Part shown: positions 1 to 64,000 of the stretch, in pieces | Layout: each line of letters starts with the position of its first letter | Numbering within the stretch: the stretch's first letter is position 1 | NCBI GenBank assembly: GCA_043739785.1 | Contig: JAYUDN010000001.1 | Coordinates: 37,392-101,391, forward strand | Direction of reading: 5' to 3' | Length of the DNA: 64,000 nt | Source: Candidatus Altimarinota bacterium | Lineage (GTDB): Bacteria > Patescibacteriota > Gracilibacteria > BD1-5 > UBA2023 | Notes under the pieces: generated by a model | What the model was told of the DNA's origin: nothing | Databases searched by the model: none | What the model saw: the letters and a program-made list of their open reading frames with translations, nothing else | Position numbers and translations under genes: made by a program

Positions 1-1
1 G

Positions 2-298
2 ACCAGCGACTTGCCGGTCGGCATCAGCGGCCCCGTGCTTCGGGAGCGCAGGAGCGGCCGCACGCGTGACTGCAGCCTGTCGGTGCTGATCCCGCGCTTC
101 GGCCAAAAGGCCCGTCGGCGTACCGTGTACATCGGTACCGAGAACACCTATACCCAAGCACGGCTTGATGCCGCTCTGGCCAAGGCCATTCGGATGCGTA
201 CCGACGCCGAAGAGGCCTACGAGGTGGCTACCACCCGTGCACGCCGTGCTGGTGCCCGTGAATACAAGGCGGCACTGAAGGCGGCGAAAGCCGCCTGA
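2..298 (+). CDS. 5'-truncated ORF of foreign, very GC-rich composition; Arg/Ala-rich product of unknown function
   Basis: Open from the window edge in the frame of track ORF 11..298. The first 60 nt are 45/60 G+C by direct count, while sequence after ~340 is AT-rich. It stops at TGA 296-298 under the standard code but would read on to TAG 380-382 under the code used by the rest of the window. Confidence 0.3.
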   Translation, partial: TSDLPVGISGPVLRERRSGRTRDCSLSVLIPRFGQKARRRTVYIGTENTYTQARLDAALAKAIRMRTDAEEAYEVATTRARRAGAREYKAALKAAKAA

Positions 299-424
299 GG
301 CAAGAAATGGCTTTCCCTCGGGAGAGGAAAGAGCCAATACGAATATAGATATAAAAATAAAAACTATAGAAATCATCCATAGATCCGTTCCTACAAGGAA
401 TGGTATCTGGGGAGACCCGATTTC

Positions 425-455
425 AGTCCGCCATACCGGCGGACTTTCGTTTTTT
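425..455 (+). terminator. Rho-independent terminator-like hairpin
   Basis: agtccgcc / ggcggact stem with a 5-nt loop, followed by a T-run (tttttt). Confidence 0.4.
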
Positions 456-568
456 AGCCACAAATTCTGTACCAGACTCATTGAAAAATACTATTGCATT
501 TTCCGAAATCGTATATATACTCCGCGAGAGTTCGGTATAATAGCATATCGAAGTACAATCAAACAAAG

Positions 569-626
569 GGTACACGACGAAATCTTCTAGATAGAACATA
601 CTTGCCCAGGTGGTGGAATTGGTAGA
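569..626 (+). repeat. 58-nt direct repeat, copy 1 (35-nt leader plus first 23 nt of tRNA-Leu)
   Basis: ggtacacgacgaaatcttctagatagaacatacttgcccaggtggtggaattggtaga is identical to 691..748. Confidence 0.9.
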
Positions 627-665
627 TGTGCGAAGACCTGGAGCGTAAGCGACTTGGTTAAAGCC
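604..665 (+). pseudogene. tRNA-Leu 5' fragment (acceptor 5' strand plus D-arm only)
   Basis: The first 23 nt match the intact tRNA-Leu at 726, then the sequence diverges. I could find no anticodon stem, T-arm or CCTGGGC 3' acceptor strand. Confidence 0.55.
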
Positions 666-690
666 ATACCCCCGAAGTGTAACGGAGAGG

Positions 691-748
691 GGTACACGAC
701 GAAATCTTCTAGATAGAACATACTTGCCCAGGTGGTGGAATTGGTAGA
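691..748 (+). repeat. 58-nt direct repeat, copy 2 (overlaps the 5' part of the intact tRNA-Leu)
   Basis: Identical to 569..626. Confidence 0.9.
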
Positions 749-810
749 CACGACGGTCTTAGAAGCCGTTGCCGTACGGTGTAAGAGTTCAAGTCTCTTC
801 CTGGGCACCA
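726..810 (+). tRNA. tRNA-Leu (anticodon TAG), type II, CCA encoded
   Basis: Cloverleaf read by eye: acceptor GCCCAGG/CCTGGGC, anticodon stem ACGGT/GCCGT with loop CTTAGAA, long variable arm, T-arm AAGAG-TTCAAGT-CTCTT, then ACCA. Confidence 0.85.
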
Positions 811-1019
811 CTAGAGTAATAAAGAATTGAAAATTAATAATGAATAATAAATAAGGAAAAGTTAATAATTGAAAATTATAAATTGAGAAAGTTTATAATC
901 TTGAGTTCTTAACACTCATGGTTTTCTTCTTCGCCACTAAAAAGCAGAAAGAGGCACTCGTACCCTTCTTCAATCCTGAAGATTGAGCGATTCGCACCTA
1001 CTCTTAACCCATTCTTTTT

Positions 1020-1238
1020 ATGAAGAAATCGATACACCCTGGTTTTAAAATGGTCAAAGTGACCTGCTCATGTGGAAACACTTTCGAAACCGGAAGCTCC
1101 GTCAAAGGAGAAGAAATACGTGTAGAAACCTGCTCTATGTGTCATCCGTACTATACCGGAAAAAAGACCCTTCTCAAAACGAGTTCCGTGGACAAGTTCT
1201 ACGCTCGCCAGAAAAAGACAGATTCCATCGGAAAATAA
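1020..1238 (+). CDS. rpmE: 50S ribosomal protein L31
   Basis: 72 aa with CSC...[11 protein letters not shown], the bL31 zinc-ribbon signature. Confidence 0.9.
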
Positions 1239-1241
1239 TCG

Positions 1242-1270
1242 AAAAATCCTCCAGAAATGGGGGATTTTTT
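1242..1270 (+). terminator. Rho-independent terminator after rpmE
   Basis: aaaatcctcc / ggggggatttt hairpin followed by a T-run. Confidence 0.6.
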
Positions 1271-1323
1271 ATAACTTTAGAAATTCTATCTTACAAAAGA
1301 TTGGAGTTCCTGCTTGAGGTGTA

Positions 1324-2319
1324 CTAATCTTTATTCGCGCTCTGTGCATTCATCACCTTATAAAAGAGCTGAGAAATCGGGTTGAGAACATTTCGAAGGT
1401 TTTCTCTGAGATCCAGGTAGTCACTCTGGATAAACTGGAGTAGGAGGTGGACCGAGTAGGTTCGCTCCATTTCGACGAAGGCCGTGATAGCGACGGGATA
1501 GGTACGTTTTGCGGAAGTGACTTCGCTCGCAATGTCTCGATTCATCTGGTCGAGCTGAAAGGCGACCTGAGCGGTATCCTTGGGACTCAGTGGCGCGGTG
1601 GAACTGATCGCTCGGAAGTCATTCATCTCTTTTTGCACCTTAGAAAAGTCGAGGTTTACATTTTTCTGGAGGTATTCGAGGTAGTATCGATAGTTGCAGT
1701 ACTGGTAAGAAGCCGTATCGAGGAGGCGAAGGCGCATCGGGATCGGGTTATTATTACTATCGACGACTTCGGTATTGCCATTGCAGGTCTGAAGCAGCTT
1801 ACGTTGATTCTCGAGCTTCGTGTTGAGTCCCTTGATTTTTGTAATAATCTCTGAATTTTTGTTTCCGAAGGTTTCATTGACCTGTACTACTTTCTCCGCT
1901 ATCCGTATCCTCGAAGAGAGCATCGCACAAGCAAAAACCGAGTTCATCTGAGAATTGTAGATCCCACGAGAAAGGCTCAATATATCGAGGGAGTAGTTAC
2001 TAGTTGGTGGTTGGTAGACTGGTTTTCCAGTTTTCTGGACATACTGTTCAAGGGCGATCTTCTTTTCTTCGACGGATGCAGAACTCATCTGGGGGTAGAC
2101 GACATTTGGACTATCGATGATCGCCGTCGAGAGCATCGAACCATTCGATATATTCCATGGAGCGAGTCCTTCTGGATCTTGCTTCATGCAGTAGTAATTC
2201 ACATTTTTCTGATAACAACCATAGGTGATATTCGCTTCATCAGTACAAGGCTCCGCGGCGAAAATACTCCTCGGGAGGAGTGCTACAATTATGAGGATGA
2301 AGGGGAGGAGGTACTTCAT
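1324..2319 (-). CDS. Secreted hypothetical protein, last gene of the T4SS-like block
   Basis: 331 aa with N-terminal signal peptide MKYLLPFILIIVALLPRSIFAAEP. Its start lies 2 nt downstream of the stop of the ATPase gene. Confidence 0.6.
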   Translation of the reverse strand: MKYLLPFILIIVALLPRSIFAAEPCTDEANITYGCYQKNVNYYCMKQDPEGLAPWNISNGSMLSTAIIDSPNVVYPQMSSASVEEKKIALEQYVQKTGKPVYQPPTSNYSLDILSLSRGIYNSQMNSVFACAMLSSRIRIAEKVVQVNETFGNKNSEIITKIKGLNTKLENQRKLLQTCNGNTEVVDSNNNPIPMRLRLLDTASYQYCNYRYYLEYLQKNVNLDFSKVQKEMNDFRAISSTAPLSPKDTAQVAFQLDQMNRDIASEVTSAKRTYPVAITAFVEMERTYSVHLLLQFIQSDYLDLRENLRNVLNPISQLFYKVMNAQSANKD

Positions 2320-2320
2320 A

Positions 2321-4744
2321 CTAGACGGCTCAGATACGGTAAATAATCTCTTTTTCTACAAATTCTCGTTCCCGACCATACTTCAGTCGAGAGAGTTCCT
2401 TGAGGGCGGCACCGATGGTTGGATCTCCTTTCTCGAGCCATGGACGAGGGACCGAGAGGCTAAATCCCTGGGATGGTTGTTCGTCGATAGAGAGGCGCAT
2501 CGCCGCATTGAACTTATCCATATTGAGAAAGTCCTGTTCAGAATAGAGAGGGGCAAACTGCTTCGCCATAAACTCGGCATCTTCTGGACCGATCTTGTAG
2601 CTCATCATCGTCCCGACGTTTCCGAAGATGGCATCCTTGAGGTTTAGCTGAGACTTCGTGAGGGCGTCAGATTTCTGAAGCTGACCGAGGTACTGGTGGG
2701 CTATGACGAGACCGAGTCGATACTTTCGAGCTTCTGAAAGGATAGACTCGATACTGTCGGTGACATAGTTCTGGAACTCATCGATATAGAGGAAAAAATC
2801 CTTTCGGAGCGTCTTGTCCATATTTTGTCGACGCATGGCGGCTATCTGTATCTTCGAGACGAGGACGAGTCCGAGCAGGGTCGAATTGAGGTCTCCGATA
2901 ATACCCTTCGAAAGCGAAACGAGGAGGATTTTTTCGTTATTCATGATATCTTCGATGTCGAAGGCACTTTTCGTCTGTCCGACAATATTTCGCATCATCG
3001 TGTTCGTGATGAACTGACCAAACTTCGCGGCAAAGTAGGGGATAATCTCCGCTTTTTCACGGTCTCCCATCTTCGCATAGGTATAATCCCACCAAGAACG
3101 AACAATCGGGTTTTTGAGAGTGGTGCGTCGTTCTCGCTGGAAGTTCTCATCAGTAAAGAGTCGTATGAGGTCAGTGATGGCTCATCCTTGAGGATAGTCG
3201 AGGAGGGTAAGGCATCCATTTCGGAAGTAGTCCTGGATTCGAGGACCGAATATCTCATTTCCGAAGAGTTTGATCATGATATTGGTAGCGTCGCCGACGA
3301 CCATCTGTTTCTCATCTTCACTTTTTGCCTCGAGGAGGTTGAGTCCCATAGGACGGCTCAGGTCTCCAGGATCGAAGTAGACGAGGTCCTCAGCTCGTTC
3401 GCGAGGGATGAAGTCGACAAGTCCTTTGGCGAAGTCACCATGGGGATCCATGACCGCGATACCTCGACCAGTGCGAATGTCTTGGCGAGCCATCACCGAG
3501 AGGATAGATGACTTTCCCGTACCGGTTTGTCCGATGACGTAGAAGTGTCGAAACCGATCTTCATTTTTCATATAGATCGCCTTTCGTTCGCCACGAAAGA
3601 TATTTTCTCCGAGGTAGAGACCTTCCTTCCCGACATTGATCGGCGCCTTGAGCACTTTGAACCGTTGCCAACGAATCTCAGGTTGCTTGTTGTACTTCGA
3701 GTGCGGAAAGTGAAAGAGGGTGGCGATTTCTTCACTATTGAGAACCGGAGATCCCTGCCACCAAGCGAATTGTCGGAAGATATAGTGTCTTATAAGGAGG
3801 GAAAGGGACTTTCGTTTGACGGGCTTGAACCGATTATAGGCCGGAGAGGCAAACTGAGAAAATGACGAAATAATATTGCCAAGCTGTCCATCGACATCGA
3901 CAGGATCATTGCCCGTGGTGACAATACGGATCACCATCGTGTATCCTGTTTTTTTTACTTTTTCTTTCATAAGGCCATCATCATCGATCGGTTCGGCTTC
4001 ATTTTCTTCTGGCTTGGATCCTCCTTTTTCCTCGTCTTGTGAACCAAATATCTCGATAAAACTCATAAGCCACTCGAGTGGATTCCATGAAATATACGAG
4101 TGGTGTCATTTCTCAGATTTTTTGATCTTTTTCTTAATACGCTCTTGCCAGTCATCATCGACGGGGCGCAAAAGGATCTGGATGGCACTGGATTCATCGC
4201 TTGAGAGCTTCGACAGCGCCGAAAGAATTCCATTCATACTATCCGTTTCGAGTTTCTGATAGGTACGTATCGGGAATGCGTAGGGTTTCTTGAGCTTCAT
4301 CATCTCTCCTCTGACGACGGATCGAGATTCGAAAATATTGACCTCTTCCGTCTCTTCGACGAACGCATCTGGATAGAACCCGACAATTTGTTTTTCTACG
4401 AGGTTCCGCGAGTGCTTCGGCACGACAATATAGAAGTAGATCTCACTCCCATGAGCGACATATTCGAGCGAAATATACTCTTGCCCGAGTATCCATCCCT
4501 TGATATTTCATGCATAGAGGTACTTCAGAGAGGCAAGGAGTTGTTCCATAATCGAGATCTGTTCACGAAAGTCCTTGATCGTTTCTTTTTTCTCATCAAG
4601 ATCACTATCCTTTCTGGCCATTGTGACACGGAGAAAGACCATATTGAGGGATCGCTTCAGATTCACCTTCCGACGTAAGTAGATAAATCAGAGGGTTAGC
4701 GCTATGACGGTCGAGATGATATAAAAAAGGAGTTCCGAGAGCAT
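2321..4744 (-). CDS. VirD4/TraD-like (T4SS coupling-protein-like) P-loop ATPase, membrane anchored, 807 aa
   Basis: Track ORFs 2330..3070, 3182..4066 and 4106..4423 share one frame and join through TGA codons at 2330, 3182, 4106, 4508 and 4688. N-terminal TM segment MLSELLFYIISTVIALTLGFIYL; Walker A GQTGTGKS; DPHGD; Walker B-like LYIDEFQN. True stop is TAG 2321-2323. Confidence 0.75.
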
Positions 4745-4777
4745 TCGAGACGAAGGTAATATAGGGGAGAAGGTACT

Positions 4778-5746
4778 TTAGCCCTTGAGGATAAAGAATC
4801 GAAAAATAGCATGACTTCCGACGAGGAGGATCAGACCGAGTGCGATATAGATAATCGTTCCCTTTGCTTTTTTGAGTTTTTCCTCATCTCCGGCAGATAT
4901 GAGGACGAGCCATCCTGCGTAGATAATAAGAATCACGGAAAGAAGCGCTAGAAACCCATTGAGGTAGTTCACAAAGTTTCCAAATATTCCGAGTGAGGCT
5001 TGCACATTGGGATCCTTGATCGCACAGTCACCAATAGTGACGAGGTTAAACGGTCCTACATTTTTACAGTCGGGCTGACCATAGACGAGTCGTATGAGCG
5101 TTTCTGGGATGCGTATGAGGATGAATCAGATGATACTGTAGATGAGGGTATTTTTTCATTTTTTGAATTTCTCCTCATCTCCACCACCGGTGACCATCGT
5201 GTAAAAAGCAAGAATCGACATCGCGATAAAGCCAAAGGCCGCGAGCATCTGGAGTACCTGTACAAATGGAGAAAAGATATTTCTCCAGAGTTTTCCCCCG
5301 AGTCCAGACCCGATGACTTCCGTAACGTCTCCGAGGATAAGCGTCGTCCATACCGTGTAGGCCACCTGCATCAACAGGATCCCGAGGGATACCCAGAGGA
5401 TATTTTGCCGCCATACCTTCACCTTCTCTTCGCTCGCATCGGAAAGGAGGAGCTTCATCACTCAGACGAGGAGAAATACCAGCGCGATAAAGATAAAGAA
5501 ATTCTTCACATTGTAGGCTATCACGACGACGAGGTCAGTGATCCCCTCGCCACCACCATTTCCAGGTCTGATAAAGGAAGCCAGGAGGGGACCGACAAAT
5601 TGTTCGAGGGTATCATTTCCCTTCCCGCTGTTGTTGACGACTCATCCACGAACATTGAGGGTGGCGTCATCGAGCGCCCAGACAGAGGGCGAAAAAATAG
5701 AAAAAAGTGAAACCAAGAATAACAATACGAGGAGAAGTTTTCGCAT
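4778..5746 (-). CDS. Triple tandem T4SS-pilin-like (TrbC/VirB2-type) fusion protein with signal peptide, 322 aa
   Basis: Track ORFs 4778..5005 and 5156..5461 are in frame and join through TGAs at 5126, 5156, 5462 and 5645. Signal peptide MRKLLLVLLFLVSLFSIFSPSVWA. Three repeats of TM - (S/G)(D/G)(A/D)(S/E)EEK.K(K/V) - TM. Confidence 0.7.
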
Positions 5747-5846
5747 AGAGGGAATTTACATAGATTCATTATATCTGAAGCCGGCGCGGAACGCAAATAT
5801 ACTGCAAAAAATTGTTGAACCTCAGGAGTTTTCCCGGCTGAATTTT

Positions 5847-8465
5847 CTATTTTTTTGTTGTAGGGATATTTTTCTTCTCATCTAATGGTTTTTTCTGAGA
5901 TCAAGAAGCACCGATTTCTCGCTCTTGGGCTCGTTTTTCTTTCATTTTTTCTTTGTACTCCATCTGCTCGGTATGGTAGCTTTTTTCTTCTTCAGAAATC
6001 TTGTGGGCGAAGTCGAAGATTTTTTTCTCGACAAATTTTCGATCTTTGGTGTATTTTTCCCGACTGACCCGCAGGAGGGTTTCTTTCGATTGTTCTTCCT
6101 TCACCTCGGTACGCTCATGCAGTGGACCAAACGTCGTCGCCGAGTAAACGGGAGAAGGCATCCCGTCGATCAGGAGCTTCGTATAGATATCGTACTTTCG
6201 AAGGTTGGTCAGGTCATGTGGGGTGATAATATCCTCTCCACCATACACTTCCGAAAGGGTCACCGCATCATGGTGTCAGACCTGAAAGGAGACCAGGGTT
6301 CCCACATTTCCAAATACCGCATCCTGAACCGTCTCCGGCATCTGAGCGATGTATTGGTTCGCCATCGTCAGAGAGAGCTTATACTTCCGAGCCTCTGAGA
6401 GGATGGTCGCAAAAGAATCGGTCGCAAAGTTCTGGAACTCATCGACATAGAGCCCGAAGTCACGTCGATCCTTCTCGGGAATATCCGCTCTGGTCATCGC
6501 TTCGATCTGGAATTTCGTGACCATCATCGCTCCGAGGAGAGCACTCGCATCTTCCCCAATTCGCCCTTTTGAGAGGTTCACGATAAATATCTTCCCATTG
6601 TCCATAATCCAGCGGAGGGAAAATGGATTTTTGGGCTGACCGAGGATATTGCGAAGGAGGGGCGAAGAAAGAAACTGTCAGACTTTGTTGAGAATCGGAT
6701 TGACGGCTTCACTCATCATGCTCGGACTCATAGCTGCAAATTCTCGTTCCCAGAATTGCACAAGGATAGGATCTGGAAGCTTTGCTACTATTTTTTTCCG
6801 GTACGATTCATGGGTGAGAATAAGTGGGATCGAGATAAGGGTCGTATCAGGGATGAATAGGAGCGTGAGGATCGTATTGCGGAGGATATACTCGAGTCGT
6901 GGTCCCCAGCTTTCCGCAAACATCTTCTTGAAGATAGACACGAGTCCACTCGCGACAATCGACCGAAGTTCGGGATCTGGATTATCGAGCATATTGAATC
7001 CAATCGGAAACTCTTTGTCAGATGGATCAAAGAGGACAATGTCATTGGTCCGAGATTTTGGAATATGCGCGAGGATGGTATCCGCGAGATCTCCATGGGG
7101 ATCGATAAGACCCACACCTCGACCCGAGAGGATATCGGAGTAGATCATATTTTCGAGGAGGGTTGACTTCCCCATACCGGTTTTTCCGATGATGTAGACA
7201 TGGCGGGCACGATCTATCGGCTTGATACCGAAGGGGATATCGGCCCCTCGAAAATTGGTATGACCCAGGGGGGTATGTGGGATCGAAGCATCGGGAAGGT
7301 TGTGAGGAGGCTCGAACCGACGGGTGAGGACCCAGTTAATCCCAGGAGTTTTCACATAGAGGGTCGGCATATGGACGAGACCCGCAAGCTCTACGGTATT
7401 GAGAATATGGGTTGGTCTTGGCTTCTGAGCTCGAAGGTGTTCATAACTCATCGAGGTCACTCATGATTTCATCGAAAAAGCATTTCCACCAGAATGGGAA
7501 AATATATTCATAGCTCCGGAGAGCTCCCTGAGGAGGAGACGGTCTTTGATTTCTTCCTTCTTTTCGATAGCGATAGCGACAGAGGTAGCGTATCCATACG
7601 TATCATTCTTTTTATCGATCGGTATTTTTTTATCACTGTGGTTGTTTGACTCCAAAGATTCCTCACTTTTGACTGTCAAAAACGAAAATATCCAACCGAT
7701 AACGAGGAGGGGAAAGAGGATGACTCTCAACCACCACCAGTTTCAGAGGATCCATTTCTTCACAAAGTCGGGGAAGATATGCGATGATCGAATACTGAGC
7801 ATGAGTGATTCTCTCCAAGAGTCTTTCACGGGGACAAAACCTATCTGAAGGAATGCAACCTCCTGTTTGGGAAGTTTGGTGAGTGCAGAAGTGATGCTCG
7901 AAAGGGGATCGATGGCGTCTTTTTCACTTCGATCCTTGAGTCCTCCATAGAGTTTGATCGTCGTGTTATCGGTATGTTCGAGGCGAACTGGCTGAACGAG
8001 GAGGATACTTTTGGTATCTATCAGGGGCTCGGTTCGAGAGATTTCAATATCTGGATAGTGGGCATAGAGCTGGCTTTCGAGAAATCCTGCAAATTCCGCA
8101 GGGGTATGCATAAGGAAACGAATGCGACCATCGCGGTGTATAATCTCGAACTGAAAGAGAGGAAACGGGCTTTTTTTCCAGAACTGCCACCACGGGTGTT
8201 TTAGAGAGGCTACATGATGGAGCGTCGAAAGCATCTGGGAAGCGACAAAGACTCACTTCTCATTCATACGATCAACCGCAATCTCGAGGGTAATGGGAGT
8301 TCCATCAGGTATGGTCGAAGCACCCAGTGTATGTTGTTTGAGATCTTCCCCGAGACTTCCCCCGCCAGAAGATTCCTCATGCCTCTGATACTTTCTCTGT
8401 GCCGAAAAATGATGTGGTTTCATGGAAATAACAAAAAAAGCAATATCTTCCGATGATACTATCAT
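5847..8465 (-). CDS. Second VirD4/TraD-like P-loop ATPase, 872 aa (paralog of 2321..4744)
   Basis: Six track ORFs (5901.., 6276.., 6678.., 7461.., 7743.., 8253..) share one frame and join through TGAs. Walker A GKTGMGKS; DPHGD; LYVDEFQN. N-terminal FQFEIIHRDGRIRFLMHTP...YAHYPD domain, then TM segment WWWLRVILFPLLVIGWIFSFL. Stop is TAG 5847-5849. Confidence 0.75.
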
Positions 8466-8616
8466 ATTTTAGAAAAAAATACAACGAATCTTGGTTGTCA
8501 TTTATCCCTTCATAGATATACTAGGATTCACAAACATTGATAAGAGTGAAGACCGAGTTATTTCCTGACAAAGAAAGCCAGAGCTGAGAGCACAAGACCT
8601 CCTATAAACATCAACC

Positions 8617-9285
8617 ATGAATCCTATACAAATCCCATCAGAGTGCGATACTATTACCCTTCAGTCTGCGGTTTATATCGATACCTCACCATCAGAATCT
8701 ATCGATATCACCATTGGCGACGGGATAGCATGCTCCTATTTTTTATATAATACTGGAGGCGCTAAGAAGCGGACCTTTTCGCTCGCTTCCGGATCTCGGA
8801 TCGAACTACGAGGCATTATTATATGAACAAATGTTGAATCACAATTGTCATTTATCATAGAATGAACAAATATTAAAGCCCATATGGATATCCTTGCTTT
8901 TGCCAAAAACGATGCAAAACTCGTGGTAAAAGGAAATGCCACTGTCCTCCCAGGATCTCGAGAGGTCGATGTCCGTGTAGATCAGACGAATATCCTAGTC
9001 GGGACGAATGCACAGGTTCGTGGTTTGCCCATCCTCGAAGTGGCTACTGATGACGTCATCGGGGGGCATAGCTGTAAGATGCATCGAATTTCATGAGAAG
9101 GACTTTTCTACCTCGAATCGCACGGGATCGATACGAAGCATGCGGAGATTATGCTCATACAGAGTGAAATCTGGAAACGACTCCAGATTCTCCAAGGCAC
9201 GGAAGAGGCAGCCCAGTTCTGTGCCGAGATTTTTGATCAGCTTCGAGAGGGAAGTAGTATTATGACACCAGTTTGAGGAGTATAG
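8617..9285 (+). CDS. Short SufB/SufD-family (FeS assembly) protein, 222 aa
   Basis: 8617..8826 and 8884..9096 join through TGAs. ILEVATDDV.GGHSCKMHRISGEGLFYLESHGID...AE.ML resembles the SufBD C-terminal motif. Confidence 0.55.
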
Positions 9286-9390
9286 TGAGCTTGCTTTTCC
9301 GGAGAAAATACGTATTTTTGTATCCAATCAAATACGACTCTAAACAATGATCGTTTCCCATTTGCCCCATTATCTAGCGTAATTTTGCCT

Positions 9391-9651
9391 ATGAAAGTCC
9401 AAGTCTGCCGAGGAAAATCCTGTACGGAACGACACTCCGCCTATATCACGACTCGGCTTCAGGCTGACCGAGGATTTTATAAATATCCCGAGTCTCTCGA
9501 AATCGAAGATTGTTTCTGCCAGGGACGCTGCAAGGAAGGATCGACCGTCGTGTTTGATGGAGATGTCCAGATCCATATGAATCCCATCAAGGCAAGTGAA
9601 ATGCTTCGAAAAAAGGTCGAAGAGTGGAAGCGACAAAATAAGTTTAAATAG
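9391..9651 (+). CDS. Thioredoxin-like [2Fe-2S] ferredoxin-like protein
   Basis: Cys pattern CRGKSC ... CFCQGRC followed by GSTVVFDG, resembling NuoE-type 2Fe-2S ferredoxins. Confidence 0.45.
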   Translation: MKVQVCRGKSCTERHSAYITTRLQADRGFYKYPESLEIEDCFCQGRCKEGSTVVFDGDVQIHMNPIKASEMLRKKVEEWKRQNKFK

Positions 9652-9652
9652 A

Positions 9653-9826
9653 ATGGAATCACCACATATTCCTATAGATTTGAATAGGGAACATCCTAAT
9701 CCGACAGCGGACTGGCTTATCCGTATCATTGAATCAATCCCTACTCCCAGAGGTTATCGGAGAGCTCGGGAGTTGCTTGAGTATATTTGACCGAAAATTT
9801 CGGAACTTCTTAAAAAAAATCACTAA
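9653..9826 (+). CDS. Small hypothetical protein (57 aa)
   Basis: ATG-initiated ORF with one in-frame TGA, packed tightly between the ferredoxin gene and era. Confidence 0.3.
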
Positions 9827-9830
9827 TACC

Positions 9831-10715
9831 ATGCCAAAAGTCTGATATGTCGCCATCGTCGGTCGACCCAATGCCGGAAAATCTACGCTTCTCAATGCCC
9901 TGATCGGTGAAAAGATTAGTGCGATTTCACACCGTCCCCAGACCACCCAGCGAAGTATCCCTGGGATTTATACGGACGCAGAAGAAACCCTGCAGATCAT
10001 ATTCCTCGATACTCCGGGAATCCATAACTACTCCGGAGAACAGTTCGGTAGCCCGAAGTCGCACGATATCAACGAACGTATCAATTCGCAGGCATTTGCC
10101 TCACTGAGAGAAGCGGATGTGATCCTGAGGCTCCTTGACCCCACTCGACCCTATGGTGAAGAAGATACCCGGATTGATGCGATGCTTGAGACGATATCGA
10201 AGCCAATTCTGAGAATCGAGACCAAACAAGACCTCGAGACGAAGAGCTATCCCCAGAAGGGAGTTGACCTCCGTATAGACTCGGTAGCGAAGCTCGGATT
10301 TCGGGAACTTCTTGAGCGCGTATCGTCCCTCCTTCCTGAGTGACCACTCCTCTACGGTTCGGACTATTATACGGATCAGGCGATGGATCTCCGGATCGCA
10401 GAAGTCATACGCGAACAGCTCTTTCTCGAACTCGGTGATGAAATCCCATATGCCTGTTATGTCGAAGTATCCCAGATCGAAAATGAACAATCAGACCTCC
10501 TCAAGATGCAAGTCTATATCAATGTGGAATCGGATTCACAAAAGATAATCGTCATCGGGAAGTGAGGGAAGAAGATACAAACCATCGGAACCAACGCCCG
10601 TCTTCTTCTCGAAGAAATTTTCGAAAAAAAGGTATTTCTCGCCCTTCGTGTCAAAGTTATGAAAAACTGGCGAAAGAATGAGAAGGTCCTAGATAAGGTA
10701 TTCCCGAAGCGATAA
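9831..10715 (+). CDS. era: GTPase Era
   Basis: MPKV(G)YVAIVGRPNAGKSTLLN, DTPG and a KH-domain C-terminus IGK(G)GKKIQTIG. Three in-frame TGAs, each at a Gly position of the family. Confidence 0.9.
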
Positions 10716-10720
10716 AAACT

Positions 10721-11119
10721 ATGAATAATATCTCTAATATAGGGTATCGATGGAGTTTCTGATGAGATAAAGACCTCGCAGAAATACTTCTTAGACTTGT
10801 CTTATGTGGTATGAAAACGGCTACCACATGACTCTATTTGGAAGATGAGCCCATATGAAAAATAGGGGAGTATGCAGTAGTATATGATGAATTCACGGGA
10901 AAAGATCTTTGCGTGATACAGTATACGAATGTCGAAGTACTGCCATTTCTCAGTGTCCCATATGAGTATATAAAAAAAGAATGAGAGTGAGATACAAGTG
11001 TAGAAAGTTGGAGAGTATCACATAGGGATTTCTATAAAAGAGAGTATTGAGATCAATTCGATGATACCTCACTGGTGTTATGCGAGGAATTCAGACTTGT
11101 AAAAAATTTAATAATTTAA
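10721..11119 (+). CDS. ASCH domain protein
   Basis: WSF(G)(G)D ... GMKTAT ... E(G)E(G)D motifs. Seven in-frame TGAs in 132 codons, including TGAs at 10982 and 10988 inside EGEGD. Confidence 0.8.
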
Positions 11120-11121
11120 CT

Positions 11122-11703
11122 ATGGAACGAGAACTCGTCTTTTCTATCCTGGCTTTTCTGATTACGCTATGGAGCACTATAGTAATGTGGAGGTGAATCT
11201 TTCGTGGGGAAATTATTCCGCACCCTTTTACTTTCTTCATCTGGGTTATCGTTCTATGAATCAGCTCAATGGAATTGATACAAAACCACGAAATTTTCTG
11301 ATCCCTCGGAATTCTACTTATGACAGTGAGTAATATATGAGCTTGCATATTTGGTGTATCTCAGTGGAAATCAATATCAATAAACTGGATGGATTGGTTT
11401 TTTCTTTTTTCTGGCATTTTCCTCATCACTTTCTGGAGACTAGAACCGAACTACGCTTATGTACTTGCAGTGATGCTCGCGATCGATGCCACTGCTTATG
11501 CCTCGAGTTTCAAGAAAACTTGGATACAACCCTTTACCGAGAAATCAGCTCCTTACTTTATCTCTGTCGGAAATAATATTTGTACGATTCTGGCAATCTT
11601 TGTCTGGAATTTCGAGAACCTCGGAATGTGGATATGGACGGCTTGTATCAACCTCATTTTCGCTTGTTTTATCCTCTGGAGGCAATATTATGTGAGGAAA
11701 TAA
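11122..11703 (+). CDS. Integral membrane protein, paralog A
   Basis: 193 aa, multi-TM, four in-frame TGAs. Shares R(G)..(I/L)PHPF(T/S)(F/Y)F(I/V)W and KK.W..P..E motifs with the next gene. Confidence 0.55.
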
Positions 11704-11705
11704 CT

Positions 11706-12305
11706 ATGGAAAAAGAACTTTTTTTTGCACTCATCAGTATATTTTTTTACATTATATGAACGGTTCCCTATTTCCGTGACGTTTTACGATGACGAACTCT
11801 TCCTCATCCATTCTCCTATTTTGTATGGTTTATCCTGACTGGATTTAATACTCTCGTACTTCTCTGGCAAAAGGAATATATCTCCCTCATTCCCGCGTTA
11901 CTCAATACACTATCAAATATTATTTTTACAATGTACGGCATAAAGAGCTTTCGAAAGATTCAGATAAACTATTTCGATTATATTTTTCTTGTCTGAGCAT
12001 TACTGCTCCTTCCTTTTTATTTTTACACACAAAATGTATTTTTGACGGTTATACTGAGTATAGGAATAGATTTTTTAGGTTTTTTATCTACCCTCAAGAA
12101 ATGATGGAATCAACCTTGGAGTGAGACACTTTTTACCTTCCTAGTTATTGGATTGTCTCAACTCCTTATATTATTTACGCAATGAACAGTAATTTTAGAA
12201 TCTTCAGCATTTTGGATATACGTCTTTTTTGTGAATATAATTTTTATTAGCATTGTCGGATTTCGTCGCTATTATCTCAAGGGATGGAAATCTATCTTCG
12301 AATAA
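11706..12305 (+). CDS. Integral membrane protein, paralog B
   Basis: 199 aa, multi-TM. Starts 2 nt after paralog A and has the same motif layout. Confidence 0.55.
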
Positions 12306-12351
12306 TTTTTACCCCATAAATTTTGAATTTGTTTCAGGAAGACACTTAATT

Positions 12352-13485
12352 ATGTCCTACGATCAGTTTGCTACCACATTCTCGAAGAGTCGGAAACACC
12401 ATCCTTGGCCAGAATTGGACGCTATTATTTCCGATATCCAATCCGAGGGATATATGAGGGTGCTTGATGTCGGGTGCGGTAACGGAAGGCTCCTCGAAGA
12501 GTGGTTCAAAAGAAGCGAAGCAAAACAAGGTTTGAATTGAGAACAAGAAAACCCCCCGTCGAAGGGGGGCAGGGGGATACGGGGTTGGTATGCTAACTCG
12601 AATCAAGCTATTCCGTATGATAGAAAACTCCTGGAAAAAGCGAAAGAAAATAGAAAATCTGGAAATCCAGTAGAAAATGCTTTTTGGTTTACTATTCTGA
12701 AATCTGAATCTCTTAAAAAATATAAGTTTACTCGACAGAAGCCACTTCTGACTTATGTAGTTGATTTTTATTGTTCCGAACTCTGATTGATTATCGAGCT
12801 CGATGGGGACTCTCATACTACTCAGATTTTATATGATCAAAAAAGAACCGAGGAACTAGAAAAGTACTGACTTTTTATCCTCAGATTTTCGAATCAAGAT
12901 GTGATGTTGCGGCCAGAGTGAGTATTAGAGAATCTACTTGAATGCATTCGACAGAGAGAAAGTTACCCCCCTCCCCCCCTTGGAAGGGGGGTATCACACC
13001 CATATACTTGAAATTGAAAAGAAGCTTTAGATATTACATATCTCTGAATCGATAATTCAGTCGGGATGATTAATGAAGCTAGAAAATGCCATCCTGGATA
13101 TGATTTCCGAGTTATTGAAATGGCTCAACTTGAAAACTTGAAAACTTGAAAACTTGAAAACTATGACGCTATAGTCTTGTTGGCATCTTTCCATCACCTC
13201 GAAACCGAAGCAGAGCGACTGACCGTATTGTCATCGCTTCGGAAAATGCTTTCACCACACGGACGAATCTATATGACGAACTGGAACCTGCTCGGGCAGC
13301 CTCGATATGAAAAAAGTCACCGAGGAAATGGCGACTTCGATATCAAGATCGGGGAATACATTCGATACTACCATAGTTTCCAGATCGAAGAGCTCCAGAC
13401 ACTTTTCGAAAAATCTGGATTCAGTATTCGAGAACATAGAATATTTGAAGGAGGAAAAAATATTTTCTCTATCGTAGGATTATAG
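12352..13485 (+). CDS. Class I SAM-dependent methyltransferase carrying an in-frame DUF559 endonuclease cassette
   Basis: Motif I VLDVGCGNGRLL lies upstream and LGIDNSVGMINEARK plus LLASFHHL downstream. One uninterrupted code-25 frame covers 377 codons. 12253..12540 and 13177..13485 are in the same frame (924 nt apart). Confidence 0.7.
12541..12995 (+). mobile_element. DUF559 (Vsr-like endonuclease fold) cassette with GC-rich hairpin ends, inserted in frame
   Basis: IPYDRKLLEKAKENRK...AFW..L......YKFTRQKPLLTYVVDFYCSEL(G)LIIELDGDSH...YDQKRTEELEKY(G)LFILRFSNQDV. Flanked by cccccc-gtcgaa-gggggg (12552..12569) and cccccc-ttggaa-gggggg (12974..12991). Confidence 0.7.
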
Positions 13486-14838
13486 ATCCAGAAGCTCACA
13501 CTCTACCTTTTCGATGACGGTATCATCGACCTCCATTACCCGAAGGACGAGTTTGATTTCCGCTCCAGCAAAGACGACTTCCGTTCCCACCATAGGGAAT
13601 TCTTCTTGTTCCGCCATGATGATATACGAAATAGGCTCTCCGATGTAGTCACTGGCGACATTTGCATCTTCGGCTGTGATATTGTACTCTTCGAGGATAT
13701 CGTCGATGAGCATATTCCCGACGGCTTCTATTTTTCCATTGGCGCGTTTTTTGATATAGATTTCTTCCTTATCCTTCTCATCTTTGATATCACCGAATAC
13801 TTCTTCAAGGATATCTTCCATCGTGACGACCCCTGCAGTTCCTCAGTGTTCGTCGAGGACAACGGCGATATGGCGGTGCGACTTCTGGAATTTCTCGAAG
13901 AGATCATCGAGGGGTTGGGTAACCGGCACCTTCATAATCTTCTCGAGATCAAGCGTACTGAGGAGAGATTTCCCATGTCCTTCTCGAGAGAGTTTGAACG
14001 CCTCTCGAAAGGTGATCACATTTTCGACGTCATCACTATTTTCCCCACAGACGGGAAGTCTCGAGTGAGAAGAACTCATGAGGAATTCGCAAGCCTCATC
14101 GATCGTCATATCGAGGTCGAGGAATTCGACATTGACCCGAGGCGTCATAACCGATTCGGCATCAATATCAGAAAGAGCGAGGAGGTTCTTGATCTGGCGT
14201 CGTTCATCCGCTTCGACGGCTCATCCCGTGTGGGACATATCGATAAAGGCATTAAATTCCTCACCACTCACTTTTTTCGAATGCATTTCGAGGGGTTTCC
14301 CTGATATGACGGAAACGAGCTTCATAAGGCCATCGACGAGGAGCGAAATTGGTCGAAAGAGAAAAAAGATACCTCGATAGAGCGGAGCGACGAGGAGAGC
14401 AATGTTCTCAGGAATCGTAATCCCGACGATTTTAGGCCCGATTTCCCCGAGAAAGAGAATTAATAAACTTGAAGCTATTTCCATAAGCGTAATCACCTGT
14501 TCGTGGTCATAGGCAGATTTTTCCGCAAAGTGAATCGCCAGGAAGGTCGCGATCGAAGAGGCTCAGATCGTCGTAAGGGTTGTACCGATGAGGTTGGTTA
14601 CGAGGAGGGCTTCCCCTTTTTTACGGAGGATGGAGAGTGACTTTGCCCCAAATCTTTTTTGTTTGAGAAAAGCCTGTATCTTATATTCACTCACCGAAAG
14701 GAGTGGAAACTCCGTACCTGCAAAAAAAGCAAGGAGACTCAGAAGCAGTAAAAATCAAAGCAGTAAGGGAATCGGATCCACAGGGTGCGAATTAAGGATT
14801 AGGAATGAAGATGGAAGAACTGCGATACGTTCAAGCAT
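13480..14838 (-). CDS. DUF21-CBS-CorC_HlyC family protein (CorC/TlyC-like transporter-associated)
   Basis: 13480.., 13843.. and 14221.. are in frame. VVLDEH(G)GTAGVVTMEDILEEVFGDI, a CBS pair and N-terminal TM helices. The start is ATG 14838, or possibly GTG 14781. Confidence 0.8.
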
Positions 14839-15195
14839 GCTTCATCCCGTAGTTTCAACATGGATTCATTTCTATAGGAGTGAAATGAATCTCTATCTGA
14901 GCCGGATTATATGAATATGTCACAAAAAATCAAAACTATGTCATTCTACTCCTGAGCTGAGGAACCATTCTAAAAAGAGAACAGATAAGCCGAGAAAGTC
15001 GAAAAATCTATCTTTGTTTTAGTCTATCAGATTCTAGGAAGGAAAGCAAGATAATTAGGAAGGATAGAGTAGAACAAGGCTTGATCCTTCCCATGAAACA
15101 AGTTTAGAGTCAGAATGTCAAAGCATTCATCTTATTCAGGTGGGTAGACTATATCGGTAAGTATTTTGGGATTTGGAATATGCGCAAGAAATCAC

Positions 15196-18100
15196 CTATT
15201 TCCCTATGGTGATCGATTTCCCTGCAGTGCGACCGAATACCTCTGGGTGGTAGAATTCTCCGATACGAGAAGGTCGAAGTTCGTAGGTTCAGACATGTGT
15301 GGGTCGGTAAATATACGTGAAGGTATAAATACCCGCATCGAGCCGTGCGACGGTACCGAAGTATCGATCATCCTGCCACTCCTCATGGTCGAAGAGAGGA
15401 TTCATCGTTTTACGAGAAGTGGGTGCACCATCAGAATACATACCATCGCTTGATGGAGTTGTATTTGCGGTCGAAGTATTCACTACATCTTGAGACTCCG
15501 TCTTGAGATTCGGATTCACGAGCTCAGCCCCAGCTGGGATAAATCCTTCAAACGCGACCTGATCACGAGGCTCTGCAGCGATCATACGGTTATACACGAT
15601 GACGAGTTTTCCAACCTTCGGGGAGGTGAGAGGAGTGAGGTAGGTGGTGATATCTTTCGGATATTTGAGTTCAGTAAAGAGGATATCTCCTTTGAGGTAT
15701 TGAGCCCATTCTGTAGCCTTAGCCTTCTCTATAGCCTGATACTCAGCATAGTCATAGGAGGTTGATTCGAGAAAGAATCCTTCATCTCGGGCAGGAATCC
15801 CGCTCGCCTTCAGCGCATAGGTCATGGAAATATCGTAGTAAATCCGACCCGTTCCTGTTTTCTGGAATTGGAACTGTGAGACATCCTGGAGATTCGAAAG
15901 TAAGAATCCAGTGGAGAAGGTTTCGAGTCGATTCGAACCATCGATAGTCTTTTTCTCGAGCAGGTTTCCGTCGAGAGAAAGTGTAGATTCAAGCTTCGTA
16001 TTCCGAATATCCCCAGTTGCTCGTTCCATCGTAGTTATCGATCGGATGACGTCCATCGTATCGAGGGTAGACCCAAAACTTCCGTCTTTTTTCTTCTGAC
16101 TCATAACCCACCGACTCATCTGGTCGAGTACGGTTCGATTTTCGGAGAGGGTATCACCACCCAAGAGGGTCACGAGCTCGACAAAGCTCAGGGTATTGGT
16201 CAGTCGAGAAGAACTATCAGATCGTCCGATAAAGGATCCTCGAGGATTGATAACAACTCCTTCGCTGCTGATTTTTTTGACCGTATCTTTTGCTTGATTG
16301 AGAAGCGATTTTTTATCCTTCTCAGCCACCGCATTGAGTGTGGTCAGCTTCACCAGGAGGTGGGCATGGGCGAGCGAGAAATCGACCCCCCGATCATAGA
16401 CCTCCTGAGTGTTCGTGAGGTACCATCCATTTGCCATATTTTTGGTATCGCTTACAAGGAGTTGGTACATCTTGTAGGCTTCATAGTCATCTGGTGTGGC
16501 ATCGAGGACTCAGGCAATCATCTCGAGCCGCTCAGGGACTGAGTAACCACAGTTGGTGATACAATACGGTCGATTATTCTCATAAAATGTATCCTTGATA
16601 TACTTCGCAGCCTTTGGTAAAACATCTGGTGGAAGCGTGAATCCAACTCGTTTGAGGTCCTGGAGCCGAGATACGACCGTAAGGGTGAGAGGGAGGGATG
16701 ATATTTCAGAGTCTGTCCAGTAACCGAATCCCCCGTCATATCGCTGGTAGGAAGTCACTCCTCCTATCACTTCTTGTATCACATCTTTGAGAGAAACCTC
16801 GGTGTATCAGTCTTCTTTTGAGTTATAGCGCTTCAGCATCTTCGTCGAGAGATCATAGGGGATCCCGATGCTGTCGTAGAGCTCCTTCATATAGACCTGT
16901 GGCATAATAGCGGCGAGTTTCTGCTCGATGCAACCATACGGATAGCTTGCAAGAAAATCCATCCCTGAGAGGAGTCCAGGAAGGAGGGTTCCAGCATAAG
17001 AAATAGCGAGGGATCATCCATTCTCACGGATGGCACGCTCGAGCTCTATGAGTTCAGCTGCTTTGGGGTCGGCTCGACCACTCGTCGCAACCGTTTCACT
17101 GGTTGTTGTCTCGATAATCGGGATTGTCATTTCTATAGTATCTTGATCGCCGGTCGTACGAGAAACGGCTTTGATCGTGATCTTCGAGGCCCAAGTCGAG
17201 AGATTTCGCACTTTTTCGATGGAGTCAACTACGAGTTCAAATGGCACCACGACTTGAGCTCAGGCCTTGATTTCGACTGATTTTTTTGGGCTCTGAATTG
17301 TGACATGGTTAGCCTCGACCGTGATATCAAAGGTGGCATCTTTTTCTGTCTTATTGAATACAACCGGAGCTATTACTACAGTGTCTGCGGTCCCGAGGAA
17401 TCTCGGAAGGTTATCATTGATAAGGACACTTTTCGAAGTCTGGATCTGAGTAGTACCAACACCGAACTGATTCTTTTTGGTATTGATCAAGGCTTCGATC
17501 ACCCACGTCGTGAGGTTATCTGGAAGGACGGGCGTCGTGATAGTGAAATTTCCACTCTGATCCGTCGTGAAGTCCGATTGCCAGAACGCTGTATCCTTGA
17601 ATACTCAACGTTTCTTTTTCGAGAGTCCTCATTTTTGTCCATCACCGGCTCCTCATTTTTCTCCGAGTGATGTATCCTTTACTTCGAGTTTTTCGACGAG
17701 GTTGAGGAGAGAAGTATAGGTGATGACTCCGAGGTACCGCTTCATGTCGTAGAAGTAGGCAAATGGATTCTTGAGTGGATTCCCAGCGAGCGCGAGGAGG
17801 CTCTCATCGACGATCGAGAGACTTCCATTGGCTCATGCGAGTACTTTCCCTGCCGCATCTTTCACATTCACGGTAATCTTCACGGGTTCTCCAGGAAGAT
17901 ATTTTGACTTCGAAGCACTTACGGTTACAGCGAGTTTTTTCGGATCCGGGAGTACTTTGACGACGGCGAGTGCCCGCTTGTAGATCGGGAGTTTTTCTCA
18001 TGGATTCTGCCCAAGAGCAAAGACTTTGACATAGACATTTGGGATATAGGTATCGAGTATCGGGAACTCGATGCGTACGGTCGTGCCGGTGATATCCTGG

Positions 18101-21100
18101 ATATAGGAGTTCAGGATTCCATCATCTTTTTCGATACTGACGAGCATTTTCCCCGACTGAATTGGAGTTTTGAGAGTAAACCCAGCTCGATCTCCGACGG
18201 AGAGGAGAGTGGCATCAGCGGTGAGATCAGCGATCGCATTGTTTCACTCATACCAATACGTCTCATCATTTCCAGAGACATAGATGTACGTACTCGAAGT
18301 GAAGCCGACATGATTTGATCCGGTGTAGGTGGCTTGTATCTCATACTCTCCCCCGGTAGCTGAGAGAAAGGTAGAGCTAAACTCCCCCCGAGCGTCCGAG
18401 GTAGCAGTATCGGTCGATATCACTGTTTCCTCGAGTGCTCATTCGTTGTAGAAGACCCCGTCGACCCCTTCCTTCTTCACATTTTTCCATTCCCGTTTTA
18501 TGAGCGTGAGTCATACAGTTTTTCCAGCGAGTCACTTCGCAGCAGGGTCGAGGACGACTCCACTGAGTTTCACGCCTTTTTTCCCACTGCTCCAGTACGG
18601 AGCCATAATCCCTACGTATCCATCGGTGGCGTGGACGATCTGACTCACGGAGGTATTGACCGTTTTCTTGGTGTCTGGATCGGTCACTTCGAGCGAGTAG
18701 GTATAGATACGCTCACCGGTCGTCGATCCTACATCGTACTCGTGGTGGATGATCGTATTTCCGAGCATATCGAGCGTTCCGGTTCCACTCGATTCCATCA
18801 CATCTTGGTAGTTGCACGAACCCCAATAGAGACAATCCGAATAGGCAGAGCCCTGAGAAAAGGTATAGTTGCTATAGCCCTGAGGATTGAAGTAATAATT
18901 CTGTGATAAAAGCGAATACTGATATTCCGCTCCACCGAGGGCACCACCGAAGTAGTATTCCGCGTGTCCTGGGATATCGACACTATCCCCCACAAAGACA
19001 TCAGACTTTGGCACCTCACTCGATACTTTGAAGACTGGTTTTTTGTAGGCATCGATGAAGAATTCCCCATTATTATAGACAGTGTAGGAGTTCCCATATT
19101 CATCAGGAATATCGAGTTCGAAGGTATATCGTCCGAGTGGGGCGGTCTTTGGGAGGATGAACTCGCCATGGAAGTTCGAATTGGCATCGATGGTGATATC
19201 CATATCGGCAATAGTTACCGGTCCCGATTCACTTCACTCTGCTCAGAGGATCTTGATCTTTCACTTTCGAACTGCTGATGGAGCGAATCCGTCAAAGTGA
19301 AAATTACGGAGGATCCCCTTGAAGTACACCGTGTCAGCGGGCTTATAGAGCGGTCGATCCGGATATATATAGAGGTAGTCACGGTCTGAGGCATCCTGAC
19401 CAGAAATATACTTGAAGTCATAGTTTGAGGTCTGATCTTGGTTTATGTTTAGGACTCCATAATAGGTAGCGTTTTTCGCGACGATAATATCGAGGAGCGC
19501 ACCCGTACTAGTTATTTTGTACACCCTTTTGCCGCTATCGTAGACTATCGGAGGCTTGGCCATGGTGTCATAACTATTTTTTTCAGAACTCCAGCGATAG
19601 GCCGTGAAGGTAAGATCTGATGGTATCGTCTTCCCATCATAACTCGACGCGAAGATGATGCGACTATTATTCCCATCCTCGAGCGTGAGGGAGAGATTCG
19701 ATCGGATAAACGTGTGGTAAAATGACTGTTGAATTTGTGGGTCGGCCCCATCGAGGTATCCATGGATATAGACATAGGGCTCGGTAAATGTTTCTCAGAG
19801 GACTTCTTTCTCGAGGTCTACCTGCGTCGGAGTCACGGTCCAGTATCGATTTTTGAGGGGTATTTTCTTGGATACCTCTTTGATACAACGTGGATTTGGC
19901 GGAGAATTATAAGAATTTGGTAGGTTTTTTTGTCTGAGAAGGTCAATATATCCCGCTTCATCCATCTCACAGACATCGATATTGGTCATATCGGTATTGA
20001 CCGAGAGGAGGCCGAGCACGATCGGTAGTGAAGAAGGGATAACCTCTGTTTGATGTCACTCGGCACTACCGTAGAGGTATCGATCATTCGGTGCAGTCGG
20101 TCCGGTCTTCACGGTAAATGAACCCTTTTTCGAAAGCTCTTGACCGTACTCGTCAGTCAGTGATGGGAGAAAATCTATCCGATAGGAGAGTGATGGATTC
20201 AGCCTTAGATCGACGATATACGCATTTTTTCCGCCTATCTGAGGACAGGTGTAGGTTTTGGTATAGTTTTGTCCAGCGGCATTCCATATGTCGTCACCTC
20301 GGTCATAACGAAGCGTCGGTGCTTTCGAGGCAGGAAGCGTCACTATACTTGACCCCGATCAAAGTCTGGTATCAGGCGTATAGCTATAGTCATAGTATTC
20401 GTCGCGGCCGAGGATCTTATTGTTCGTATAGACACATCCGAGTGTATTCGAGAGAAGGCTCAATCCAGAAACGACCAAAGCGGATGCCGTTCGGAATCCG
20501 TAGGTCTCATCTTGAATGAGGGCGGAATTTGCCTTTTTGGATATGATCACTTCGTAGGCTGTATCCTGTTTGAGCGGGTACTTCGGAGTGATCTTGAGTT
20601 GTTGTTTATTGTCCTCTTCTCAGGTAATATTCCCTTTCGCATCGTACGTACTCATCTTCGCATAGGCTATACTCGACTCGATCGGAGTATGATCTTTCTC
20701 CGTTCGCACCGTGAGAAGCGTGGGGTCAAGTGGGACGACTTGGTCGAAGGAAACGAGGAAAAAGAGCTGCTCACTCGGGAGGAGTCATGCAATCATATCG
20801 TAGCTTCTGGTATCAGTGAGCATCCCCGAACTATCTTTGATATTCTGATAGGCTCCAACAGTTGCATACGCTGAGGTATGCATTGATTTTTGCACCTCTT
20901 GACCGAGGGATTCGGTTCCATATTTGGGATGTAGAGTGGTATGAACGACGAGCGAATAGTCGGTACTATATATAAAAGGGTGGTCTTTCGGTGTGATCGT
21001 AAAATGGGTCTCGCTCGAGCTTCCATCTTCGTTTTTTACTGGAGTAACCATGATCCCTATACGACTGATGGTTCCACTAGCTCCACTATTCCCACCTGAT

Positions 21101-21969
21101 AATTCAATAGCTCCGGACAAGCTCTCAGCGGTTACTGGGAAATTGGTCGAGAGAGGTATCCCTGTATATGGAGAAAATGTATCCGGGATTCGAACCTGAA
21201 GTGCGGTCGTCATGATCTCACTCGTTAGTACCTGAGTCAGTCCATGAAGGAGGCCTGAAATATCTGCCACTTGCATCTGGTATCGTGTGGCTCACTGGAG
21301 CGGTGTCGTCGGGATGAATTCGAGGATACTCGTGTTGGTCCAGACACATCTTCCTTCGATATGAGGAGTGATGGTGAGCGGACAAGGAAGCGTATCTCGC
21401 TTATCGAGATTGGTGAGCGGTACCATCGGCGTATTGAAAACGACGGTGATATTTTGACTCAAGGTATCAAGTGATCCAGTCGGGAATATTTTCACGGCTT
21501 GAGCTCCTGGCGTTGCCACGAATGTCACGGTTTTATCCTTTCCGAGAGGAGTACCATCTGATTTCTGTACGGTCGAAGCGACGGTGAGATCGTAGGTTTC
21601 GCCCGTTTCGAGGGATTTCGAGAGCGTGTATGATATCGTCTTCGCATCAGCACCGACACTAACTTTCCCATCGACGTGAGGGGAAAGGGTGACGGTCTCG
21701 GGAGTGATCGATCCGGGAGTGACGCCCGAGTCGAGGGTCAGCGTCAGGACCTTCGTATTATACGGGATCTTCCCAGTATCCTCAGAAATCTCCTGACTCG
21801 CTCATGTCGGACCTTCCTTCCCTATGCCTCCGAGCGAGGGAAGTGATGGGGCATACATCCACCCTACGACTCCGACCATCCCGAGGAGAACGAGGAGTGA
21901 AATGATTTTCCAGTGGGCTCAGATACTTTCTAGAAATGATTTTTTCGGAGAGGGGGTTGCTTCTGTCAT
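15196..21969 (-). CDS. Alpha-2-macroglobulin family protein, membrane anchored, 2257 aa
   Basis: At least 11 track ORFs (15289.. to 21292..) all share one frame and join through TGAs. N-terminal TM segment WKIISLLVLLGMVGVVGW. Thioester-type motif YPYGCIEQ (CIEQ codons at 16921..16932). FKDTAFW and YQRYDGGFGYW. The C-terminus reads through TGA 15289 to TAG 15196. Confidence 0.8.
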
Positions 21970-22116
21970 AGAAAATAGAGTAAGAGAATAATCCTATTAT
22001 AGAGGTTTCTAAGAAATAGCAAAGGTTCTTACTCGCTATAAACGTGGAATTCTACAGAACGGGAATTGACTTTTTACCAAGATAAATTATTATCCTAATA
22101 ATATATACTTCCTAAA

Positions 22117-22716
22117 ATGAGAAACGAACTTAACAACCTTGTTGCTACACTCAGAGAAACAGCTTCTCATATTGAAGATCGTCTTAAGGCCACAGATCCA
22201 AATATCAACTTAGATATTTCTACTCCTACTCCTGAAACACTTGCAAGTGAAATTCGAGGTCAAGTTTTCAAGGTATTTCGCTTGACTGCAAACCTTCTCG
22301 GAAGATCTTGAGATGCAGCAGTACTCGCAGATACTAAGGCCAAAGTACAACAACTCTTTTTATGAGGTATTGTTAGTTACAAACCAGAACCCGGACGAAA
22401 AAAAGAAAAAACAGGCAATCCAGTGACCTGGGTGGAAGGAGTCCTTACAGAATATTTAGATCCTGATATGACTATCCCAGCTCAGGATGGAATAGTTCCA
22501 GCTTTGAATCCTGTTGTCTATCAGAATCCTTGAACGATTATAATATTGAAGAGATTCTATGAGTCACTACTCTACTGGTACCGTCATCGCTTACTTTTAG
22601 CTAAAATCTGACAAGAAGACATCGTTATACAAAGCACAAACCTGAGTGTAGAAGTACCTGCATACTTGGGGGTCAATCCATACGATACCTTAAATACTAT
22701 TAAAGTTACCTTTTAG
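22117..22716 (+). CDS. Hypothetical protein (199 aa)
   Basis: ATG ORF with four in-frame TGAs; no motif recognised. Confidence 0.4.
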
Positions 22717-22727
22717 GATAATTATTT

Positions 22728-24770
22728 CTACTCCTTCACCCTGAAGCTACTCTTTTCTCTTCCGACTTCTTTTCCTTTATTTGTGAGGATGATTTTGACG
22801 GTATGAGATCATGGGGTGAGTGAGAGGAGTGATTCCTTTACTGCGGTTCCATCCACTATCCACTCCACACTATCATATGGCACATTAGTTGAATATTTGA
22901 GTGCGATTTTCTGGATTTTTTCGGAAGTGACCGAGTCCTTCTGGTAGAGCGATCCATCGAGTGGACTCTCGATTTCGAGAAAAGGTTTCGAGGATTTATC
23001 GGTGCTCTGAACCAAAGGGGTACTCTCCTCTTTTTCGAGGGCGTAGACGATATGGGCGAATATTTCCCCGGCTCATGTCGCTCCACTTACTCCCTTCATA
23101 TTTTCCCCATTTTTGTTCCCGGTCCAGACTCCGATCATGTAGTGCTTGGTAAATCCGACGGTCCAGTTGTCTCGGAAGTTGCGAGAAGTTCCGGTCTTGA
23201 GAGCGACCCATCGGTCCGGAAAATCAAGGGAAGAACCGAGTGGGAATTCCGGAAGCTTCACATACCGGTCCGAGAGGATGGAGGTGATCTTGTCAGTATA
23301 TTTTTTGTCGACCTTTTGTACACAGGGTGGATGAGAATTCTCCAGGTAGGATATCGGACAGTAGAGACCATCATAGGCGAATATCGAGTAGGCTTGGAGG
23401 AGTTCAAAGAGGGTGACTTCTCCATCTCCAAGCGTGAGTGCGAGTCCATAGTGATCACTGGATTCCTGGAGCGAAGTAATCCCCACACTTCGTAGGAAGG
23501 AGAGGAGCCGATCCACACCGAGGAGTTCGAGGACTTTGATGGCCGGGATATTGATACTCTGAGAAAGGGCTTCTCGAAGGGTGACTTCACCCTGGTAGTC
23601 CTGGGAATAGTTCTTCGGCTCATAAGAGTATCCTTCCGCCGTTTCGTAGTGGACGGGAAGATCTGTGATAGTACTCTCTGGAGTGAGTCCGAGTTCTGAA
23701 AAGGCGAGGAGGTACGTAAAGGGCTTGATAGTGGAACCCGGCTGCCGTGGAGATATGGTCGTATTGACCTGTCCTTCCTCTGACTCGAGGTAGTTCTTCC
23801 CGCCGATCATGACTCGAAGTACGGGCCCTCCTGGAGTTCGTTCGGCGATGAGGATTCCATAGTCGGAGACATTTCTCCACGAGAGGGCGTCGAGGATAGA
23901 CTGAGCAATCGTATCGATACGAGACGTGAGTCCTATATCGATCGTCGTTTCTAGGGTTCCCGAGAGGGCTGAAGTATGACTTTTACTATCCTGCTTGATA
24001 TAGTCGGTAACGAAAGGAAGACTTGCTTTATGGTCATCTCTGAAAGTCAGTTTTTCGGAAGCTATGACCTTTGCTTCTTCCGGATCGATGATCCCCCCTC
24101 ATTCTAATGTCTTGAGAATCTGCTGATACCGTTCATTAAACGCTTTGGGATGGGTATATGGATTGTAGGTATTCGGGTTTTTCGGGATGACGAGGAGTCC
24201 GATTTGTTCGGCGGGAGTGAGGTTTTTCGGTTCTTTGGCGAAATAGTAAAGTGAGGCTGACCGCAGTCCGAAGTTCAGATATCCGAATCCGATACGATTG
24301 ACGTAGGTAGTAAGTATTTCCTCCTTACTCATTATATGGTTGAGCCGTATCGCGTAGAGCGACTCCAGGATTTTGTGGGTGAGATCTCGCCGTTCATTGA
24401 TCCAGAATATATTCCTGATGAGCTGAGCAGAGAGGGTCGATGCTCCCTCTACGATCCTCCCTGCCTGTATATTATGAAGGGTACTTCTCATGATTCACTT
24501 TATACTCAGTCCATTATTACTCCAGAAGTCTCGATCTTCGAGCCACACTATCCCACTGAGATACAGGATCGGGATATCTCTATACGCTATATCCCTGTGT
24601 CGGATACGGTCATCCGCCACGATTTCCCCGATTTCTTCTTGATGGACGTCTTCGATCACGGTAGACGAGGAAAGCCCAGGGATATCAATCGGAAGAAGTT
24701 CTACAACATAAAGAGAAGCACCGAAAAGAACGATACAAATCAGAAAGATGGAAGCACGAAGTTTTCACAT
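22728..24770 (-). CDS. pbpC: Bifunctional class A penicillin-binding protein of PBP1C type
   Basis: GT51 motifs EDRDFW and GASTLSAQLIRN; transpeptidase motifs QPGSTIKPF and KTGTS. The C-terminal W.VDG...L.L.P(G)SHTVKI segment resembles the PBP1C C-terminal domain. 22809.., 23073.. and 24099.. are in frame. Confidence 0.75.
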
Positions 24771-24837
24771 AGAGGGGAGTTCTTTGTTCTAATGGTATTG
24801 ATTTTTATCGAAGGCGAAAGAAATTCTATTTTTTGTA

Positions 24838-24868
24838 CGAAAAAAGAGCTAAAAGTAAAGCTCTTTGG
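24838..24868 (-). terminator. Rho-independent terminator downstream of tRNA-Arg
   Basis: Minus-strand stem aagagct/agctctt followed by a T-run. Confidence 0.5.
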
Positions 24869-24892
24869 TGGTTGATGAGTGTGTTTTCTTGG

Positions 24893-24966
24893 ATGGTGAC
24901 CCCGACAAGAATCGAACTTGTGTCTAAGCCTTAGGAGTGCCTTGTTCTTCCACTAAACTACGGGAT
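24893..24966 (-). tRNA. tRNA-Arg (anticodon CCT), CCA encoded
   Basis: Acceptor GATCCCG/CGGGGTC, D-arm GTT-AGTGGAAG-AAC, anticodon loop CTCCTAA, T-arm ACAAG-TTCGATT-CTTGT. One A.G mismatch closes the anticodon stem. Confidence 0.7.
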
Positions 24967-25081
24967 CGGAGTCTCCTCTATCAGCCTCGAGAGGGTGCGA
25001 ACAGGATATGAAAAAAGCGTATTTATGCAAACTTTGTTATGATGGCTTTGATTTTCCTCGTGATTTCTCTATACTTTCCTC

Positions 25082-25492
25082 ATGCCAAGAACCCCGAAAC
25101 TTCCTCCTTCAGATGAAGGGAAAATCATTTCTGAAAAAGATGTCGAGCACCTCGAGCACCTCGTGAATGCCATCCAAGCGCTTGGACTCGAAGAATTTAT
25201 CGAGTATATCCAGTCACCTTGGAAGCTCCTCTGGCCAAATTTTATCGCTGGGGTCGCTCGATGATTCGGAGCCCTTGTCGGTGCGGCGATCGTCATCTGA
25301 GTGATATGATGGGTTCTCTCGAGCCTGATCGACCTTCCCCTGATCGGGAAACGTCTTGAACCCTATGTCCAAAATGTCCAGTCGGAACTCAAGCAGTATA
25401 CCGAAGCGACCAACTATCGACCCTACTTCGAAAGTATGAATCAGACACTCCGAAAGATAGAAACTAATACCCAACCATGACTACTAAAGTAG
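25082..25492 (+). CDS. Small membrane protein (DUF5665-like)
   Basis: 136 aa. The PNFIAGVAR(G)FGALVGAAIVI(G)VI(G)WVL hydrophobic core contains TGA-Gly codons. Overlaps the fmt start. Confidence 0.45.
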
Positions 25493-26427
25493 GTTTTTTT
25501 GGAACTCCTTCTTTATCTGCCTCAGTCCTGGCAGATCTTTTCGAGGCCTCAGATATAGAGGTGACCTTTGTGGTGACCAATCCAGATAAGGCGGTCGGAC
25601 GATCCGAAGTCCTCGTGCCAACTCCGGTGAAAGAGCTCGCTCTCCTTCACAAGATTCCCGTATTTACCCCGACCAGAATCCGAGATAATACCGACCTCTT
25701 CGACACGCTTCGATCATTTGATGTGGAGTACTTCATCGTTGTCGCCTATGGCCGCATCCTCCCCCAGGAAGTCCTCGATATTCCGAAGAAACTCTGCATC
25801 AATATCCATGGCTCTATCCTTCCGAAATACCGAGGGGCTTCCCCGATTCAATCAGCTCTCCTTCATGGAGAGACCGAGACGGGCGTAACGATTATGAAAA
25901 TGAGCCTCGGGATGGATGAGGGTGATATTTTGAAAATTCGTACGATTCCTATCGCGGCCCATGAAACCAGTGAAACTCTGTTTGAGAAGTTTGCGGAGGT
26001 ATCGGGACCGACCCTCATCGCGACTCTTCATGAACTCGAGATGGGAGGGATTACATCACTTCCACAGAACTATATCGAGGCGACGTACTGTACAAAAATA
26101 GAAAAAGAAGATGGACTCGTGGATTGGAATCTTCCGGCGCGTGAAATCTATCATCGATGGCAGGCCTATACGCCTTGGCCTGGGATCTACACGATGTATG
26201 AGGGGAAACGCCTCCTTCTGGAGGGCGTTTCCAGTTGAAAGTTAAATGTTGAAAGTTGAAAGTTCGGAGAAACGTGACAAGTGATCAAACTGGAAGATGG
26301 TTCAATCTGAGTTCAATGTGGAGAATGAATCTTGACACTTGAGCAAGTAAAGCTAGAATGAAAAAAAACTCAATCCATACGGGATTTTGTAAATGGGAAT
26401 CGGAAGTTTTTAGAGTATAGGTTTTAG
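25477..26427 (+). CDS. fmt: Methionyl-tRNA formyltransferase
   Basis: FFGTP.....L..L, NIHGSILPKYRGASPIQ and a C-terminal domain read through five TGAs (VQCGEGILTLEQVKLEGKK). Confidence 0.9.
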
Positions 26428-26444
26428 CACTTATTTTTTAGGGT

Positions 26445-26660
26445 ATGAGTATAACAAGGAATACAGATTCAAGAGATACTACTCCTCTTCGTGAAAACGT
26501 GGCCGTTCTATTCGTATTTGGGATTTTTGCGGCGCATGATCAGGTTAAAAAAGTAAAGGCAAAAGCAGCTGAAATACAAAGAGATACATGATATATGAGA
26601 TTCTTATGACAAAAAGTGAAGTCATCAGTATCCCGATTTCTCCCTAAGAATGGTAAATAA
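26445..26660 (+). CDS. Small hypothetical protein (71 aa)
   Basis: ATG ORF with two in-frame TGAs; weak support. Confidence 0.25.
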
Positions 26661-26692
26661 CATGGATTTTTTAGCCTTTTATCATTAGAAAT

Positions 26693-26887
26693 ATGAATCA
26701 ACCTTCAGAATCTCTTCCTGAAAGTGAGCAACCTGCTTTTAGCCCGTTCCAACAATTCTCAGATTTTTCTAATGATCTTGAAGGAGCTATGAGATGATTA
26801 GGTGATTGAGTAGCATGACTTACAAACTATATTTTAATGCGTTTTCGAAAACTGTGTCAAACCTGAAAGTGAGAAAAACTTCAATAG
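26693..26887 (+). CDS. Small hypothetical protein (64 aa)
   Basis: ATG ORF with in-frame TGAs; weak support. Confidence 0.25.
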
Positions 26888-26965
26888 AATTATTTGTAAA
26901 CTTCCTAGCAATCGTTCAAATTTATTATTATATTCTCATATTATTTTCTAAGAATTAACCTTAAC

Positions 26966-27319
26966 ATGCCACTCCTATCTTCACCCACACCCATGATCGA
27001 TGAAGGGAATTCAATACACTATGATGGGCTTCCTTTAGAACAAATTCCACATAACGTTGGAACAGTTTATGAACTTATTCGTTTTGAAAGAATGGTTTCG
27101 GGATGAATCCCAACCACGAGTGTTTATCGTAGTGACTTGCATAAGAACTGAATGGAAACAATCGTTGCTATTTTCGGGCAGAGAGCTCAAAAGTTACTTT
27201 CACCAAAAATTGTACAAAACGTAGTGAGTAGTGTTTCTAAGCAAATGGAAACACTCTTTGCTTTTGCTAGTGAATACTTATCTAAAGGTCAAAACCCCCC
27301 AATCTCCTCTCTAAAATAG
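26966..27319 (+). CDS. Hypothetical protein (117 aa)
   Basis: ATG ORF with two in-frame TGAs; ends 4 nt before the HIT gene. Confidence 0.35.
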
Positions 27320-27323
27320 AAAT

Positions 27324-27722
27324 ATGCCTACTATTTTTTCCTTTCTCATCTCGTGAGAAATCCCTTCGTTCAAGATCTATGAAGATGACTATGTTTTCGC
27401 ATTTCTCGATATCAGGCCACATACACCGGGTCATACGCTCATTGTTCCGAAGATCGAAGTAGATCACTTCTTCGAAGTTCCAGAACCGTACTACTCAGCG
27501 GTATTTCAGGCAGCACGTATGATCGCTCCTGCCCTCAAGAAAGCGATGAATGTGCCGAGAATCGGATCCCTCATCATGGGATTCGAAATCCCGCACTTTC
27601 ATCTCCACCTTATCCCCATGTCGGATCCGAAACATCTCGATCCGAATTCTGCTAAACCCGCTGATTTCGGAGAGCTCAAGGTCATCCAGGAAAGTATTAT
27701 CAAATGCTTGCAGGAAGGATAA
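27324..27722 (+). CDS. HIT (histidine triad) family protein
   Basis: IS(G)EIPSFKIYEDDYVFAFLDIRPHTPGHTLIVPK and the histidine triad HFHLHLIP. Confidence 0.85.
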
Positions 27723-27734
27723 AAAGTATATAAT

Positions 27735-28187
27735 GTATTAGTTTATTAGTTTATTAGTTTATTAGAGCATGAGAGCACTGGTGAACGGATGTACCGGACA
27801 AGAACTTTTTTACAGTTTTCGAAACTTCAAGAGTAGATTCTCGTTTTCTCGGGAATGACAGTAGTAAAATTCCCCTTTCAACCTGCTAACTCCCAGAATC
27901 TACTTTTCTCCGTCTCCGTCGCTTCCACCCCTCCTTTTTTACCCCCTAGTCCCCCTTGGAAGGGGGATTCGGAATCCCCTTATTCGTCGTCCAAAGCCTT
28001 TCCACTTTCCGACTTTCTAACCAGCCAATCAGCTTACCGACTCCTTTCCCCATCCCAGCTTACCTGCACCTAGCTATCTCCTCTTCCTCGTCTATTTCGT
28101 CTCTATAGTTTCTACCCTTCACTCCTTCCACCAACCAGCATACCAGCTAATCAGCCAATCTACCTCACTTCTAATCCCCCCTTTATT
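27735..28187. repeat. Intergenic mosaic repeat array A
   Basis: gtttatta x3 (27741..27764); GC hairpin accccctagtcccccttggaagggggattcggaatcccc (27941..27979); reverse-orientation word tracts (ccagccaatcagcttacc, tctaccc). Confidence 0.8.
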
Positions 28188-28952
28188 ATGTGGAATATCG
28201 CCCTCAATACCTTCCGTGAGATCATACGCAATAAGTTTTTCTCCTTGATTGTCTTCTTCGGAGTTGTATTTCTCCTGATTTCTCTCCTCCTGAGAACCCT
28301 GGCCCTTGGGGAAATCGAGCGAATGCTCTATGACTTCGGGCTTTCCTTCATCGAACTCACCGGGCTCTTCGTCGTCCTGTTTCTTGGAGGCGGGATGCTC
28401 TACCGAGAGATCGAAGGACGCACGATCTATCTCCTCCTTTCGAAACCGATTCGTCGGTCGTCGATCCTCATCGGGAAATTTTTCGGGTTTGCGATGATTC
28501 TCGGGCTCATCACCCTCTTTCTCTTCGCTATATTCTACGGACTCATCGTCGGGAACGGATTCACCTTCGACTCGATGGCATATATGGCGGTACTCGGGAT
28601 CTACCTGAAGCTTCTCTCGCTCCTCGCCGTGATTCTCTTTTTCTCGACGGTGGCGTCTCCGATCCTCTCGATGTTTTGTACGATAGCCACCTACTTTATC
28701 GGACACAATGCATACGCGATTCTTGACTTCTCCGCTCGAAAGGGGAGTGTATTTTTCGAATGGATGGGTCGTATTACGATCACCCTCTTTCCGAATCTCG
28801 AAGCCCTCAACCTGAAGAACTATGTTGCGACGGGGATACCATTTGATATAAGGTATTGGTCTCTCGGATATGCAACCGCAGTCCTCTATATCATCGTGAT
28901 CCTCTACCTCGGAGTGCTTCTCTTCAATAAGAAATCATTCGATACGGTGTAG
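28188..28952 (+). CDS. ABC-2 type transporter permease-like membrane protein
   Basis: 254 aa with six predicted TM helices and a NosY/ABC-2-like N-terminus MWNIALNTFREIIRNKFF. No cognate ATPase lies nearby. Confidence 0.55.
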   Translation: MWNIALNTFREIIRNKFFSLIVFFGVVFLLISLLLRTLALGEIERMLYDFGLSFIELTGLFVVLFLGGGMLYREIEGRTIYLLLSKPIRRSSILIGKFFGFAMILGLITLFLFAIFYGLIVGNGFTFDSMAYMAVLGIYLKLLSLLAVILFFSTVASPILSMFCTIATYFIGHNAYAILDFSARKGSVFFEWMGRITITLFPNLEALNLKNYVATGIPFDIRYWSLGYATAVLYIIVILYLGVLLFNKKSFDTV

Positions 28953-29074
28953 TTTGCGAGTTTAGTAAGAATAGGAAGAACAGAAAGGGCATTGGGAAAG
29001 CCACCTAATGGATTTTTTTGACCACGATTTCCACATGACCGAATAATTATTAAGCTATCAGGTACCACTTCATT

Positions 29075-29755
29075 ATGCATTCCACAGATCCTCATTATCC
29101 CATCGAATACACGCTCTGAGAGGTCGAGTTTTTTGGACGGAAATTCCGAGTGACGCCTGATGTATTGATTCCTCGTCTCGAGACCGAGTGACTCGTTCGA
29201 CGAGCTCGCACCCTCCTCCAAAAATCCAATAATCTAAGCACTCAAAAAACCACCATTATTGATATTGGCACCGGTTCATGAATCATCGGGGTGAGTCTTG
29301 CTGATCTCGCGGAGGAAGTGATATTTCTCGATATTTCCGAAAAGGCCCTTGAAGTAGCTCGAAAAAACTTTCGTACTCATTTTCCGAATAAAAAAGCAAA
29401 GTTTCTCCTATCAGACCTCCTTTCCAATATACCAATATACCAATATACCAATATTCTCCTTGTCGCCAACCTCCCCTATATCAAAGCCGATGACTGGGAA
29501 CATATGAGCGAAGACACTCGATATGAACCGGAACTCGCCCTCTTCGGCGGAGAACACACCGGATTCGAACTCTACGAGAGGCTCTTCGAGCAACTTTCAA
29601 CTTTCAACTTGCAACCTGTAACGGTTATGATCGAATTCGGGTTTGATCAACGAGTCATAGCAGAAGAAACCCTAAAGAAATATGGTTGGAAGTATGCATT
29701 TTTTACTGACTATGCAGGCATAGAACGATTCGCGGAAATTAATATTGACTTATAA
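29075..29755 (+). CDS. prmC: Release-factor glutamine methyltransferase (HemK/PrmC-like), short form
   Basis: FRVTPDVLIPRLETE(G)LV, GTGS(G)IIG and VANLPYI (NLPY in place of NPPY), with a TGA at 29279 inside the GxGxG SAM motif. The N-terminal helical domain is absent. Confidence 0.75.
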
Positions 29756-29795
29756 GTATTTTTACCTAATATAAATTATATTATTTTTTAAGAAA

Positions 29796-30314
29796 ATGGC
29801 TACCGAGTTTCAAAACGTTTATACAGATATATCACTTGATCTTTGTAGGAGTTATAGTGAATCAATGATACGAGATATTAATAGTCTTATAGAGGAAGTT
29901 TCAGTGATTGAAACATTTGTTAAATTTTCGAAACAAGAACCTTTACAATGGCTAACTGTACAGAGAGTATTTGAGATTCTCAATACCTCTAGATTTCAAA
30001 GTTTATTCAGTCTTTTGTCTCGGTGAACTGAATCTGAAATATACCAATTTCTCCCGAGTCTCGCAACAAGTATACAAGCAAGTAATGAAACCCTAGATGA
30101 GGATGTAAATAGAGGTTACCTTTTGAGAGAGATAGGTTATTTTCTTAAAGTACTAAATACCGCCACACTTATTTCCCTTAGAGAAAAGGTCGAGCAATGA
30201 AGCATTTCAGATGAAGACATGCGGATCTACCTCGAGTGATCTCGCCAAAGAACAGCAAGATTAAGAAAACAAGTGACATGGAAAGTAGATAAATATAGTT
30301 TTAAATTGAGTTAA
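29796..30314 (+). CDS. Hypothetical protein (172 aa)
   Basis: ATG ORF with three in-frame TGAs, followed by a strong terminator. Confidence 0.4.
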
Positions 30315-30347
30315 AAAAATCCCTTCCAAACTGGAAGGGATTTTTTT
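30314..30347. terminator. Bidirectional rho-independent terminator
   Basis: aaaaaatcccttcc-aaact-ggaagggatttttt. Confidence 0.7.
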
Positions 30348-30350
30348 GAA

Positions 30351-30455
30351 ATCCACTTGAATACTACTCTCACGACCTTCGACGGATCAACTGCAGTTCC
30401 TTCGATGGTCGTGAGAGAGATGTGGTAGCCAAGGAGGTTTTTGTTTGTGACTCAC
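30351..30455 (-). pseudogene. Diverged duplicate of the nusA 3' end
   Basis: The minus strand reads ..LLGYHISLTTIEGTAVDPSK.., compared with the nusA C-terminus ..LLGYRISLTTIEGTEVDPTK.. at 33207..33290. Roughly 80 percent nt identity by eye. Confidence 0.65.
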
Positions 30456-30574
30456 ATCAATCAAGGACAGAACGAAGAATTCCCGGTTATGAAACAACAG
30501 TCTATGAGGAGCGTGAGTTTGTGCGGATTCAGTACTACACAATGGCTACCAGAAATCCACCTGATTCAGAGAGA

Positions 30575-32908
30575 CTACCGATATTGGGAAGCAAGTTCTT
30601 CAAGGGCTTCTAGTTTTAGAAGAACATATGTTTTTTTATTCATTGTCGCTCGTTTCGTGTTTTCTTGTAGCCAAGCTTTTGAGCTATTTTTTAAAGTGGT
30701 TCTTTTGAGAACTTCGTATTTAAGTGGAGCATATTTTGACTCGATTAAGGCTCGGTATTCTTCACCAATAGCCTGGTAAGGTATCCCGGATATTGTTATA
30801 ATACCATTTTCGTTTATTTCCTCATCGATTAGAGAAACTTTTGTATTGATTTCAGCAAGTAACTCTCCAATCTTGCTTACACGTATGGCTCTTCATTTTA
30901 TTCCAGTTTGGGTGTTAAAAAATGGAATACTAAGTTTATCTTTCAGACCCGCTCTCATTGAATGATTCAGATATTGATTATTCTTTCCGTACGTATTTTC
31001 AATATAGTGAATATACCTATTGTCTAATACGTAATACCGTTCTCCTTTAAACGCAAATAATCCGTTTTCATCGATTGCATCAGCATGTACTAAAGACTTT
31101 ACACTCATTTTATCTATTAGAACACTTATAGAGCAAAACTGATACCTTTCTCATTCTTGGGACTGTCATACTTTTAGGTGGTCTTGAGATGCCTTTAGGT
31201 GGTTTTGTAGTCTTTGGAGTCACTCCAACTCAATACTAGCATATCATCTTCAGAGAAGTTCTATCAGTTCTCTGTCGAAGTCCGGATGAATTGCCTGAAA
31301 AGGTACTCATCATATAGTGCCAACACCATTTTTATTTATTTCTACAGATACAATATCTTCCATTACCTCATAACCAGAGAGTGTAAGATTATTAAGCATA
31401 ACCTCTCCTAGCTCATGCATCATCTCAAATGCATTCATTATACCACCTACTCGCTTACTACCATCTCAAGATACTTTAGTATTCGTAGAACCACTATTGG
31501 GGCTGGTTCATCTACTCTGTGCATCTGGTGGAGGAGTCAGTACATCCCATGACCGAGGAGCCATATAGAGTGTATTACTTGTATTTTTTGGAGGATATTT
31601 TTTTAGGTCTTGGGCACTCAAGGAACGCATAATTCGTCACATCAGCTGTATACTCTTGGCCGGAGACATAATCGCACATCACTGCAAATAACATCGAAGG
31701 GTCCTGACATCCCATCACTCTGCGACTTGTTGTACCGTTATAACCAGATCAATACTTCTATCCTGTATTCCTTTTTTTGCTTCGCGTGCGTCCATACCTT
31801 TTTTATACTTTCCATTTCCACTTGTCACGCGTACGGCTTTTACTCACTTTGATAGAGCAAGCTGAGTCACACTCTCAGCGTGTTCTATACTTCTACAAGC
31901 GTATATGCCAAGAAGATAATTATCTTGAGCCTTTTTCTCCTCAACGTACTCATCTATAAGCACTTCATCGAAAACCTTACCATCTTCATCAAAGTATCGA
32001 TATTTTTCATAGTCTTTTGTCGTGTCGTCATCATTGGGGCGGGTAGCATACGCATGACCGAGCAGCCGAGCCGTCGGAAGTATCAGAGTTCCATCATTGA
32101 CCGCGTCTTGAATTTTTCCCATATAAAATGGACGGGCGTATTCGAGTACATTTTTATTGGTAAGTCCAGGAGTAGCCGTAAAGTAAAGGTGAAGTTTTTT
32201 CTTGGCAATTTCTGAGATAATGGCTTCAGCTTTATCAATCTCAGATCCATCTTCAGACTCGGTGTCTTCCTCGGAAAGTGAAGTAAAGTGAGATTGAGTT
32301 TTTTCTCATAAACTCTTATGTCACTCATCAGATATGATACAATTTACCTGAGCAAAGATACTTTTAAGTACACCAAAATGAGACTTCGCAAGCTGATTGA
32401 ATCCATGGTAGGTAAGTATGATTACACCATTTGTATTCGATTGCATAAAATGGGGTATTCACTGAATCTGTTCTCATAGACTCCCATCACTTTCAGATGA
32501 TAGGCAAAATACCTCTCATTCGCTATACCCGACACCTGACTTCTCTTCGTTTCCTACGAGTTCATCTCGAGTATTACTTATAAGAGGAATATTGGGAACG
32601 AGAATGACATTGTTTCATCCGAGGGCTCTAAGTATTTTTCAGAAGAGATAGGTTTTTCCTACTCAGATGGCCAACTTCGCCAGTCCTGTACGATATCAAG
32701 ATTGTACTCAATCTATGATTCCACCAAGAGCATCATTTTGCTGTCCACGAAAAGAAATATCCTCATCACTCAGTTTCTGTAACTTCGCCACTTCTGATGG
32801 TATATCAGGCTGGGAAAGAATATCTGTAACTTTTCCACTATTGTCATTTGTGGGTAATCATAGGGCGGGGGGTGCATCAGGGCTGACCGATGGTTCTTCA
32901 GTATGCAT
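30575..32908 (-). CDS. SF2 (DEAD/DEAH-box, type III restriction res-like) helicase, 777 aa
   Basis: Motif I LAI(G)VGKTY, motif II IISDE(G)H, motif III TATPG, motif VI QLM(G)RIMR. More than 30 in-frame TGAs, so only 2 fragments (30893.., 31844..) appear in the standard-code track. Confidence 0.7.
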
Positions 32909-33156
32909 GGAAATAATTAAGTTACCTATATATAATAATATTATTATAACATATATATGTAAATATACAAATACTTCTAGTCACATCTAATTTCTACTTC
33001 TGCAGTTAGTCTACATTTTTGAAGTATCAAAAGGTTCTGTACTCATCTAAAGCCGGAGAATAATATCTTGTGACAAGCACAGAATAGGAGTCTATTAACT
33101 CTAAACAACATGAGTAAAATCAGTTTTCCTTGCCTTCAGTGATGAGTGTACATTAT

Positions 33157-33190
33157 AAAATCTCCTTCCAGATTAGAAGGGGATTTTTTT
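33157..33190 (-). terminator. Terminator downstream of nusA
   Basis: aaaatctccttc / gaaggggatttt hairpin with flanking A/T runs; homologous to the hairpin at 30314..30347. Confidence 0.55.
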
Positions 33191-33206
33191 GAAATCTATT
33201 TGTTTA

Positions 33207-34289
33207 CTACTCTCCTTCTTTCGTCGGATCCACTTCAGTTCCTTCGATGGTGGTGAGGGAGATGCGGTACCCGAGGAGGTCACCCGCGATGTTAATATTG
33301 GTCCCGCCTCGTCCAAGGACTTTCGCCTTTTCTTCATCCTTCACCGTTGCGCGGATGATATTATTCTCTTCATCGATTTCGATCTTTTCGACCGTTCCTG
33401 GGATGAGGGCTCGGCGAACCATTTCTTCTTGATTCGTCGTATAGTTGATGATATCGATCTTTTCCCCGAAGAGTTCATCGACGATATTGCGTACGCGCAT
33501 CCCCTTCGGTCCGATGAGACATCCAGCTGGGTCGACATCTTCCTCATCACTCGCGACGATGATCTTCGTCTTCACTCCCGGCATGCGGGCGATCGAGACA
33601 ATCTCGACGGTCCCTTCCTCGAGTTCTGGGGTATTCATCTCGAAGAGCTTCACGACGAGTTCCTTGTCTTTGCGAGAGAGGATGACGCGAGGTCCATTGA
33701 TTGGATCATTCTCTACCTTGCGTACATAGAGGTGCATACGCTGTCCAGGAGCGTATTTGTCTTTCGAGATCTGCTCACTCTTCGGGAGGATGACCTGGTT
33801 GCCATTGTATTCGAATACGACACGATTCTTCTCGACAAGCTCGACTCGGAGTGAGATAATCGTATCTTCCTTATCCTTGAAGAGGTGGTAGATTTTCTCT
33901 TTTTCAGTTTCTTGGATTTTCTGGACGATCACCTGTTTCGCGGCCTGCGCGGCGATACGACCGAATCCTTCCGAAGCGAGGACTTCGTCAGAGACGTCGA
34001 TTTCGACGGTATCTCCGATACTAAATCCGCTATCTTCACCGATATCTTCGAGGGATATTTCGACATCTGGATTTTCGACGGTTTCGACTACGGTTTTTTC
34101 GACCGATATTTCGAAGGTCCCAGCAGCAATATCCATATGGACACTGACATTGGCTTCTTTACTCGCGTAGTCTTTCTTATATGCGGTTTCGATCGCACGC
34201 TCGATGATGTCGAGGAGGCGTTCTTTCGGGATTTTCTTTTCAGCCGATATTTGGTTGATCGCGGCTTCGATCTTCTGGAGGTCAAACAT
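33207..34289 (-). CDS. nusA: Transcription termination/antitermination factor NusA
   Basis: N-terminal domain MFDLQKIEAAINQISAEKKIPKE, then S1 and two KH domains. The start is placed at Met59 of track ORF 33207..34463 because the upstream part is a translated repeat array. Confidence 0.85.
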   Translation of the reverse strand: MFDLQKIEAAINQISAEKKIPKERLLDIIERAIETAYKKDYASKEANVSVHMDIAAGTFEISVEKTVVETVENPDVEISLEDIGEDSGFSIGDTVEIDVSDEVLASEGFGRIAAQAAKQVIVQKIQETEKEKIYHLFKDKEDTIISLRVELVEKNRVVFEYNGNQVILPKSEQISKDKYAPGQRMHLYVRKVENDPINGPRVILSRKDKELVVKLFEMNTPELEEGTVEIVSIARMPGVKTKIIVASDEEDVDPAGCLIGPKGMRVRNIVDELFGEKIDIINYTTNQEEMVRRALIPGTVEKIEIDEENNIIRATVKDEEKAKVLGRGGTNINIAGDLLGYRISLTTIEGTEVDPTKEGE

Positions 34290-34560
34290 AGAGGGGGAGG
34301 GGTTAAGAATTAGCTGGTTAGCAGGTTTGTTGGGAGGTTGGGATGGGAGAAGGGTAGAGACGGTAGAAACGATCGAACGGTAGAGACGGGGGGCTGGTTT
34401 GCTGATTAGCTGGGAAGGAGAGAAGCTGGTTGGTGGGGAGAGGAGTTTCCATCCCCCTTCCAAGGGGGGCAGGGGGTAAAAAAAGAAGAGTAGAAAAGTA
34501 AAGAGAGAAACCTTATAGTACGGTCATTCCCGTGAAAACGGGAATCTAAATGAAACTTCA
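34290..34560. repeat. Intergenic mosaic repeat array B
   Basis: gctggt/ggtagag words, GC hairpin tccatcccccttccaaggggggcagggggt (34447..34480) and gtcattcccgtgaaaacgggaatc (34523..34546). Confidence 0.8.
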
Positions 34561-34657
34561 CGACGTTTCTGTTTTAAAAAAAGATTCGCCCGAGGGCCAA
34601 TCTTTTTACTATTCCTCCTGAGTATATCGATAGTTTATGAATTGTAAAATTTATTTT

Positions 34658-34685
34658 TTGACATTCATCATATTTTCTATAGAAT
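34658..34685 (+). promoter_or_regulatory. Sigma70-like promoter for rpmH-rnpA-yidC
   Basis: TTGACA (34658..34663), 16-nt spacer, TAGAAT (34680..34685), 25 nt upstream of the rpmH ATG. Confidence 0.5.
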
Positions 34686-34709
34686 TCGCGTACTTTTTAT
34701 GTACAACTT

Positions 34710-34952
34710 ATGATAGGAAAACTCAAGAAAAGAAAGCGACTCCGTGTTCATGGCTTTCTGAAGCGTATATCTACGGTGGATGGACAAAAGGTTCTCCGAT
34801 CTCGCCGCCGAAAGGGACGACATGTTCTCGCGGTCAGCTACCCAAACCGAGTGAAAAACATTCGAGGAAAGAGCCGACACCATATCGTAGCCGGAGGAAC
34901 AGCGCGGATTGTAACCTTCCCAGGTCTTACTGAGCGTTTTCGAGCTCGCTAG
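34710..34952 (+). CDS. rpmH: 50S ribosomal protein L34 with a C-terminal extension
   Basis: [37 protein letters not shown] core, followed by ~37 extra residues before TAG. Confidence 0.75.
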
Positions 34953-35032
34953 GCGTTGTATTCTGGACGTTTCATTAGTATCTATCTCGGCCTAGCAAGT
35001 CCATCCGATTTCCTAGGCCTTTTCTTTTCTCT

Positions 35033-35380
35033 ATGATCGCCTCACGATACCGACTATCCGAAAATGAAGTCAAAAAAGTACTCAAACAAAAGAAGCCATT
35101 TTTTTCACATACCTTCGTGGCCAATGTGATGAGAAATAACCTCGCAGTTTCGCGATTCGCTATCCTCCTCTCGGGGAAGCACGCGCCAGGAAGTGTGAAT
35201 CGAAACTACTGGAGGCGTCTCTACTATACTCGGTCAGAGCCCTATGTGGAGAGCCCAGGAGTCGATATCGTCCTCATTCCGAAGAAGTGAAAAATTTTTG
35301 ATAAAAATGACCAAACACATACAATAGAGGCCGTTCGAGATATCGATTACCTCCTCAGACAAATATTTCCAAGAAGATAG
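35033..35380 (+). CDS. rnpA: Ribonuclease P protein component
   Basis: Lies between rpmH and yidC. Basic 115-aa protein containing RLSENEVKKVLKQKKPFFS...FAILLSGK, with one in-frame TGA at 35288. Confidence 0.75.
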
Positions 35381-35485
35381 TATCCGATTTTGAAAGCAAA
35401 ATAGAGGAAGATACGTATTCCTTGTTTCCCGCATTATATTCCAAAGATACCTCAATACGCCAACCTCACCCTAAACCCCCTCCCC

Positions 35486-36685
35486 ATGGACTGGAATAAA
35501 TTTCTCAACATTCTCCTCTTTACGATCGCTTTTACCATCATCTTTCAGTGGGTCATGGGACCGAAAGCCAAGACCGATCTGGCGACGACCAATACGGTCT
35601 ACCTTCAGGTCAAGAAAAGTAGTACCGTCATCCCGAATATCCCGATTGTCGACATCGTCAATACGACGATGACCGGTACCATCATCGAAACCTGTCGAGA
35701 CGTGAAGATTTTCATCGACTCGAACCCACTCACGAACCTCGAGACCGAAGCACCAAAATTTTGTACTTCACTCACCGTGCCATCCGGTGGGCAGTCCCTT
35801 CTCCCGCTCGGTGCCCTGGCAAAAGCCTTCGCTGAGAGACCAGGAACCTATATCATCAGGCTTACGGTCGGAACTGAAGAAAAAATAGTGACGATCACTC
35901 ATTCATCTCCGAGTACGATACGATCACTCCTTTCCACGATCGTCTTCGAGCCGATCTACAATTTCTTCATCGCCCTCATCTCCTTCCTTCCGAGCCATAA
36001 CCTCGGGTGGGCGATTATCATTATCACCCTCATCATCCGCCTGATCCTTCTCTACCCACAGAACAAGATGCTCGTGAGTCAAAAGAAACTCCAAGTCATC
36101 CAGCCAAAGATCAAAGCGCTTCAAGAAAAACACAAGGGAGACCAGACCACCCTCGGGATGGAAATGATGGCGCTCTATAAGAAAGAGGGAGTGAATCCTA
36201 TGGGTTCTTGCCTTCCCCTTCTTATCCAGATGCCGATCCTGATCGGACTCTATTGGGTCGTCTCCGGGGTCAATGATCCAGCGAATTTCTACCACCTCTA
36301 CTCGTATTTCAAAGACTTCGATATTTCTACTGTCAATTCGCATTTCTACGGACTCAATCTAACTACAGTAGGTGGCTTGGTCGGGGGAATATTTGCCATA
36401 ATACTTGGTCTCATTCAATGGGTGCAGGCGAAACTATCGTTTACCTACAATCCTCCTGCGAAAAAAGAAAGCGCAAAGGTCATCGAAAAGACTGAAGATG
36501 GAGCCTACCAGGCCCCAGATCTCGCTATGGATCCCGCTATGATGCAGAAGATGATGCTTTATATGCTTCCCGTCATGATTGCGACTTCTTCCTTCTTTTT
36601 CCCACTCGGGGTCGGACTCTACTGGTTTATCGGGACACTTTTCGTCATCGCCCAACAGGCGTATGTGAACCATAAGGGGAAGTAG
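35486..36685 (+). CDS. yidC: Membrane protein insertase YidC
   Basis: 399 aa with LYPQNKMLVSQKKLQVIQPKIKALQEKHKGD...MALYKKEGVNPMGSCLPLLIQMPI. Confidence 0.9.
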   Translation: MDWNKFLNILLFTIAFTIIFQWVMGPKAKTDLATTNTVYLQVKKSSTVIPNIPIVDIVNTTMTGTIIETCRDVKIFIDSNPLTNLETEAPKFCTSLTVPSGGQSLLPLGALAKAFAERPGTYIIRLTVGTEEKIVTITHSSPSTIRSLLSTIVFEPIYNFFIALISFLPSHNLGWAIIIITLIIRLILLYPQNKMLVSQKKLQVIQPKIKALQEKHKGDQTTLGMEMMALYKKEGVNPMGSCLPLLIQMPILIGLYWVVSGVNDPANFYHLYSYFKDFDISTVNSHFYGLNLTTVGGLVGGIFAIILGLIQWVQAKLSFTYNPPAKKESAKVIEKTEDGAYQAPDLAMDPAMMQKMMLYMLPVMIATSSFFFPLGVGLYWFIGTLFVIAQQAYVNHKGK

Positions 36686-37480
36686 AAAGTTAGAATAGGA
36701 GGTAGCTGGTAAGCTGGGATGGGAGAAAAAGGGAGAAGAGTGGAAAAGGAGAAAGCTGATTCGCTGGTAAGAAAGTTGGAAAGGAAAAATAGTAGGATAA
36801 CTCGAGAGGAGGAATGGGTAAGATGATGCAAGGGTAAAAGAAAAAAAACGAGTTTTTGTCATTCCGACCGAAACGACCATAGGAAGTGAAGTGGAGGAAT
36901 CCCTTTTCACATTAAGAAGATAAAATCATACTGAAACCAAGGGATCCCTCGATTCCGGCTATCTCCTCCACTCGGGATGACAACGGTGAGAGAAGAGTAG
37001 AAGAGCGTAAAAGTAGAAGAGTAGAAGAGCGAATGGGGGTCTCTATCCCCCTTCCAAGGGGGACAAGGGGGTAGGGTATAAGGAAGTTTGGTGTCATTCC
37101 GACCGAAGTGACAGAGGGGAAAGCGCCACGAGAATTCCATTGTTACTTTGTCATTCCCGTGAAAACGGGAATCCAGCAAATAAGAAACTGGATCCCCGCA
37201 TGCGCGAGGATGACAACCAAAAGAAGTAGAAAAGAGGAAAGGGAGAGAACTTAGAAACGATGGGAAGGTGGATGAGAGTTTTTTGAATCCCCCTTCCAAG
37301 AGGGACTAAGGGGAGTAGGGTATAAGGAAGTAAAAAAGGAGAAGAGTAGAAAAGTAGAATTGGATAAAGTAAGAACAGCAAGAGCCAAACACGGGAAAAC
37401 CCGAGCACTCCAACTCTCGGAGAGATGATCACATTGAAAAGAGAGAAGAAAGTCATATAATACGCCACTCATACACATCT
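36686..37480. repeat. Intergenic mosaic repeat array C (about 0.8 kb, largest in the window)
   Basis: Modules: M3 36858..36903, M5 36941..36982, GC hairpins 37031..37086 and 37280..37330, M3 37093..37138, M1-M2 composite 37150..37215, plus gtagaag and gctggt word tracts. Confidence 0.85.
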
Positions 37481-37730
37481 ATACCCCTCGCTTCCCCTAC
37501 GAAATATCCACTCCCAGATTATAAAACAACCCAATACTTAACCGTCAATACCTCTTTATTTGCTATCGTGTTTTGATATATGGTATACTGACCGTGTATC
37601 TTCAATATCAAAACATATGTTCTCGTCCTCACTCGGTTTCAATAAAAGTTCTCTCCTTGTCGTCAGTACTCGTGAAGAACTCAATATTATTTTTACCGGA
37701 GCCCGCATCAAGTATAACTCCATTCGACAA

Positions 37731-38792
37731 ATGAAACGTTGGCACGCTCGCGCATCAATCCTGACATTCTTCGTTACCTTCTTCGGTTTTCTCCCTTCGA
37801 GCTCCTATGCTCTGACCGAGGAAGATCATACATTCGTAGTCACCGCGTACTATTCGCCTTTACCGAATCAATCTTTCTACCTGAAGGGAAGCTACGAAGC
37901 TGAAGTCAAACTCAATGGTAATGGAACCAATGGCGCCAGTGGGAAGGGCGTATTCGCTGGGATGCTTGCCGCTCCGAAGTCTTATAGCTTCGGGACGAAG
38001 ATCTACCTCGATGGGGTGGGGCTCGGATCCGTCGAAGATCGAGGAGGCGCGATCGTCGCAGCTGGAGAAAAATGACAACCCATGGATCGAATAGATATCT
38101 GGATGGGAGAAGGTGAAGCTGGCCTCAAGCGTGCCCTCCTCTGGGGACGTCGACAGGTTCAAGGGAAAATCCTGACGGATACCTCAGGATATGAGGGTAT
38201 CGACCTCGCCAAGTTCGATCGTGGAGAGATTGATTTCTCGAAGTTGCCCTCCGTTCGAAGCTCGAAGAGTATGGTCACTGAGGAACTCACTGATCTCGGC
38301 TATGATGAATACGGACCAAGCCTCGAGGATATGATCTTTGCCTTCCAGAAAGACTACCAGATCGTCAGTTCGAGAAGTGAAGCCGGAGCGGGAACCTATG
38401 GTCCGAAAACCCAAGCCAAACTCGCCGAAGTCTACACCACCTATCAGAATATACGAACCAAGGAAGCCGCCCTGATCGAAGCCTCTCGCAATGAACTCCT
38501 CTCCGCTCGAGAAGCCTGGAAGGTCGAGCAAAAGAGCGCTCAGACCTATATCGATACCTTCGGAACGCCGAAGCTCGGTGATCGTGGAGATCATGTACGT
38601 GGACTTCAGGTATTTCTGATCTCGCTCGGATACTTCAAAGGAAAAGATACTGGGGTTATGGGAGCCAATACTATCGCCGCTCTCAAGAAGTATCAGAAAG
38701 ATCGTGGCCTCGCGCTCAGTGGTCGTCTCGATATGGTGACGAAACTCGCCCTCGCAAGTGATATGATATTTATATCGGAGAAACGGGCATAA
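37731..38792 (+). CDS. Secreted 3D-domain (MltA/RlpA-like barrel) protein with peptidoglycan-binding repeats
   Basis: Signal/TM segment ILTFFVTFFGFLPSSSYA; VTAYYSP...G.GTNGASG...FGTKIYLDGVG.G.VEDRGGAI...(G)...DIWMG; two PG_binding_1-like repeats (GTYGPKTQAKL, GANTIAALKKYQ). 37560.. and 38082.. are in frame via TGA 38073. Confidence 0.65.
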
Positions 38793-38847
38793 ATATATTG
38801 ACTTATACAATGAATTTATATAATAGCAAGTAATCACCTTTCTTATT

Positions 38848-39201
38848 ATGAATAAATTGTTATCGAATTTTTTGCTTGCTTCGGTAGTAGGGGTTGCTGG
38901 TTGTCAGCCGAGAAATGAAAGTGTCGGAATTTCAGTACAAACAAAAGTAGATCTTACTATCCAGTGATTTCCTGAGGTGTATCCAGGTGTATTTTTTCGA
39001 TCATGAACTTCAGCATCTTCTTATCTCAAGAAAAATACTGAGCATTCCATAAATCCAGACTACGGTGACGGATATGTAAGAGCAAAATATTATAAGAATC
39101 TCACCATAGTTCAGGAAGGGAGTAGAATAACAATTACAAATGAAGAAGGGAATGTAATATTTACTTATACTATAGAAAAACCTCCATCTACTAAAATATA
39201 G
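38848..39201 (+). CDS. Lipoprotein (117 aa)
   Basis: Lipobox LLASVVGVAGC; two in-frame TGAs. Confidence 0.5.
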
Positions 39202-39249
39202 CCATATATTGCTTTTCGAAACCTGATTGTCCAATTCTGATACTCCATC

Positions 39250-40578
39250 ATGCCATCTCTTACTCTTTCTCACAATCCACATCATGACCTAGTATGACAT
39301 ATAGAACTATATGGCGGAAAGCTGGGTTCTCTCGAGTTTATAAAAAAACTGTATTTGGATCATCCTGAAGAGTTCGATGAAACTGGTATTAAAGTCTGAC
39401 CACAATATACTCCCACTATCATACCAGGCGGATGAAGTATGACGGAGGATGACTTTGCAGCTTTCATGAATAAACATCATCTTGCTGAATGGTCTGAGAT
39501 TATGGTTCGCGTAAGTGTTCCTGGAGACTATAGGAGTCTTGTAGACACAATGCCGACCAAATCACTCAATATCTCCCCGATAGAGTACTGGAAAGATTTG
39601 CCTGACGGTTCTCGTGATTTACTCTTCGAGCCAGAGTGAGCCACACGCATAGTGACTCCTTGCGACAAAGTCAATGAAGTGTGCCGGCAAATAAGAGGTC
39701 GTGTGGAGGAAATAAAATGAGATATTCTGCAGTATGCGAATCTTGCCGGAGTACCATTTAGTATGGATACACTTACGTATGGGGTAGTCCCTCGATTCTC
39801 AAAAGGTCATATCACTGTCACCGAACATCCGAATCTCGATCAAACCTATATCGAGGAACATTTTCAAGAACACTGATATAGGCCTAGTTGAGTGAGGATA
39901 TGAAAACCTGAGGACTATTTCAAGAGTCCACTAGCAAAAGTACAGAAATTCCTCCAGTTTCTCAGAAAAAAATGAGTTCTAGATAAAGAAATTGCATATA
40001 GTTTTGAATTATGAAAAAACGATTCAGATGAACTTATTTTGTTTCAGATTCGTGAACTCTGTCGAAAAGTCCCCACACCATCCCCGGCACTTACTCTCAG
40101 AGGATACAATAATGATTATATAGGAACGATTCTTACGACCATCCCATCTGGAGGATCAAAAATTTTTGAACTTTGCTCCAAATCCAATGATTCTATACAA
40201 ACACCTGTATGAGTCCCACTCTTTGGAGAATTTCGAGGAGGTAGTCTTTCAAGTTTGGATAGCATAACTCTTGATCCGAACAAGTCCGGAATTCTTACTG
40301 AAAGTAATCGAAATCCTACTATTGGTGGTCATGATGTCATGCGACAGGCTCAATATGCACTTCAGAGTCCTGGATGAGGCATTGTAGTACTCTGAGAATT
40401 CTCAGACTGATGCGGCTCATATATCTCTGACATCGAGCGTGATTGTAAGCCAACCCCATCATACGATGAAAATTTATCTCGCGATTACCAAGAATGAAGT
40501 GCAAAACTGGAAGTGATGCACTTTTCGGATTGATATATTGAAATCAAAAAACTGTCCTCATTTAATGGGGAGGACTAG
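39250..40578 (+). CDS. Hypothetical protein (442 aa)
   Basis: A continuous code-25 frame with about 20 in-frame TGAs. Only a 66-aa piece (39439..39639) is visible in the standard-code track. Confidence 0.4.
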
Positions 40579-40644
40579 CAGAGTAATTTTCAAGAACTAT
40601 TCATCTTGTGAGCCCGAAGTTTTATATTTGTACCGTTATTCCCT

Positions 40645-41493
40645 TTATAACCCCACTCGTCTCACCTCATCCTGGTCTCCTCTTTTTTTCCACTCGTGTT
40701 CGATCACCCCGATGAAGAGGGAATCCATATGGTGGAAGATGCGACCGATATATCCGGGTATACTTTCCTTCGCACTGTGGTAGAGCGCGAGGTACCCATA
40801 GACCTCTTCGTCATCCTGTATCGGGAAGATGAAGGTGCATCCAGCTCGTCCATCGAACTCACGGACGCACGTTCCCTCCTTTCCCTGGAATGGCTTCATA
40901 TTGATGAGTTCATTGATCGGGAGGTTGTTTTCTGAGCTGTACCTGATGGCGAAGACATTTTCGAGGATTTCATGACGCTCGATCCAGTAGACGGCTTCCA
41001 TCGAGAAGAGTTCCTTCATGCTCTGGAGGAGCGGGATGATGTTTTTCTGATCATGGTTCTCGATATACTCATCCATCGTGTAGAGGAGCATACGTTCGAT
41101 ATTGGCTTCCCCGATACGCTTATTCGATGAGAAGAGACAGATAGTCGTGAGATCTTTATAAAATGAGGCATTTTTTTTGGATGCGGCTTCTACATCTTCT
41201 CGTGTGAGTCTATAGGCAATCCCACCATCGATCGACTCGATGCGTACGGCCTTGTGGTCATGACCGATGAGGATACCCTCACCGATGATATCCGGAGCAG
41301 CAATATTTCCGATCTCATAGTTGTCTCCCTGGAGGAGGTGGGCCTTCACTGAATAGTTCCCACTCTCGAAGATATAGAGGTAGGGGTTGGTTTCGTAGTC
41401 GATGACGATATCCCCAGGAAAATACTGCACCGGTGGGAGGTGCTTCTGGCAGTAGGTTAGGATCTGATGGAGGGATTTTTCAGTATGGAACAT
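40645..41493 (-). CDS. Cyclic-nucleotide-binding domain protein with a C-terminal GAF-like domain
   Basis: 282 aa with no TGA. CAP_ED-like segment GDNYEIGNIAAPDIIGEGILIGHDHKAVRIESIDGGIAYRL. Confidence 0.5.
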   Translation of the reverse strand: MFHTEKSLHQILTYCQKHLPPVQYFPGDIVIDYETNPYLYIFESGNYSVKAHLLQGDNYEIGNIAAPDIIGEGILIGHDHKAVRIESIDGGIAYRLTREDVEAASKKNASFYKDLTTICLFSSNKRIGEANIERMLLYTMDEYIENHDQKNIIPLLQSMKELFSMEAVYWIERHEILENVFAIRYSSENNLPINELINMKPFQGKEGTCVREFDGRAGCTFIFPIQDDEEVYGYLALYHSAKESIPGYIGRIFHHMDSLFIGVIEHEWKKRGDQDEVRRVGL

Positions 41494-41501
41494 AGGTTGT
41501 C

Positions 41502-42557
41502 TTAGAGGTCGAGAAGTTCAGTACGATCTTTGTCTCGCATATAGCGGAGGGCATCAGATTTTTCGACGATTCATCGTCGGTAGATGTCGATGATCGCGTC
41601 ATCCATGAGCATCATCCCATCCTTTTTCGAGATTTCGATCATCGAGTACATATGCTGGGTTTCTCCGCGGATGATGAGATTGCGTATGGAGTCGTTATTG
41701 ATGAGTACTTCTCTCGCGGCAATCTGCCCCGTCCCATCCCGCTTCGGGAGGAGGGCCTGAGAAATAACGCCGATCATCGAGAGGCCAAGCTGGATGCGAA
41801 TCTGTCCTTTGGATTGCTCGGGAAATGACTGGATGATACGATCGATCGACTGTACGGTATCATTTGTATGGAGGGTCGAGAGGACGAGATGCCCTGTTTC
41901 TGCGAGGGTGATGGCGGCTTCCATGGTCTGGATATCTCGCATTTCTCCGACGACGATCACATCTGGATCTTCTCGGAGGATACTCCTGATCCCGCCGAGG
42001 AAAGTATCGAAGTGCTTCCCATACTCTCGCTGATGGATGAGACACTCCTTATTCTCATAGGTGAACTCGATCGGGTCTTCGAGCGTGATGATGTGTCGAG
42101 GACTATTCTGGTTGATGTACTCGATCATCGCGGCCATTGTGGTGGACTTTCCACTTCCAGTCGGTCCCGTGATGAGGATGATTCATTTCTCCTTATTCGT
42201 GAGGTCGAGGAGGTGTTGAGAGAGGCCGATGGACTCCGGACTCGGGATCGTACTCGGAACCATACGAAGGGAGATACACCATCCCCGAAGGACTCGAGAA
42301 ATATTGACTCGAAACCTCGCATCTTCGAAAGCATAAGCGGTATCCACTGATTTCACATCGGAGGGTATTTCTTTCGGGTAGATAAATCGGATAATATCCT
42401 CGATATCCTCGAGAGTTAGTTTCCCGAAAGCAGCAATCGGTTTCAGTTTCCCATCATGAATCCGGATATACGGGAATCCGGTCGTCGTGATGTGGAGGTC
42501 TGAAATATTTTTTTTGATGAGTTCTCCTACGAGGGATTCAAACTTTCCGAGTTCCAT
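41502..42557 (-). CDS. pilT: Type IV pilus retraction ATPase PilT-like
   Basis: (G)IILITGPTGSGKSTT, ITLEDPIEF, VGEMRD and STLHTN. 41571.. and 42183.. are in frame. The start is placed at MELGKFESLV. Confidence 0.8.
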
Positions 42558-42645
42558 AGATAAAAAAATTACTCTTTCAGGATACCATATATCTCCAGGG
42601 AATGCAAAAAATTGACTTTCCGAATCTGCGCAATACACTTTTTCC

Positions 42646-43275
42646 ATGAAATGTATCATCTGACTCGGAAATCCAGGGAAAAACTATCAACATACTCGAC
42701 ACAATGTCGGGTTTATGATGATAGACCAGATTGCTGAAAGGTATGGCGATGGAGTATGGAAGGATTCGAAGTTCCAGGGAGTGGTTTCGAGTTGAGAGTT
42801 TCCTGTTTTCAGTTGAAAAAAACTTTTATTGGATTCTACAGGTGAATGAATGGAAAGAGCTGTGAATGGACAACCAACAGCTCAAAACTCAAAACCCAAA
42901 ACCGAAAACTGTCTCCTCCTGAAGCCTCTTACCTTTATGAACCTCTCAGGGCAGTCGGTCGCGAGCCTGGTACACTTCTACAAACTGGATCCGAAGACCG
43001 ATATTCTCGTCATCGCTGATGATATCGATATGGCATTCGGAAAGGTTCGATACCGGGCAAAGGGGAGTTCCGGAGGGCAAAATGGACTCAAGTCCATCAT
43101 CGAACATCTCGGGACGGACGAATTCGCTCGGATCAAAGTCGGGATTGGTCGGGATGATCGCTTCGCCGTGAGTGACTGGGTTCTCTCGAAGTTCACGAGT
43201 GAAGAAATGAAAATACTCAAAGAAGTCGTATTTCTGGAGGTTCAGTCAAAAATAGATGAATGGATGGAGGGGTAA
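42646..43275 (+). CDS. pth: Peptidyl-tRNA hydrolase with an internal insertion of about 32 codons
   Basis: MKCII(G)[39 protein letters not shown] and VGIGR. The N-terminal part is only recovered by reading TGAs at 42661, 42793, 42814 and 42847. Confidence 0.85.
42784..42910 (+). repeat. Heptad-array-bounded segment inside pth
   Basis: Left: gtttcga|gttgaga|gtttcct|gttttca|gttgaaa (42784..42818). Right: ctcaaaa|ctcaaaa|cccaaaa|ccgaaaa (42881..42908). The two arrays are in inverted sense. Confidence 0.7.
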
Positions 43276-43838
43276 TGAAAAGTGAAGAATGAATAACGAA
43301 GAATAGAGGGGAAATTACGAAATACGAATGAAGAATTAGTAGCAAAAAATGAAGAATATGAGCCCTTCGTCATTCTGAGGTCGCCCCTTTGCGAAGCATT
43401 GGAAGTACCCTTGGGGTACGAAGAATCCAGATTCCGAAAGACCGAACTTCTTCAGGACTATCCTGATCGGTGTACGGGAGTGAAAAATTGTTGTCATTCC
43501 CGTGAAAACGGGAATCCACTTCTCTTTACCCCCTTAGTCCCCCTTGGAAGGGGGATTCAAAATCCTCATTCGCTTTTCTTTTGTTGTCATCTCGAGTGGA
43601 GGCGATAGCCGGAATCGAGAGATCCCTTTGCTTCAGTATGATTTCAATCCCTTGAAGTGGAATAAGGGATTCCTCCGCTTCACTTCCAGCGGTCGTTTCG
43701 GTCGGAATGACAAAAAAATCAGTTCTACTCGTCTACCATCTTCTACCACACTCTACCATCTTCTACCACACTCTACCATCGTCTACCCAACCAGCACACT
43801 AGCAAACCAGCCAACCAGTTATTTCCTAACCTTCCCCT
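43276..43838. repeat. Intergenic mosaic repeat array D
   Basis: M6 43367..43429, M1 43493..43517, GC hairpin 43527..43565, M5 (reverse) 43586..43625, M3 (reverse) 43666..43711, and CTACC phased every 10 nt at 43733..43783. Confidence 0.85.
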
Positions 43839-44681
43839 ATGCGTCTTGATCTCGCCGTATCCTCGAAACTCAGTATTTCTCGCAACCGTGCCCAGCGTCT
43901 TATCGATGAGGGACTCGTTTCTGTCGACGGGAAAGTCTGTCGAAAACCGTCCCATGAAGTGGAAGGGGAGATTATCGAAGTATCCGAGGGTTCCAGTAAT
44001 CACTGGGTTGCTCGGTCAGCAGGGAAACTGGATGGTTTCTTGGATGAGTTGCAGGTTGAAGGTTGCAGGTTACAGGATGAAAAATGAGAAAATGTATGAG
44101 AGAAAAACTCCATTCTTGATCAATCCAGCTCGTTTTTATGAACCAAGATAGATGAAGTTCTAGTTTCAAAACCTTCAACTTGCAACTTGCAACTTGCAAC
44201 TGCCACCTGCCTCGACATCGGCTCTTCTACCGGAGGATTTACTCAGATCCTCCTCGAGCGGGGAGCGAGGCGAGTGGTTGCGGTCGATGTCGGGACGGAT
44301 CAGCTTCACCTTAGTCTGCGAGGCGATCCGCATATCGAGCTCTATGAAAATACGGATATTCGCACCTTTTCGAAAATAGAAAAATTCGACATTATCACCA
44401 TCGATGTTTCCTTTATCTCCCTTCGGGAAATCGTTCCCGAGCTACAGAGATTCATGAAAGAGGATACCGATATATTCCTTCTTTTTAAGCCTCAGTTTGA
44501 AGTCGGACGAGCGAACCTCCGTAAGACGGGAGTCCCGAAAAGTGAGGGAATCATAGATTTATCCCTTCATGATTTCCAGATATTTCTCGAACATGCCGGA
44601 TTCACCATAATGAAAGTATCGAAAGCTCAGGTCGTCGGGGAAGCTGGTAATCAGGAGTATATGATGTGGGTGAGGCGGTAG
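43839..44681 (+). CDS. tlyA: TlyA-family rRNA 2'-O-methyltransferase (S4 plus FtsJ domains) with an internal insertion
   Basis: The S4 domain is MRLDLAVSSKLSISRNRAQRLIDEGLVSVDGK. The SAM motif is CLDIGSSTGGFTQILLERGA..V.AVDVG. 43839..44087 and 44187..44681 are in frame. Confidence 0.8.
44048..44204 (+). repeat. Heptad-array-bounded segment inside tlyA
   Basis: Left: gttgcag|gttgaag|gttgcag|gttacag (44048..44075). Right: cttcaac|ttgcaac|ttgcaac|ttgcaac (44173..44200). The arrays are in inverted sense and bracket a ~95-nt core. Confidence 0.7.
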
Positions 44682-45030
44682 GGAGGTAGAAACGAGGGAA
44701 AGATAGAGACGGAAAAAGGCCGGTAAGCTGGTTTGCTGGTTAGAGGGTTGGAAAATTGGAAAGTGGATGAGTGGAAAAGGTAGAATAAATGAGCTTTTGT
44801 CATCCCGACCGAAATGGAACAAGTTGGAGTGTAATAGAGAAACCCCATTTCTATTTTGTCATTCCCGTGAAAACGGGAATCCAGCAAACAAGAATCTGGA
44901 TCCCCGCATACGCGAGGATGACAAACAAAGGAAGTGGCAGAAGTCTAGAAAGATAGAAAAAATTAGAATATATAACAAGAAAAAACTGAAAAATTTGCCA
45001 AATAAAAATAAATAGAGTATGATTAGTAGG
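44682..45030. repeat. Intergenic mosaic repeat array E
   Basis: ggtagaa/gctggt words, an M3 variant at 44799..44845 and the M1-M2 composite at 44858..44923. Confidence 0.8.
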
Positions 45031-45049
45031 TAATTCACCTTTGTTAGAT

Positions 45050-45865
45050 ATGAAAATAAAAATCTTCTTATTTTTTCTTGCTTTGTTCAGTATGTCCACT
45101 CTATTTGGCGCTACTCCGAATTGTGGGAGTAACTACTGTAATAGAATCGACAATCTTCCTAAAAACCTTACCCCTCTTACTCCAGCTGGAGAGGCTTATA
45201 TTAGAAGTCTAAAAGACGTAGTAAAACCAGATTGATCGATAGATGCCCAGGCATTACAAATTGCCCTACAAGCAAATGATAAAAGTATTATCGTCGACAA
45301 TAAATTCTGAGACAATACGATTACTGCTGCAAATGAAGCTGGAAAAACCTGAATTATAAACGGTACACTTAAGCCCCTTCCTAGCTGAGATACGAGTCCT
45401 CTTCCGTCCTCATGAGGGCCAATTACATTAGATCCAATTACCTGATCACCAGTTTCAGGATGAGGAGGAAATACTCCCAAAAAAGACTCGATGGTTATTG
45501 TTACAGAAATAATACCTGGAGCTGACTGTAGATGTGATGTAGATTGAGATCCAAATTATGCTCAAAAGTGAGCTTGTACTTCAAAAACTCCTGTACCTGA
45601 AAGAAAGTATCGTTGTTATATCCCACCTGGCTTTTCTAGCTTTCAGATGATTCTTGCCGAAATTATTCGCTATGTAGTATACACATCGATGCTTCTTGGA
45701 GTCCTCGCTCTTACGGTGATGGGAATCCTCTGGTCGATCGCTGGAGCTGATGAGCCGAAAGTGAAGGCTATGAAGGGATGGTTTATCAATATCATCATCG
45801 GACTCACGATACTCTTTTTCTTCCGAATCATCCTCTCCTTCCTCGCACCTTGGATATTCCAGTAG
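45050..45865 (+). CDS. Secreted Cys-containing protein with a C-terminal T4SS-pilin-like domain
   Basis: Signal peptide MKIKIFLFFLALFSMSTLFG. About ten in-frame TGAs. The C-terminus TM-AGADEPKVKAMKG-TM (track ORF 45647..45865) has the same motif layout as the triple pilin at 4778..5746. Confidence 0.6.
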
Positions 45866-46290
45866 GAGAAAGCTGGTTAGCTGGTTCGCTGGTAGGAGAG
45901 GAAGCCGGTAAGCTGGTTTGCAGATTAGCAGGTTGGTCGGTCGGGTAGAAAGGATAGAGATACTTCATATGGATAATTATAGAAGACAAAAAGAGTGAAA
46001 TTCCCCCTTGATAAAGGGGGTGAGGGGGATTTTGTTTCCCCTTTCTTACTTCCTAATCTGTCTATCTTGTCTATGCATTTCTCTTTCACCTTCACCTGCC
46101 TATATTGTGCTGTGTTCATACTCTCTCTACTCACCCCTCCCTCCTACCGACTTCCACCCTTCAACTTTCTAAAGAGCAAACCAGCCCTCCCCGTTTCTAC
46201 CATTTCTACCGACTCTATAGATACAGAGTCCCGAGTATTTGCCTTTTCACCCGATTTCACTATATTTCTCCTGACTAAGAACTAACTTTC
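45866..46290. repeat. Intergenic mosaic repeat array F
   Basis: 8-nt periodic words agctggtt|agctggtt|cgctggta ... gccggtaa|gctggttt|gcagatta|gcaggttg|gtcggtcg|ggtagaaa (45871..45959), and a GC hairpin at 45998..46034. Confidence 0.8.
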
Positions 46291-46296
46291 CAACTT

Positions 46297-47067
46297 ATGT
46301 GACGATGACCGACGGTTCAAGCCCAGAAAGAAGCCTCTGCTAAAATCAAATCCAAAGTGAACGCTATCCACGCCAAGCTCATCTCCCTCGCGGCCGAACG
46401 GGGAGCGGATCCGAAGGAAAATAATGCCCTTGCGGAAGTCATCACCAATGCGAAAAAGGCAGGAGTGACCATCGATGTCATCGACCGAGCCATCCGACGT
46501 GTGGCGGGGATTGATACTGGAGAGAAGAAAGTGGAAGAGATATTTTACGAAGGGTACCTTCCGGGAGGTGTCGCTATTATCGTACGAACTCTCACCGATA
46601 ACCGTAATCGCACCGCTCCGAGCATGCGTCATATCTTCTCGGCGTATGGTGGCAATCTCGGCGAGTCAGGATCCGTCTCGAACTACCTCTATGACTACAA
46701 AGGGCAGCTCACCCTCACGACGCCTCCTGATTTCGAAGCCTTCGAACTCGCGCTTCTCGAGACCGAAGCTGAGAACTATGAGAATATGGGCGAGACGACC
46801 AGCATCTGGACCGACCGGACCCACCTTGCGAGCGTGAAGAAGCCCCTCGAATGAGCCTGATACACCTTCGAATCAACCGGATTTACCTACATACCGAAGA
46901 ACTATAGCGAAGTGACTGATTTTGATACAGCCCTCCAGGTCTACTCCTTCCTCGAAGCCTGTGGAGAGGATGAAGACATCGAATCCGTCTGGAACAATGC
47001 GGATATCTCCGATACCCTCTGGCAGCAGGTGCGAGAAAAGGTTGAAGCGAGTCGGTTTCGGACGTAG
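46297..47067 (+). CDS. yebC: YebC/PmpR family DNA-binding transcriptional regulator
   Basis: M(G)R(G)PTVQAQKEASAKIKSK...DPKENNAL...AKKAGVTIDVIDRAI. The C-terminal part joins through TGAs at 46852 and 46858. Confidence 0.8.
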
Positions 47068-47096
47068 TATACTTTACTAAAATAAGATGAATAATC

Positions 47097-47123
47097 GTCA
47101 TTCTGAGGCACGAAGAATCCAGT
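47097..47123. repeat. Solo GTCATTC...GAATCC hairpin module (M6)
   Basis: cgtcattctgaggcacgaagaatccag, the same ends as 43367..43429. Confidence 0.7.
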
Positions 47124-47233
47124 TTTTTTACTCTAGATCCTATCTTCGTCAGAGGCTATCAATAGTGTCGCGTGGAGTGATAAGAACAAAAAACAAACTT
47201 ATTGAAGGGAACTTACTATAACGTTATGATTTA

Positions 47234-47806
47234 ATGACCACATATATTTTCCACGGTGGAAATACGTTTGCAGTTTCTTCAGAAAATACCTGATTTTTTG
47301 AGAAGATACTTCAGGCAGTTCCAAAAGCCAATATTCATATTCTCTTTATTCCCTTTGCTCGAGAGAAAGAGCGTTGGTCCGCGGGAGCAAAAAAAATTGA
47401 AGAACGATTTACTGAAGTCCGCTCAGAGAGAACCCTTATATTCGATATCGCCGACGAAGGTATCGATGCTCTGAGGATCCAGATACAAATTTCTGATATT
47501 GTTTTTATATGAGGTGGCGATACTCAGAAGCTCCAGAAGAATCTCGAAGAAATACCAGATCTCGAAACCCTTTTCGAAGGGAAGGTTGTCGCTGGAACCT
47601 CTGCTGGAGCCTTGGTGCTCACGAAATACTACTATGAAAATGACACGGATTCTTTCCACCCATGACTCGCTATCCTCCCTATCAAATGTATCTGTCATTG
47701 GAAGAACGAGAAATGAGGATTATTGGACGTACTGAAAACCCATGGAAATCCTGACGATGAGATATTGACACTTGCAGAATGAGAGTATGAAATAATGAAA
47801 AAATAA
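47234..47806 (+). CDS. Peptidase S51 / type 1 glutamine amidotransferase-like protein
   Basis: IFHGGN ... DIVFI(G)GGDTQKL ... VVAGTSAGALV; five in-frame TGAs. Confidence 0.6.
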
Positions 47807-47862
47807 AATTTCTTGAAAATCTTACTATTGTTCTTATACTCTATCATAATTAATTTTTCTCT

Positions 47863-48354
47863 ATGTCAGATCCTCAAACTGATGGAACGACTGGAACGAA
47901 TCCTGCTGATACTGGTATGATTCCCCCTGCTGATGGATGAGTCCCGATGCCTCCTCCGCCTCCTCCGCCTCCACCACGACCGAAGACGGCGAATACGATG
48001 ATCATGGAGCTCGCGCGAGTGCATCCACTCACGACGTTCGATGAGACCTATTTTATAGAACTCCTCGAACACTCCCTCTCACTCTCGACCTTCGAGAAGA
48101 AGCGTGTGATTGATGCCATCCCGACCCTTTCTCAGTTCCAGATCGATGAACTCGTGAAGGTCTTCGAAGACGAGCGAATCGAGTTCCGCAAACTGATGCC
48201 AACCGAAGGAGAGGTGATCAAGTGACTCCTCGTGAAAGCCCAAAACGAATGGGAACAACTCAAAGATATCTACGCCGAAGAGAAAAAGGCGCAGTCTGCC
48301 GCCAATGCGGATGCAGAGAAGGCAGATGCGCTCAAGAAGTCGCTCGGACTGTAG
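47863..48354 (+). CDS. Proline-rich hypothetical protein (163 aa)
   Basis: ATG ORF containing a PMPPPPPPPPPRP tract and two in-frame TGAs, followed by a terminator. Confidence 0.45.
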
Positions 48355-48382
48355 TATTATTCACATCAAGAATCTTCAACAT

Positions 48383-48408
48383 AAAATCCCGAGCGAATCG
48401 GGATTTTT
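48383..48408 (+). terminator. Rho-independent terminator
   Basis: aaaatcccga-gcgaa-tcgggatttt. Confidence 0.65.
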
Positions 48409-48481
48409 CGTGGAAGTATTTCTTTTTTCTATGAATCTTTGCGGCCTTTAGAATTCTAGCGTAGGAGTTGATTTTCGAATA

Positions 48482-49261
48482 TTAACACACTACAACTTTT
48501 TCCTTCTCTTTTTCATAGGCTCACTGTGGTTCAGACTCTAAAAAAATAAGAGGGGCAAATACCTCAATTCCAAGTGACATGATTGTATTATTACAATAAC
48601 TTGTCGACCAGACTTGTTTTCCATCGCTTCCTCTCTGTACTGGATAAATACTAAGTGTTCCGTGTCCATCTTCTACTGGAATTTTCCATGTTCCCGCTTT
48701 GGTCAGAAGCATTCAAGAAGTCGAGAATCACACTTCTGCAGGTCATAGATTTTTTTCTCCTACGTAGGTAACTTCCTGATGAATCGAAGGGGCGTAATAT
48801 TCAGCCAGTTGTATTATCGCACGTGGACTATAGAAAAATCTTCGAACTCCATGTTCATCAGTAAATTCGATACAGAATCATTCATCTCTCGTAATTTTTT
48901 CAAACCATCCGTTAGTATTTATAGCTCAACTGAATTGCAAAGCGTCATCAATAGTTACTTCAGAAACTGGCGTTAGATTTTTATCACGTCCTCAGGACGT
49001 ATAAATATATTTTGCAAACACGGCTCATCATTTATTTAGATCTTTAAGTTCCGGTGGTAGGGGTTGCCGAGAGAGCCAATCCGGAGAGATACACTTTCTT
49101 CACAGAAATGAAGTAAGTGCTTCCGGAGGAATTACTAATCATTCTCAGAGTCAAAGAACTTTATTAGATCATTTAGTAGTCGTTCAAATAACAGAACCTA
49201 AGCCAGATCAAGAATAGATTTTGCCTGCTTCATTTCTTGTTCATCGTAAACGATTATCCAT
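48482..49261 (-). CDS. Hypothetical protein (259 aa), very UGA-Gly rich
   Basis: A continuous code-25 frame with about 20 in-frame TGAs. Only 48521..48712 is visible in the standard track. Confidence 0.4.
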
Positions 49262-49300
49262 AATCAATAAGTTATAAATTAGTTGGACTATTTTATATTG

Positions 49301-50194
49301 TTACTCTCTAGATGTACCCAATTTTCCTACTTGTACTTGCACACTTCCAGTAACCTCTACCACATTTCTTTGGTTCGGGATTCAGAAAAGCTCGGCGATA
49401 TCGTCAGGCAAGTGTGGGGTTGTTTCGAAAGAACAGACGAGGGTGTTTTCCAAATGTACCTCGATATGTTGATCTCAGGAAACGATGTAAAATGTCGGTT
49501 TTACTTCTGGAACTGCAGGCGTGGTTTCTCTCGGGGCGTCTCCTTCTCTATGACCGGAATGATATCTGAAATCAAAAATAGTTTTTGAGGTTTCAGATAG
49601 ATCTTCGCCAGATTGTGCTATACTCCCATTTTCCAGAAACAACCAGTGGATATAGGTCGTAAATCATCATTCATCCTGCCCGTCTTTGAATACCTCTCCA
49701 GTAAGATTCAGTTGCAAATGTGAGTTAATTCATCGTTGTTTTACAAAAGAAAGGATTTTCACTTTCCCATCATGTCAAAACTCAGTAAAAGTTTCCGGTT
49801 TTATACGGAAAGAATTTCTTCATACATACTCATCTACTCAGTTATCAAATGTGACATTTTTTGATTTTTGTTTCATTTTAAATTCTGTCACTCCTCCATC
49901 TTCAATGTGGGCTACTATTTCAGTGGTTATAACCCCATCACGCTTTCTAAAAATTAGACTCTCTAGCTCTGCTCTCATAAATTTACTAACTACCTCCCAT
50001 TCTCAGTGTTTAAAATAAGAATAGGAAAAACCTTTTTCGATTCATGTCTCTGGCTCTCCAGCACTATCAATTCTATCTACTAGCTCTGCAGGGAATGGAG
50101 TGCTCGGGAGCCTTTCAAATGTACCAAATGGACTTTCAGCCACTCAAGTCAAAGGAGTGACCGAGGTAAAAGCAGGAACCAGAAAATTATCCAT
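49301..50194 (-). CDS. Hypothetical protein (297 aa)
   Basis: ATG at 50194 and TAA at 49301, with 11 in-frame TGAs. It is in the same frame as the downstream gene and is entirely absent from the standard-code track. Confidence 0.45.
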
Positions 50195-50306
50195 AAAATA
50201 AAGTAAATATATCTAGCATTATTTTGAATAAATATTATTTGTCAAATACTATTATCATTTTTCCAAATTCTTTGTCGTTTCTTACCATTTTCCATATATT
50301 GGTGCC

Positions 50307-51284
50307 ATGTATATCCTTGCAATTCCGACATCTCATACTATCGATACGGAGCCACTGATTTATTTCTGTCCCGAGAACTTCGAGTCGCAGATAGGACTCG
50401 GTTCGCTAGTCGAAATCCCCGTTCGTACGTCGATGACCTATGCGGTCATTTCGGATATTGATGTGGAAATACCAGTCGGGCTTGAGATTACTGATATCCG
50501 CTCGATCGTCCGAGTGGTCTGTACGACGCCACTATTGGGCGAGGATACCCTTCGCGTGATTCCAGAAATTGCTGAACTCTCTCTCGTCCCGATTCATAAG
50601 GTCCTCTCCCTCTTCCTTCCGAAGTCGACATTGACAGCTCTCGAGAAGAAGAATTTTGAGGTGTTGGATAGTTTGCCGGTAAGCTGGGATGCTGGTTTGC
50701 AGGTTGGGGAATTGGAAGTCAAATCTGAGAAAAGAAAACTTGAGAACTCAAAACTCAAAACTCAAAACTCAAAACTCGAACGTTCCATCGAATTCTTTCA
50801 TTCGACTCGAGTGACCCCGGCTGTCATCGAGACCTATATAACCCCCGATACGCTCGTTATCCTGCCTGACGATATCCTCCTTCGTTCGTGTGAACAGTAT
50901 TTTACGAGTCAGTCTTCCTTGAGGGAAGAGCATTCTCACGGAAAACAAGCATTATTTACCTATGGAGATACGACGATCACTCGAAAGATCCGGAGCTGGG
51001 TCGATGTGAGAAATCATAAATTTTCGATTTGTTTTTGAACTCGACGACTTCTTTACTATAATCTCTCGAAGTATCGACAGATCCTCTATATAGAAGATGG
51101 ATTCGCTCGTGAGTACTTCCAGCACCCGCTCCGATACAAGCATATCGATATTCTCAGAGCCCTTTCGAAGCACTCTTCTCTCGATATCCGTATCCTGACG
51201 AGCATCCCAGCGCTCGAAACCCTCTCAAAACTCCGAAACTTTTCCATCCACAATATCACATGAAAATCGACCCTCAACGAATAA
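50307..51284 (+). CDS. Degenerate, truncated PriA-like (primosomal protein N') protein
   Basis: The N-terminal 3'-DNA-binding-like domain is LIYFCPENF...GSLVEIPVRT. STRVTPAV occupies the Walker A position and IEDGF the DEEH position. The protein ends after 325 aa. Confidence 0.5.
50675..50781 (+). repeat. Word/heptad repeat block inside the PriA-like gene
   Basis: gccggtaagctgggatgctggtttgcaggttggggaattggaag (the same words as the intergenic arrays), then ctcaaaa x4 plus ctcgaac (50747..50781). Confidence 0.7.
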
Positions 51285-53584
51285 TCTATATCCTGCACCG
51301 ATACTTTACTCGACTCGACCGTATCGGTATTTTCTGGTACATGATCCTCGCATATACGCTGGTCGTAGTTTCGACGATTTTCGGATATACCGTCATCGAT
51401 CATAAATACTACAAAACACAGGCAGATAAACAACAGACGATGGAACTTCGGGATGCGAACTCACGCGGGACGATTTTTTCTCGTTCGACGGAGACGAGTC
51501 CGAAAGGAGTATTTGCCGTATCAACCAATCTCGGAACCCTCTCCATCGATCCAACCCAAACGGGATCGAAAGATAAACTCGTCTCCTTCCTCGCGGATAT
51601 CGTCTTCGATGAGTTCTGTCAGGATACGGGAAATGCCTGTATCACCTCCATGAGTTCGTATCTAAAACAACCCCTCTTTGATGAGAAAAATCTCACTGAT
51701 ACCAAGCTCAAAGAAAAAATAAAAACCTACCTCACGGATCGTATGTCGAGTCCGATAGATGCCGTCCAGGTCGCAGAAAAAATGACCGAAAGTCAGATGC
51801 AGACAATCGAGTCCTGGCAAGAGCCTTCACTCTATCAAGTCGTCGATAACCTCTACGTGAACCCGACCCTGATCGCAGATCCAGAGCTCCTCTCGAAGCG
51901 ACTCTCTGAAGTGCTCGGAGTACCATCGATGGTGATAATGCCGAGACTGACTATCAGAGAGCGACGACACCTCGAGATTATCAAGCGTATGAGCCTATCG
52001 ACCCGGGATACCGTCAACAAACGCATCCAAACTGAAAAAGAAGCAGTCAAACAAAAACTTCTTCTTCCTGCCGATGCTATCTATCCATTTATCAAGATCG
52101 AGGACAACTTCGTGCGGTTTTATCCGGAGCAATCGGTCGGAGGACAGATCGTCGGATTCGTCGACAATGATGGCCGTGGTGAGTACGGTATAGAGGGGTA
52201 TTTCAACTCAGATTTAGCTGGAAAGTCTCCCGTCCAGATCGTCAAAAAAGATAGTATCGGACGTCCGATCGGAGGATACATCCCAGACTCAGACGAGTCG
52301 AACAAAAATGGAGTCGACCTCACCCTCACGATCGATCGCAATATCCAGAAGGAGATCGCGACCAAGCTCGATAAAGCGGTCAAGGATTTCCGCGCGAACA
52401 AGGGAAGTGTCATCGTCATGGATCCGAAGACGGGGGCGATTATCGCGACGGTCAATACTCCAGACTTTGACCCCAATGCCTTTTCGAGTGTCTACGAAAT
52501 CGAGAAGGTGAACTATGGGAAGTATCCGAATCCTTCTTTTGACCTCCTTGGGATCCCGGTGTTTGTCGAGGATACGCTTTCGGGAACACTCACCCTCAAG
52601 TACGAAGGGAAACGAGTGACCGTGAGACGAGCCACTGATAATGAAGTCGGGAATGGCGCCATCCCGAAGTACAAATACCTCAATAACTTTGGCCCCGGAG
52701 TCTATGTCAACGATGTCGTATGATCCCTCTATGAACCAGGGTCCGTCTTCAAGGCGGTCACCGTCGCTATCGGTCTTGATTCCGGAGAAATCAATCCCAA
52801 CGATACCTACTATGATAAGGGATATGTCGAGATCGACTATGGGGGCGGAGTGAAACAAAAAATCTCGAATGTCTCAAAGAGTTGTATCGGACTCCATAGC
52901 TATATCCATGGACTCGACTGGTCGTGTAATGTGGCGATGATAGACGTCGTCCAGAAGATCGGAAAGAGCCTCTTCTACAAATACCTTCGTGACTTTGGAT
53001 TTTCGAGTAAAACCGATATCACGCTCGATGGCGAAGTCTATGCGACCATCAATCCGTATGAAAAATGGTCACGAACCCAGCTCTTTACTATGTCATTCGG
53101 TCAAGGAATCAATGTGAGCCTCCTTCAGATGGCGGCAGCCTACTCCGTCCTCGCGAATGGGGGCGTCTATATGAAGCCATATATCGTCGATACGGTCACT
53201 TATCCGGATGGTCGAAGTGTGAAAACTATACCCACTCCGCTTCGTCGAGTGATCAAGGAGGAGACTTCAGAGAAGATTACTGCCATGCTCGTCGATAGTG
53301 TACGCAATGGGTTTGCTGCGAAGTGAGGAGTCGCCGGATATACGATCGCGGGGAAAACGGGAACCTCACAGATCGCGAGTCGGGGCGGATACGAAGTCGG
53401 AGAGGCGGGTCATACGATCACTTCCTATGGTGGATTCGCTCCAGCCAATAATCCCAAATTTGTCCTGATCGTCCGTATCGATCGTCCAAGATCAGCCATC
53501 TTCTCGGAAACCACTTCATCCGCCCTCTTTTCGGAGATTGCGGGCTACCTCCTCGAGTACTATAAGGTACCGAAAAACAACTAG
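51260..53584 (+). CDS. Class B penicillin-binding protein (PBP2/FtsI-type transpeptidase)
   Basis: N-terminal TM segment, dimerisation domain, and motifs SVFK (YEPGSVFK), SCN and KTGTS. 51260.. and 52850.. are in frame via TGAs at 52721 and 53324. Confidence 0.8.
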
Positions 53585-53609
53585 AATCATCAGTTATAGT
53601 CTATACATC

Positions 53610-53638
53610 AAAACGAGCAACCGTCATGCTCGTTTTTT
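53610..53638 (+). terminator. Rho-independent terminator
   Basis: acgagca-accgtca-tgctcgt followed by tttttt. Confidence 0.6.
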
Positions 53639-53688
53639 GATTTTCAGCGAGAGATATGATAGCATAGAAGAAACCAATATACATATCT

Positions 53689-54603
53689 ATGAAATTCTTC
53701 CGAACCACATCTCGAATCTATGATCCTCTTGCTGAACTCGAACAAATCCAAAAGCCTCGTTCCAAGCGAAAGCATCCCCTCGTTTTCCTCGTTCACTACC
53801 TCCTCCTGTCGTCGACCGTGTTTGCAGTTCTCTTCTTTTCGACCAATTTTTCTGCTTACTCGGCTCGAATCAGCTACTGGATGGATCAGGACGGATACTC
53901 GGCTGAAGAAGCTTCTCTCAACTCTATGGTCCTCTCGAGTGTGACCGAGGTACAGGCTTCGACTCCGGATACGACACGCGATGAATCTCTCGAAACGATC
54001 AAGGGAAAAATTTCAGAAAAGATGCCCAATCTCCTCTATGAAAATACTACGGACCCCTCTCGACTCCTCACACATATCGATAACTCGACCGAGAAAGTAT
54101 CATTCCGTATTGCACCCTATGAGAACCGTATTATTATCCCGAAAATCGGGAAAAATATCCCTCTCGTAAACGTTGAACTTGGTGGAAATTTCGACTTCGA
54201 CCATATGGAAAATATCTTTATGGATGAGCTCCAGAAAGGTGTAGTTCGATACCCTGGGACCGCCCTTCCAGGTCAAGTAGGGAATGCATTTATCTTCGGT
54301 CACTCTTCGAACTACCCGTGGATCGAGGGAAAATACAATGATGTCTTTGCCCTCCTGGATAATCTCACCTATGGAGATGATATCATCGTCTACTACAACC
54401 AGATGAAGTACACTTATCGAGTAGAGGAGAAGACGATCGTGAAACCTGGAGATGTGAAGGCTCTCCAGTGACGAGATCCTGAGAAGAAAGAGCTCTCCCT
54501 CATGACCTGCTGGCCAATCGGAACGGATCTCAAACGCATGATCGTATTTACTCAGCTGGTCGAAAGTACTCCTGATACTGAGTCCATAGCTGCTAACCTT
54601 TAG
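53689..54603 (+). CDS. Sortase family transpeptidase
   Basis: N-terminal TM segment, AFIFGHSS, and LSLMTCWP (TLxTC-type catalytic Cys) reached by reading TGA 54469. Confidence 0.75.
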
Positions 54604-54607
54604 AAAC

Positions 54608-54892
54608 ATGAATATCTCCACAGAATTTCTCTACACGATCAGTAATCTCTACCTCTATCACGTCGGAAGTGTTGGAGTGGCTATTGCTATTATTATCGTA
54701 TGTATTCTTTTTGTGGTGGTATGTCATTTTGCATTTGTCTTTACTTATGGGGATCTCCTCCTTCGAAAAGAGGCACAACTCCTCGAACATAAGAAATCCG
54801 TCCTGCAAGAACTGATCCTGATGAAGGATATCCAGACCGAGATCGAAAAAGAGATCGAAAAAGCCATGCTGAATCAGACGTTTAGTGGGTAG
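54608..54892 (+). CDS. Small membrane protein (94 aa)
   Basis: A TM helix VGVAIAIIIVCILFVVVCHFAFVF followed by a charged coiled-coil-like tail. Confidence 0.45.
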   Translation: MNISTEFLYTISNLYLYHVGSVGVAIAIIIVCILFVVVCHFAFVFTYGDLLLRKEAQLLEHKKSVLQELILMKDIQTEIEKEIEKAMLNQTFSG

Positions 54893-55520
54893 GAAGCAGG
54901 TAGATCTTGGTAGATAACAGGTAGAAACGGCAGTAGGTAGAAAGCGAGGAAAATAAGATGAGAAAAGGCTGGTATGCCGTTAGGCTGGTAAGCTGGTATG
55001 GGAGAAACGAATGGAAAAAGGAATAGTAGAGAGATGATAGCAGATAGAATATGGGAAAATGGTAGAAACGGTAGAAGAGGAGAAAAGTAGAAAAGGGAGG
55101 AACGATAGGATTGGTAAAAAATGGATGGGATTTTTTGAATCCCCCTTTCAAGGGCGACTAAGAGGGTAACGGTTCGGAAAGACGATGGGGAGGTAGAAAT
55201 GATGGAATGGTAGAAAAGGTAGAAGCGAAAGAAGTATTTTTTGCGTTATTCCGACCTTAGTGGAATAAAGTAAAATCAAGAGAAGGAATCGTATCCTCAT
55301 TTCGTCATTCCCGTGAAAACGGGAATCCAGCAAATAAGGAACTGGATCCCCGCATACGCGAGGATGACAAAGAGACGAAGGAATGCCTCTCCCGAGTCCT
55401 ATGGATCGGCATGACACAGTATTGTCATTCCGACCGAAACGACCAGAGGAAGTGAAGTGGAGAAATCCCTTTTATTCTCATCCGTCTTGTTCGATAGTTT
55501 TTATCGATTTTCCTTCTATT
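54893..55520. repeat. Intergenic mosaic repeat array G
   Basis: GGTAG at 54888, 54899, 54909, 54920 and 54936; GC hairpin 55141..55182; M1-M2 composite 55304..55369; M3 55424..55468. Confidence 0.85.
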
Positions 55521-55522
55521 GT

Positions 55523-56020
55523 TACCTCTCATTTTATTCCTTCCCATCATGAACCTTCTTTGACGAACGAAAGCCCTTTGGCGAGGAGATACGGAGCTAT
55601 GCTCTCTTCGGTATGTATCTTTCGGATAGCCTTTTCGAGAAGTAACGTATTCATAGCATGCACCCCGAGTATTTGGATCAGTCCATGGTTGTAGGCGGAT
55701 CTCAGGGCATGTGACACCTCAGTACTGACGAGATTCATCCCGATGAGGTCACGGTCGTTGCGATCCTGTCGACAAAAGGCGATATCGAAGAGCGAACAGG
55801 CAGTCATATCCACTCATTTTGTTACCGAGAAGGCATTTTTCTCAGCATCGTAGTATTCAAGCGTTTCATAGTGAGTACGCAGGCACGCCAATTCTTCTTT
55901 GGTGTTTGCCGAGGACTGGAGTACTTCTCACTCGAACACTCGGTAACATTTCCCACGACTTGATTCCTGGAAGACTGGATAGCAAAATCCATCTACTCAT
56001 ACCTCGTAAAATATCCCACG
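55523..56020 (-). CDS. Hypothetical protein (165 aa, GTG start)
   Basis: Track ORF 55547..55813 extended in both directions through TGAs at 55529, 55547, 55814, 55928 and 55997. It directly follows the FtsB-like gene. Confidence 0.35.
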
Positions 56021-56021
56021 A

Positions 56022-56447
56022 TTAGTTATCTGATGCATCGGTAGTAGTGCGTATTTTAAAGAGGAGGTACATCCATTTTTCTCGGTTTGACATCCCCTTC
56101 ATCGGAGAGGATTCTTGTTTTTCGGCTTTACTGATACGGTCATTCACATTGAGCGCTTCGTTGCTCGCGACGTCCTCTTCAGTGACGATATTGATTACTT
56201 TTTCTCCCGGGAGTTTCTTATTGAGACTCGATTTCGCTATACGCGACATATAGGCTTCGGTATTGATGTAGGTTAGGTAGGTCTTCTTGGCTTCGATACT
56301 GTTTTCGGACTTGATATTGTTCGCTTCGACATTTCGCATATGGGTGCTGATCTGGAGATCCTGATACTTATAAAATCCGATGAGGTAGAGCTCATAGATA
56401 ATCAAGGACACAAGTCCGATCAGGATGTAGCGAAATCGAGGATTCAT
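56022..56447 (-). CDS. Septum formation initiator (FtsB/DivIC-like) protein
   Basis: N-terminal TM segment, coiled coil, and YMSRIAKSSLNKKLPGEKVINI resembling the family C-terminal motif. Confidence 0.55.
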   Translation of the reverse strand: MNPRFRYILIGLVSLIIYELYLIGFYKYQDLQISTHMRNVEANNIKSENSIEAKKTYLTYINTEAYMSRIAKSSLNKKLPGEKVINIVTEEDVASNEALNVNDRISKAEKQESSPMKGMSNREKWMYLLFKIRTTTDASDN

Positions 56448-56700
56448 AGGGGACGAGAGTTCGAGAGTATAAGAGTTTTACAGTTTAAGAGGAGAAGGGC
56501 GCGGAAGCTTGGAAGCTAGTTAGCCGGTAAGCTGGGACGGTAGAAATGATGGGATGGAGGCGGTAGAAACGGCAGAAACGATTTCTGTGTCATTCCGACC
56601 GAAGCGGAGGAATCTCTTTTCTCGTTTTGTCATTCCCTTGAAAACGGGAAGCCAGAAAACGATGGGATGGTAGAGGAGCTAGACATGGGAAAATGTAGGC
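56448..56700. repeat. Intergenic mosaic repeat array H
   Basis: gctggt/ggtagaa words, M3 at 56589..56614 and an M1 variant at 56629..56655. Confidence 0.8.
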
Positions 56701-56762
56701 ATTCTACCGAAAGAGCATGGTTATTTGCTTTTTCATAGGCTTTTGTGATACAATAATGATAA

Positions 56763-57968
56763 ATGATTTTTTTCCCAATCTTTATGTACAAAAAACCCAT
56801 CTTTCTTCTGAGCGTGGCGATTATAGGACTCTTTTTTGCGATGATCGGTTGGAGCGTGTACCGGTACTATGCGCTTCTCTCGACCGACAACGCCCAGAGT
56901 CCGACCGTGATGGTTTCTTCGGGAACCCTGACGGTGGTACGATGAGAAGTGGCGTATGATATGAAGAGCGGAGAATCTTTCGAAATCCAAGCCCTCGACC
57001 GTATCATTTCCGGATCAGATTCGCTGGCTAGCATCACTTGGCCAGATGGAAGCCTTTCTCGTATCGGAGGCGTGACGGAACTCAGTATCCGAGAACTCTC
57101 CGTCAAGCGAGATCTCTCAACCTCTCGTATCGTGGTCGACCTCGAAAAATGAAAGATCTGGACGAATATCGTCCGAGCGTTCTTCGGAGACTCCTACTTC
57201 GATACTCGCATCCCTGGGCAGAGCGTGACAGCCGCGGTCCGAGGGACAATCTTTGAGATCAACCTGGATCAAGACTATATCCACAGTGTGAATCATGCGG
57301 TCAATCTGACGGATAAAGACGGGAAATCAGTCGATCTCCTTCCTGGAGAAGTCGTCAAGATTACCAATATCTTCGACCGACTTACTCAGGCAGTGCTCGA
57401 CTCGGCATGGAATGCTCTCAATCAAGTAGCGGACACTGAGTTTATTGCAGCTCGAACCAAGGAAATCCAAGCACAGATAACTTCACTCTCGGGGACCGAT
57501 TCCATTTGGGATCGATTTATCCGATGGATCCTCTCCTATGTGCCATCGTTTGACCGGATCAAGGTCGCGAAAATGCTCGATATGGGAACGGAGAATTTCG
57601 ATGCCATTACGTCCCATGTCTCGACGGTATCGCTCGTCCGCTGGTACCAGGATATTGCCAATACTGACTTCTCTGCTGACCTTCGCCAGACGCTGCGTGA
57701 GAAAATCCTCTCGACCGCGACCCCCGATGAGAAGAAGACCCTAGAACCCACCCTCGTTTATGGAGCGATCTGGGATCGATTCTCCGCGACGAGCAGTGGC
57801 CTCTCGACGTCTCTCGATACTTTCATCTCAAAGATGGGGGCGACTGCGACTCCCGAGATTCGCAAGCTCTATGATGGCCTCAATAAGCAGTTCAAAGTCG
57901 AAGACACCATACAGCAAGGCATCGATACCCTCAAAAACTCGATACAAGATATAGTGAAGCCAAACTAA
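56763..57968 (+). CDS. FecR-domain membrane protein
   Basis: N-terminal TM segment, then VRGTIFEINLD. 56763.., 56949.. and 57225.. are in frame via TGAs at 56943 and 57150. Confidence 0.6.
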
Positions 57969-58245
57969 GAGAGAGACGGTAGAAATGGTAGGAGCAGGTA
58001 GATTCTAGCAAATAGAAGATAGAAAGGGCAGAGAGGTTAGAAACGGTAGAAACTAAGTATAATTGGTAATTCCATCCCCCTTCTAAGGGGGATTGGGGGG
58101 TAAGGTATGAGAGAGCGAAATGGTAGAAGGGTAGAAAAGTAGAAAAGGGAGAAGTTGAATAGGATGAGTAGTTCAATTACAGTATAGCTTCTATTCAGCT
58201 CTTTTTTGGTTTGGAGAATGAGGTTTTTTTCCATAAAATCCCACT
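57969..58245. repeat. Intergenic mosaic repeat array I
   Basis: GGTAG at 57978, 57987 and 57997; GC hairpin 58070..58109; gtagaaaag words. Confidence 0.8.
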
Positions 58246-61200
58246 ATGTACCACATCCAGAACTATCTTTCGAAAATCCAATCTTCTCTTGCTTCTGGTC
58301 ATGCGACAGAGCATACCTATCGACCCGCGCTGAAAGAATTATTTGAGTGTATCACCACTTTTACGGTCCACAATGAACCGAAACGCAGTGAACATGGCGC
58401 TCCTGACTTTATTTTTCTCGATGGGATGATCCCGATGATGTATGCCGAAGCCAAAGATATCCATATCTCCCTCGATAAGATAGAAAAGTCAGAACAGCTC
58501 GATCGGTACTTCGGGTACCCGAAACTTATCCTGACCAATGGTATCGAGTTTCGATTTTACAACAACGGTATCCGCTATAGAGAACCGATCGTCATCGCGA
58601 AAAAGTCGTGAAATATGCTCGACAGTTTCCCAGAAAAATTCGAAGTTCTCGGAAAGGAGATGCAGGCATTTATATCTGACTATATAGATACGATTCGCTC
58701 TGCCCGACACCTTGCTAAGATCATGTGAGGAAAGGCACAGCGAATTCGTGATAACCTCCGAGATATGATGTGGAACACCGAACGTTTCCCTGATATCTGG
58801 AAGCTCTATCACACCTTCAAATCAGAGATCCTTCATGACCTGTCACATGACGACTTCGCGGATCTCTATGCTCAGACGCTTGTCTATGGTCTTTTTGTCG
58901 CCCGCTATCACGACCAGACTCCTGAGGACTTTACTCGTTCTGAGGCTCGCGATCTGGTCCCGAAGTCGAATCCGCTTCTTCGAAGATTTTTCGACCATAT
59001 CGCCGGTGAAGGATATGAGAAACGCCTCGAGTATATCGTCGATGAGCTCTGTCGGGTTTTTGTACACGCGGATGTGCACTCGCTGATGCATGGGATGTAC
59101 CAGAAAGAAACGCATGACCCCGTCATCCACTTCTATGAAGACTTCCTCGGCGAGTATGATAGTAAGCTCCGTATGCAACGTGGAGTCTTCTACACGCCTG
59201 CTCCCGTCGTGAAGTTTATTATACGAGCGGTGGATGATGTGCTGAAAACCCACTTCCACCTCCCGAAGTGACTCGCGGATACGAGCAAGATCAAGATCGA
59301 ACGAGAGATCCAGAAATATGATAAGAAATGAGAGCGGAAGACGGAAATCATCGAAACACATCGGGTCCAGATCCTCGACCCTGCGACGGGTACGGGGACA
59401 TTTCTCGACGAGATCGTGCGACATATTCACGAGAAGATGAAAGGACAAGCGGGGATGTGGCCAAGCTATGTGAATGCTGACCTCCTCCCACGACTGCATG
59501 GATTCGAACTGATGATGGCGAGCTACACGATCGCTCACTTGAAACTCGGGCTCACGCTCGCAGAGACAGGAGTGACCGATATCGAAAAACGCCTCCAGAT
59601 CTACCTGACGAACTCCCTCGAAGAAGCCAAGTGAATGAAGGAAGACCAGTGAACCCTTTTCGGACTCCTCGAATCGATCACCGATGAGGCTCGACAGGCG
59701 GATGAGGTGAAGCGAGATAAACCTGTGATGATCGTCGTCGGGAATCCTCCGTATAGTGTGAGTAGTACGAACAAGGGGAAATGGATTCAAGACTTACTCA
59801 TTGATTATAAGAAGTGATTGTGAGAGAAGAAAATCAATCTCGACGATGACTATATCAAGTTTATCCGGTTCGGAGAGTCACTTATCGAGAAAAATGATGA
59901 ATGAATCCTCGCCTATATCTCGAATAATTCCTTTATCGATGGCATTACTCACCGACAGATGCGTAAGCACCTGATGGAATCCTTTGATGAGATTTATATC
60001 CTCGACCTCCATGGAAGCGCGAAGAAAAAAGAAATGTCACCAGATGGATGAACAGATGAAAATGTCTTCGATATTATGCAAGGCGTGAGTATCAATATTT
60101 TCATAAAGAAAAATAGAAATTCATCGAGCAAATTACTTGCAAAAGTTTATCACCGTGATCTCTTTGGAAAACGAGAGCTGAAATATGAGTGGCTCGAAAG
60201 TAATGGTCTGGAAAATTCCCCTCATTGAGGGGTGTCCGAAGGACGGGGTGGAGGTTTTCATGAACTTCAACCAGTTGAGCCATATTATTTTTTTGTTCCG
60301 AAGGATTTTTCTGAAGTAGCAGATTATGATATTTGATTTAAGCTGAATGATATCTTTGTAAACTCTAGTTGTTGAATTAAATCACATAGGGATGATTTTG
60401 TTATTGCTTTTAGGAAAGATGAAAATCACGCCAAAGTTTATGATTTGATAGATGAAAAATTGGCAGATTCAATGTTACTTAATAAATATTGATTAAAGGA
60501 GTCTGTAACATGGAATATATCTACTGCTAGAGTAAAGATTAAGGAAGAATCAAAAGTAAGTCTTTTATTAAGACAGATTGCTTATCGACCATTCGATACT
60601 CGTTCTATAATTTATACTAAGAGTTTAGTTGAGAGAGATAGGAGTGAAATCATGTGTAACTATTTTCAAGAAAATATTGGTATAGTCTGCACAAAGCAAG
60701 TAATGATTGAGAATTTTTCACATATACTAGTTTCAAAAGCACTAACAGATATTTGCTTTACTTCCGCAAATTCAAAAGAATCAGGATATAACTTTCCCCT
60801 CTACCTCTATCCTGACTGAAACAGTGCCACCCCGTCGCTACGCGCCACCCCTCAATGAGGGGAATTTCCGAATCGGGTTCCGAATCTCGATGCGACTATT
60901 TGGCAGAAGATTAATGAAAGTGTCGGTCGCGAGACAACTCCTGAAGAAGTCCTCGACTATATCTATGCCGTGCTTCACTCACCGAGTTATAGAGAGAAAT
61001 ATAAGGAATTTCTCAAGATAGATTTCCCACGAGTGCCGTATCCAGATTCATTGGTACCGTCCACCCCGAGCCCCTCAAGAGGGGAAGTGCGAGAGGTATT
61101 CGATAAGCTTGTCGCACTCGGATGAGAACTTCGAGGTTTACATTTGCTCGAGTCGCCGAAAGTCGAAGAGTATATCACGACTTTTCCTATTGCAGGAAGT

Positions 61201-61494
61201 GGGGAAGTTGAGAAAGTCCGTTATGAGAGAATTCCCGTCATTGCGAGGGACGAAGCAATCCAGACTTCTGAAATCGGAACTGTCTGGATTAATGAAACAC
61301 AATATTTCGGTGATGTACCAGAAATTGCTTGGAATTTCCATATCGGTGGTTATCAGCCAGCACAGAAGTGGCTCAAGGATAGGAAATGACGCATGCTCAC
61401 TTGGGAAGATATCGCCCACTATCAGTCGATGATCGTGGCACTGACTGAGACTGCGAGGGTGATGGGTGAGGTGGATAAGGTTATGGAAGTTTAA
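58246..61494 (+). CDS. Single-chain restriction-modification enzyme (type IIG/IIL or type ISP-related), 1082 aa
   Basis: An N-terminal PD-(D/E)xK-like nuclease domain (GAPDF...YAEAKD) is followed by a gamma-class N6-adenine MTase (motif I ILDPATGTGTFL, motif IV VVGNPPYS at 59743). The C-terminal target-recognition region contains FPRVPYP and WNFHIGGYQPAQKWLKDRK(G)R. About 20 in-frame TGAs. Confidence 0.75.
60212..60251 (-). repeat. GC-hairpin element copy a (reverse orientation), in frame inside the R-M gene
   Basis: The reverse complement, ccaccccgtccttcggacacccctcaatgaggggaatttt, matches copy b. Confidence 0.8.
60827..60869 (+). repeat. GC-hairpin element copy b, in frame inside the R-M gene
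   Basis: ccaccccgtcgctacgcgccacccctcaatgaggggaatttcc; the palindrome cccctcaatgagggg is at 60847..60861. Confidence 0.8.
61061..61088 (+). repeat. GC-hairpin element copy c (short variant), in frame inside the R-M gene
   Basis: ccaccccgagcccctcaagaggggaagt. Confidence 0.65.
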
Positions 61495-61520
61495 AAAATC
61501 CCGCGTGAGCGGGATTTTTC
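61494..61520 (+). terminator. Rho-independent terminator after the R-M gene
   Basis: aaaaatcccgc-gtga-gcgggattttt. Confidence 0.7.
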
Positions 61521-61694
61521 TTATACTCTTCGTACCCCTTTAAAAGGAGCATCATCCGATGTTTTGACATCGATGATTCGATGAATGTTTGTATCGTATT
61601 TTACCCAGTGATCAATCTTTGGATTGAAAAACTGTATACGATCTGAGACGGCACCATTTCGGTGACCATCCCCAATTGGCGGATTTGTTGCCAT
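61521..61694 (-). CDS. Small conserved-looking hypothetical protein (57 aa)
   Basis: MATNPPIGDGHRNGAVSDRIQFFNPKIDHWVKYDTNIHRIIDVKTSDDAPFKGVRRV, with no TGA. Confidence 0.4.
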   Translation of the reverse strand: MATNPPIGDGHRNGAVSDRIQFFNPKIDHWVKYDTNIHRIIDVKTSDDAPFKGVRRV

Positions 61695-61930
61695 ACTAAC
61701 AGTTGGTTAAGAAGTAAACTTGATTTCTTAACCACTTTGAATAGCATGCCTTCGTCCGCAAAGACCGAATATTTGTATTCGTAAATGACCTAAGAAATAC
61801 TTGGGTCATTTTTGTTGATTGACCCATTAAAGCGAGTATATTGAAGAGCTAAGAAAATTCAAATGAATTTTTACATTGAATAATAAAATGTTTAAAAATG
61901 AACATTTATATATTAAATGTGTTTTTTTGT

Positions 61931-61979
61931 ATGCAAATGATAACATTTTATTTGCATTACTTAAGATTAAGTATATAAT
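61931..61979 (+). promoter_or_regulatory. Candidate operator palindrome plus -10 box upstream of the toxin-antitoxin operon
   Basis: Inverted repeat atgcaaat (61931..61938) / atttgcat (61950..61957), and TATAAT at 61974..61979. Confidence 0.35.
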
Positions 61980-62069
61980 TCCTTAGCAAAAATCACTCAT
62001 TACTTAACATTCGCATCTTTTTTCTTTTTCTCATTTTTTTCAAACCTTTTTCTACTATTTATTGTGATT

Positions 62070-62762
62070 ATGCTTATAAATCTTCGCTCTCTTCGTGAAT
62101 CCAGATGATTCACACAAGATCAGATGGCTATATCTCTTGGCATCTCACGTCCTACCTATGTTCGTATCGAAGCAGGTCGTACTGATCTCACCCTCAACCA
62201 AGCTCAGAAAGTCGCCGAAAAATTCCAAGTATCACTTGATGATCTTGCGAGCGATACCTTTATAGAAGGTCAGACTATCGATAAAGAGAAATACAAACAA
62301 ATTTTAACTACTTGTATTCACTATGGGGCGAGTGATGATGGTAAAATACCTAAAACAAAACTTGCTAAGCTTGTATATCTTGTGGATTTTGGTTGGTACT
62401 ATGATCACCTTGAATCTATGACGCAAGGTATTAAATATCGGCGTATTGCTCAGTGACCTGTTCCCGACGTATTTTTTAGCGTAGTTGATGAACTCCAGGA
62501 TGAGTCAGTCATTCATCTTGAATTGAAGTGAACTGCTCAACTTCTTGAAAATATTGAATGACCCTCTACAAGTAAACTTAGTAAAGAAGAAGTCGATTTT
62601 ATACAAAAAGTCTGTATCTCATGGAAATGAAAAAATACAAAAGAAATTGTTGATTTTACTCATGAACAACTTCCTTGGAAGATATGCTATCCCGATGAAG
62701 AAATACCATTTGTACTCATAACTCAAGAAGATCCTGACAATGTCTATCAACCAAAAATATAA
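62070..62762 (+). CDS. HTH (XRE-family) plus DUF4065/Panacea-domain antitoxin
   Basis: LRSLRESR(G)FTQDQMAISLGISRPTYVRIEAG, then KTKLAKLVYLVDFGWYYD...YRRIAQ(G)PVP. Overlaps the next ORF by 23 nt. Confidence 0.65.
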
Positions 62763-63150
62763 AGTATACATCCGAGATTACACCGATAGACACTATATAA
62801 AAGTCTTCGACAAAAAATATGGACGCCACTGGGATCTTACACTTGAGGCAATTATAGCATCACTTGAGCACGTGGATACTTTTCTTGGAACATCAAAAGC
62901 AGAGAAAATAATATCATGTCACGAAGAAAATAAACACTTAATCAAGTGTGAATTTCGAGTGGTTTGAACTACTGATTCAGCCCATGCATCCGGGAATCGC
63001 TATATCGTTTACCTCGATGAAGTTACACGCGAATGTCATATTCTCCTCGTATACTCGAAATGAGACTACAGCGGACAAGAGACAACTTGGTGGAAGCTAC
63101 AGATAAAAGAAAACTATCCTGAATTGAAAGATATATTTTCGAGTTTATAA
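62740..63150 (+). CDS. Putative toxin partner (RelE/ParE-like C-terminal layout)
   Basis: 136 aa. The KCEFRVV(G)...GNRYIVYLDEVTRECHILLVYSK(G) pattern resembles RelE-superfamily toxins. Translationally coupled to the antitoxin. Confidence 0.4.
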
Positions 63151-63159
63151 TTACGCTCT

Positions 63160-63978
63160 ATGACCTCCTCTCTCTTCAAATCCATCAAACATACCATTGA
63201 CTGAGTTGAAGTATGGTATGCCCGTGAACTCTATCCGATACTCGGATATACAAACTGGAACAAATTCCAGGATCTGATCTCGCGTGCTCGGGAGTCTATC
63301 CTGGTGAGCGGATCGAATCCAGATGACCATTTTTACCCTGAGGTAAAAATGGTTTCTACTGGAAGTGGAGCCAAAAGGTCAATAGAAGACATAAGACTGA
63401 CTCGCCGTGCTTGCTATCAGATTGCCATGAATGGAAATCCTCAGAAGGAGCCGATAGCCCTAGCTCAAATGTACTTCGCGACCCAGACTCGCAAACAAGA
63501 GCTCATGCAAGAATACCTTGCCGATAAGAGCCGTCTCGAAGAGCGAGAGAAGTATAGTGAGACTGATAAAAATCTCTCGAGTGCACTTTATAATAAATGA
63601 CTTTCTTCCCCAGAGATCGCGACCATGAAATCAAAAGGACAGAGAGTATTCTATGCGACTCCTCCAGAAGATATGCGCAAGAAATATGATATCTCAGCGA
63701 AAAAACCTATAGTTGATAGAGCTCATGACATCCTCATCACCGCTCAGTCTCTCGCGAATCAGATGACCGCGATGAATGTCAATAAGAATAAAGGCCTCAA
63801 AGACGAGTTCGGTATCTCTCGTGAACATATGACGAATAATAAATCTGTGCGAAGTACCCTGATCGAGAGGGGTATCGTCCCGGAAGAACTCCCACCGGCA
63901 GAAGATACGAAGAAACTCCCGAAGAAAATCCAAAAATTCGAAGAAGGACTCAGCCCAAGTGACCTTTTATCGAAATAA
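63160..63978 (+). CDS. dinD: DNA damage-inducible protein D (DinD, BRO-N-like N-terminus)
   Basis: VEVWYARELYPILGYTNWNKFQDLISRARES...GSGAKRSIEDIRLTRRACYQIAMNGNPQKEPIALAQMYFATQTRKQE. 63304.. and 63625.. are in frame. Confidence 0.7.
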
Positions 63979-64000
63979 ATATTTTCTTCTCAAAATCTTT

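What the first reader, a model, noticed from the sequence alone, without database searches (positions are those of the whole stretch)
37031..37330. Solo copies of the DUF559-cassette hairpin end scattered through at least 8 intergenic loci
The motif tcccccttccaaggggg(a/g)c(a/t)a(g)ggggt resembles the left end of the embedded cassette (ccccccgtcgaaggggggcaggggga). It occurs at 27941..27979, 34447..34480, 37031..37086, 37280..37330, 43527..43565, 45998..46034, 55141..55182 and 58070..58109, in both orientations. Only one copy in the window (12541..12995) carries the endonuclease ORF. That is the autonomous versus non-autonomous (MITE-like) ratio expected of a mobile family.
Basis: seen in the sequence. 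Interest (0 to 1): 0.7.

Follow-up and report, generated by a model that had tools for sequence, protein, structure and literature searches.

The report
Triplex-type repeats, orphan DUF559 cassette ends
Eight short G/C-rich repeats between genes of this Gracilibacteria genome are real copies of a known "triple-helix-forming" bacterial repeat (BoxC/PIT/TM type), and they match the inverted ends that flank DUF559 nuclease genes across many phyla, which offers a candidate partner gene for a repeat family whose origin was unexplained.

Summary
A covariance model built from the copies finds exactly the 8 listed intergenic copies plus the 2 ends of the DUF559 cassette, and nothing else in 64 kb.

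The motif is more than a hairpin. It has three blocks: a pyrimidine run, a 4-nt loop, a complementary purine run, a 2-3-nt loop and a second purine run. In relatives with interrupted runs, the third block mirrors the second (30 cases against 1 direct copy). That is the code of a class II intrastrand DNA triplex, a kind already described as BoxC/PIT/TM (Holder 2015). Those authors found no mobility gene.

In this survey the same motif flanks DUF559 (Vsr-like nuclease) genes in inverted orientation in 52 of 80 loci from many phyla, a 26-fold local enrichment. It also lies next to E. coli ycjD. Cassettes are often nested in frame inside methyltransferase or restriction-modification genes, as in this window.

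The link to DUF559 is therefore supported. Recent MITE-like mobility in this genome is not shown. Four of 6 comparable copies sit at orthologous sites in a sister species, 2 are lineage-specific, and no target duplications or paired ends were seen. The resident cassette is old and vertically inherited. Whether DUF559 acts on these ends is inferred, not tested.

The parts
27929..27976 (-). Solo triplex-type repeat. Core 27942-27966 reads, on the minus strand, CCCCCTTCCAAGGGGGACTAGGGGG. It lies between the HIT-family gene (27324-27722) and the ABC-2 permease gene (28188-28952).
   Evidence: R1 53 bits. The 29-nt core is identical at the orthologous site of sister locus L084, while the flanks are about 80% identical. 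Flanking genes named.
34443..34490 (+). Solo repeat, core 34453-34476 CCCCCTTCCAAGGGGGGCAGGGGG, 164 nt upstream of the divergent nusA gene (33207-34289, minus strand).
   Evidence: R1 46.9 bits. The orthologous site in L084 is decayed to CTTCCTTCCAAGGCGGGTAGGTCGG.
37037..37084 (+). Solo repeat, core 37047-37071 CCCCCTTCCAAGGGGGACAAGGGGG, 362 nt downstream of yidC (35486-36685).
   Evidence: R1 50.7 bits. It lies in a block of about 520-557 nt (36696-37252) made of several repeat modules that is absent from L084.
37279..37326 (+). Solo repeat, core 37289-37313 with two substitutions (CAAGAGGG, AAGGGGAG). It is a direct copy 242 nt after the previous one and shares the 3' flank TAGGGTATAAGGAAGT with it.
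   Evidence: R1 47.6 bits. The orthologous copy in L084 (6256-6281) is intact.
43517..43564 (-). Solo repeat, core 43529-43554, between pth (42646-43275) and the tlyA-like gene (43839-44681). It adjoins an ATTCCC-N8-GGGAAT hairpin module.
   Evidence: R1 55.5 bits. Intact at the orthologous site in L084 (11826-11851), while the surrounding modules differ by indels.
45994..46041 (+). Solo repeat, loop variant CCCCCTTGATAAAGGGGGTGAGGGGG. The loop resembles the TGATAA loops of cassettes in other phyla. It lies between 45050-45865 and yebC (46297-47067).
   Evidence: R1 31.2 bits. Absent from the corresponding spacer of L084, which holds other repeat modules.
55131..55178 (+). Degenerate solo repeat, CCCCCTTTCAAGGGCGACTAAGAGGG, in the convergent spacer 54893-55471.
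   Evidence: R1 44.4 bits. The hairpin is weakened, at -2.1 kcal/mol. No sister sequence was available.
58066..58113 (+). Solo repeat, CCCCCTTCTAAGGGGGATTGGGGGG, 108 nt downstream of 56763-57968 and 146 nt upstream of the Type ISP restriction-modification gene (58246-61494).
   Evidence: R1 49.8 bits. Reproduced in two independent assemblies. No sister sequence was available.
12543..12590 (+). Left inverted end of the DUF559 cassette, CCCCCCGTCGAAGGGGGGCAGGGGGATA, translated in frame as NPPSKGGRGI.
   Evidence: 38.4 bits. The orthologous end in L002/L003 is CCCCCCTTTGAAGGGGGGAAGGGGGGTA.
12953..13000 (-). Right inverted end of the cassette. On the minus strand it reads CCCCCCTTCCAAGGGGGGGAGGGGGGTAA. 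It has the same TTCCAA loop as the solo copies and is translated as YPPPPLGRGV.
   Evidence: 45.4 bits.
12628..12948 (+). DUF559 (Vsr-like PD-(D/E)XK) nuclease domain, amino acids 93-199 of the 377-aa ORF.
   Evidence: Pfam PF04480, E 1.1e-27. The closest solved structure is 3HRL, an endonuclease-like protein of unknown function, E 2.5e-16. All columns that are invariant in alignment A1 are present.
12352..13485 (+). Host ORF: a class I SAM methyltransferase read with TGA=Gly (code 25). It carries the cassette in frame between motif I (VLDVGCGNG) and the YLGID strand.
   Evidence: The gene is orthologous and syntenic in Gracilibacteria locus L003. Amino-acid identity there is 56% for each methyltransferase part and 67% for the DUF559 core.

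Best explanation
The eight loci are single orphan ends of a DUF559 cassette family. Each is a unit of about 30-60 nt.

The core is (T)C5(T), a 4-nt loop, (A)G5(A), a 2-3-nt loop, then (A)G5(T). It has the block order and loop lengths of the class II purine-motif intrastrand DNA triplex. In that fold a Watson-Crick hairpin forms first and a third purine strand folds back by reverse-Hoogsteen pairing. This is the repeat kind known as BoxC/PIT/TM. In the window the runs are unbroken, so the third-block rule rests on relatives.

Shown here:
- The same motif forms the inverted terminal repeats of DUF559 (Vsr-like nuclease) genes in many phyla, in this window, and next to E. coli ycjD.
- Cassettes occur free-standing, in tandem arrays, or nested in frame inside host genes. 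When nested, the C and G runs are read as Pro/Gly-rich peptides.

Inferred:
- The DUF559 nuclease recognises or nicks the folded end. It would thereby promote copying of cassettes and ends, much as RAYT does for REPs.
- The stable structure itself may provoke slippage or template switching that makes extra ends.

In this lineage the family expanded before the split from the sister species. The copies now mostly persist and decay in place, with slow turnover inside repeat-mosaic spacers.
For: The copies are real and the list is complete.

Family link to the cassette:
- Six of the 8 solo copies share the TTCCAA loop with the resident right end. That loop variant is rare: 53 loci in the whole metagenome collection.

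Link to DUF559 across phyla:
- Alignment of the region upstream of each DUF559 gene against the reverse complement of the downstream region gives C-run/loop/G-run/G-run ends as the best match at a majority of 76 loci, by my count of the listing.
- Model R1, trained only on Gracilibacteria copies, gives 94 hits within 150 nt of DUF559 genes against 56 distal hits. That is 3.7 against 0.14 per kb. The canonical orientation occurs 67 times against 27, and 52 of 80 loci have a hit.
- In E. coli K-12, one of the 23 published TMECO copies lies about 170 nt from the annotated DUF559 gene ycjD, beside a partial duplicate of the ycjD 3' end.

Triplex code:
- The third block matches the mirror of the second in 30 cases, the direct copy in 1, with 7 ties.
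- Opposite an internal A of the purine block, the third block has A 31 times, T 11, G 2 and C 1.
- These cases cover 19 distinct stems, and the second loop is 3 nt in 25 of 34.
- Triplex formation by this motif class was shown in vitro by CD and NMR (PMC4666352).

The ends travel with the gene:
- Cassettes sit inside conserved ORFs. Seven loci from several phyla interrupt the same DNA-methyltransferase-like host gene at the same junction. Other hosts are MiaB, an HsdS-like gene, a type IIG restriction-modification gene, and the SAM methyltransferase of this window.

Non-autonomous forms exist: doublets, tandem end arrays and partial end duplications.

The DUF559 domain is under purifying selection. 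It is 67% identical to its orthologue, against 56% for the host methyltransferase.
Against: - No biochemical activity is known for DUF559, and nothing here shows that it binds or cuts the motif.
- In the window the motif has unbroken C and G runs, so the mirror rule cannot be tested on these copies themselves.
- Predicted hairpin energies are no better than shuffles, with z-scores from +0.65 to -2.
- Four of 6 comparable solo copies are at orthologous positions in the sister species. No clean filled-versus-empty site or target duplication was found, so transposition is not demonstrated.
- The resident cassette is vertically inherited and nested in a gene.
- Twenty-eight of 80 DUF559 loci gave no R1 hit near the gene.
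- 52 of 53 metagenome loci with the motif have no DUF559 nearby, so the motif can clearly persist without a neighbouring gene.
- The 80 loci are the closest relatives of one DUF559 subfamily and are not phylogenetically independent.
Confidence: 0.6

Rival explanations
1. The repeats are independent host or neutral structural elements of the BoxC/PIT/TM kind. They would act as recombination or replication-pausing hot spots, or as protein-binding sites, and spread by recombination or gene conversion. DUF559 would be linked to them for another reason. Either the cassette prefers to insert at or next to such structures, or DUF559 is a host nuclease that processes triplex or hairpin DNA and is kept close to its substrate.
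For: The published work found no mobility genes, promoter or terminator activity, only genomic instability. Most copies have no DUF559 nearby. Several window copies are conserved at orthologous sites, two with perfectly kept cores amid roughly 80% identical flanks. In E. coli the variable region starts about 40 nt from the TMECO.
Against: Cassettes nested inside conserved coding genes (MiaB, methyltransferases) carry both ends with them, although the usual, uninterrupted form of such genes has no such motif. The ends therefore belong to the inserted unit, not to the target. The orientation is predominantly inverted around the gene, 67 against 27. Other orthologous copies decay freely, which argues against a general host function.
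Confidence: 0.25
2. Each solo copy is the last remnant of a full DUF559 cassette that once sat at that spacer and has since been deleted or eroded. No trans-mobilisation of ends would be involved.
For: Partial cassettes and end duplications occur next to full cassettes elsewhere. The solo copies are old.
Against: A code-25 tblastn search finds no DUF559 coding remnants beside any solo copy, even at E-value 50. Each site has only one end and never the partner end. Recombination between the two end hairpins would leave a two-block hairpin, not the three-block unit observed. Copies 37047 and 37289 look like a local duplication.
Confidence: 0.1
3. The similarity is a chance product of G and C runs in GC-patchy spacers.
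For: Folding energies are not better than shuffles.
Against: Zero matches are expected in shuffles against 9 loci observed. Flanks and loops are conserved. The same sites are kept in a sister species. The mirror rule holds 30 to 1 in relatives.
Confidence: 0.01

Closest known systems
BoxC / PIT elements / triplex motifs, TM and TMECO (Bachellier et al. 1990s; Hoyne, Maher et al. 2000; Holder et al. 2015, PMC4666352)
   Same: Three blocks lie on one strand: pyrimidine, purine, purine. The first loop is 3-6 nt and the second about 3 nt, with the same second-loop sequences TTA and CCG seen in relatives. The class II purine-motif code applies. Copies are intergenic, show no strand bias, are highly conserved, and are linked to indel-rich regions. 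They are abundant in cyanobacteria, as were several of the loci fetched here.
   Different: The window copies have 5-7-nt unbroken C/G stems rather than the 9-nt CCCTCNCCC stem. Density is 8 per 64 kb, against 23 per 4.6 Mb in E. coli K-12. The host is a code-25 Gracilibacteria genome. The published work reports no associated gene, whereas here the motif forms the inverted ends of DUF559 cassettes.
REP/REPIN elements with their RAYT transposase
   Same: A short structured repeat is present in many orphan copies, alongside one or a few genes flanked by inverted copies of the same repeat. The gene is often single-copy and vertically inherited. Singlets, doublets and clusters within mosaic spacers all occur.
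   Different: The flanked gene is a Vsr-like PD-(D/E)XK nuclease (DUF559), not a Y1 HUH transposase. The repeat is a three-block triplex motif, not a simple imperfect palindrome with a GTAG head. No activity has been shown.
MITEs
   Same: Small, gene-less derivatives share their ends with a gene-bearing element. Real doublets with about 20-nt interiors occur in metagenome loci L091, L107, L118 and L132.
   Different: The window copies are single ends without a partner. No target-site duplication was defined, and the putative parent encodes no known transposase.
Rickettsia palindromic elements (RPEs; from my own knowledge: Ogata et al. 2000)
   Same: [quoted passage not shown]
   Different: RPEs are 100-150 bp and carry no gene. 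Here a whole nuclease domain is inserted, with Pro/Gly-coding ends.
Homing endonuclease genes of the Vsr-like EDxHD family (I-Bth0305I; PMC3239194) and inteins
   Same: The nuclease has a Vsr-like fold. The same site in a conserved host gene is occupied in several phyla, and the insertion is in frame.
   Different: There is no intron or intein framework, and no splicing motifs at the junctions. Inverted structured ends are present, and most copies are intergenic.
Neisserial intergenic mosaic elements (NIMEs, dRS3; from my own knowledge)
   Same: Long spacers are built from several short repeat modules, including an ATTCCC-N8-GGGAAT hairpin.
   Different: Different organism and different module set. 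This resemblance concerns the neighbouring modules, not the motif under study.

Membership tests
Class II intrastrand triplex motif (BoxC/PIT/TM) | Pyrimidine block, complementary purine block and third purine or G/T block on one strand, with stems of at least 6 nt and loops of 1-6 nt | tested here: met
   The arrangement TCCCCCT / 4-nt loop / AGGGGGA / 2-3-nt loop / AGGGGGT is seen in 6 of 8 solo copies and, with slight variation, in both cassette ends. Copies 55141 and 37289 are degraded.
Class II intrastrand triplex motif (BoxC/PIT/TM) | The third block is the mirror of the purine block (G*G, A*A or T*A triads) | tested here: met
   This is uninformative in the window because the runs are unbroken. 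In related loci with interrupted runs the mirror wins 30 times, the direct copy once, with 7 ties. A or T lies opposite A in 42 of 45 positions.
Class II intrastrand triplex motif (BoxC/PIT/TM) | Intergenic location without strand bias | tested here: met
   All 8 are intergenic, 6 on the plus strand and 2 on the minus strand, in both co-directional and divergent spacers.
Class II intrastrand triplex motif (BoxC/PIT/TM) | Forms a triplex in vitro (CD, NMR, footprinting) | not testable with these tools
   ViennaRNA has no triplex terms. The hairpin part alone gives -2 to -11 kcal/mol, not different from shuffles.
TMECO proper (E. coli BoxC consensus) | Match to CCCTCNCCC-N3-6-GGGNGAGGG-N3-GGGNGAGGG | tested here: not met
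   The window stems are unbroken C5-6/G5-6 runs. They belong to the same class but not to the same sequence family.
REP/RAYT system | Repeats flank a Y1 (HUH) REP-associated transposase gene | tested here: not met
   The flanked gene is DUF559 (PF04480). None of the 11 ORFs scanned matched a transposase family. The rest of the genome was not available.
MITE | Two terminal inverted repeats bounding a short unit, with target-site duplication | tested here: not met
   The window copies are single ends. The two at 37047 and 37289 are direct repeats 242 nt apart. No target duplication could be defined because the window-only copies lie in larger indels.
MITE | Ends shared with a gene-bearing parent element | tested here: met
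   The cassette ends at 12543-12590 and 12953-13000 match the solo copies. The same holds at 52 of 80 DUF559 loci.
Intein or homing endonuclease insertion | Splicing junction residues (N-terminal C/S/T; C-terminal HN followed by C/S/T) or an intron ribozyme | tested here: not met
   The junction peptides are ...GLNGEQENPPSKGG... and ...GRGVSHPYTGNGKEAL.... Rfam finds no intron.
Intein or homing endonuclease insertion | The same site in a conserved host gene is occupied in unrelated taxa | tested here: met
   Seven loci from several phyla interrupt the same DNA-methyltransferase-like gene before ...VELTDFSVFYSQDS. No empty alleles were retrieved.
DUF559 / Vsr-like PD-(D/E)XK nuclease | Pfam PF04480 match with the family's invariant residues | tested here: met
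   E 1.1e-27 over 106 of 109 model positions. The invariant columns of A1, including D59, E70, D72 and H76, are present. The closest solved structure is 3HRL.

The most novel reading that the evidence does not exclude
DUF559 (YcjD-type Vsr-like nuclease) is the missing partner gene of the BoxC/PIT/TM intrastrand-triplex repeats. Together they would form a previously unrecognised, pan-bacterial class of selfish cassette. Its inverted ends would fold into DNA triplexes that the nuclease recognises. Their C and G runs encode Pro/Gly linkers, so the cassette could sit in frame inside host proteins, notably methyltransferases and restriction-modification enzymes, as a tolerated domain insertion without splicing. 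The orphan ends in this window would be its non-autonomous progeny.
Probability: 0.4. Interest if true: 0.85.

Novelty: new variant of a known kind. Interest (0 to 1): 0.7.

Why it matters
BoxC/PIT/TM repeats have been known since the 1990s and have been shown to fold into triplexes and to mark unstable loci. Their origin and means of spread were left open: the 2015 survey states that no transposase or integrase was ever found near them. DUF559 is a very large family whose function is listed as unknown; E. coli YcjD is a member.

A reproducible physical link between the two gives both a testable hypothesis. The nuclease would act on triplex-forming ends, and E. coli offers a ready model in ycjD and its adjacent BoxC. 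The link would also explain why DUF559 genes are enriched among predicted inversion targets (PMC9881135).

The data further point to an unusual way for a selfish gene to live inside host proteins without splicing. For genome annotation, these units explain the many spurious Pro/Gly-rich mini-ORFs and the odd N- and C-terminal tails on annotated DUF559 proteins.

Tried and rejected
- The ORF listing uses table 11 and is unusable here, because TGA is a sense codon. ORFs were called in Python with table 25.
- Rfam at gathering threshold finds only two tRNAs.
- DNA folding energies give z-scores from +0.65 to -2 and do not discriminate. The C run pairs with either G run in the minimum-energy folds.
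- The idea that the second G run provides an alternative hairpin arm predicts a direct copy of the first. It was rejected 30 to 1 in favour of the mirror arrangement.
- A terminator role is unlikely. There is no T run after the hairpin in either orientation, and the literature reports no promoter or terminator activity for PIT elements.
- A G-quadruplex is not possible, with only two G runs per strand at each end.
- A tblastn search for DUF559 relics next to the solo copies found none. One marginal hit at 31783-31923 (E 0.004) was not pursued.
- Sister sequence for copies 55141 and 58076 could not be obtained. The last protein search returned only the same organism.
- More distant Gracilibacteria (YidC 61% identical; L087-L090) have none of the motif and no synteny in the spacers.
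- E. coli strains lacking ycjD carry other genes at that place rather than a clean empty site, so they say nothing about excision.
- Literature searches for DUF559, EDxHD, Vsr-like with palindromic or mobile, the motif sequences themselves, and intrastrand triplex found no paper linking DUF559 to these repeats. Subscription-only literature was not searched.
Full report
**Context**

The window uses TGA as a sense codon. Table-11 ORFs are fragmented, while reading TGA through gives long ORFs, the longest 2266 codons between TAA/TAG stops. TGA falls at conserved glycine positions, for example YL-TGA-IDNS in a methyltransferase and EL-TGA-LIIELDG in DUF559. The closest YidC homologues are from Candidatus Gracilibacteria. 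All gene calls below use code 25. Flanking genes were named with Pfam.

**Observation**

- The 16-mer CCCCCTTCCAAGGGGG, allowing up to 2 mismatches, occurs at 9 loci against 0.00 expected from shuffles. A tenth copy at 46005 is a loop variant.
- Oriented and aligned, the copies share more than G/C runs. The consensus is nTTTTnAAT-CCCCC-TTCCAA-GGGGG-ACnA-GGGGG-TAA.
- A covariance model (R1) built from 15 copies (window, sister species, and a distant relative's cassette ends) was run unfiltered on both strands. It returns the eight solo copies and the two cassette ends at 31-55 bits. The next full-length candidate scores 11 bits, E 0.26.
- All eight solo copies lie in spacers of 277 to about 1200 nt. 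Those examined in detail are mosaics of other short repeat modules.
- Independent assemblies of the same organism reproduce two stretches: 34262-37176, which holds copies 34453 and 37047, and 55340-64000, which holds copy 58076.

**The cassette**

- ORF 12352-13485 is a single 377-aa frame. It reads class I SAM methyltransferase motif I, then a DUF559 domain (PF04480, E 1e-27), then the rest of the methyltransferase.
- The DUF559 part is bounded by inverted copies of the motif, which are translated as NPPSKGGRG and PPPPLGRG.
- The same nested gene is present, in synteny, in Gracilibacteria isolate GFS_11518 (L003; also the Logan contig L002). Its ends are conserved: CCCCCCTTTGAAGGGGGGAAGGGGGGTA and its inverse.
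- The DUF559 core is 67% identical between the two organisms, against 56% for both methyltransferase parts.
- The insertion is therefore old and vertically inherited, and the nuclease domain is under purifying selection.
- No second DUF559 gene or relic lies in the window.

**Is the motif really tied to DUF559?**

I fetched 80 DUF559 loci from species-representative genomes of many phyla. These include Poribacteria, Nitrospirales, Desulfobacterales, Omnitrophota, Patescibacteria, cyanobacteria, Alpha- and Gammaproteobacteria, Oscillospiraceae and Planctomycetes.

- Aligning 220 nt upstream against the reverse complement of 220 nt downstream gives the same architecture as the best match at a majority of 76 loci, by my count of the listing. 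An example is ACCCCCCTGATAAGGGGGGCAAGGGGGGTTA.
- Model R1, trained only on Gracilibacteria copies, gives 156 hits in these and three comparison loci. Ninety-four lie within 150 nt of the DUF559 ORF and 56 lie distally, which is 3.7 against 0.14 per kb.
- The canonical inverted orientation is seen 67 times against 27, and 52 of 80 loci have a hit.
- In E. coli K-12, the annotated DUF559 gene ycjD has a BoxC/TMECO copy (CCCCTCGCCCCTCTGGGGAGAGGGTTAGGGTGAGGGG) about 170 nt beyond its stop. It lies next to a partial duplicate of the ycjD 3' end.
- With 23 copies in 4.6 Mb, I estimate the chance of one copy lying that close at roughly 0.002.

**The ends belong to the inserted unit**

At least ten of the 80 cassettes are nested in frame inside larger ORFs.

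- Seven loci from several phyla interrupt the same DNA-methyltransferase-like gene at the same junction.
- Others sit in MiaB, an HsdS-like gene and a type IIG enzyme.
- The usual, uninterrupted form of such conserved proteins has no such motif, so the motif arrived with the gene.
- Read in frame, the C and G runs code Pro/Gly-rich peptides. Two of three frames are open through the left end and all three through the right end, by inspection of the sequences.
- I infer that this is what lets an in-frame insertion behave as a tolerated domain insertion.

**Structure**

In relatives whose runs are interrupted, the third block is not a direct copy of the second. It is its mirror image.

- Examples are AGAGGGG...GGGGAGA, GGGAGA...AGAGGG and AGGGGAGG...AGGAGGGG.
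- Over all fetched loci the mirror wins 30 times, the direct copy once, with 7 ties.
- Aligned on G positions only, the base opposite an internal A is A 31 times, T 11, G 2 and C 1.
- These cases span 19 distinct stems, and the second loop is 3 nt in 25 of 34.
- Templated DNA synthesis gives direct or inverted repeats, not mirror repeats. The pattern is exactly what a pyrimidine-purine-purine intrastrand triplex requires: G*G-C, A*A-T and T*A-T triads, with the third strand antiparallel to the purine strand.
- It also rules out the simpler reading that the second G run is an alternative hairpin arm.

**This repeat kind is already known**

Holder et al. 2015 (PMC4666352), following Bachellier and Hoyne/Maher, describe BoxC/PIT/TM elements.

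- The published pattern is 5'-CCCTCNCCC-N3-6-GGGNGAGGG-N3-GGGNGAGGG.
- CD and NMR show that these fold into class II triplexes.
- They are always intergenic, show no strand bias, and are abundant in E. coli, Enterobacter and cyanobacteria. They are associated with rearranged loci.
- The authors state that they never found transposases, integrases or mobile elements near them.
- None of the 25 papers that mention DUF559, nor the 21 mentioning intrastrand triplexes since 2015, connects the two.
- One study lists 'DUF559 domain-containing protein' as 14-fold enriched among predicted inversion targets, which fits flanking inverted repeats, but does not discuss it.

**Mobility in this lineage**

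A sister species (GCA_043769645.1, L084) has 91% YidC amino-acid identity, about 82% nucleotide identity, and conserved gene order. It allows six sites to be compared.

| Copy | State in window | State in sister L084 |
|---|---|---|
| 27951 | intact | intact; 29-nt core identical amid about 80% identical flanks |
| 43539 | intact | intact |
| 37289 | two substitutions | intact |
| 34453 | intact | decayed |
| 37047 | present, inside a block of about 520-557 nt of mixed modules | absent |
| 46005 | present | absent; spacer filled by other modules |

- The sister shows no copy that the window lacks.
- Gracilibacteria with 61% identical YidC have none of the motif.
- The family thus expanded before the two species split and has since mostly persisted or decayed, with some turnover.
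- No clean insertion with a target duplication was seen.

Elsewhere, gene-less forms are common. Of 53 metagenome loci with the exact TTCCAA-loop motif, only one has a DUF559 gene nearby. Four are true doublets, with two inverted ends about 20 nt apart, and some are tandem arrays. A Poribacteria chromosome carries four tandem cassettes with extra duplicated ends. A Gracilibacteria MiaB-nested cassette has its right end repeated four times in a 42-nt, frame-preserving unit. The ends are evidently prone to local amplification.

**Conclusion**

The solo copies are BoxC/PIT/TM-type triplex repeats and are orphan ends of the DUF559 cassette family.

The description as a hairpin and the MITE analogy are only partly right. 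Present-day mobility in this genome is not shown. That DUF559 acts on the folded ends is an inference from association, orientation and conservation. It is readily testable in E. coli.

Noticed in passing
whole window; e.g. 12352-13485, 15196-21969: TGA is read as a sense codon, at conserved Gly positions, so the genome uses code 25 (Gracilibacteria). Table-11 ORF lists are misleading here.
   Followed up: yes
window 12352-13485; L003 2707-3909: The DUF559 domain is nested in frame inside a SAM methyltransferase. It is orthologous in a distant relative and more conserved (67%) than its host (56%). Within the C and G runs, the third codon positions of Pro and Gly codons stay C or G in both lineages, which suggests selection at the DNA level.
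   Followed up: partly
L007, L008, L013, L020, L024, L036, L042 (about 2960-3400 in most); L034; L050; L059: DUF559 cassettes are nested in frame at one site of a DNA-methyltransferase-like gene in several phyla, and also in MiaB, an HsdS-like gene and a type IIG restriction-modification gene. The hosts are mostly methyltransferases or restriction-modification components, which recalls the Vsr-Dcm pairing.
   Followed up: partly
window 36853-36984, 43583-43716 (inverted), 55422-55473; also 37137-37227, 44845-44935, 55291-55381: Two other MITE-like repeat families have TGTCATTCC...GGRATGACA ends, one of about 130 nt and one of about 75-90 nt. The shorter one contains an ATTCCC-N8-GGGAAT hairpin that resembles, from memory, Neisseria dRS3. 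They make up much of the long spacers.
   Followed up: no
window 34324-34440, 36700-36790, 36990-37030, 44670-44790, 45864-45950, 54900-55230, 56518-56580, 57972-58001: Arrays with a period of about 8 nt (GGTAGAAA / GCTGGTTA types) fill the same spacers in both this genome and the sister species. Their function is unknown.
   Followed up: no
window 30314-33280: A window-only segment of about 2.8 kb is bounded by direct repeats of roughly 125 nt (30314-30438 and 33157-33280). It carries a ResIII-helicase-like ORF (30575-32908, minus strand) unusually rich in TGA codons (25). The sister species has one repeat copy and no insert.
   Followed up: partly
window 568-626 and 690-748: A perfect 59-nt direct repeat includes the 5' part of tRNA-Leu (726-810), so the start of the tRNA gene is partly duplicated.
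   Followed up: no
window 58246-61494, e.g. 61050-61093: The Type ISP restriction-modification gene holds short Pro/Gly-rich in-frame segments (SPHGGVSEGRGGG, TPSLRATPQGGEF, TPSPSRGE). They look like translated small G/C hairpin repeats of other variants. R1 gives only 8 bits at 61050-61093.
   Followed up: no
window 42840-42900 (inside pth, 42646-43275): The peptidyl-tRNA hydrolase gene carries an extra segment of about 30 aa relative to the Pfam model. The segment overlaps a dispersed repeat (CTCAAAACTCAAAACCCAAA, also at 50727-50780).
   Followed up: no
L144 5041-5410 (E. coli K-12, NC_000913.3 about 1351040-1351409): A BoxC/TMECO copy and a partial duplicate of the ycjD 3' end lie directly downstream of ycjD (DUF559). 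The fabI-ycjD-sapF segment is complete in 3346 of 5426 E. coli genomes. In the ycjD-lacking strain examined (MCJCHV-1), homology stops about 40 nt before the TMECO and TetR/RND genes follow.
   Followed up: partly
L026 2700-5830 (Poribacteria chromosome OY764061.1): A tandem array of four near-identical DUF559 cassettes, with additional tandem duplications of the left end plus the first 60 nt or so of the gene, and of the right end.
   Followed up: partly
L051 about 2560-3130 (Microcystaceae): About 90 nt of host flank is directly duplicated on both sides of the cassette. This may be a long target duplication, or a carried copy of the target gene's end.
   Followed up: no

What the first reader, a model, noticed from the sequence alone, without database searches (positions are those of the whole stretch)
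37150..37215. A 66-nt double-hairpin composite present three times nearly identically
gtcattcccgtgaaaacgggaatccagcaaa(t/c)aag(a/g)a(a/t)ctggatccccgcat(g/a)cgcgaggatgaca occurs at 37150..37215, 44858..44923 and 55304..55369. All three are on the plus strand, regardless of the orientation of neighbouring genes. Each half is a hairpin with a GTCAT-CC / GGAT-CC type base. Single halves occur at 34523, 43493 and 56629. The near-identity suggests recent spread or strong constraint, as for a small RNA or a protein-binding site.
Basis: seen in the sequence. Interest (0 to 1): 0.6.

Follow-up and report, generated by a model that had tools for sequence, protein, structure and literature searches.

The report
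Ssn nuclease hairpin pair, gene-less cassette
The 66-base double hairpin is an inverted pair of the DNA hairpins that a small single-strand-cutting nuclease (Ssn, described in 2025) recognises, so it is a new example, in an uncultured Gracilibacteria genome, of a known repeat system and not a small RNA gene.

Summary
The composite stands at 37150, 44858 and 55304 (+), with 0 matches expected by chance. It is not specific to the plus strand: the genome holds about 34-36 copies of half A and 18 of half B on both strands, including 13 A-spacer-B doublets.

Half A (TGTCATTCCCGTGAAAACGGGAATCCAG) is a near-match to the Neisseria NTS. Half A, and half B read on the opposite strand, both fit the published "Ssn-related motif" (SRM) of Chenal et al. 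2025. B is a diverged inverted copy of A.

On contig C14 the same A and B ends bracket a 96-aa GIY-YIG gene of the Ssn type. The composite therefore has the ends of that cassette without the gene.

The exact 25-nt A occurs in more than 120 loci from many phyla. About half of those have an inverted partner within 130 nt. Stems covary across variants.

Old copies shared with a congeneric genome carry uncompensated stem mutations. One block that holds a composite is absent from that genome.

I found no Rfam match and no SRM-flanked RAYT gene.

Verdict: a new member of a known kind. Whether Ssn itself spreads the doublets remains open.

The parts
37149..37176 (+). Composite 1, left half A: SRM/NTS-like hairpin TGTCAT-TCCCGT-GAAA-ACGGGA-ATCCAG
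   Evidence: Matches the published SRM pattern. It differs from the NTS consensus CGTCATTCCCGCGMAVGCGGGAATCYRG at 3 positions: the first base, and a compensated C-G to T-A change of one stem pair.
37177..37187 (.). Composite 1 spacer (CAAATAAGAAA), the variable A-rich part between CCAG and CTGG
   Evidence: Across the 13 doublets the spacer is 7-15 nt between CCAG and CTGG and is not conserved, while the hairpins are.
37188..37215 (-). Composite 1, right half B: an SRM read on the minus strand (TGTCATCCTCGCGCATGCGGGGATCCAG), a diverged inverted copy of A
   Evidence: Matches the SRM pattern on the minus strand. It shares 20 of 27 bases with the reverse complement of A (read from the sequence).
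44857..44923 (+). Composite 2 (A 44857-44884, spacer, B 44896-44923), between tlyA and a pilin-like gene
   Evidence: At this site G001 carries a different (GACC-type) hairpin pair with the same right boundary.
55303..55369 (+). Composite 3 (A 55303-55330, spacer, B 55342-55369), downstream of a sortase gene
   Evidence: An orthologous but decayed copy exists in G001 at C54:23816-23881.
34523..34547 (+). Solo half A (1 mismatch)
43493..43517 (+). Solo half A (exact), followed by a CCCCC/GGGGG hairpin
56629..56653 (+). Half A with a broken stem (2 mismatches); remnant of a doublet whose right half has decayed
27835..27859 (-).
36857..36982 (+). A second kind of GTCAT-anchored inverted pair in the same mosaic (TGTCATTCCGACC...GGAGGAATCCC, spacer, GGGATCCC...GGGATGACA)
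   Evidence: It has the same anchors and a different stem. No cognate nuclease gene was found next to this type in this assembly.

Best explanation
The 66-nt unit is an inverted pair of Ssn-related motifs (SRM, the NTS/dRS3 type of hairpin). Half A lies on the plus strand. Half B, a diverged version, lies on the minus strand. A short variable spacer separates them.

The unit has the same two ends as a 368-bp cassette elsewhere in this genome (contig C14:30006-30373). Those ends bracket a 96-aa single-domain GIY-YIG gene of the Ssn type. The composite is therefore the gene-less, miniature form of an SRM-ssn-SRM cassette.

By analogy with the characterised enzymes, I infer the following; it was not shown here:
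- When either strand is single-stranded (replication, repair, DNA uptake), each hairpin folds.
- The Ssn protein binds it through the stem, the 5' GTC and the C after the stem.
- The protein nicks the single strand a few bases 5' of the motif. For a pair, that is just outside the unit on each strand.

The doublets and solo halves behave as proliferating and decaying intergenic repeats, organised in mosaics like the Neisseria NIMEs. Whether Ssn itself copies or moves them is not known; I put this at about 40%.
For: Motif:
- A and B (minus strand) both match the published SRM pattern. The genome has 41 matches against a mean of 4.75 in 20 dinucleotide shuffles (pattern).
- A differs from the NTS consensus at the first base and by one compensated stem pair.
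- The positions the paper found critical are kept: GTC before the stem and C after it.

Cassette:
- At C14, A lies upstream and B downstream of an intact 96-aa GIY-YIG ORF.
- Two further ssn-type genes (C28, C24) are bracketed by other GTCAT hairpins. A YhbQ-like GIY-YIG gene (C6) has none.

Protein:
- P0001 is 60% identical (E 8e-39) to an SRM-flanked 90-aa GIY-YIG of a Rickettsia endosymbiont.
- tblastn of the three ssn-type proteins (P0001-P0003) gave 50-62% identity, E 1e-29 to 1e-35, to genes next to the exact Neisseria-type NTS.
- Its three closest relatives checked (67-70% identity) are all bracketed by inverted SRMs.
- The spacing of its catalytic Tyr-Tyr-Glu (9, 20, 67) equals that of the mutated residues Y6, Y17, E64 of SsnA.

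Generality:
- Exact A occurs in more than 120 loci of many phyla. 67 of 130 occurrences have an inverted GTCAT hairpin partner within 130 nt.
- A-ssn-A' cassettes exist in relatives G016 and G019.

Structure:
- Over 150 GTCAT...ATCY 26-mers, 83% of cells pair against 68% in shuffles. There are 161 double-sided changes against 55, with 0 of 500 shuffles reaching this. Slid controls give 25-44%.

Dynamics:
- A is present in only 6 of 41 related genomes.
- The block holding composite 1 (about 36696-37252) is absent at the orthologous site of G001.
- Old orthologous copies share uncompensated stem mutations.
Against: - No enzymology was done. Binding and cutting by P0001 are inferred from homologues.
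- I could not compare P0001 directly with N. meningitidis SsnA. The one Neisseria genome reached (N. lactamica NS19) has only a YhbQ-like small GIY-YIG without NTS flanks, and no P0001-type gene.
- The spacers of the doublets do not clearly match the inner ends of the C14 cassette, apart from the A-run before TGG. Descent by internal deletion is therefore not shown. The pairs could instead be the primary unit, or sites into which the gene entered.
- The difference at site 1 between G000 and G001 is a multi-module block of about 520-560 nt with ambiguous edges, not a clean 66-nt insertion.
- One relative (G015) has A copies but no ssn hit.
Confidence: 0.82

Rival explanations
1. The pair is a REPIN-like doublet of REP elements, mobilised by a REP-associated tyrosine transposase (RAYT, Y1 HUH family).
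For: The architecture (two inverted hairpins with a conserved 5' tail and a short spacer) resembles REPINs and BIMEs. The genome does encode three Y1_Tnp proteins.
Against: All three Y1_Tnp genes look like IS200 copies. They have their own, different end hairpins and no GTCAT motif within 350 nt. GIY-YIG genes are the ones bracketed by these hairpins, in this genome and in every other genome examined.
Confidence: 0.04
2. The unit is a small structured RNA, or a cis-acting RNA element in the untranslated regions of neighbouring genes.
For: As RNA it folds into a long hairpin of -31.6 kcal/mol, z -6.2. The three window copies are co-oriented with most neighbouring genes.
Against: - No Rfam family matches and no tRNA-like call is made.
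- Genome-wide the copies are on both strands.
- The spacer, which would be the apical loop, is free to vary, and flanking promoter or terminator signals are not conserved.
- Old copies lose pairing without compensation.
- The same hairpins flank nuclease genes across phyla.
- SsnA does not bind RNA.
- Expression could not be checked.
Confidence: 0.05
3. The hairpins are chiefly landing sites for other recombinases, as dRS3 is for the Nf filamentous phage transposase in Neisseria. They may also be substrates for recombination that swaps neighbouring modules. Under this reading Ssn is only a passenger.
For: dRS3 is an integration site for neisserial filamentous phages (PMC1797815). At site 2 a different hairpin pair occupies the same position in G001, with a shared right boundary. 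The mosaics differ by whole blocks.
Against: No integrase, IS110-type gene or phage was seen next to the copies examined. The tight, phylum-wide linkage is to the GIY-YIG gene. This reading is compatible with Ssn binding and does not replace it.
Confidence: 0.06
4. The unit is a double-stranded DNA operator for a regulator, or a bidirectional transcription terminator.
For: It is intergenic and palindromic. One terminator-like call overlaps half B on the minus strand.
Against: Terminator-like calls in the region are no more frequent than in shuffles (2 against 1.5). No T-run follows A on the plus strand. Copies sit upstream, downstream and in the middle of 0.4-0.9 kb spacers, with no fixed relation to genes.
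Confidence: 0.03

Closest known systems
NTS / Ssn-related motifs (SRM) with the GIY-YIG single-strand nuclease Ssn (Chenal et al., Nat Commun 2025, PMC11893778)
   Same: - Oriented hairpin with a 5' (H)GTCAT tail, an ATTCCC...GGGAAT-type stem and a 3' C.
- Hundreds of phylogenetically scattered hosts.
- A single-domain nuclease gene of about 95 aa bracketed by inverted motifs (SRM-ssn-SRM).
- Intergenic location.
   Different: - The host is a Gracilibacteria (CPR) genome that reads TGA as glycine, including the Gly of the YIG motif. The paper does not mention Patescibacteria or Gracilibacteria.
- The copy number is small (tens, not hundreds).
- The right-hand motif B is a distinct variant with a mismatched stem.
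- The paper does not discuss gene-less inverted pairs as a unit (no 'MITE', 'REPIN' or 'doublet' in its text).
- No role in transformation can be assumed here.
Neisserial intergenic mosaic elements (NIME: dRS3-RS-dRS3 units; PMC1797815)
   Same: - Inverted 20-bp dRS3-type hairpins flank short variable 'RS' segments (19-214 bp).
- They are clustered in dynamic intergenic arrays that differ between related genomes.
   Different: - The spacer here is at the short extreme (about 11-18 nt between the 25-26-nt halves).
- The arrays also contain unrelated modules: C5/G5 hairpins linked to DUF559 genes, and 7-8-nt word tracts.
- The phylum and genome size are different.
REP / BIME / REPIN elements with RAYT transposases
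   Same: - Short hairpins with a conserved 5' tetranucleotide-like tail.
- They occur singly and as inverted doublets.
- The dedicated nuclease gene is itself flanked by the repeats and acts on single-stranded hairpins.
   Different: - The associated enzyme is a GIY-YIG nuclease, not an HUH Y1 transposase.
- The Y1 genes of this genome are not linked to these hairpins.
- No strand-transfer activity is known for Ssn.
MITEs (miniature inverted-repeat transposable elements)
   Same: A gene-less unit has the same two ends as a gene-carrying parent. It has multiple copies and a patchy distribution.
   Different: - No target-site duplication was seen.
- The 'inverted repeat' arms are only 20 of 27 identical to each other.
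- No transposase in the usual sense is present.

Membership tests
Ssn-related motif (SRM/NTS) repeats | Sequence fits the published degenerate pattern HGTCWYN(0-2)YYVSBRHN(0-5)WNVSBRGN(0-2)RNCYNB and is enriched over shuffled genomes | tested here: met
   A (+) and B (-) of all three composites match. The genome has 41 matches against a mean of 4.75 in 20 dinucleotide shuffles (pattern).
Ssn-related motif (SRM/NTS) repeats | Oriented hairpin: conserved non-palindromic 5' GTC and a C directly after the palindrome (the positions critical for cutting and binding) | tested here: met
   The stem ATTCCCGT/ACGGGAAT with a GAAA loop is preceded by GTC and followed by C. B has the same on the minus strand. 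Stem covariation across variants is shown.
Ssn-related motif (SRM/NTS) repeats | A gene for a single-domain GIY-YIG protein of about 95 aa (Ssn, cd10448) in the same genome, flanked by the motifs | tested here: met
   C14:30040-30327 encodes 96 aa (PF01541) and is flanked by A and B. C28 and C24 are flanked by other GTCAT hairpins. Assignment to cd10448 itself could not be run because no CDD library was available.
Ssn nuclease family | Homology to N. meningitidis SsnA (the paper's criterion is E < 1e-10) | tested here: inconclusive
   The SsnA sequence was not to hand. Indirect evidence:
- E 8e-39 to an SRM-flanked Rickettsia-endosymbiont protein.
- E 1e-29 to 1e-35 to genes next to the exact NTS.
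- The Tyr-Tyr-Glu spacing equals Y6/Y17/E64.
- N. lactamica NS19 gave no P0001-type gene.
Ssn nuclease family | Site-specific cleavage of single-stranded DNA a few bases 5' of the motif; no activity on dsDNA or RNA | not testable with these tools
   This needs purified protein and labelled oligonucleotides.
NIME-like mosaic | Arrays of inverted dRS3-type hairpins separated by short variable segments, varying between related genomes | tested here: met
   Mosaics at 36686-37560, 44682-45040 and 54604-55480. Block differences from G001 are shown.
REP/RAYT (REPIN) | A Y1 (HUH) transposase gene flanked by the repeats | tested here: not met
   Three Y1_Tnp genes are present, but none has a GTCAT hairpin within 350 nt. 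They carry IS200-like ends.
MITE | Terminal inverted repeats shared with an autonomous element, plus a target-site duplication | tested here: inconclusive
   The ends are shared with the C14 cassette. No direct duplication is seen at the flanks. The flanks show only partial inverted symmetry (TTTTGTCAT...ATGACAAAA or CTGTGTCAT...ATGACACAG).
Known RNA families (Rfam 15) | Covariance-model match | tested here: not met
   Nothing at gathering score in the window except two tRNAs. Nothing on the composite at E<=1.

The most novel reading that the evidence does not exclude
The inverted SRM pair is the non-autonomous miniature of a very small autonomous mobile element: two hairpin ends plus one 96-aa GIY-YIG gene, 368 bp in all. 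Its only enzyme, Ssn, would nick each strand just outside the unit on single-stranded DNA and so drive copying or homing of both the cassette and the gene-less pairs. That would make Ssn cassettes a mechanistically new class of prokaryotic mobile DNA, spread across most bacterial phyla, including bacteria with a reassigned stop codon.
Probability: 0.35. Interest if true: 0.7.

Novelty: new member of a known kind. Interest (0 to 1): 0.33.

Why it matters
The result shows that a striking 'double hairpin' in a CPR genome is ordinary in kind. It belongs to the Ssn/SRM system published in 2025, so it should not be pursued as a new RNA gene.

It adds modest points:
- The system is resident in Gracilibacteria. 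Its gene is adapted to the TGA=Gly code, down to the catalytic YIG motif.
- The gene-less inverted pair, with the same ends as a gene-carrying cassette, is a common form of these repeats across phyla.
- Within one genus, individual copies both decay neutrally and appear at new sites.

These points bear on the question the 2025 paper left open: whether SRM-ssn-SRM is, or was, a mobile element, and whether the nuclease spreads its own hairpins.

Tried and rejected
- **Strand bias and replication.** I tested whether the strand of half A follows GC skew. It does not (7/9 against 6/12, p = 0.73), and the skew in this genome is weak.
- **RAYT/REPIN.** Y1 transposases exist but are IS200-like with unrelated ends.
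- **RNA families and tRNA-like elements.** None were found.
- **Terminator role.** Terminator-like calls are not enriched.
- **Direct homology to Neisseria SsnA.** I tried this through N. lactamica NS19. That genome has only a YhbQ-like GIY-YIG without NTS flanks, so the test said nothing.
- **Clean empty site.** I looked for an empty site for the 66-nt unit in the congeneric genome. The differences are multi-module blocks or swapped hairpin pairs, with no precise 66-nt indel.
- **Generic scan.** A scan for 'GTCAY plus a perfect stem' gave little beyond half A itself (63 hits against about 20 in shuffles).
- **NCBIfam and PDB.** Sequence searches gave no informative name for the protein. The only hits were a weak group I intron endonuclease match and UPF0213 entry 1ZG2 at E 1e-3.

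Full report
**1. The observation**

The 66-nt degenerate pattern occurs exactly three times in the window, at 37150-37215, 44858-44923 and 55304-55369, all on the plus strand. None of 100 dinucleotide-preserving shuffles gave a match (sequences). The three copies differ at five positions, all in the spacer or in the loop of the second hairpin.

Half A (GTCATTCCCGTGAAAACGGGAATCC) occurs seven times in the window at up to 3 mismatches. Half B occurs only inside the three composites.

All three composites are intergenic:
- between yidC and a peptidoglycan-binding protein gene;
- between tlyA and a pilin-like gene;
- downstream of a sortase gene.

They lie inside 0.4-0.9 kb spacers built from several kinds of short repeat.

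**2. The genome**

The window is C1:37392-101391 of a 1.38-Mb assembly of 50 contigs. Earlier notes of this scan call it a Gracilibacteria genome that reads TGA as glycine. I confirmed this in two ways. Genes are intact only under table 25. The same-genus genome G001 shares a contig length with a record titled Candidatus Gracilibacteria (L018, 49,173 bp).

**3. Genome-wide picture**

At up to 4 mismatches there are 36 copies of A and 18 of B, on both strands. Thirteen loci hold A, a gap of 11-18 nt, then B. One locus holds A, 318 nt, then B. The plus-strand bias is therefore local. The strand of A shows no relation to GC skew (p = 0.73).

In the alignment of the 13 doublets the two hairpins are nearly invariant. 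The spacer and the flanks beyond TTTGTCAT / ATGACA are not. Copies that lie near each other share spacers and some flank: the three in the window, and the three on C25. This points to local duplication of larger mosaic pieces.

**4. What the halves are**

B is a diverged inverted copy of A. The reverse complement of A and B agree at 20 of 27 positions (read from the sequence). The composite is thus TGTCAT-hairpin-CCAG, spacer, CTGG-hairpin-ATGACA.

A list of all GTCAT(T)CC sites shows a wider set of elements with the same anchors, GTCAT-TCC ... GGA-ATC, and quite different, self-complementary interiors.

Two of these sites were immediately followed by ORFs starting M..YFVYIL / M..YYVYM, typical of small GIY-YIG nucleases. 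A Pfam search of the genome found four small GIY-YIG genes and one longer GIY-YIG-domain ORF that I did not characterise. Three of the four small genes are bracketed by an upstream forward hairpin and a downstream inverted hairpin of this kind.

On contig C14 the upstream hairpin is exactly A and the downstream one is B (one loop difference). The 368-bp unit A-gene-B therefore has the same ends as the 66-nt composite.

**5. The literature**

A text search led to Chenal et al. 2025 (PMC11893778).
- They define the Neisseria Transformation Sequence, CGTCATTCCCGCGMAVGCGGGAATCYRG. This is an oriented extension of the dRS3 repeat.
- They define a degenerate 'Ssn-related motif' (SRM).
- They show that these motifs flank homologues of a 94-aa GIY-YIG protein, SsnA, in many phyla.
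- They show that SsnA, two other Neisseria homologues and the Wolbachia homologue bind the hairpin only as single-stranded DNA. The enzymes cut a few bases upstream, and SsnA showed no activity on duplex DNA or RNA.
- They note that NTS-ssnA-NTS looks like an insertion sequence, and leave the question open.

The paper does not mention Patescibacteria or Gracilibacteria. It does not use the words MITE, REPIN or doublet.

**6. Membership tests**

Motif. Both A and B (on the minus strand) fit the published SRM pattern. The genome has 41 matches against a mean of 4.75 in 20 shuffles. The positions found critical in the paper are present: GTC before the stem for cutting, and the C after the stem for binding.

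Protein. The C14 protein (P0001, 96 aa) has three TGA codons read as Gly, one of them the Gly of the YIG motif. The gene is therefore at home in this code.
- Its relatives number in the thousands, at 60-70% identity, across Omnitrophota, Kapabacteria, Patescibacteria and others.
- The three closest relatives I looked up are each bracketed by inverted SRMs.
- P0001 is 60% identical (E 8e-39) to an SRM-bracketed 90-aa protein of a Rickettsia endosymbiont.
- tblastn of the three ssn-type proteins (P0001-P0003) gave 50-62% identity to genes next to the exact Neisseria-type NTS in other bacteria.
- In the Gracilibacteria relative G016 an ssn homologue is flanked on both sides by the exact Neisseria core GTCATTCCCGCGCAGGCGGGAATCC.
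- The catalytic Tyr, Tyr and Glu of P0001 (9, 20, 67) have the same spacing as the residues mutated in SsnA (Y6, Y17, E64). The YhbQ-like proteins do not.

Gap. I could not compare P0001 with SsnA itself. The only Neisseria genome I reached (N. lactamica NS19) has just a YhbQ-like small GIY-YIG without NTS flanks. That test says nothing either way.

**7. Structure and covariation**

As single-stranded DNA either strand of the composite folds into a cloverleaf: a short outer stem from the TGTCAT/ATGACA ends, and three hairpins. The energies are -17.2 and -18.1 kcal/mol, z about -5. As RNA it folds into one long hairpin.

I collected every 26-mer with the anchors HGTCAT and ATCY at the spacing of A, from this genome and from all loci fetched. 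Of the 231 distinct sequences, 100 have all six free stem pairs complementary, with 21 different arms.

On a random 150 of them:

| Measure | Observed | Shuffles |
|---|---|---|
| Cells that pair | 83% | 68% |
| Double-sided changes | 161 | 55 |
| Covariation score | 0.369 | 0.150 |

None of 500 shuffles reached the observed values, and slid controls paired at 25-44%. The hairpin is therefore under constraint across the family.

Within this genome the picture differs. Degenerate copies carry stem changes that are not compensated.

**8. Distribution and dynamics**

The exact 25-nt A is found in more than 120 stretches from Chloroflexota, Desulfobacterota, Nitrospirota, Bacteroidota, Patescibacteria, Planctomycetota, Rickettsia and others. 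In 67 of 130 occurrences an inverted GTCAT hairpin partner lies within 130 nt, usually with a different stem. The gene-less inverted pair is thus a general form of these repeats.

Among 41 related genomes, A is present in only six: own 32 copies, same-genus G001 14, G019 18, G016 8. Ssn homologues are present in 18. A-ssn-A' cassettes occur in G016 and G019.

Comparison with G001 gives four results:
- The block of about 520-560 nt that holds composite 1 is missing at the orthologous site between yidC and the next gene.
- Composite 3 is orthologous but decayed in G001, mainly through C-to-T changes that weaken the stems.
- The 'single half' at 56629 is a doublet whose right half has decayed.
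- At site 2, G001 has a different (GACC-type) hairpin pair ending at the same right boundary.

Two old doublets on C1:130801-131152 are orthologous in G001. One of them carries the same stem mutation there (TTCTCATG). Individual copies are therefore not kept intact by selection. Seventeen copies of A in this genome are identical to the consensus. This mixture of young identical copies and old decaying ones is what a proliferating repeat family looks like.

**9. Rivals**

- A RAYT/REPIN system is not supported. The three Y1 transposase genes are IS200-like and have other end hairpins.
- A small RNA is not supported, for several reasons. There is no Rfam match. Copies lie on both strands. The would-be apical loop varies freely. 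Stem decay is uncompensated.
- Terminator-like calls are at the level of shuffles.
- A role as landing or recombination sites, as for dRS3 and the Nf phages (PMC1797815), is compatible with the data and does not exclude Ssn binding.

**10. Mechanism: shown and inferred**

Shown here:
- the motif identity;
- the shared ends with a gene-carrying cassette;
- the homology of the gene to SRM-flanked GIY-YIG genes;
- the hairpin constraint across the family;
- the patchy and changing distribution.

Inferred from the published enzymes:
- the hairpins form on single-stranded DNA;
- they are bound by the resident Ssn;
- they are nicked a few bases 5' of GTCAT, which for an inverted pair means one nick on each strand just outside the unit.

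Open: whether these nicks lead to copying or movement of the pair and the cassette (my estimate is about 35-40%), and what, if anything, the host gains.

**11. Earlier notes of this scan**

Notes on other genomes reach the same identification. Several raise the same open question about mobility. I read them after reaching my conclusion, and they are not independent evidence.

**12. Verdict**

The element is a new member, in a code-25 Gracilibacteria genome, of the Ssn/SRM hairpin system. It is organised like a minimal NIME unit. It is not a small RNA.

Noticed in passing
window 12553-12990 (gene about 12600-12960, +); solo hairpins at 27951, 34453, 37047, 37289, 43539, 55141, 58076: A DUF559 (PF04480) endonuclease gene is bracketed by C5-6/G5-6 hairpins (CCCCCTTSNAAGGGGG). 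Seven more solo copies of that hairpin sit in the same intergenic mosaics as the Ssn hairpins (18 strand-matches against 0.18 expected). Two other DUF559 genes (C14:24073, C2:90752) have similar flanks. This is a second nuclease-plus-hairpin pairing in one small genome.
   Followed up: partly
window 36857-36982; also 37092, 44798, 55423, 56588: A GACC-type family (TGTCATTCCGACC...GGAGGAATCCC, often paired with GGGATCCC...GGGATGACA) has the same GTCAT/ATC anchors as SRMs. No nuclease gene lies next to any copy in this assembly.
   Followed up: partly
window 44798-44935 versus G001:C54:12838-13012 (L146): At the orthologous site the congeneric genome carries a GACC-type hairpin pair. This genome has a decayed GACC left half followed by the A-B pair. 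The right boundary ATGACA|AACAAAGGA is shared, as if hairpin pairs are exchanged at a fixed site.
   Followed up: partly
L001:241-528 (-) = G000 C14:30040-30327: The glycine of the catalytic YIG motif of the Ssn-type protein is encoded by TGA. So are two further glycines, so the cassette is adapted to the reassigned code and is not a recent import from a standard-code bacterium.
   Followed up: yes
L126 (G016:C1:311655-314918): In a Gracilibacteria relative an ssn homologue is flanked on both sides by the exact core of the Neisseria NTS (GTCATTCCCGCGCAGGCGGGAATCC).
   Followed up: no
G000 C48:1668-2027, C30:2983-3309, C15:4538-4891 (outside the window): Three IS200-like Y1 transposase genes have their own end hairpins. 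Two are closely related copies, and one sits at a contig end.
   Followed up: partly
window 36686-37560, 44682-45040, 54604-55480: The spacers are strongly purine-rich on the plus strand. They are filled with 7-8-nt word tracts (GCTGGTWA, GGTAGAA) between the hairpin modules. Block boundaries between the two congeneric genomes fall inside these tracts.
   Followed up: no
L004:237-488 (G000 C6:21086-21337): A fourth small GIY-YIG gene is of the YhbQ/UPF0213 type and has no flanking hairpins. This makes it an internal contrast to the three hairpin-bracketed Ssn-type genes.
   Followed up: yes

What the first reader, a model, noticed from the sequence alone, without database searches (positions are those of the whole stretch)
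43725..43790. CTACC words phased at exactly 10 nt (six in a row); the GGTAG equivalent recurs in other arrays
CTACC starts at 43733, 43743, 43753, 43763, 43773 and 43783, directly upstream of tlyA. The complementary GGTAG occurs at 54888/54899/54909/54920 and at 57978/57987/57997 with 9-11 nt spacing. One-helical-turn phasing places every word on the same DNA face. That pattern is typical of iterons, cooperative regulator or nucleoid-protein binding arrays, and intrinsically curved DNA. Orientation tracks the neighbouring genes: sense GGTAG lies downstream of genes and CTACC upstream.
Basis: seen in the sequence. Interest (0 to 1): 0.65.

Follow-up and report, generated by a model that had tools for sequence, protein, structure and literature searches.

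The report
Young tandem repeat upstream of tlyA
The six evenly spaced CTACC words are about three copies of a recently duplicated 20-base unit, one of many fast-changing short repeats between genes in this uncultured Gracilibacteria genome, and nothing found here suggests a conserved protein-binding array or curved DNA.

Summary
CTACC starts at 43733 to 43783, exactly 10 nt apart, and GGTAG clusters recur in other spacers (21 close same-strand pairs against 1.1 in shuffles).

The exact phasing comes from one young minisatellite: a 20-bp unit, 2.8 copies, 97% identical. Every other GGTAG cluster has spacings of 8 to 11, 15 to 17 or 23 nt, with a mode of 9.

The window is a Candidatus Gracilibacteria genome that reads TGA as a sense codon. 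Its gene spacers are mosaics of degenerate short tandem repeats and three palindromic modules.

These families occur only here and in one sister MAG. About 50 other Gracilibacteria loci lack them, and in one relative (L009) pth and tlyA lie 4 nt apart. In the sister MAG the array before tlyA has different units.

No replication gene or origin signal lies nearby, and predicted curvature is very low. So iteron, operator and curved-DNA readings are not supported.

The orientation rule does hold: GGTAG follows stops and CTACC precedes starts. My best reading is that slippage makes the repeats and selection keeps only G-poor copies next to start codons. Such copies are structure-free and start-codon-free, which suits translation start without a Shine-Dalgarno site.

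This is an ordinary kind of feature in an unusual genome.

The parts
43732..43787 (+). Focal array: a 20-bp minisatellite TCTACCATCTTCTACCACAC in 2.8 copies. Each unit holds two diverged 10-mers nnnTCTACCA, which gives six CTACC words 10 nt apart.
   Evidence: 97% matches, score 105. The sense-strand RNA is predicted unpaired (MFE 0.0).
43720..43729 (+). Degenerate seventh unit (CAGTTCTACT) at the 5' edge of the array.
   Evidence: Read directly from the sequence.
43789..43818 (+). Second tandem array, AACCAGCA in 3.8 copies. It is the complement of the GCTGGTWn arrays seen in other spacers.
43819..43838 (+). Start-proximal leader of tlyA: G-poor, with CTAACC at 43826-43831. That motif contains a TAA in the tlyA frame.
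   Evidence: The same TAAC motif sits at about -15 in the nusA leaders of relatives.
43274..43340 (+). Purine-rich degenerate repeats (AATGAAG and similar) that start at the pth stop codon.
43491..43517 (+). Palindromic module A (TTGTCATTCCCGTGAAAACGGGAATCC). It also occurs at 44856, 34524, 37147 and 55299.
43530..43565 (+). Hairpin module C (CCCCCTTGGAAGGGGG core). Its core pattern matches 11 times in the window, both strands counted.
43584..43713 (+). Module B, about 130 bp, with TTGTCAT...ATGACAA ends. Further copies lie at 36853-36984 and 55422-.
44677..44810 (+). GGTAG and GCTGGT arrays directly after tlyA. The first GGTAG supplies the TAG stop codon of tlyA.
34353..34389 (-). CTACC-type array (period 9) in the predicted nusA leader of about 325 nt, followed by ACCAGC words and TAACC before the ATG at 34289.
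54888..54940 (+). GGTAG cluster with spacings 11/10/11/16. It starts in the TAG stop codon of gene 54608-54892.
57978..58134 (+). GGTAG clusters (spacings 9/10, and 8) after the stop of gene 56763-57968.

Best explanation
The array is a young minisatellite. A 20-bp unit, itself made of two diverged 10-nt units nnnTCTACCA, was duplicated to 2.8 copies by replication slippage or unequal recombination. That step is inferred from the 97% identity between copies.

The unit belongs to a lineage-specific family of degenerate short tandem repeats: GGTAGAAAn, GCTGGTWn, AGAAGAGT and AATGAAG. Together with three palindromic, MITE-like modules these repeats have inflated the gene spacers of this Gracilibacteria species and its sister. 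This much is shown.

I see no sequence-specific job for the array. What is selected is its orientation. Next to a start codon only the C-rich, G-poor strand is tolerated as the sense strand. G-free RNA cannot fold and cannot contain ATG, GTG or TTG. In a lineage that starts translation without Shine-Dalgarno pairing, such RNA therefore leaves the true start as the only accessible one. After stop codons the complementary purine-rich strand, which is rich in TAG, is tolerated. This selective filter is inferred.
For: Repeat nature: Tandem Repeats Finder gives period 20, 2.8 copies, 97% identity. Short-read contigs from two samples break at or near the spacer repeats; one starts inside the array at 43751, the other ends about 120 nt into the spacer.

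Family membership: the same words and modules recur in at least 8 spacers of the window.

Lineage restriction:
- GGTAGA arrays and modules A, B and C occur in the window and in L002, and in none of about 50 other Gracilibacteria loci.
- Strong tandem arrays with a non-triplet period are about 10 times denser here (1.4-2.2 per 10 kb against 0.15).

No conservation at the locus:
- pth and tlyA are 563 bp apart here and 412 bp apart in L002, where the module order differs and the array has 9-nt CGTYTCTAYC units.
- They are 4 nt apart in L009. In L064 tlyA abuts another gene.

No general helical phasing.

RNA-level fit:
- The array has MFE 0.0. The tlyA region -110 to +10 folds at -1.1 kcal/mol, against -25.2 for random 120-nt windows.
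- 129 nt before tlyA carry no ATG, GTG or TTG (160 nt before nusA, 229 nt before the gene at 28188). The median for random positions is 16 nt.
- The 60 nt upstream of starts are 14% G, against 23% in coding sequence.
- nusA leaders across the clade have 0-2 G in 30 nt.
- The nusA array lies downstream of a promoter-like site, so it is predicted to be transcribed.

Literature: the sister lineages SR1 and Peribacter lack the CCUCC anti-Shine-Dalgarno core (PMC10783764). In Bacteroidetes, which lack Shine-Dalgarno sites, initiation depends on an unstructured region around the start and AUG is depleted there (PMC6847099).

The same repeat words also sit in frame inside genes, which argues against a dedicated regulatory role.
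Against: - The 7-nt core TCTACCA is invariant in all six units and only 3 positions vary. With three distinct unit types this has about an 8% chance, so it is not significant.
- A 38-nt block of the nusA array is 97% identical between the window and L002, although coding DNA is only about 82% identical. This could mean constraint or recent homogenisation.
- The strict orientation rule shows that selection acts on these arrays. A positive function at the RNA level is therefore not excluded.
- Copy-number variation within a species was not observed directly.
- Gene starts come from my own codon-usage calls under code 25.
- No transcript data exist.
Confidence: 0.6

Rival explanations
1. The arrays are positively selected RNA elements. 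C-rich CUACC repeats would act as long unstructured landing pads for the 30S subunit or protein S1, or as translational enhancers. Alternatively, 5' CUACC arrays would pair with 3' GGUAG arrays of the same or the neighbouring cistron, to protect or process the mRNA.
For: - Orientation follows transcription in 8 of 8 clusters.
- The leader is free of structure and of start codons.
- In both the window and L002, arrays lie closest to the start codon while the hairpin modules lie further away.
- The arrays flanking tlyA on its 5' and 3' sides pair better than shuffled controls (-73.9 kcal/mol, z = -2.9, 2 of 200 shuffles).
Against: - About 50 relatives do without the arrays and have G-free leaders of only 25-35 nt.
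- Sequence, unit length and copy number differ between sister species.
- Pairing within a spacer is no better than composition predicts (z = -0.5 to -1.9; whole-spacer fold z = -1.4).
Confidence: 0.2
2. The words would form a DNA-level binding array for an initiator (iterons), a cooperative regulator or a nucleoid protein, or they would make the DNA intrinsically curved.
For: - Six identical cores lie at 10-nt spacing on roughly one helix face.
- The 20-bp unit length is in the range of iterons.
- The words cluster far beyond chance.
Against: - No rep or dnaA gene and no change of GC-skew sign nearby; the neighbours are pth and tlyA.
- The phasing is not shared by the other clusters, whose spacing mode is 9 nt with a range of 8-23.
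- The array is absent or different at the orthologous locus.
- The predicted bend is 4.9 degrees, at the 3.7th percentile.
- A strand orientation tied to gene direction is not expected for a site read on duplex DNA.
- The same words occur inside coding sequence.
Confidence: 0.06
3. The C-rich, G-poor, unstructured arrays would be Rho loading (rut-like) sites that attenuate transcription into the downstream gene.
For: The composition (C much greater than G), the lack of structure and the regularly spaced YC dinucleotides match what is generally known of rut sites (own knowledge).
Against: - The arrays end 20-50 nt before start codons, so termination would fall inside the genes they precede.
- They are hypervariable and dispensable in relatives.
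- Whether this organism has Rho was not checked.
Confidence: 0.05

Closest known systems
Bacterial minisatellites / VNTR loci (tandem repeats of about 10-100 bp that evolve by slippage)
   Same: Head-to-tail copies of a 20-bp unit with near-identical copies. The locus is intergenic. The orthologous locus in the sister species has different units and a different copy number.
   Different: Copy-number polymorphism within a species was not shown here. The array is one member of a genome-wide family that shares a core word and has an orientation rule.
Mosaic intergenic repeats: E. coli BIME/REP and pneumococcal BOX elements (boxA-(boxB)n-boxC)
   Same: Spacers are built from a few short modules in variable order and number. 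Some modules are palindromic, and the spacers lie in transcribed regions between genes.
   Different: There is no sequence similarity to those elements. Here much of the material is 7-11-nt tandem arrays with strong purine/pyrimidine strand asymmetry. No RAYT-type transposase was looked for.
STRR (short tandemly repeated repetitive) heptamers of heterocystous cyanobacteria
   Same: Lineage-specific tandem arrays of 7-9-nt units scattered in non-coding DNA, with no assigned function.
   Different: The sequences and the phylum differ. Here the arrays also occur in frame inside genes and obey an orientation rule. The comparison rests on my own knowledge of STRR; my paper search turned up nothing I used.
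Plasmid and chromosomal iterons
   Same: Direct repeats of about 20 bp in register with the helix.
   Different: There is no initiator gene, no AT-rich unwinding element, no DnaA boxes and no conservation.
Translation initiation regions of bacteria that lack Shine-Dalgarno sites (Bacteroidetes; PMC6847099)
   Same: The region before the start is unstructured and depleted of start codons.
   Different: Here the leader is rich in C and T rather than A. It is G-free, carries a TAAC motif near -15, and has been extended to more than 100 nt by repeats.

Membership tests
Iteron array | Three or more direct repeats of about 17-22 bp | tested here: met
   A 20-bp unit in 2.8 copies.
Iteron array | Lies in an origin, next to a rep or dnaA gene, with an AT-rich unwinding element | tested here: not met
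   The neighbours are pth (PF01195) and tlyA (S4 + FtsJ). GC skew does not change sign near 43.7 kb. The flanks are C-rich repeats, not AT-rich.
Iteron array | Repeat conserved among related replicons | tested here: not met
   Absent from the same locus in L002, L009 and L064.
Intrinsically curved DNA (phased A-tracts) | A-tracts of 4-6 bp repeated every 10-11 bp | tested here: not met
   The array has no A-tract.
Intrinsically curved DNA (phased A-tracts) | High predicted curvature | tested here: not met
   The wedge model gives 4.9 degrees over 66 bp, at the 3.7th percentile of the window. A phased A6 control gives 103 degrees. The wedge parameters were recalled from memory.
Operator or cooperative regulator site array | Sites conserved upstream of orthologous genes | tested here: not met
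   The tlyA upstream region differs in L002, and there is no spacer at all in L009 and L064.
Operator or cooperative regulator site array | Overlaps or adjoins a promoter | tested here: not met
   No promoter-like site lies in or after the array. The best site in the spacer matches 9 of 12 positions, at 43615-43642.
Minisatellite / VNTR | Head-to-tail copies with high identity | tested here: met
   97% identity over 2.8 copies.
Minisatellite / VNTR | Copy number varies between strains of one species | not testable with these tools
   Only identical short contigs of the same strain were found, and both end in the repeat-rich spacer (one inside the array). The sister species L002 has a different array.
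Mosaic intergenic repeat elements (BIME/BOX-like) | A few module types recur in many spacers in variable order and number | tested here: met
   Modules A, B and C and the arrays occur in at least 8 spacers. The module order differs between the window and L002.
Mosaic intergenic repeat elements (BIME/BOX-like) | Sequence homology to REP, BOX or any Rfam family | tested here: not met
   No Rfam match at the array. Module A gives only a weak match to WsnRNA46, below its gathering score (30.1 bits against 65.3).
DNA uptake sequences (DUS/USS) | An exact 9-12-mer dispersed as single copies in both orientations | tested here: not met
   The conserved core is only 6-7 nt, the words are clustered in tandem, and their orientation is tied to gene direction.

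The most novel reading that the evidence does not exclude
In this Gracilibacteria lineage, which reads TGA as glycine and appears to lack Shine-Dalgarno sites, polar repeat arrays would be a selected part of gene expression. G-free CUACC/ACCAGC arrays would serve as extended, start-codon-free ribosome landing pads before genes. TAG-rich GGUAG arrays would act as stop traps in all three frames, or as pairing partners, after genes. The repeats would then be a repeat-based way of marking the boundaries between genes.
Probability: 0.15. Interest if true: 0.6.

Novelty: new member of a known kind. Interest (0 to 1): 0.3.

Why it matters
The finding itself is a cautionary case. An exact 10-nt phasing looks like a designed binding array but is the by-product of one recent 20-bp duplication.

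The surrounding genome is of more interest. This small-genome bacterium of the candidate phyla radiation has spacers, and even essential genes, invaded by lineage-specific short repeats. The orientation of those repeats obeys transcription.

If the orientation rule holds across the whole genome, it gives a simple sequence read-out of what a ribosome without Shine-Dalgarno pairing tolerates next to start and stop codons. It also explains why short-read assemblies of this lineage fragment.

Tried and rejected
- Coding reading. With TGA read as sense, an open frame runs through the array (42612-43802). It has 15 in-frame TGA codons, a negative coding score and no start context. pth ends at TAA 43275, and an in-frame TAA precedes the tlyA ATG.
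- Long hairpin between the purine-rich 5' arm and the pyrimidine-rich 3' arm of one spacer. Duplex energies are no better than shuffles (z = -0.5, -1.9 and -1.0). The whole-spacer fold has z = -1.4.
- Promoter inside the array. None was found.
- Known RNA family. None matches at the array.
- Origin of replication. GC skew does not change sign near 43.7 kb. The only switch in gene orientation is near 25 kb.
- Strain polymorphism. Exact-protein look-ups returned only short contigs identical to the window; two of the three end in the repeat-rich spacer. The metagenome scan with TlyA found one distant relative only.
- Composition around long open frames in relatives. The signal was too diluted by shadow frames under code 25 to be useful.
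- Low-threshold Tandem Repeats Finder counts did not separate this genome from controls. Only arrays with score >= 50 and a non-triplet period did.
- Literature searches for intergenic repeats in Gracilibacteria found no relevant paper.

Full report
**1. The observation**

CTACC starts at 43733, 43743, 43753, 43763, 43773 and 43783 on the + strand. GGTAG starts at 54888/54899/54909/54920/54936 and at 57978/57987/57997.

The word occurs 126 times in the window, against 68 +/- 8 in dinucleotide shuffles. Same-strand neighbours within 25 nt number 21, against 1.1 in shuffles (maximum 6). The longest run at 9-11-nt spacing has 6 words, against at most 2. The clustering is therefore real.

Tandem Repeats Finder describes 43732-43787 as a 20-bp unit, TCTACCATCTTCTACCACAC, in 2.8 copies at 97% identity and score 105, the best in the window. 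As a 10-bp period the stretch matches only 73%. The six words thus reflect one internal 10-nt spacing plus a recent duplication of the unit, not six independent placements. An AACCAGCA array (3.8 copies, 43789-43818) follows directly.

**2. What genome this is**

Coding density rises from 56% to 91% if TGA is not a stop. In the PilT Walker A motif a TGA codon falls where glycine is expected (EKGIILITGPTGSGKST), which indicates genetic code 25.

A NusA-based scan found about 55 Candidatus Gracilibacteria MAGs. L002 has 99% NusA identity in the best segment and 81-87% DNA identity over shared genes. L003-L024 have 82-87% NusA identity, and the rest 66-80%. Short contigs from two sequencing runs are identical to the window.

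I called genes with a codon-usage model under code 25. pth ends at TAA 43275 and tlyA starts at ATG 43839; Pfam hits are PF01195 for pth, and S4 plus FtsJ for tlyA. A TAA lies in frame 3 codons before the tlyA ATG. The array is therefore non-coding and sits in a 563-bp spacer.

**3. Anatomy of the spacers**

At least eight spacers are mosaics of the same few parts:
- Module A: TTGTCATTCCCGTGAAAACGGGAATCC...
- Module B: about 130 bp, with TTGTCAT...ATGACAA ends
- Hairpin module C: core CCCCCTTCCAAGGGGG
- Degenerate tandem arrays: GGTAGAAAn, GCTGGTWn, AGAAGAGT, AATGAAG

The pth-tlyA spacer reads, in order: purine-rich repeats, A, C, B, the CTACC array, the ACCAGC array, CTAACC, then ATG.

nusA, on the minus strand, has nearly the same start-proximal layout: a CTACC array, ACCAGC words, TTAACC and ATG. 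Its array lies downstream of a promoter-like site (TTTACA, 16 nt, TATACT at 34648-34621), so it falls in a predicted leader of about 325 nt.

**4. Phasing and curvature**

Without the focal array, the spacings between neighbouring words are 8 (2 cases), 9 (5), 10 (2), 11 (2), 15-17 (4) and 23 (1). Tandem arrays in the window mostly have periods of 7, 8 or 9. The family shows no preference for the helical repeat.

A wedge-model calculation gives a 4.9-degree bend for the 66-bp array. That is the 3.7th percentile of all windows; a phased A6 control gives 103 degrees. I recalled the wedge parameters from memory, so this test is approximate.

**5. Comparison with relatives**

GGTAGA arrays and modules A, B and C occur in the window and in L002, but in none of about 50 other Gracilibacteria loci. 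Strong tandem arrays with a non-triplet period occur at 1.4 per 10 kb here and 2.2 in L002, against 0.15 pooled elsewhere.

At the locus itself:
- L002 has a 412-bp spacer with the modules in a different order (B, A, C). Before tlyA it has a different array of 9-nt CGTYTCTAYC units.
- L009 has pth and tlyA 4 nt apart.
- In L064 tlyA abuts another gene.

At nusA, relatives have a promoter, a conserved hairpin with a T-run, and a G-free leader of 25-35 nt. In the window and L002 that leader has been expanded by repeats. The two share one 38-nt block (37 of 38 identical) but differ in copy number and flanks.

The array is therefore recent, specific to this lineage and not conserved. This argues against an operator or iteron. 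No rep or dnaA gene lies next to the array, and GC skew does not change sign near it. No Rfam family matches the array.

**6. The orientation rule**

All eight intergenic word clusters follow the nearest gene end. GGTAG lies on the sense strand just after stops; twice it supplies the TAG stop itself, at 44679 and 54890. CTACC lies on the sense strand before starts, and this also holds for minus-strand genes sitting in a plus-strand region. The rule therefore follows transcription, not replication.

More generally:
- The 60 nt before starts are 14% G, against 23% in coding sequence.
- nusA leaders across the clade have 0-2 G in 30 nt, with a TAAC motif near -15.
- CTAA occurs in 9 of 33 upstream regions, against 1.3 expected.

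As RNA the array is unpaired (MFE 0.0). The tlyA region -110 to +10 folds at -1.1 kcal/mol, against -25.2 for random windows.

The 129 nt before tlyA carry no ATG, GTG or TTG. The figure is 160 nt for nusA and 229 nt for the gene at 28188, while the median for random positions is 16 nt. After stops, more reading frames are closed within 45 nt than at random positions (1.42 against 0.70).

**7. Mechanism**

Shown: the array is a young tandem duplication within a lineage-specific, fast-changing repeat family.

Inferred: slippage or unequal recombination makes and remodels the arrays, and selection filters their orientation. G-free sense RNA cannot fold and cannot contain a start codon. It is therefore harmless, and perhaps helpful, upstream of a start that is chosen without Shine-Dalgarno pairing.

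Two papers support this reading. The sister lineages SR1 and Peribacter lack the CCUCC anti-Shine-Dalgarno core (PMC10783764). In Bacteroidetes, which lack Shine-Dalgarno sites, initiation depends on an unstructured region around the start and AUG is depleted there (PMC6847099).

The same repeat words also occur in frame inside genes, which fits promiscuous repeats better than dedicated regulatory sites.

**8. Rivals**

- A positive RNA-level role (a landing pad, or pairing between 5' and 3' untranslated regions) is not excluded. The arrays flanking tlyA pair better than shuffles (z = -2.9). However, pairing within a spacer is no better than composition predicts, and relatives do without arrays.
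- The DNA-binding, iteron and curvature model fails on phasing, conservation, genomic context and predicted curvature.
- A Rho-loading role fits the composition but not the position, and I did not check whether the organism has Rho.

**9. Verdict**

The functional interpretation is not supported.

The feature is a new member of a known kind: a minisatellite within mosaic intergenic repeats. It lies in an unusual, repeat-invaded Gracilibacteria genome. Interest is low to moderate.

Noticed in passing
whole window: TGA is a sense codon here, consistent with genetic code 25 (glycine). Coding density is 56% with TGA as a stop and 91% without. Many apparently split genes (pilT, tlyA, pth) are intact under code 25.
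   Followed up: yes
window 44048-44201 (tlyA); 42781-42912 (pth): Both genes carry in-frame insertions (about 45 aa and 32 aa) bounded by inverted heptamer tandem arrays: (GTTGCAG)n...(CAACTTG)n in tlyA and GTTTTCAGTTGAG.../(CTCAAAA)n in pth. Each insertion contains in-frame TGA codons but no TAA or TAG. Both are absent from L009; in L002 the pth insertion is present and the tlyA one is shorter. They resemble the Rickettsia palindromic elements found inside genes.
   Followed up: partly
window 13127-13162, 26233-26264, 29424-29454, 29591-29615, 50685-50777: Perfect heptamer or octamer tandem arrays lie inside other genes: a SAM methyltransferase, fmt, a prmC-like gene and the gene at 50307-51284. 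In the last, GCTGGT words precede an AACTCAA array of 4.7 copies. Units of 7-8 nt inside genes expected to be essential are odd, because one copy more or less shifts the frame.
   Followed up: partly
window about 34575-34605 (- strand); L003-L055 just upstream of nusA: A hairpin followed by a T-run (GACCTGCC..GGCGAGTC + T7-8) sits right after the nusA promoter and is conserved across Gracilibacteria. It looks like a leader terminator or attenuator.
   Followed up: partly
window, -12 to -17 before many starts (for example 43826-43831); nusA leaders of L002-L024: A CTAA(C) motif occurs in 9 of 33 upstream regions against 1.3 expected. It peaks at -15 in the nusA leaders of relatives, which are G-free. 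It may be a start signal that replaces the Shine-Dalgarno site.
   Followed up: partly
window 30438-33180: This segment of about 2.8 kb is absent from L002 and is flanked by a duplication of about 100 bp that includes the 3' end of nusA (30337-30438 and 33180-33280). It carries a helicase-like frame (30578-32986, - strand) with 26 in-frame TGA codons. It is probably an inserted mobile element.
   Followed up: partly
window 39202-40575 (+), 48485-50212 (-): These long open frames have very high in-frame TGA counts (17; 17 and 11) and low codon-usage scores. They may be recently acquired code-25 genes.
   Followed up: no
window about 24.9-25.1 kb: My gene calls are nearly all on the - strand to the left of this point and mostly on the + strand to the right. 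A tRNA-Arg lies at the switch, and the sign of GC skew changes there. It may be an origin region.
   Followed up: no
window 44840-44941 (- strand): Palindromic module A gives a weak match to Wolbachia sRNA 46 (RF02625), below its gathering score (30.1 bits against 65.3, E = 0.0024).
   Followed up: no

What the first reader, a model, noticed from the sequence alone, without database searches (positions are those of the whole stretch)
44048..44204. tlyA carries about 40 extra codons bracketed by inverted GTTGCAG/CTTGCAAC heptad arrays
The gene contains a 157-nt block between KLDGFLDEL and the SAM motif CLDIGSSTGGFT, which are close together in TlyA proteins as I recall. The block is 4 x gttNNag, then a ~95-nt core, then cttcaac plus 3 x ttgcaac. 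Left heptads 1-2 are complementary to right heptads 1-2 (14 bp with one G.U). The core reads ENV-G-EKNSILDQSSSFL-G-TKIDEVLVS with no TAA or TAG. This is the same architecture as the pth insert, in another housekeeping gene.
Basis: partly seen in the sequence, partly recalled or inferred. Interest (0 to 1): 0.75.

Follow-up and report, generated by a model that had tools for sequence, protein, structure and literature searches.

The report
In-frame heptad-repeat hairpin inside tlyA
A Gracilibacteria rRNA methyltransferase gene (tlyA) carries a real insert of about 44 codons made of simple-repeat DNA, which is most likely just translated as a floppy surface loop, so it is a new variant of the known "selfish or simple repeats inside genes" theme and not a new kind of genetic element.

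Summary
tlyA (43839-44681, +) holds four GTTNNAG heptads (44048-44075), a 97-nt unique core, then CTTCAAC plus three TTGCAAC (44173-44200). The arrays form a ~24-bp stem (z = -4.4).

The genome uses code 25 (UGA = Gly). The block is in frame, has no TAA or TAG, and carries three UGA codons. Against M. tuberculosis TlyA it adds about 44 residues (44055-44186) between the first helix of the methyltransferase domain and strand beta-1. AlphaFold gives a normal TlyA fold, with the insert as a low-confidence excursion.

In 114 related TlyA proteins, every internal insertion of 6 or more residues falls at this loop or one other. At this loop, at least one other lineage carries a repeat element with clear terminal inverted repeats.

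The core has no second copy in the window. The arms belong to one heptad family, (Y)AAC(Y)T(K), which is hairpin-prone and stop-free. It recurs in hemK and fmt here and sits in frame in aroE, prmC, rsmB and fmt of unrelated metagenomic bacteria.

Best reading: a translated, tolerated simple-repeat insertion that probably grew in place by slippage and template switching. The pth insert resembles it in composition, but its arms do not pair significantly. No evidence supports RNA-level removal.

The parts
43839..44681 (+). tlyA coding sequence: 280 codons plus a TAG stop, read with code 25 (UGA = Gly)
   Evidence: Open only if TGA is sense. Pfam S4 at residues 1-43 (E 2.9e-11) and FtsJ at 118-279 (E 1e-30). 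PDB TlyA 7s0s_B E 2e-33. Foldseek top hits are TlyA structures.
44055..44186 (+). The inserted block proper: 44 codons (residues 73-116) absent from M. tuberculosis TlyA. Boundaries are uncertain by a few codons because the arrays overlap native linker codons.
   Evidence: phmmer alignment: query 9-72 matches Mtb 30-94 and query 119-279 matches Mtb 97-260. It is a 39-residue insertion against the consensus of 114 orthologs. AlphaFold pLDDT is 47-51 over about residues 81-110 and above 85 elsewhere.
44048..44075 (+). Left arm: GTTGCAG GTTGAAG GTTGCAG GTTACAG. On the minus strand it reads CAACCTG, CAACCTT, CAACCTG, TAACCTG.
   Evidence: TRF period 7, 4.1 copies; sequence.
44076..44172 (+). Unique 97-nt core. 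The left part is A/G-rich and C-poor with a roughly 8-nt ATGA periodicity; the right part is G-poor.
   Evidence: No second copy in the window by blastn-short. Composition: C is 8% in 44048-44110 and G is 13% in 44111-44201.
44173..44200 (+). Right arm: CTTCAAC TTGCAAC TTGCAAC TTGCAAC (= CAACTTG x3.7, perfect). Its last codons (LQLATAT) stand where the native residues before strand beta-1 should be.
   Evidence: TRF 100% matches. Alignment to Mtb 'IAVAGRR'.
44047..44071 (+). 5' strand of the RNA/DNA stem; pairs with 44170-44194
   Evidence: the repeat finder I2 and I5; MFE structure with two helices of 12 bp.
44170..44194 (+). 3' strand of the stem
44085..44141 (+). Span holding the three in-frame UGA (Gly) codons at 44085-87, 44097-99 and 44139-41. 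These are the only UGA codons in tlyA.
   Evidence: UGA is 1.4% of codons genome-wide in the window, so it is about 5-fold enriched in the insert.
42646..43275 (+). pth: 209 codons against 153-173 in relatives. It has an in-frame insert at about 42790-42915 and a right array CTCAAAA x4.3 at 42881-42910.
   Evidence: The arms do not pair significantly.
29591..29615 (+). hemK/prmC: a solo array of the same heptad family (CAACTTT CAACTTT CAACTTG CAACCTG), in frame, with no core and no partner array
26233..26264 (+). fmt C-terminal domain: a solo array AGTTGAA x4.6 (minus strand CAACTTT), in frame
50652..50789 (+). PriA-3'BD-like gene: an in-frame block with GCTGGTT-type octads on the left and AACTCAA x4.7 on the right. 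It has the same G/T-rich to C/A-rich polarity but the arms do not pair.
45912..46185 (.). Intergenic module with the same layout: a G/T-rich array, a 226-nt core, then a C/A-rich array. It shares GCAGGTTG and CCTTCAACTT with the tlyA arms.
   Evidence: the repeat finder I1

Best explanation
The block is a lineage-specific, in-frame insertion of simple-sequence DNA in a permissive loop of TlyA. It is translated as part of the protein. The organism is a Gracilibacterium that reads UGA as glycine. The only stops are therefore TAA and TAG, and the block contains neither. The ribosome reads straight through and makes a 280-residue TlyA. About 44 extra, probably disordered residues hang between the first helix of the methyltransferase domain (which carries the catalytic Lys) and strand beta-1 with the SAM-binding loop. 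Both arms are arrays of one heptad family, (Y)AAC(Y)T(K), in opposite orientation. This heptad is a near-palindrome (CAA-N-TTG), so it forms hairpins easily, and its commonest forms here (CAACTTG, CAACCTG) have no stop codon in any of the six frames. Such arrays can therefore arise by replication slippage and survive inside genes. The most likely history (inferred, not shown) has three steps. Arrays grew in place in a loop that tolerates change. Template switching on the hairpin then made the left flank complementary to the right array. The A/G-rich, cryptically simple core accumulated between the arms. The insert probably has no dedicated function. Its 24-bp mRNA stem may slow translation or affect mRNA stability as a side effect.
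For: Genetic code: TGA sits at the conserved Gly of pth 'IIGLGNPG', and long ORFs exist only if TGA is sense. The named relatives are Gracilibacteria / Ca. Altimarinota.

Gene intact: S4 and FtsJ domains are present and the residues invariant in relatives are kept, including K63, D150, K217 and E268. The AlphaFold model has mean pLDDT 88 and matches TlyA 7s0s_B at TM 0.75-0.79; only the insert is low-confidence.

In frame and open: the length is a multiple of 3 and frame 0 has no TAA or TAG. Chance of an open frame given the composition is 0.28, and the same holds for the pth and priA-3'BD inserts. Jointly this is about 0.003 once the 1/3 chance of each being in phase is included.

Position fits selection on the protein: in 114 orthologs all 29 sequences with an internal insertion of 6 or more residues have it at two loops only, 9 at this one. 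At this loop the insert in L084 (P0020) is a repeat element with clear terminal inverted repeats. The inserts in P0043, P0051, P0052, P0082 and P0060 read like translated copies of repeats seen between genes in the window; this was judged by eye from the peptides only.

Intragenic arrays are a stop-free subset: 8 of 9 arrays inside genes lack any TAA or TAG on the coding strand, whereas 19 of 28 strand readings of intergenic arrays contain one (Fisher P = 0.005).

Arms belong to a heptad family, not to a unique element: CCTTCAACYTKC occurs 8 times against 1.26 expected, in hemK, fmt, tlyA (both arms) and two spacers.

The same heptads lie in frame in aroE (two contigs), prmC (two), rsmB, a class I methyltransferase, fmt and a glycosyltransferase of unrelated metagenomic contigs that use the standard code.

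Growth in place is plausible: two orthologous aroE genes (75% identical) have the array in the same loop at the same length. One has only the forward array; the other has an inverted array plus the forward array around a 7-nt loop.

Slippage of heptanucleotide repeats is an established idea: they are reported as the most abundant long simple repeats in most of the prokaryotic genomes examined (Mrazek 2007, as summarised in PMC4679880).

Array density here is 4.2 per 10 kb against 0.92 in 78 loci from other bacteria.
Against: There is no direct evidence of translation, neither proteomic nor transcript data. The frame and stop argument is partly circular, because genes were recognised as open frames. 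UGA is about 5-fold enriched in the tlyA and pth inserts (6 in about 80 codons against 1.4% overall). This shows the sequence is not codon-adapted and may be young or of non-coding origin. No close relative without the insert was found, since the nearest TlyA is about 60% identical. The history (in-place growth or transposition) is therefore inferred from analogies only. The 97-nt core is not an obvious array, and its origin is unexplained. A 24-bp stem inside an ORF is unusual and might be selected for something.
Confidence: 0.65

Rival explanations
1. The block is a copy of a mobile palindromic element (MITE-like, comparable to Rickettsia palindromic elements). It transposed into tlyA, happened to be in frame, and is translated. 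The heptad arrays are its terminal inverted repeats.
For: The terminal inverted repeats are 18 nt at 94%. The genome is full of MITE-like repeats, and its spacers are expanded compared with relatives. In L084 (P0020) a clear TIR element (TTTGTCATYCTGAGA...) sits in frame in the same loop. An intergenic module at 45912-46185 has the same array-core-array layout and shares motifs with the arms. In-frame MITE and RPE insertions are documented (PMC5896051; PMC3184786).
Against: No second copy of the core exists in 64 kb. The independent Logan contig (probably a short-k-mer assembly) ends in the flanking repeats but runs straight through the block, so no long identical copy is likely elsewhere. No target-site duplication is visible by inspection. 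Solo arrays of the same heptads exist without a core (hemK, fmt). The arms of the similar pth and priA-3'BD blocks use other units and do not pair.
Confidence: 0.2
2. The arrays or the hairpin are functional. One version is a phase-variation switch: gain or loss of one 7-nt unit shifts the frame and turns TlyA off, which in mycobacteria gives capreomycin resistance. The other version is an mRNA structure that paces translation between the S4 and methyltransferase parts or sets mRNA half-life.
For: A unit of 7 nt is not a multiple of 3, and the right array is perfect. The stem is strong. Heptamer arrays have been proposed as regulatory sites in other bacteria (PMC4679880).
Against: The copy number is identical in the window, in an independent assembly contig reported from two samples, and in the NCBI protein. 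Arrays have only about 4 units. The same kinds of array sit in pth, fmt and hemK, where an off state would be harmful or lethal. There is no terminator, promoter or Rfam motif. Equivalent blocks in pth and priA-3'BD have no significant structure.
Confidence: 0.07
3. The block is not in the mature product. Either the stem brings the flanks together and the core is excised from the mRNA and religated, or the ribosome bypasses it as in T4 gene 60.
For: A long stem brackets the block. UGA codons are concentrated in it. Short identical words flank it (TTGCAG / TTGCAA).
Against: The block is in frame and stop-free, which removal would not require. Insertions in 114 orthologs are confined to two protein loops, which points to selection on the protein. 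There is no intron or other RNA family. No stop follows a candidate take-off codon. The pth and priA-3'BD blocks lack a bracketing stem. No such mRNA excision and religation is known in bacteria (own knowledge).
Confidence: 0.03
4. tlyA is a decaying pseudogene, or the block is an assembly error.
For: Under the standard code the gene is broken by three TGA codons.
Against: The code is 25. The frame is open over 280 codons and all family-invariant residues are kept. Two independent sources give the identical sequence.
Confidence: 0.02

Closest known systems
Rickettsia palindromic elements (RPE; Ogata et al. 2000, cited in PMC3184786) and other in-frame MITE insertions (e.g. Coxiella QMITE, PMC5896051)
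   Same: A palindromic block of about 100-150 nt sits inside a housekeeping gene. It is in frame and stop-free, sits at a structurally tolerant site, and is presumably translated without benefit to the host.
   Different: RPEs and MITEs are families of many homologous copies. Here the core is unique in 64 kb. The arms are tandem heptad arrays, not a fixed terminal repeat, and no target-site duplication is seen. The host reads UGA as sense, which lowers the barrier to read-through.
Heptanucleotide simple repeats of bacteria: long simple sequence repeats (Mrazek 2007), cyanobacterial STRR repeats (own knowledge), and TAACTGA direct repeats of Beggiatoaceae, Cyanobacteria and Bacteroidetes (MacGregor 2015, PMC4679880)
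   Same: Short head-to-tail arrays of a 7-nt unit with 2-6 or more copies. They are lineage-sporadic, mostly intergenic and close to gene starts, and only occasionally lie inside ORFs, mostly near the ends of the protein sequence. Slippage is the proposed origin.
   Different: The unit here is (Y)AAC(Y)T(K), not TAACTGA. TAACTGA in forward orientation carries stops in all three frames, whereas CAACTTG has none in six frames. Here the arrays lie inside essential enzymes, occur as inverted pairs forming a long stem, and bracket a unique core. I found no paper that contains these heptad arrays as sequence strings.
Programmed translational bypassing (T4 gene 60; 'byp' inserts in yeast mitochondria; own knowledge)
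   Same: An extra block inside an essential ORF with local RNA structure and repeated words at both edges.
   Different: Bypassed gaps are not constrained to be in frame or open, and they need a stop or a slowly decoded codon right after the take-off codon. This block is in frame and open, and its position follows protein loops.
Helix-bracketed intervening sequences and expansion inserts in rRNA, including the rRNA insertions of CPR bacteria (own knowledge)
   Same: Lineage-specific extra sequence closed by a long stem, placed at tolerant surface sites of a conserved molecule.
   Different: Those inserts are in rRNA, and some are cut out by RNase III without religation. Here the host is an mRNA, where a cut would destroy the message.

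Membership tests
TlyA family rRNA 2'-O-methyltransferase | N-terminal S4 RNA-binding domain | tested here: met
   Pfam PF01479, residues 1-43, E 2.9e-11
TlyA family rRNA 2'-O-methyltransferase | C-terminal FtsJ/RrmJ-type class I methyltransferase fold with the SAM loop (L/C)LDxGxSTGGFT | tested here: met
   PF01728 E 1e-30. PDB TlyA 7s0s_B E 2e-33. AlphaFold model against 7s0s_B: TM 0.75/0.79, rmsd 2.6.
TlyA family rRNA 2'-O-methyltransferase | Catalytic Lys-Asp-Lys-Glu tetrad retained | tested here: met
   K63, D150, K217 and E268 are invariant columns in 26 relatives and are present here. That these four are the tetrad rests on my own knowledge of the RrmJ/TlyA family.
TlyA family rRNA 2'-O-methyltransferase | Methylates rRNA cytidines | not testable with these tools
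   Needs biochemistry or complementation.
MITE / RPE-type mobile palindromic element | Many dispersed copies with homologous sequence | tested here: not met
   The core has no other match in the 64-kb window, and an independent assembly runs through it. The rest of the genome could not be read.
MITE / RPE-type mobile palindromic element | Terminal inverted repeats | tested here: met
   18 nt at 94% and 25 nt at 84%
MITE / RPE-type mobile palindromic element | Target-site duplication at the edges | tested here: inconclusive
   By inspection, only TTGCA(G/A) recurs at both edges, and that word is part of the arrays themselves.
MITE / RPE-type mobile palindromic element | When inside genes: in frame, stop-free, at a tolerant surface site | tested here: met
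Heptanucleotide simple sequence repeat (LSSR / STRR type) | Three or more head-to-tail copies of a 7-nt unit, above chance | tested here: met
   TRF 4.1 and 3.7 copies. 9 matches against 0.21 expected. Array density 4.2 against 0.92 per 10 kb.
Heptanucleotide simple sequence repeat (LSSR / STRR type) | Copy number varies between strains | tested here: inconclusive
   Only identical sequences were available.
Phase-variable contingency locus | Repeat unit not divisible by 3 inside an ORF, with observed on/off length variants, usually in surface or restriction genes | tested here: not met
   The unit length fits, but no variants were seen. The same kinds of array also lie in the housekeeping genes pth, fmt and hemK.
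Translational bypass element (gene 60 / byp type) | Matching take-off and landing codons, with a stop or slowly decoded codon right after take-off; the gap is free of frame constraint | tested here: not met
   There is no TAA or TAG in the block. It is in frame and open, and its positions follow protein loops.
Group I / II intron or other known RNA family | Match to a curated covariance model | tested here: not met
   No Rfam match at gathering score or at E <= 1 in 42600-44800 apart from a chance CRISPR-DR hit outside the block.
Intein | Self-splicing domain of about 130 residues or more, with nucleophile residues at both junctions | tested here: not met
   The insert is 44 residues. Pfam finds no domain in it and the model is low-confidence there.

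The most novel reading that the evidence does not exclude
The stem-bracketed block is not part of mature TlyA. The paired heptad arms bring the flanks together, and the core with its three UGA codons is skipped, either by ribosomal bypassing or by excision and religation of the mRNA. That would be a bacterial, protein-coding analogue of helix-bracketed intervening sequences.
Probability: 0.03. Interest if true: 0.9.

Novelty: new variant of a known kind. Interest (0 to 1): 0.4.

Why it matters
This shows how a reduced, repeat-laden CPR genome that has lost one stop codon tolerates simple-repeat DNA inside essential genes: tlyA, pth, fmt, hemK and a PriA-3'BD-like gene in 64 kb.

It also points to a heptad family, (Y)AAC(Y)T(K), that is hairpin-prone and stop-free. 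This family turns up in frame in enzymes of many uncultured bacteria, and I found no paper that contains these arrays.

There are two practical consequences:
- Gene callers using the standard code split these genes, as the Logan calls split tlyA into 82-aa and 164-aa pieces.
- Homology models should treat such segments as dispensable loops.

If the arrays change length in populations, they would be a source of frameshift switching in housekeeping genes. That would be unusual.

Tried and rejected
- **Second copy of the cores.** blastn-short with the tlyA and pth cores against the window found only array-to-array matches.
- **Folding of the other two blocks.** The pth and priA-3'BD blocks do not fold better than shuffles, so a shared structure was rejected.
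- **Genome collection scan with a TlyA alignment.** It returned mostly non-Gracilibacteria, with only L002 and L003 useful; UGA probably penalised the confirmation step.
- **P0012 as a shorter homologue of the insert.** It shares AATGAGAAA and GAAGTT, but an NJ tree puts P0012 outside a 20-member clade that lacks the insert. Homology was rejected as unsupported.
- **Metagenome scan for the heptad array.** It gave at least 120 mixed contigs. L203 looked recoded but has open frames in all six frames and no match to the window beyond the array, so it was dropped.
- **Structure prediction of the code-25 translation.** I used P0122, the same protein with W at the three UGA positions.
- **Reading the rest of the genome.** P0122 is not in the gene-position index. 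A look-up of another window protein gave only 2-kb Logan contigs. A genome-wide census was therefore impossible.
- **Known RNA and signal scans.** Rfam and the promoter/terminator scans found nothing in the block.
- **Uptake-sequence idea.** No dominant 6-8-mer is present.
- **Considered by inspection only.** An integron attC site was rejected because the order of the GTT.../...AAC ends is the reverse of attC. A resemblance of GCTGGTTN to the E. coli Chi site was not pursued.
- **Literature.** Searches for Gracilibacteria intragenic repeats and for the heptad strings found nothing specific.
Full report
**What is there.** The window comes from a Gracilibacterium (BD1-5; NCBI phylum Candidatus Altimarinota) that reads UGA as glycine.
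- Under the standard code the 64 kb breaks into short ORFs, the longest 487 aa. With TGA as sense it is densely coding, with ORFs up to 2257 aa.
- In pth a TGA stands at the conserved Gly of 'IIGLGNPG'.
- The best named relatives of the TlyA protein are Gracilibacteria.
- TGA makes up 1.4% of codons and about 20% of Gly codons.

tlyA is 43839-44681 on the plus strand, 280 codons. Pfam finds S4 (residues 1-43) and FtsJ (118-279).

- Four heptads GTTGCAG GTTGAAG GTTGCAG GTTACAG lie at 44048-44075. A 97-nt core follows at 44076-44172, then CTTCAAC and three TTGCAAC at 44173-44200.
- The arrays are inverted copies: 18 nt at 94% and 25 nt at 84% complementarity.
- As RNA the region forms two stacked 12-bp helices that close the core (-52.9 kcal/mol, z = -4.4, 0 of 200 shuffles as good).
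- The word TTGCAACTTGCAAC occurs 9 times in the window against 0.21 expected.
- The frame is open through the block, with three UGA codons (44085, 44097, 44139), which are the only ones in the gene, and no TAA or TAG.
- A Logan assembly contig is 100% identical over 1133 nt, and the protein collection holds the same 280-aa reading from an NCBI genome. The block is real DNA.

**It is extra sequence in a permissive loop.**
- M. tuberculosis TlyA (7s0s_B) aligns to residues 9-72 and 119-279. It has 2 residues where this protein has 46.
- The insert is therefore about 44 codons, 44055-44186. It lies between the helix that carries the catalytic Lys (KLDGFLDEL) and strand beta-1 with the SAM loop (CLDIGSSTGGFT).
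- The last codons of the right array (LQLATAT) stand in for native residues (IAVAGRR in M. tuberculosis). The arrays therefore partly overwrite the native linker and do not only add to it.
Its mean pLDDT is 88.
- All blocks outside the insert score above 85, while residues of about 81-110 score 47-51 and are coil. The model's best structural matches are TlyA proteins. All residues invariant among relatives are kept.

**Comparative evidence.**
- The nearest TlyA proteins are only about 60% identical and lack the insert. In an NJ tree the window protein is sister to P0002 (16-residue linker), inside a clade without the insert. The insert is therefore lineage-specific as far as sampling goes.
- In 114 related TlyA proteins, every internal insertion of 6 or more residues lies at one of two loops. 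Nine sequences have one at this loop and twenty at a second loop after TDIRDF.
- At this loop the other lineages carry unrelated inserts. At DNA level the insert in L084 (P0020) is a typical element with terminal inverted repeats (TTTGTCATYCTGAGA...), in frame.
- The peptides of P0043, P0051, P0052, P0082 and P0060 (e.g. 'SRHSRGWSNPG', 'FCHPSR') look like translations of repeats that are intergenic in the window. I judged this by eye from the peptides and did not check their DNA.
- Insert positions that follow protein loops argue that these inserts are exposed to selection as protein, that is, that they are translated.

**Is there an element family?**
- The cores of the tlyA and pth inserts match nothing else in the window, including each other.
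- The pth insert is real: 209 aa against 153-173 in syntenic relatives. It shows the same polarity, G/T-rich heptads followed by C/A-rich heptads, but its arms do not pair above chance (z = -0.9).
- The similar block in the PriA-3'BD-like gene does not pair either (z = +0.75).
- What is shared is the heptad family. On the minus strand the tlyA left arm reads CAACCTG CAACCTT CAACCTG TAACCTG. The right arm is CAACTTG x3. hemK has CAACTTT CAACTTT CAACTTG CAACCTG TAAC as a solo array, and fmt has CAACTTT on its minus strand.
- CCTTCAACYTKC occurs 8 times against 1.26 expected, including in two intergenic spacers. One spacer (45912-46185) has the same array-core-array layout.
- pth and the PriA-3'BD-like gene share another unit, CAAAACT.

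**The heptad is special, and it is not confined to this genome.**
- CAACTTG is a near-palindrome (CAA-N-TTG; its reverse complement is CAAGTTG) and has no stop codon in any of six frames. This follows directly from the sequence.
- A metagenome scan for three units returned at least 120 contigs with G+C from 27 to 69%. Many hold mixed CAACTTT / CAACTTG / CAACCTG / TAACCTG arrays, and some hold an inverted array next to a forward one (L115, L200, L092).
- Eight hosts were checked with Pfam. The arrays lie in frame in shikimate dehydrogenase (two orthologous contigs), PrmC (two), RsmB/F, a class I methyltransferase, Fmt and a GT4 glycosyltransferase. All are read with the standard code. In several of these the array sits just before a conserved motif such as NPPY, NTTPLGM or FDRILIDAP; reading these as strand-preceding loops is my interpretation.
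- The two aroE orthologs are 75% identical and have the array in the same loop at the same length. One has forward units only; the other has an inverted array, a 7-nt loop and forward units. An inverted arm can therefore arise in place without a change in length. That is what template switching on a near-palindrome would produce (an established mutational mechanism, cited from my own knowledge).
- One published account proposes that heptanucleotide repeats are the most abundant long simple repeats in most of the prokaryotic genomes examined because of polymerase slippage (Mrazek 2007, as summarised in PMC4679880). That paper also describes TAACTGA heptamer arrays close to start codons and, rarely, near the ends of ORFs.
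- I found no paper that contains the present heptad arrays.

**Selection for readability.**
- Of 9 arrays inside genes whose period is not divisible by 3, 8 have no TAA or TAG anywhere on the coding strand. Among intergenic arrays, 19 of 28 strand readings contain one (Fisher P = 0.005).
- The three larger blocks (tlyA, pth, priA-3'BD) are all in phase and open. From shuffles and the 1/3 chance of being in phase, the joint chance is about 0.003. This number is inflated by the way genes are recognised.
- UGA is about 5-fold enriched in the tlyA and pth inserts (6 in about 80 codons). That fits young, A/G/T-rich sequence that is not codon-adapted and would be lethal under the standard code.
- The window has 4.2 arrays of period 6-10 per 10 kb. 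A set of 78 loci from other bacteria has 0.92. Four other Gracilibacteria loci have between zero and about 1.9, and one (L084) has 11. The trait is therefore lineage-sporadic.

**How it most likely works.**
- Shown: the block exists; it is in frame and stop-free under the organism's code; it lies in a loop that accepts insertions in many lineages; the rest of the enzyme is intact; the arms pair; and the arms belong to a dispersed heptad family.
- Inferred: the ribosome reads through and makes a TlyA with a floppy 44-residue excursion. The arrays arose by slippage. The inverted arm arose by template switching. The block has no function of its own.
- I give this reading 0.65.
- The main rival, at 0.2, differs only in origin: a MITE/RPE-like element that transposed in. 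Published in-frame MITE insertions and the TIR element in the same loop of L084 support it. The lack of other copies and of a target duplication count against it.
- A functional hairpin or phase switch (0.07), RNA-level skipping (0.03) and pseudogene or artefact (0.02) are not supported by any positive result.

**Limits.** There are no expression data and no close relatives. Only 64 kb of a genome whose contig is at least 194 kb could be read. The origin of the 97-nt core remains unexplained.

Noticed in passing
window 12352-13485 (+), insert at about 12628-12948: A SAM-dependent methyltransferase gene carries a complete DUF559 (Vsr-like endonuclease) domain nested in frame between SAM motif I (VLDVGCGNG) and the rest of the fold (Pfam E 1e-27). 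It is bracketed by hairpin-coded peptides PPSKGGRG and PPPPLGRG. An octad array AACTTGAA x4.5 lies further downstream at 13127-13162.
   Followed up: partly
window spacers 27723-28187, 34290-34636, 36686-37616, 43276-43838, 44682-45049, 45866-46296, 54610-55256, 56448-56762, 57969-58245: Intergenic spacers are polar. After genes come C-poor G/A/T arrays (GGTAGAAA, AGAAGAGT, GCTGGTTN); before genes come G-poor C/A/T arrays (CTACC.., AACCAGC). GCTGGTTNGCNGGTTG-like words occur 30 times against 1.9 expected. tlyA is flanked by roughly complementary arrays (43732-43819 and 44682-44793), so 5' and 3' untranslated regions could pair.
   Followed up: partly
window 43496-43520, 44866-44925, 37150-37215, 34524-34548, 56625-56650; hairpins near 27950, 34465, 37047, 43535, 46003, 58076: Several MITE-like repeat families fill the spacers: TTGTCATTCCCGTGAAAACGGGAATCC..GGATGACAA, GTCATTCCGACCGAA.., and the hairpin CCCCCTTSSAAGGGGG. 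Peptides that look like translations of the first family appear in frame inside tlyA of other Gracilibacteria (P0043, P0051, P0052: 'SRHSRGWSNPG'); this was judged from the peptides only.
   Followed up: partly
window 43276-43838 compared with L082-L085: Gene order pilT-like(-) / pth / tlyA / yebC / PriA-3'BD is conserved in relatives, but the pth-tlyA spacer is 563 nt here against about 0-80 nt there. This lineage has expanded spacers.
   Followed up: yes
window 29424-29454 (hemK) and metagenome locus L117: A perfect octad array CCAATATA x3.9 encodes the residues just before the 'ANLPY' (NPPY-type) motif of HemK/PrmC, with almost no net change in length. An unrelated metagenomic PrmC (L117) has YAACYTK heptads at exactly the same spot (…QLSTFNLIVSNPPY).
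   Followed up: partly
metagenome loci L089, L200, L117, L172, L190, L097, L110, L132: The same heptad family lies in frame in aroE, prmC, rsmB, a class I methyltransferase, fmt and a glycosyltransferase of unrelated uncultured bacteria that use the standard code. L172 PrmC carries three different in-frame inserts that look repeat-derived in one protein.
   Followed up: partly
window 121-450: This region folds unusually well for its composition (MFE -73 to -76 kcal/mol per 180 nt; second strongest residual in the window). It has no Rfam match at E <= 1 and lies in or next to ORF 168-590, upstream of tRNA-Leu (726-810).
   Followed up: partly
window 48482-49261 (-), 25025-25492 (+), 49301-50194 (-), 39250-40578 (+), 30575-32986 (-): These genes have very high UGA density (3-6.6% of codons against 1.4% on average). 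This suggests different composition or origin.
   Followed up: no
L084 2040-2087 and 4480-4533: Another Gracilibacteria lineage (the P0020 genome) is even richer in short-period arrays (11 per 10 kb). They include a C/A-rich array at the second TlyA hot spot and two octad arrays inside its PriA-3'BD gene, the same gene that carries arrays in the window.
   Followed up: partly
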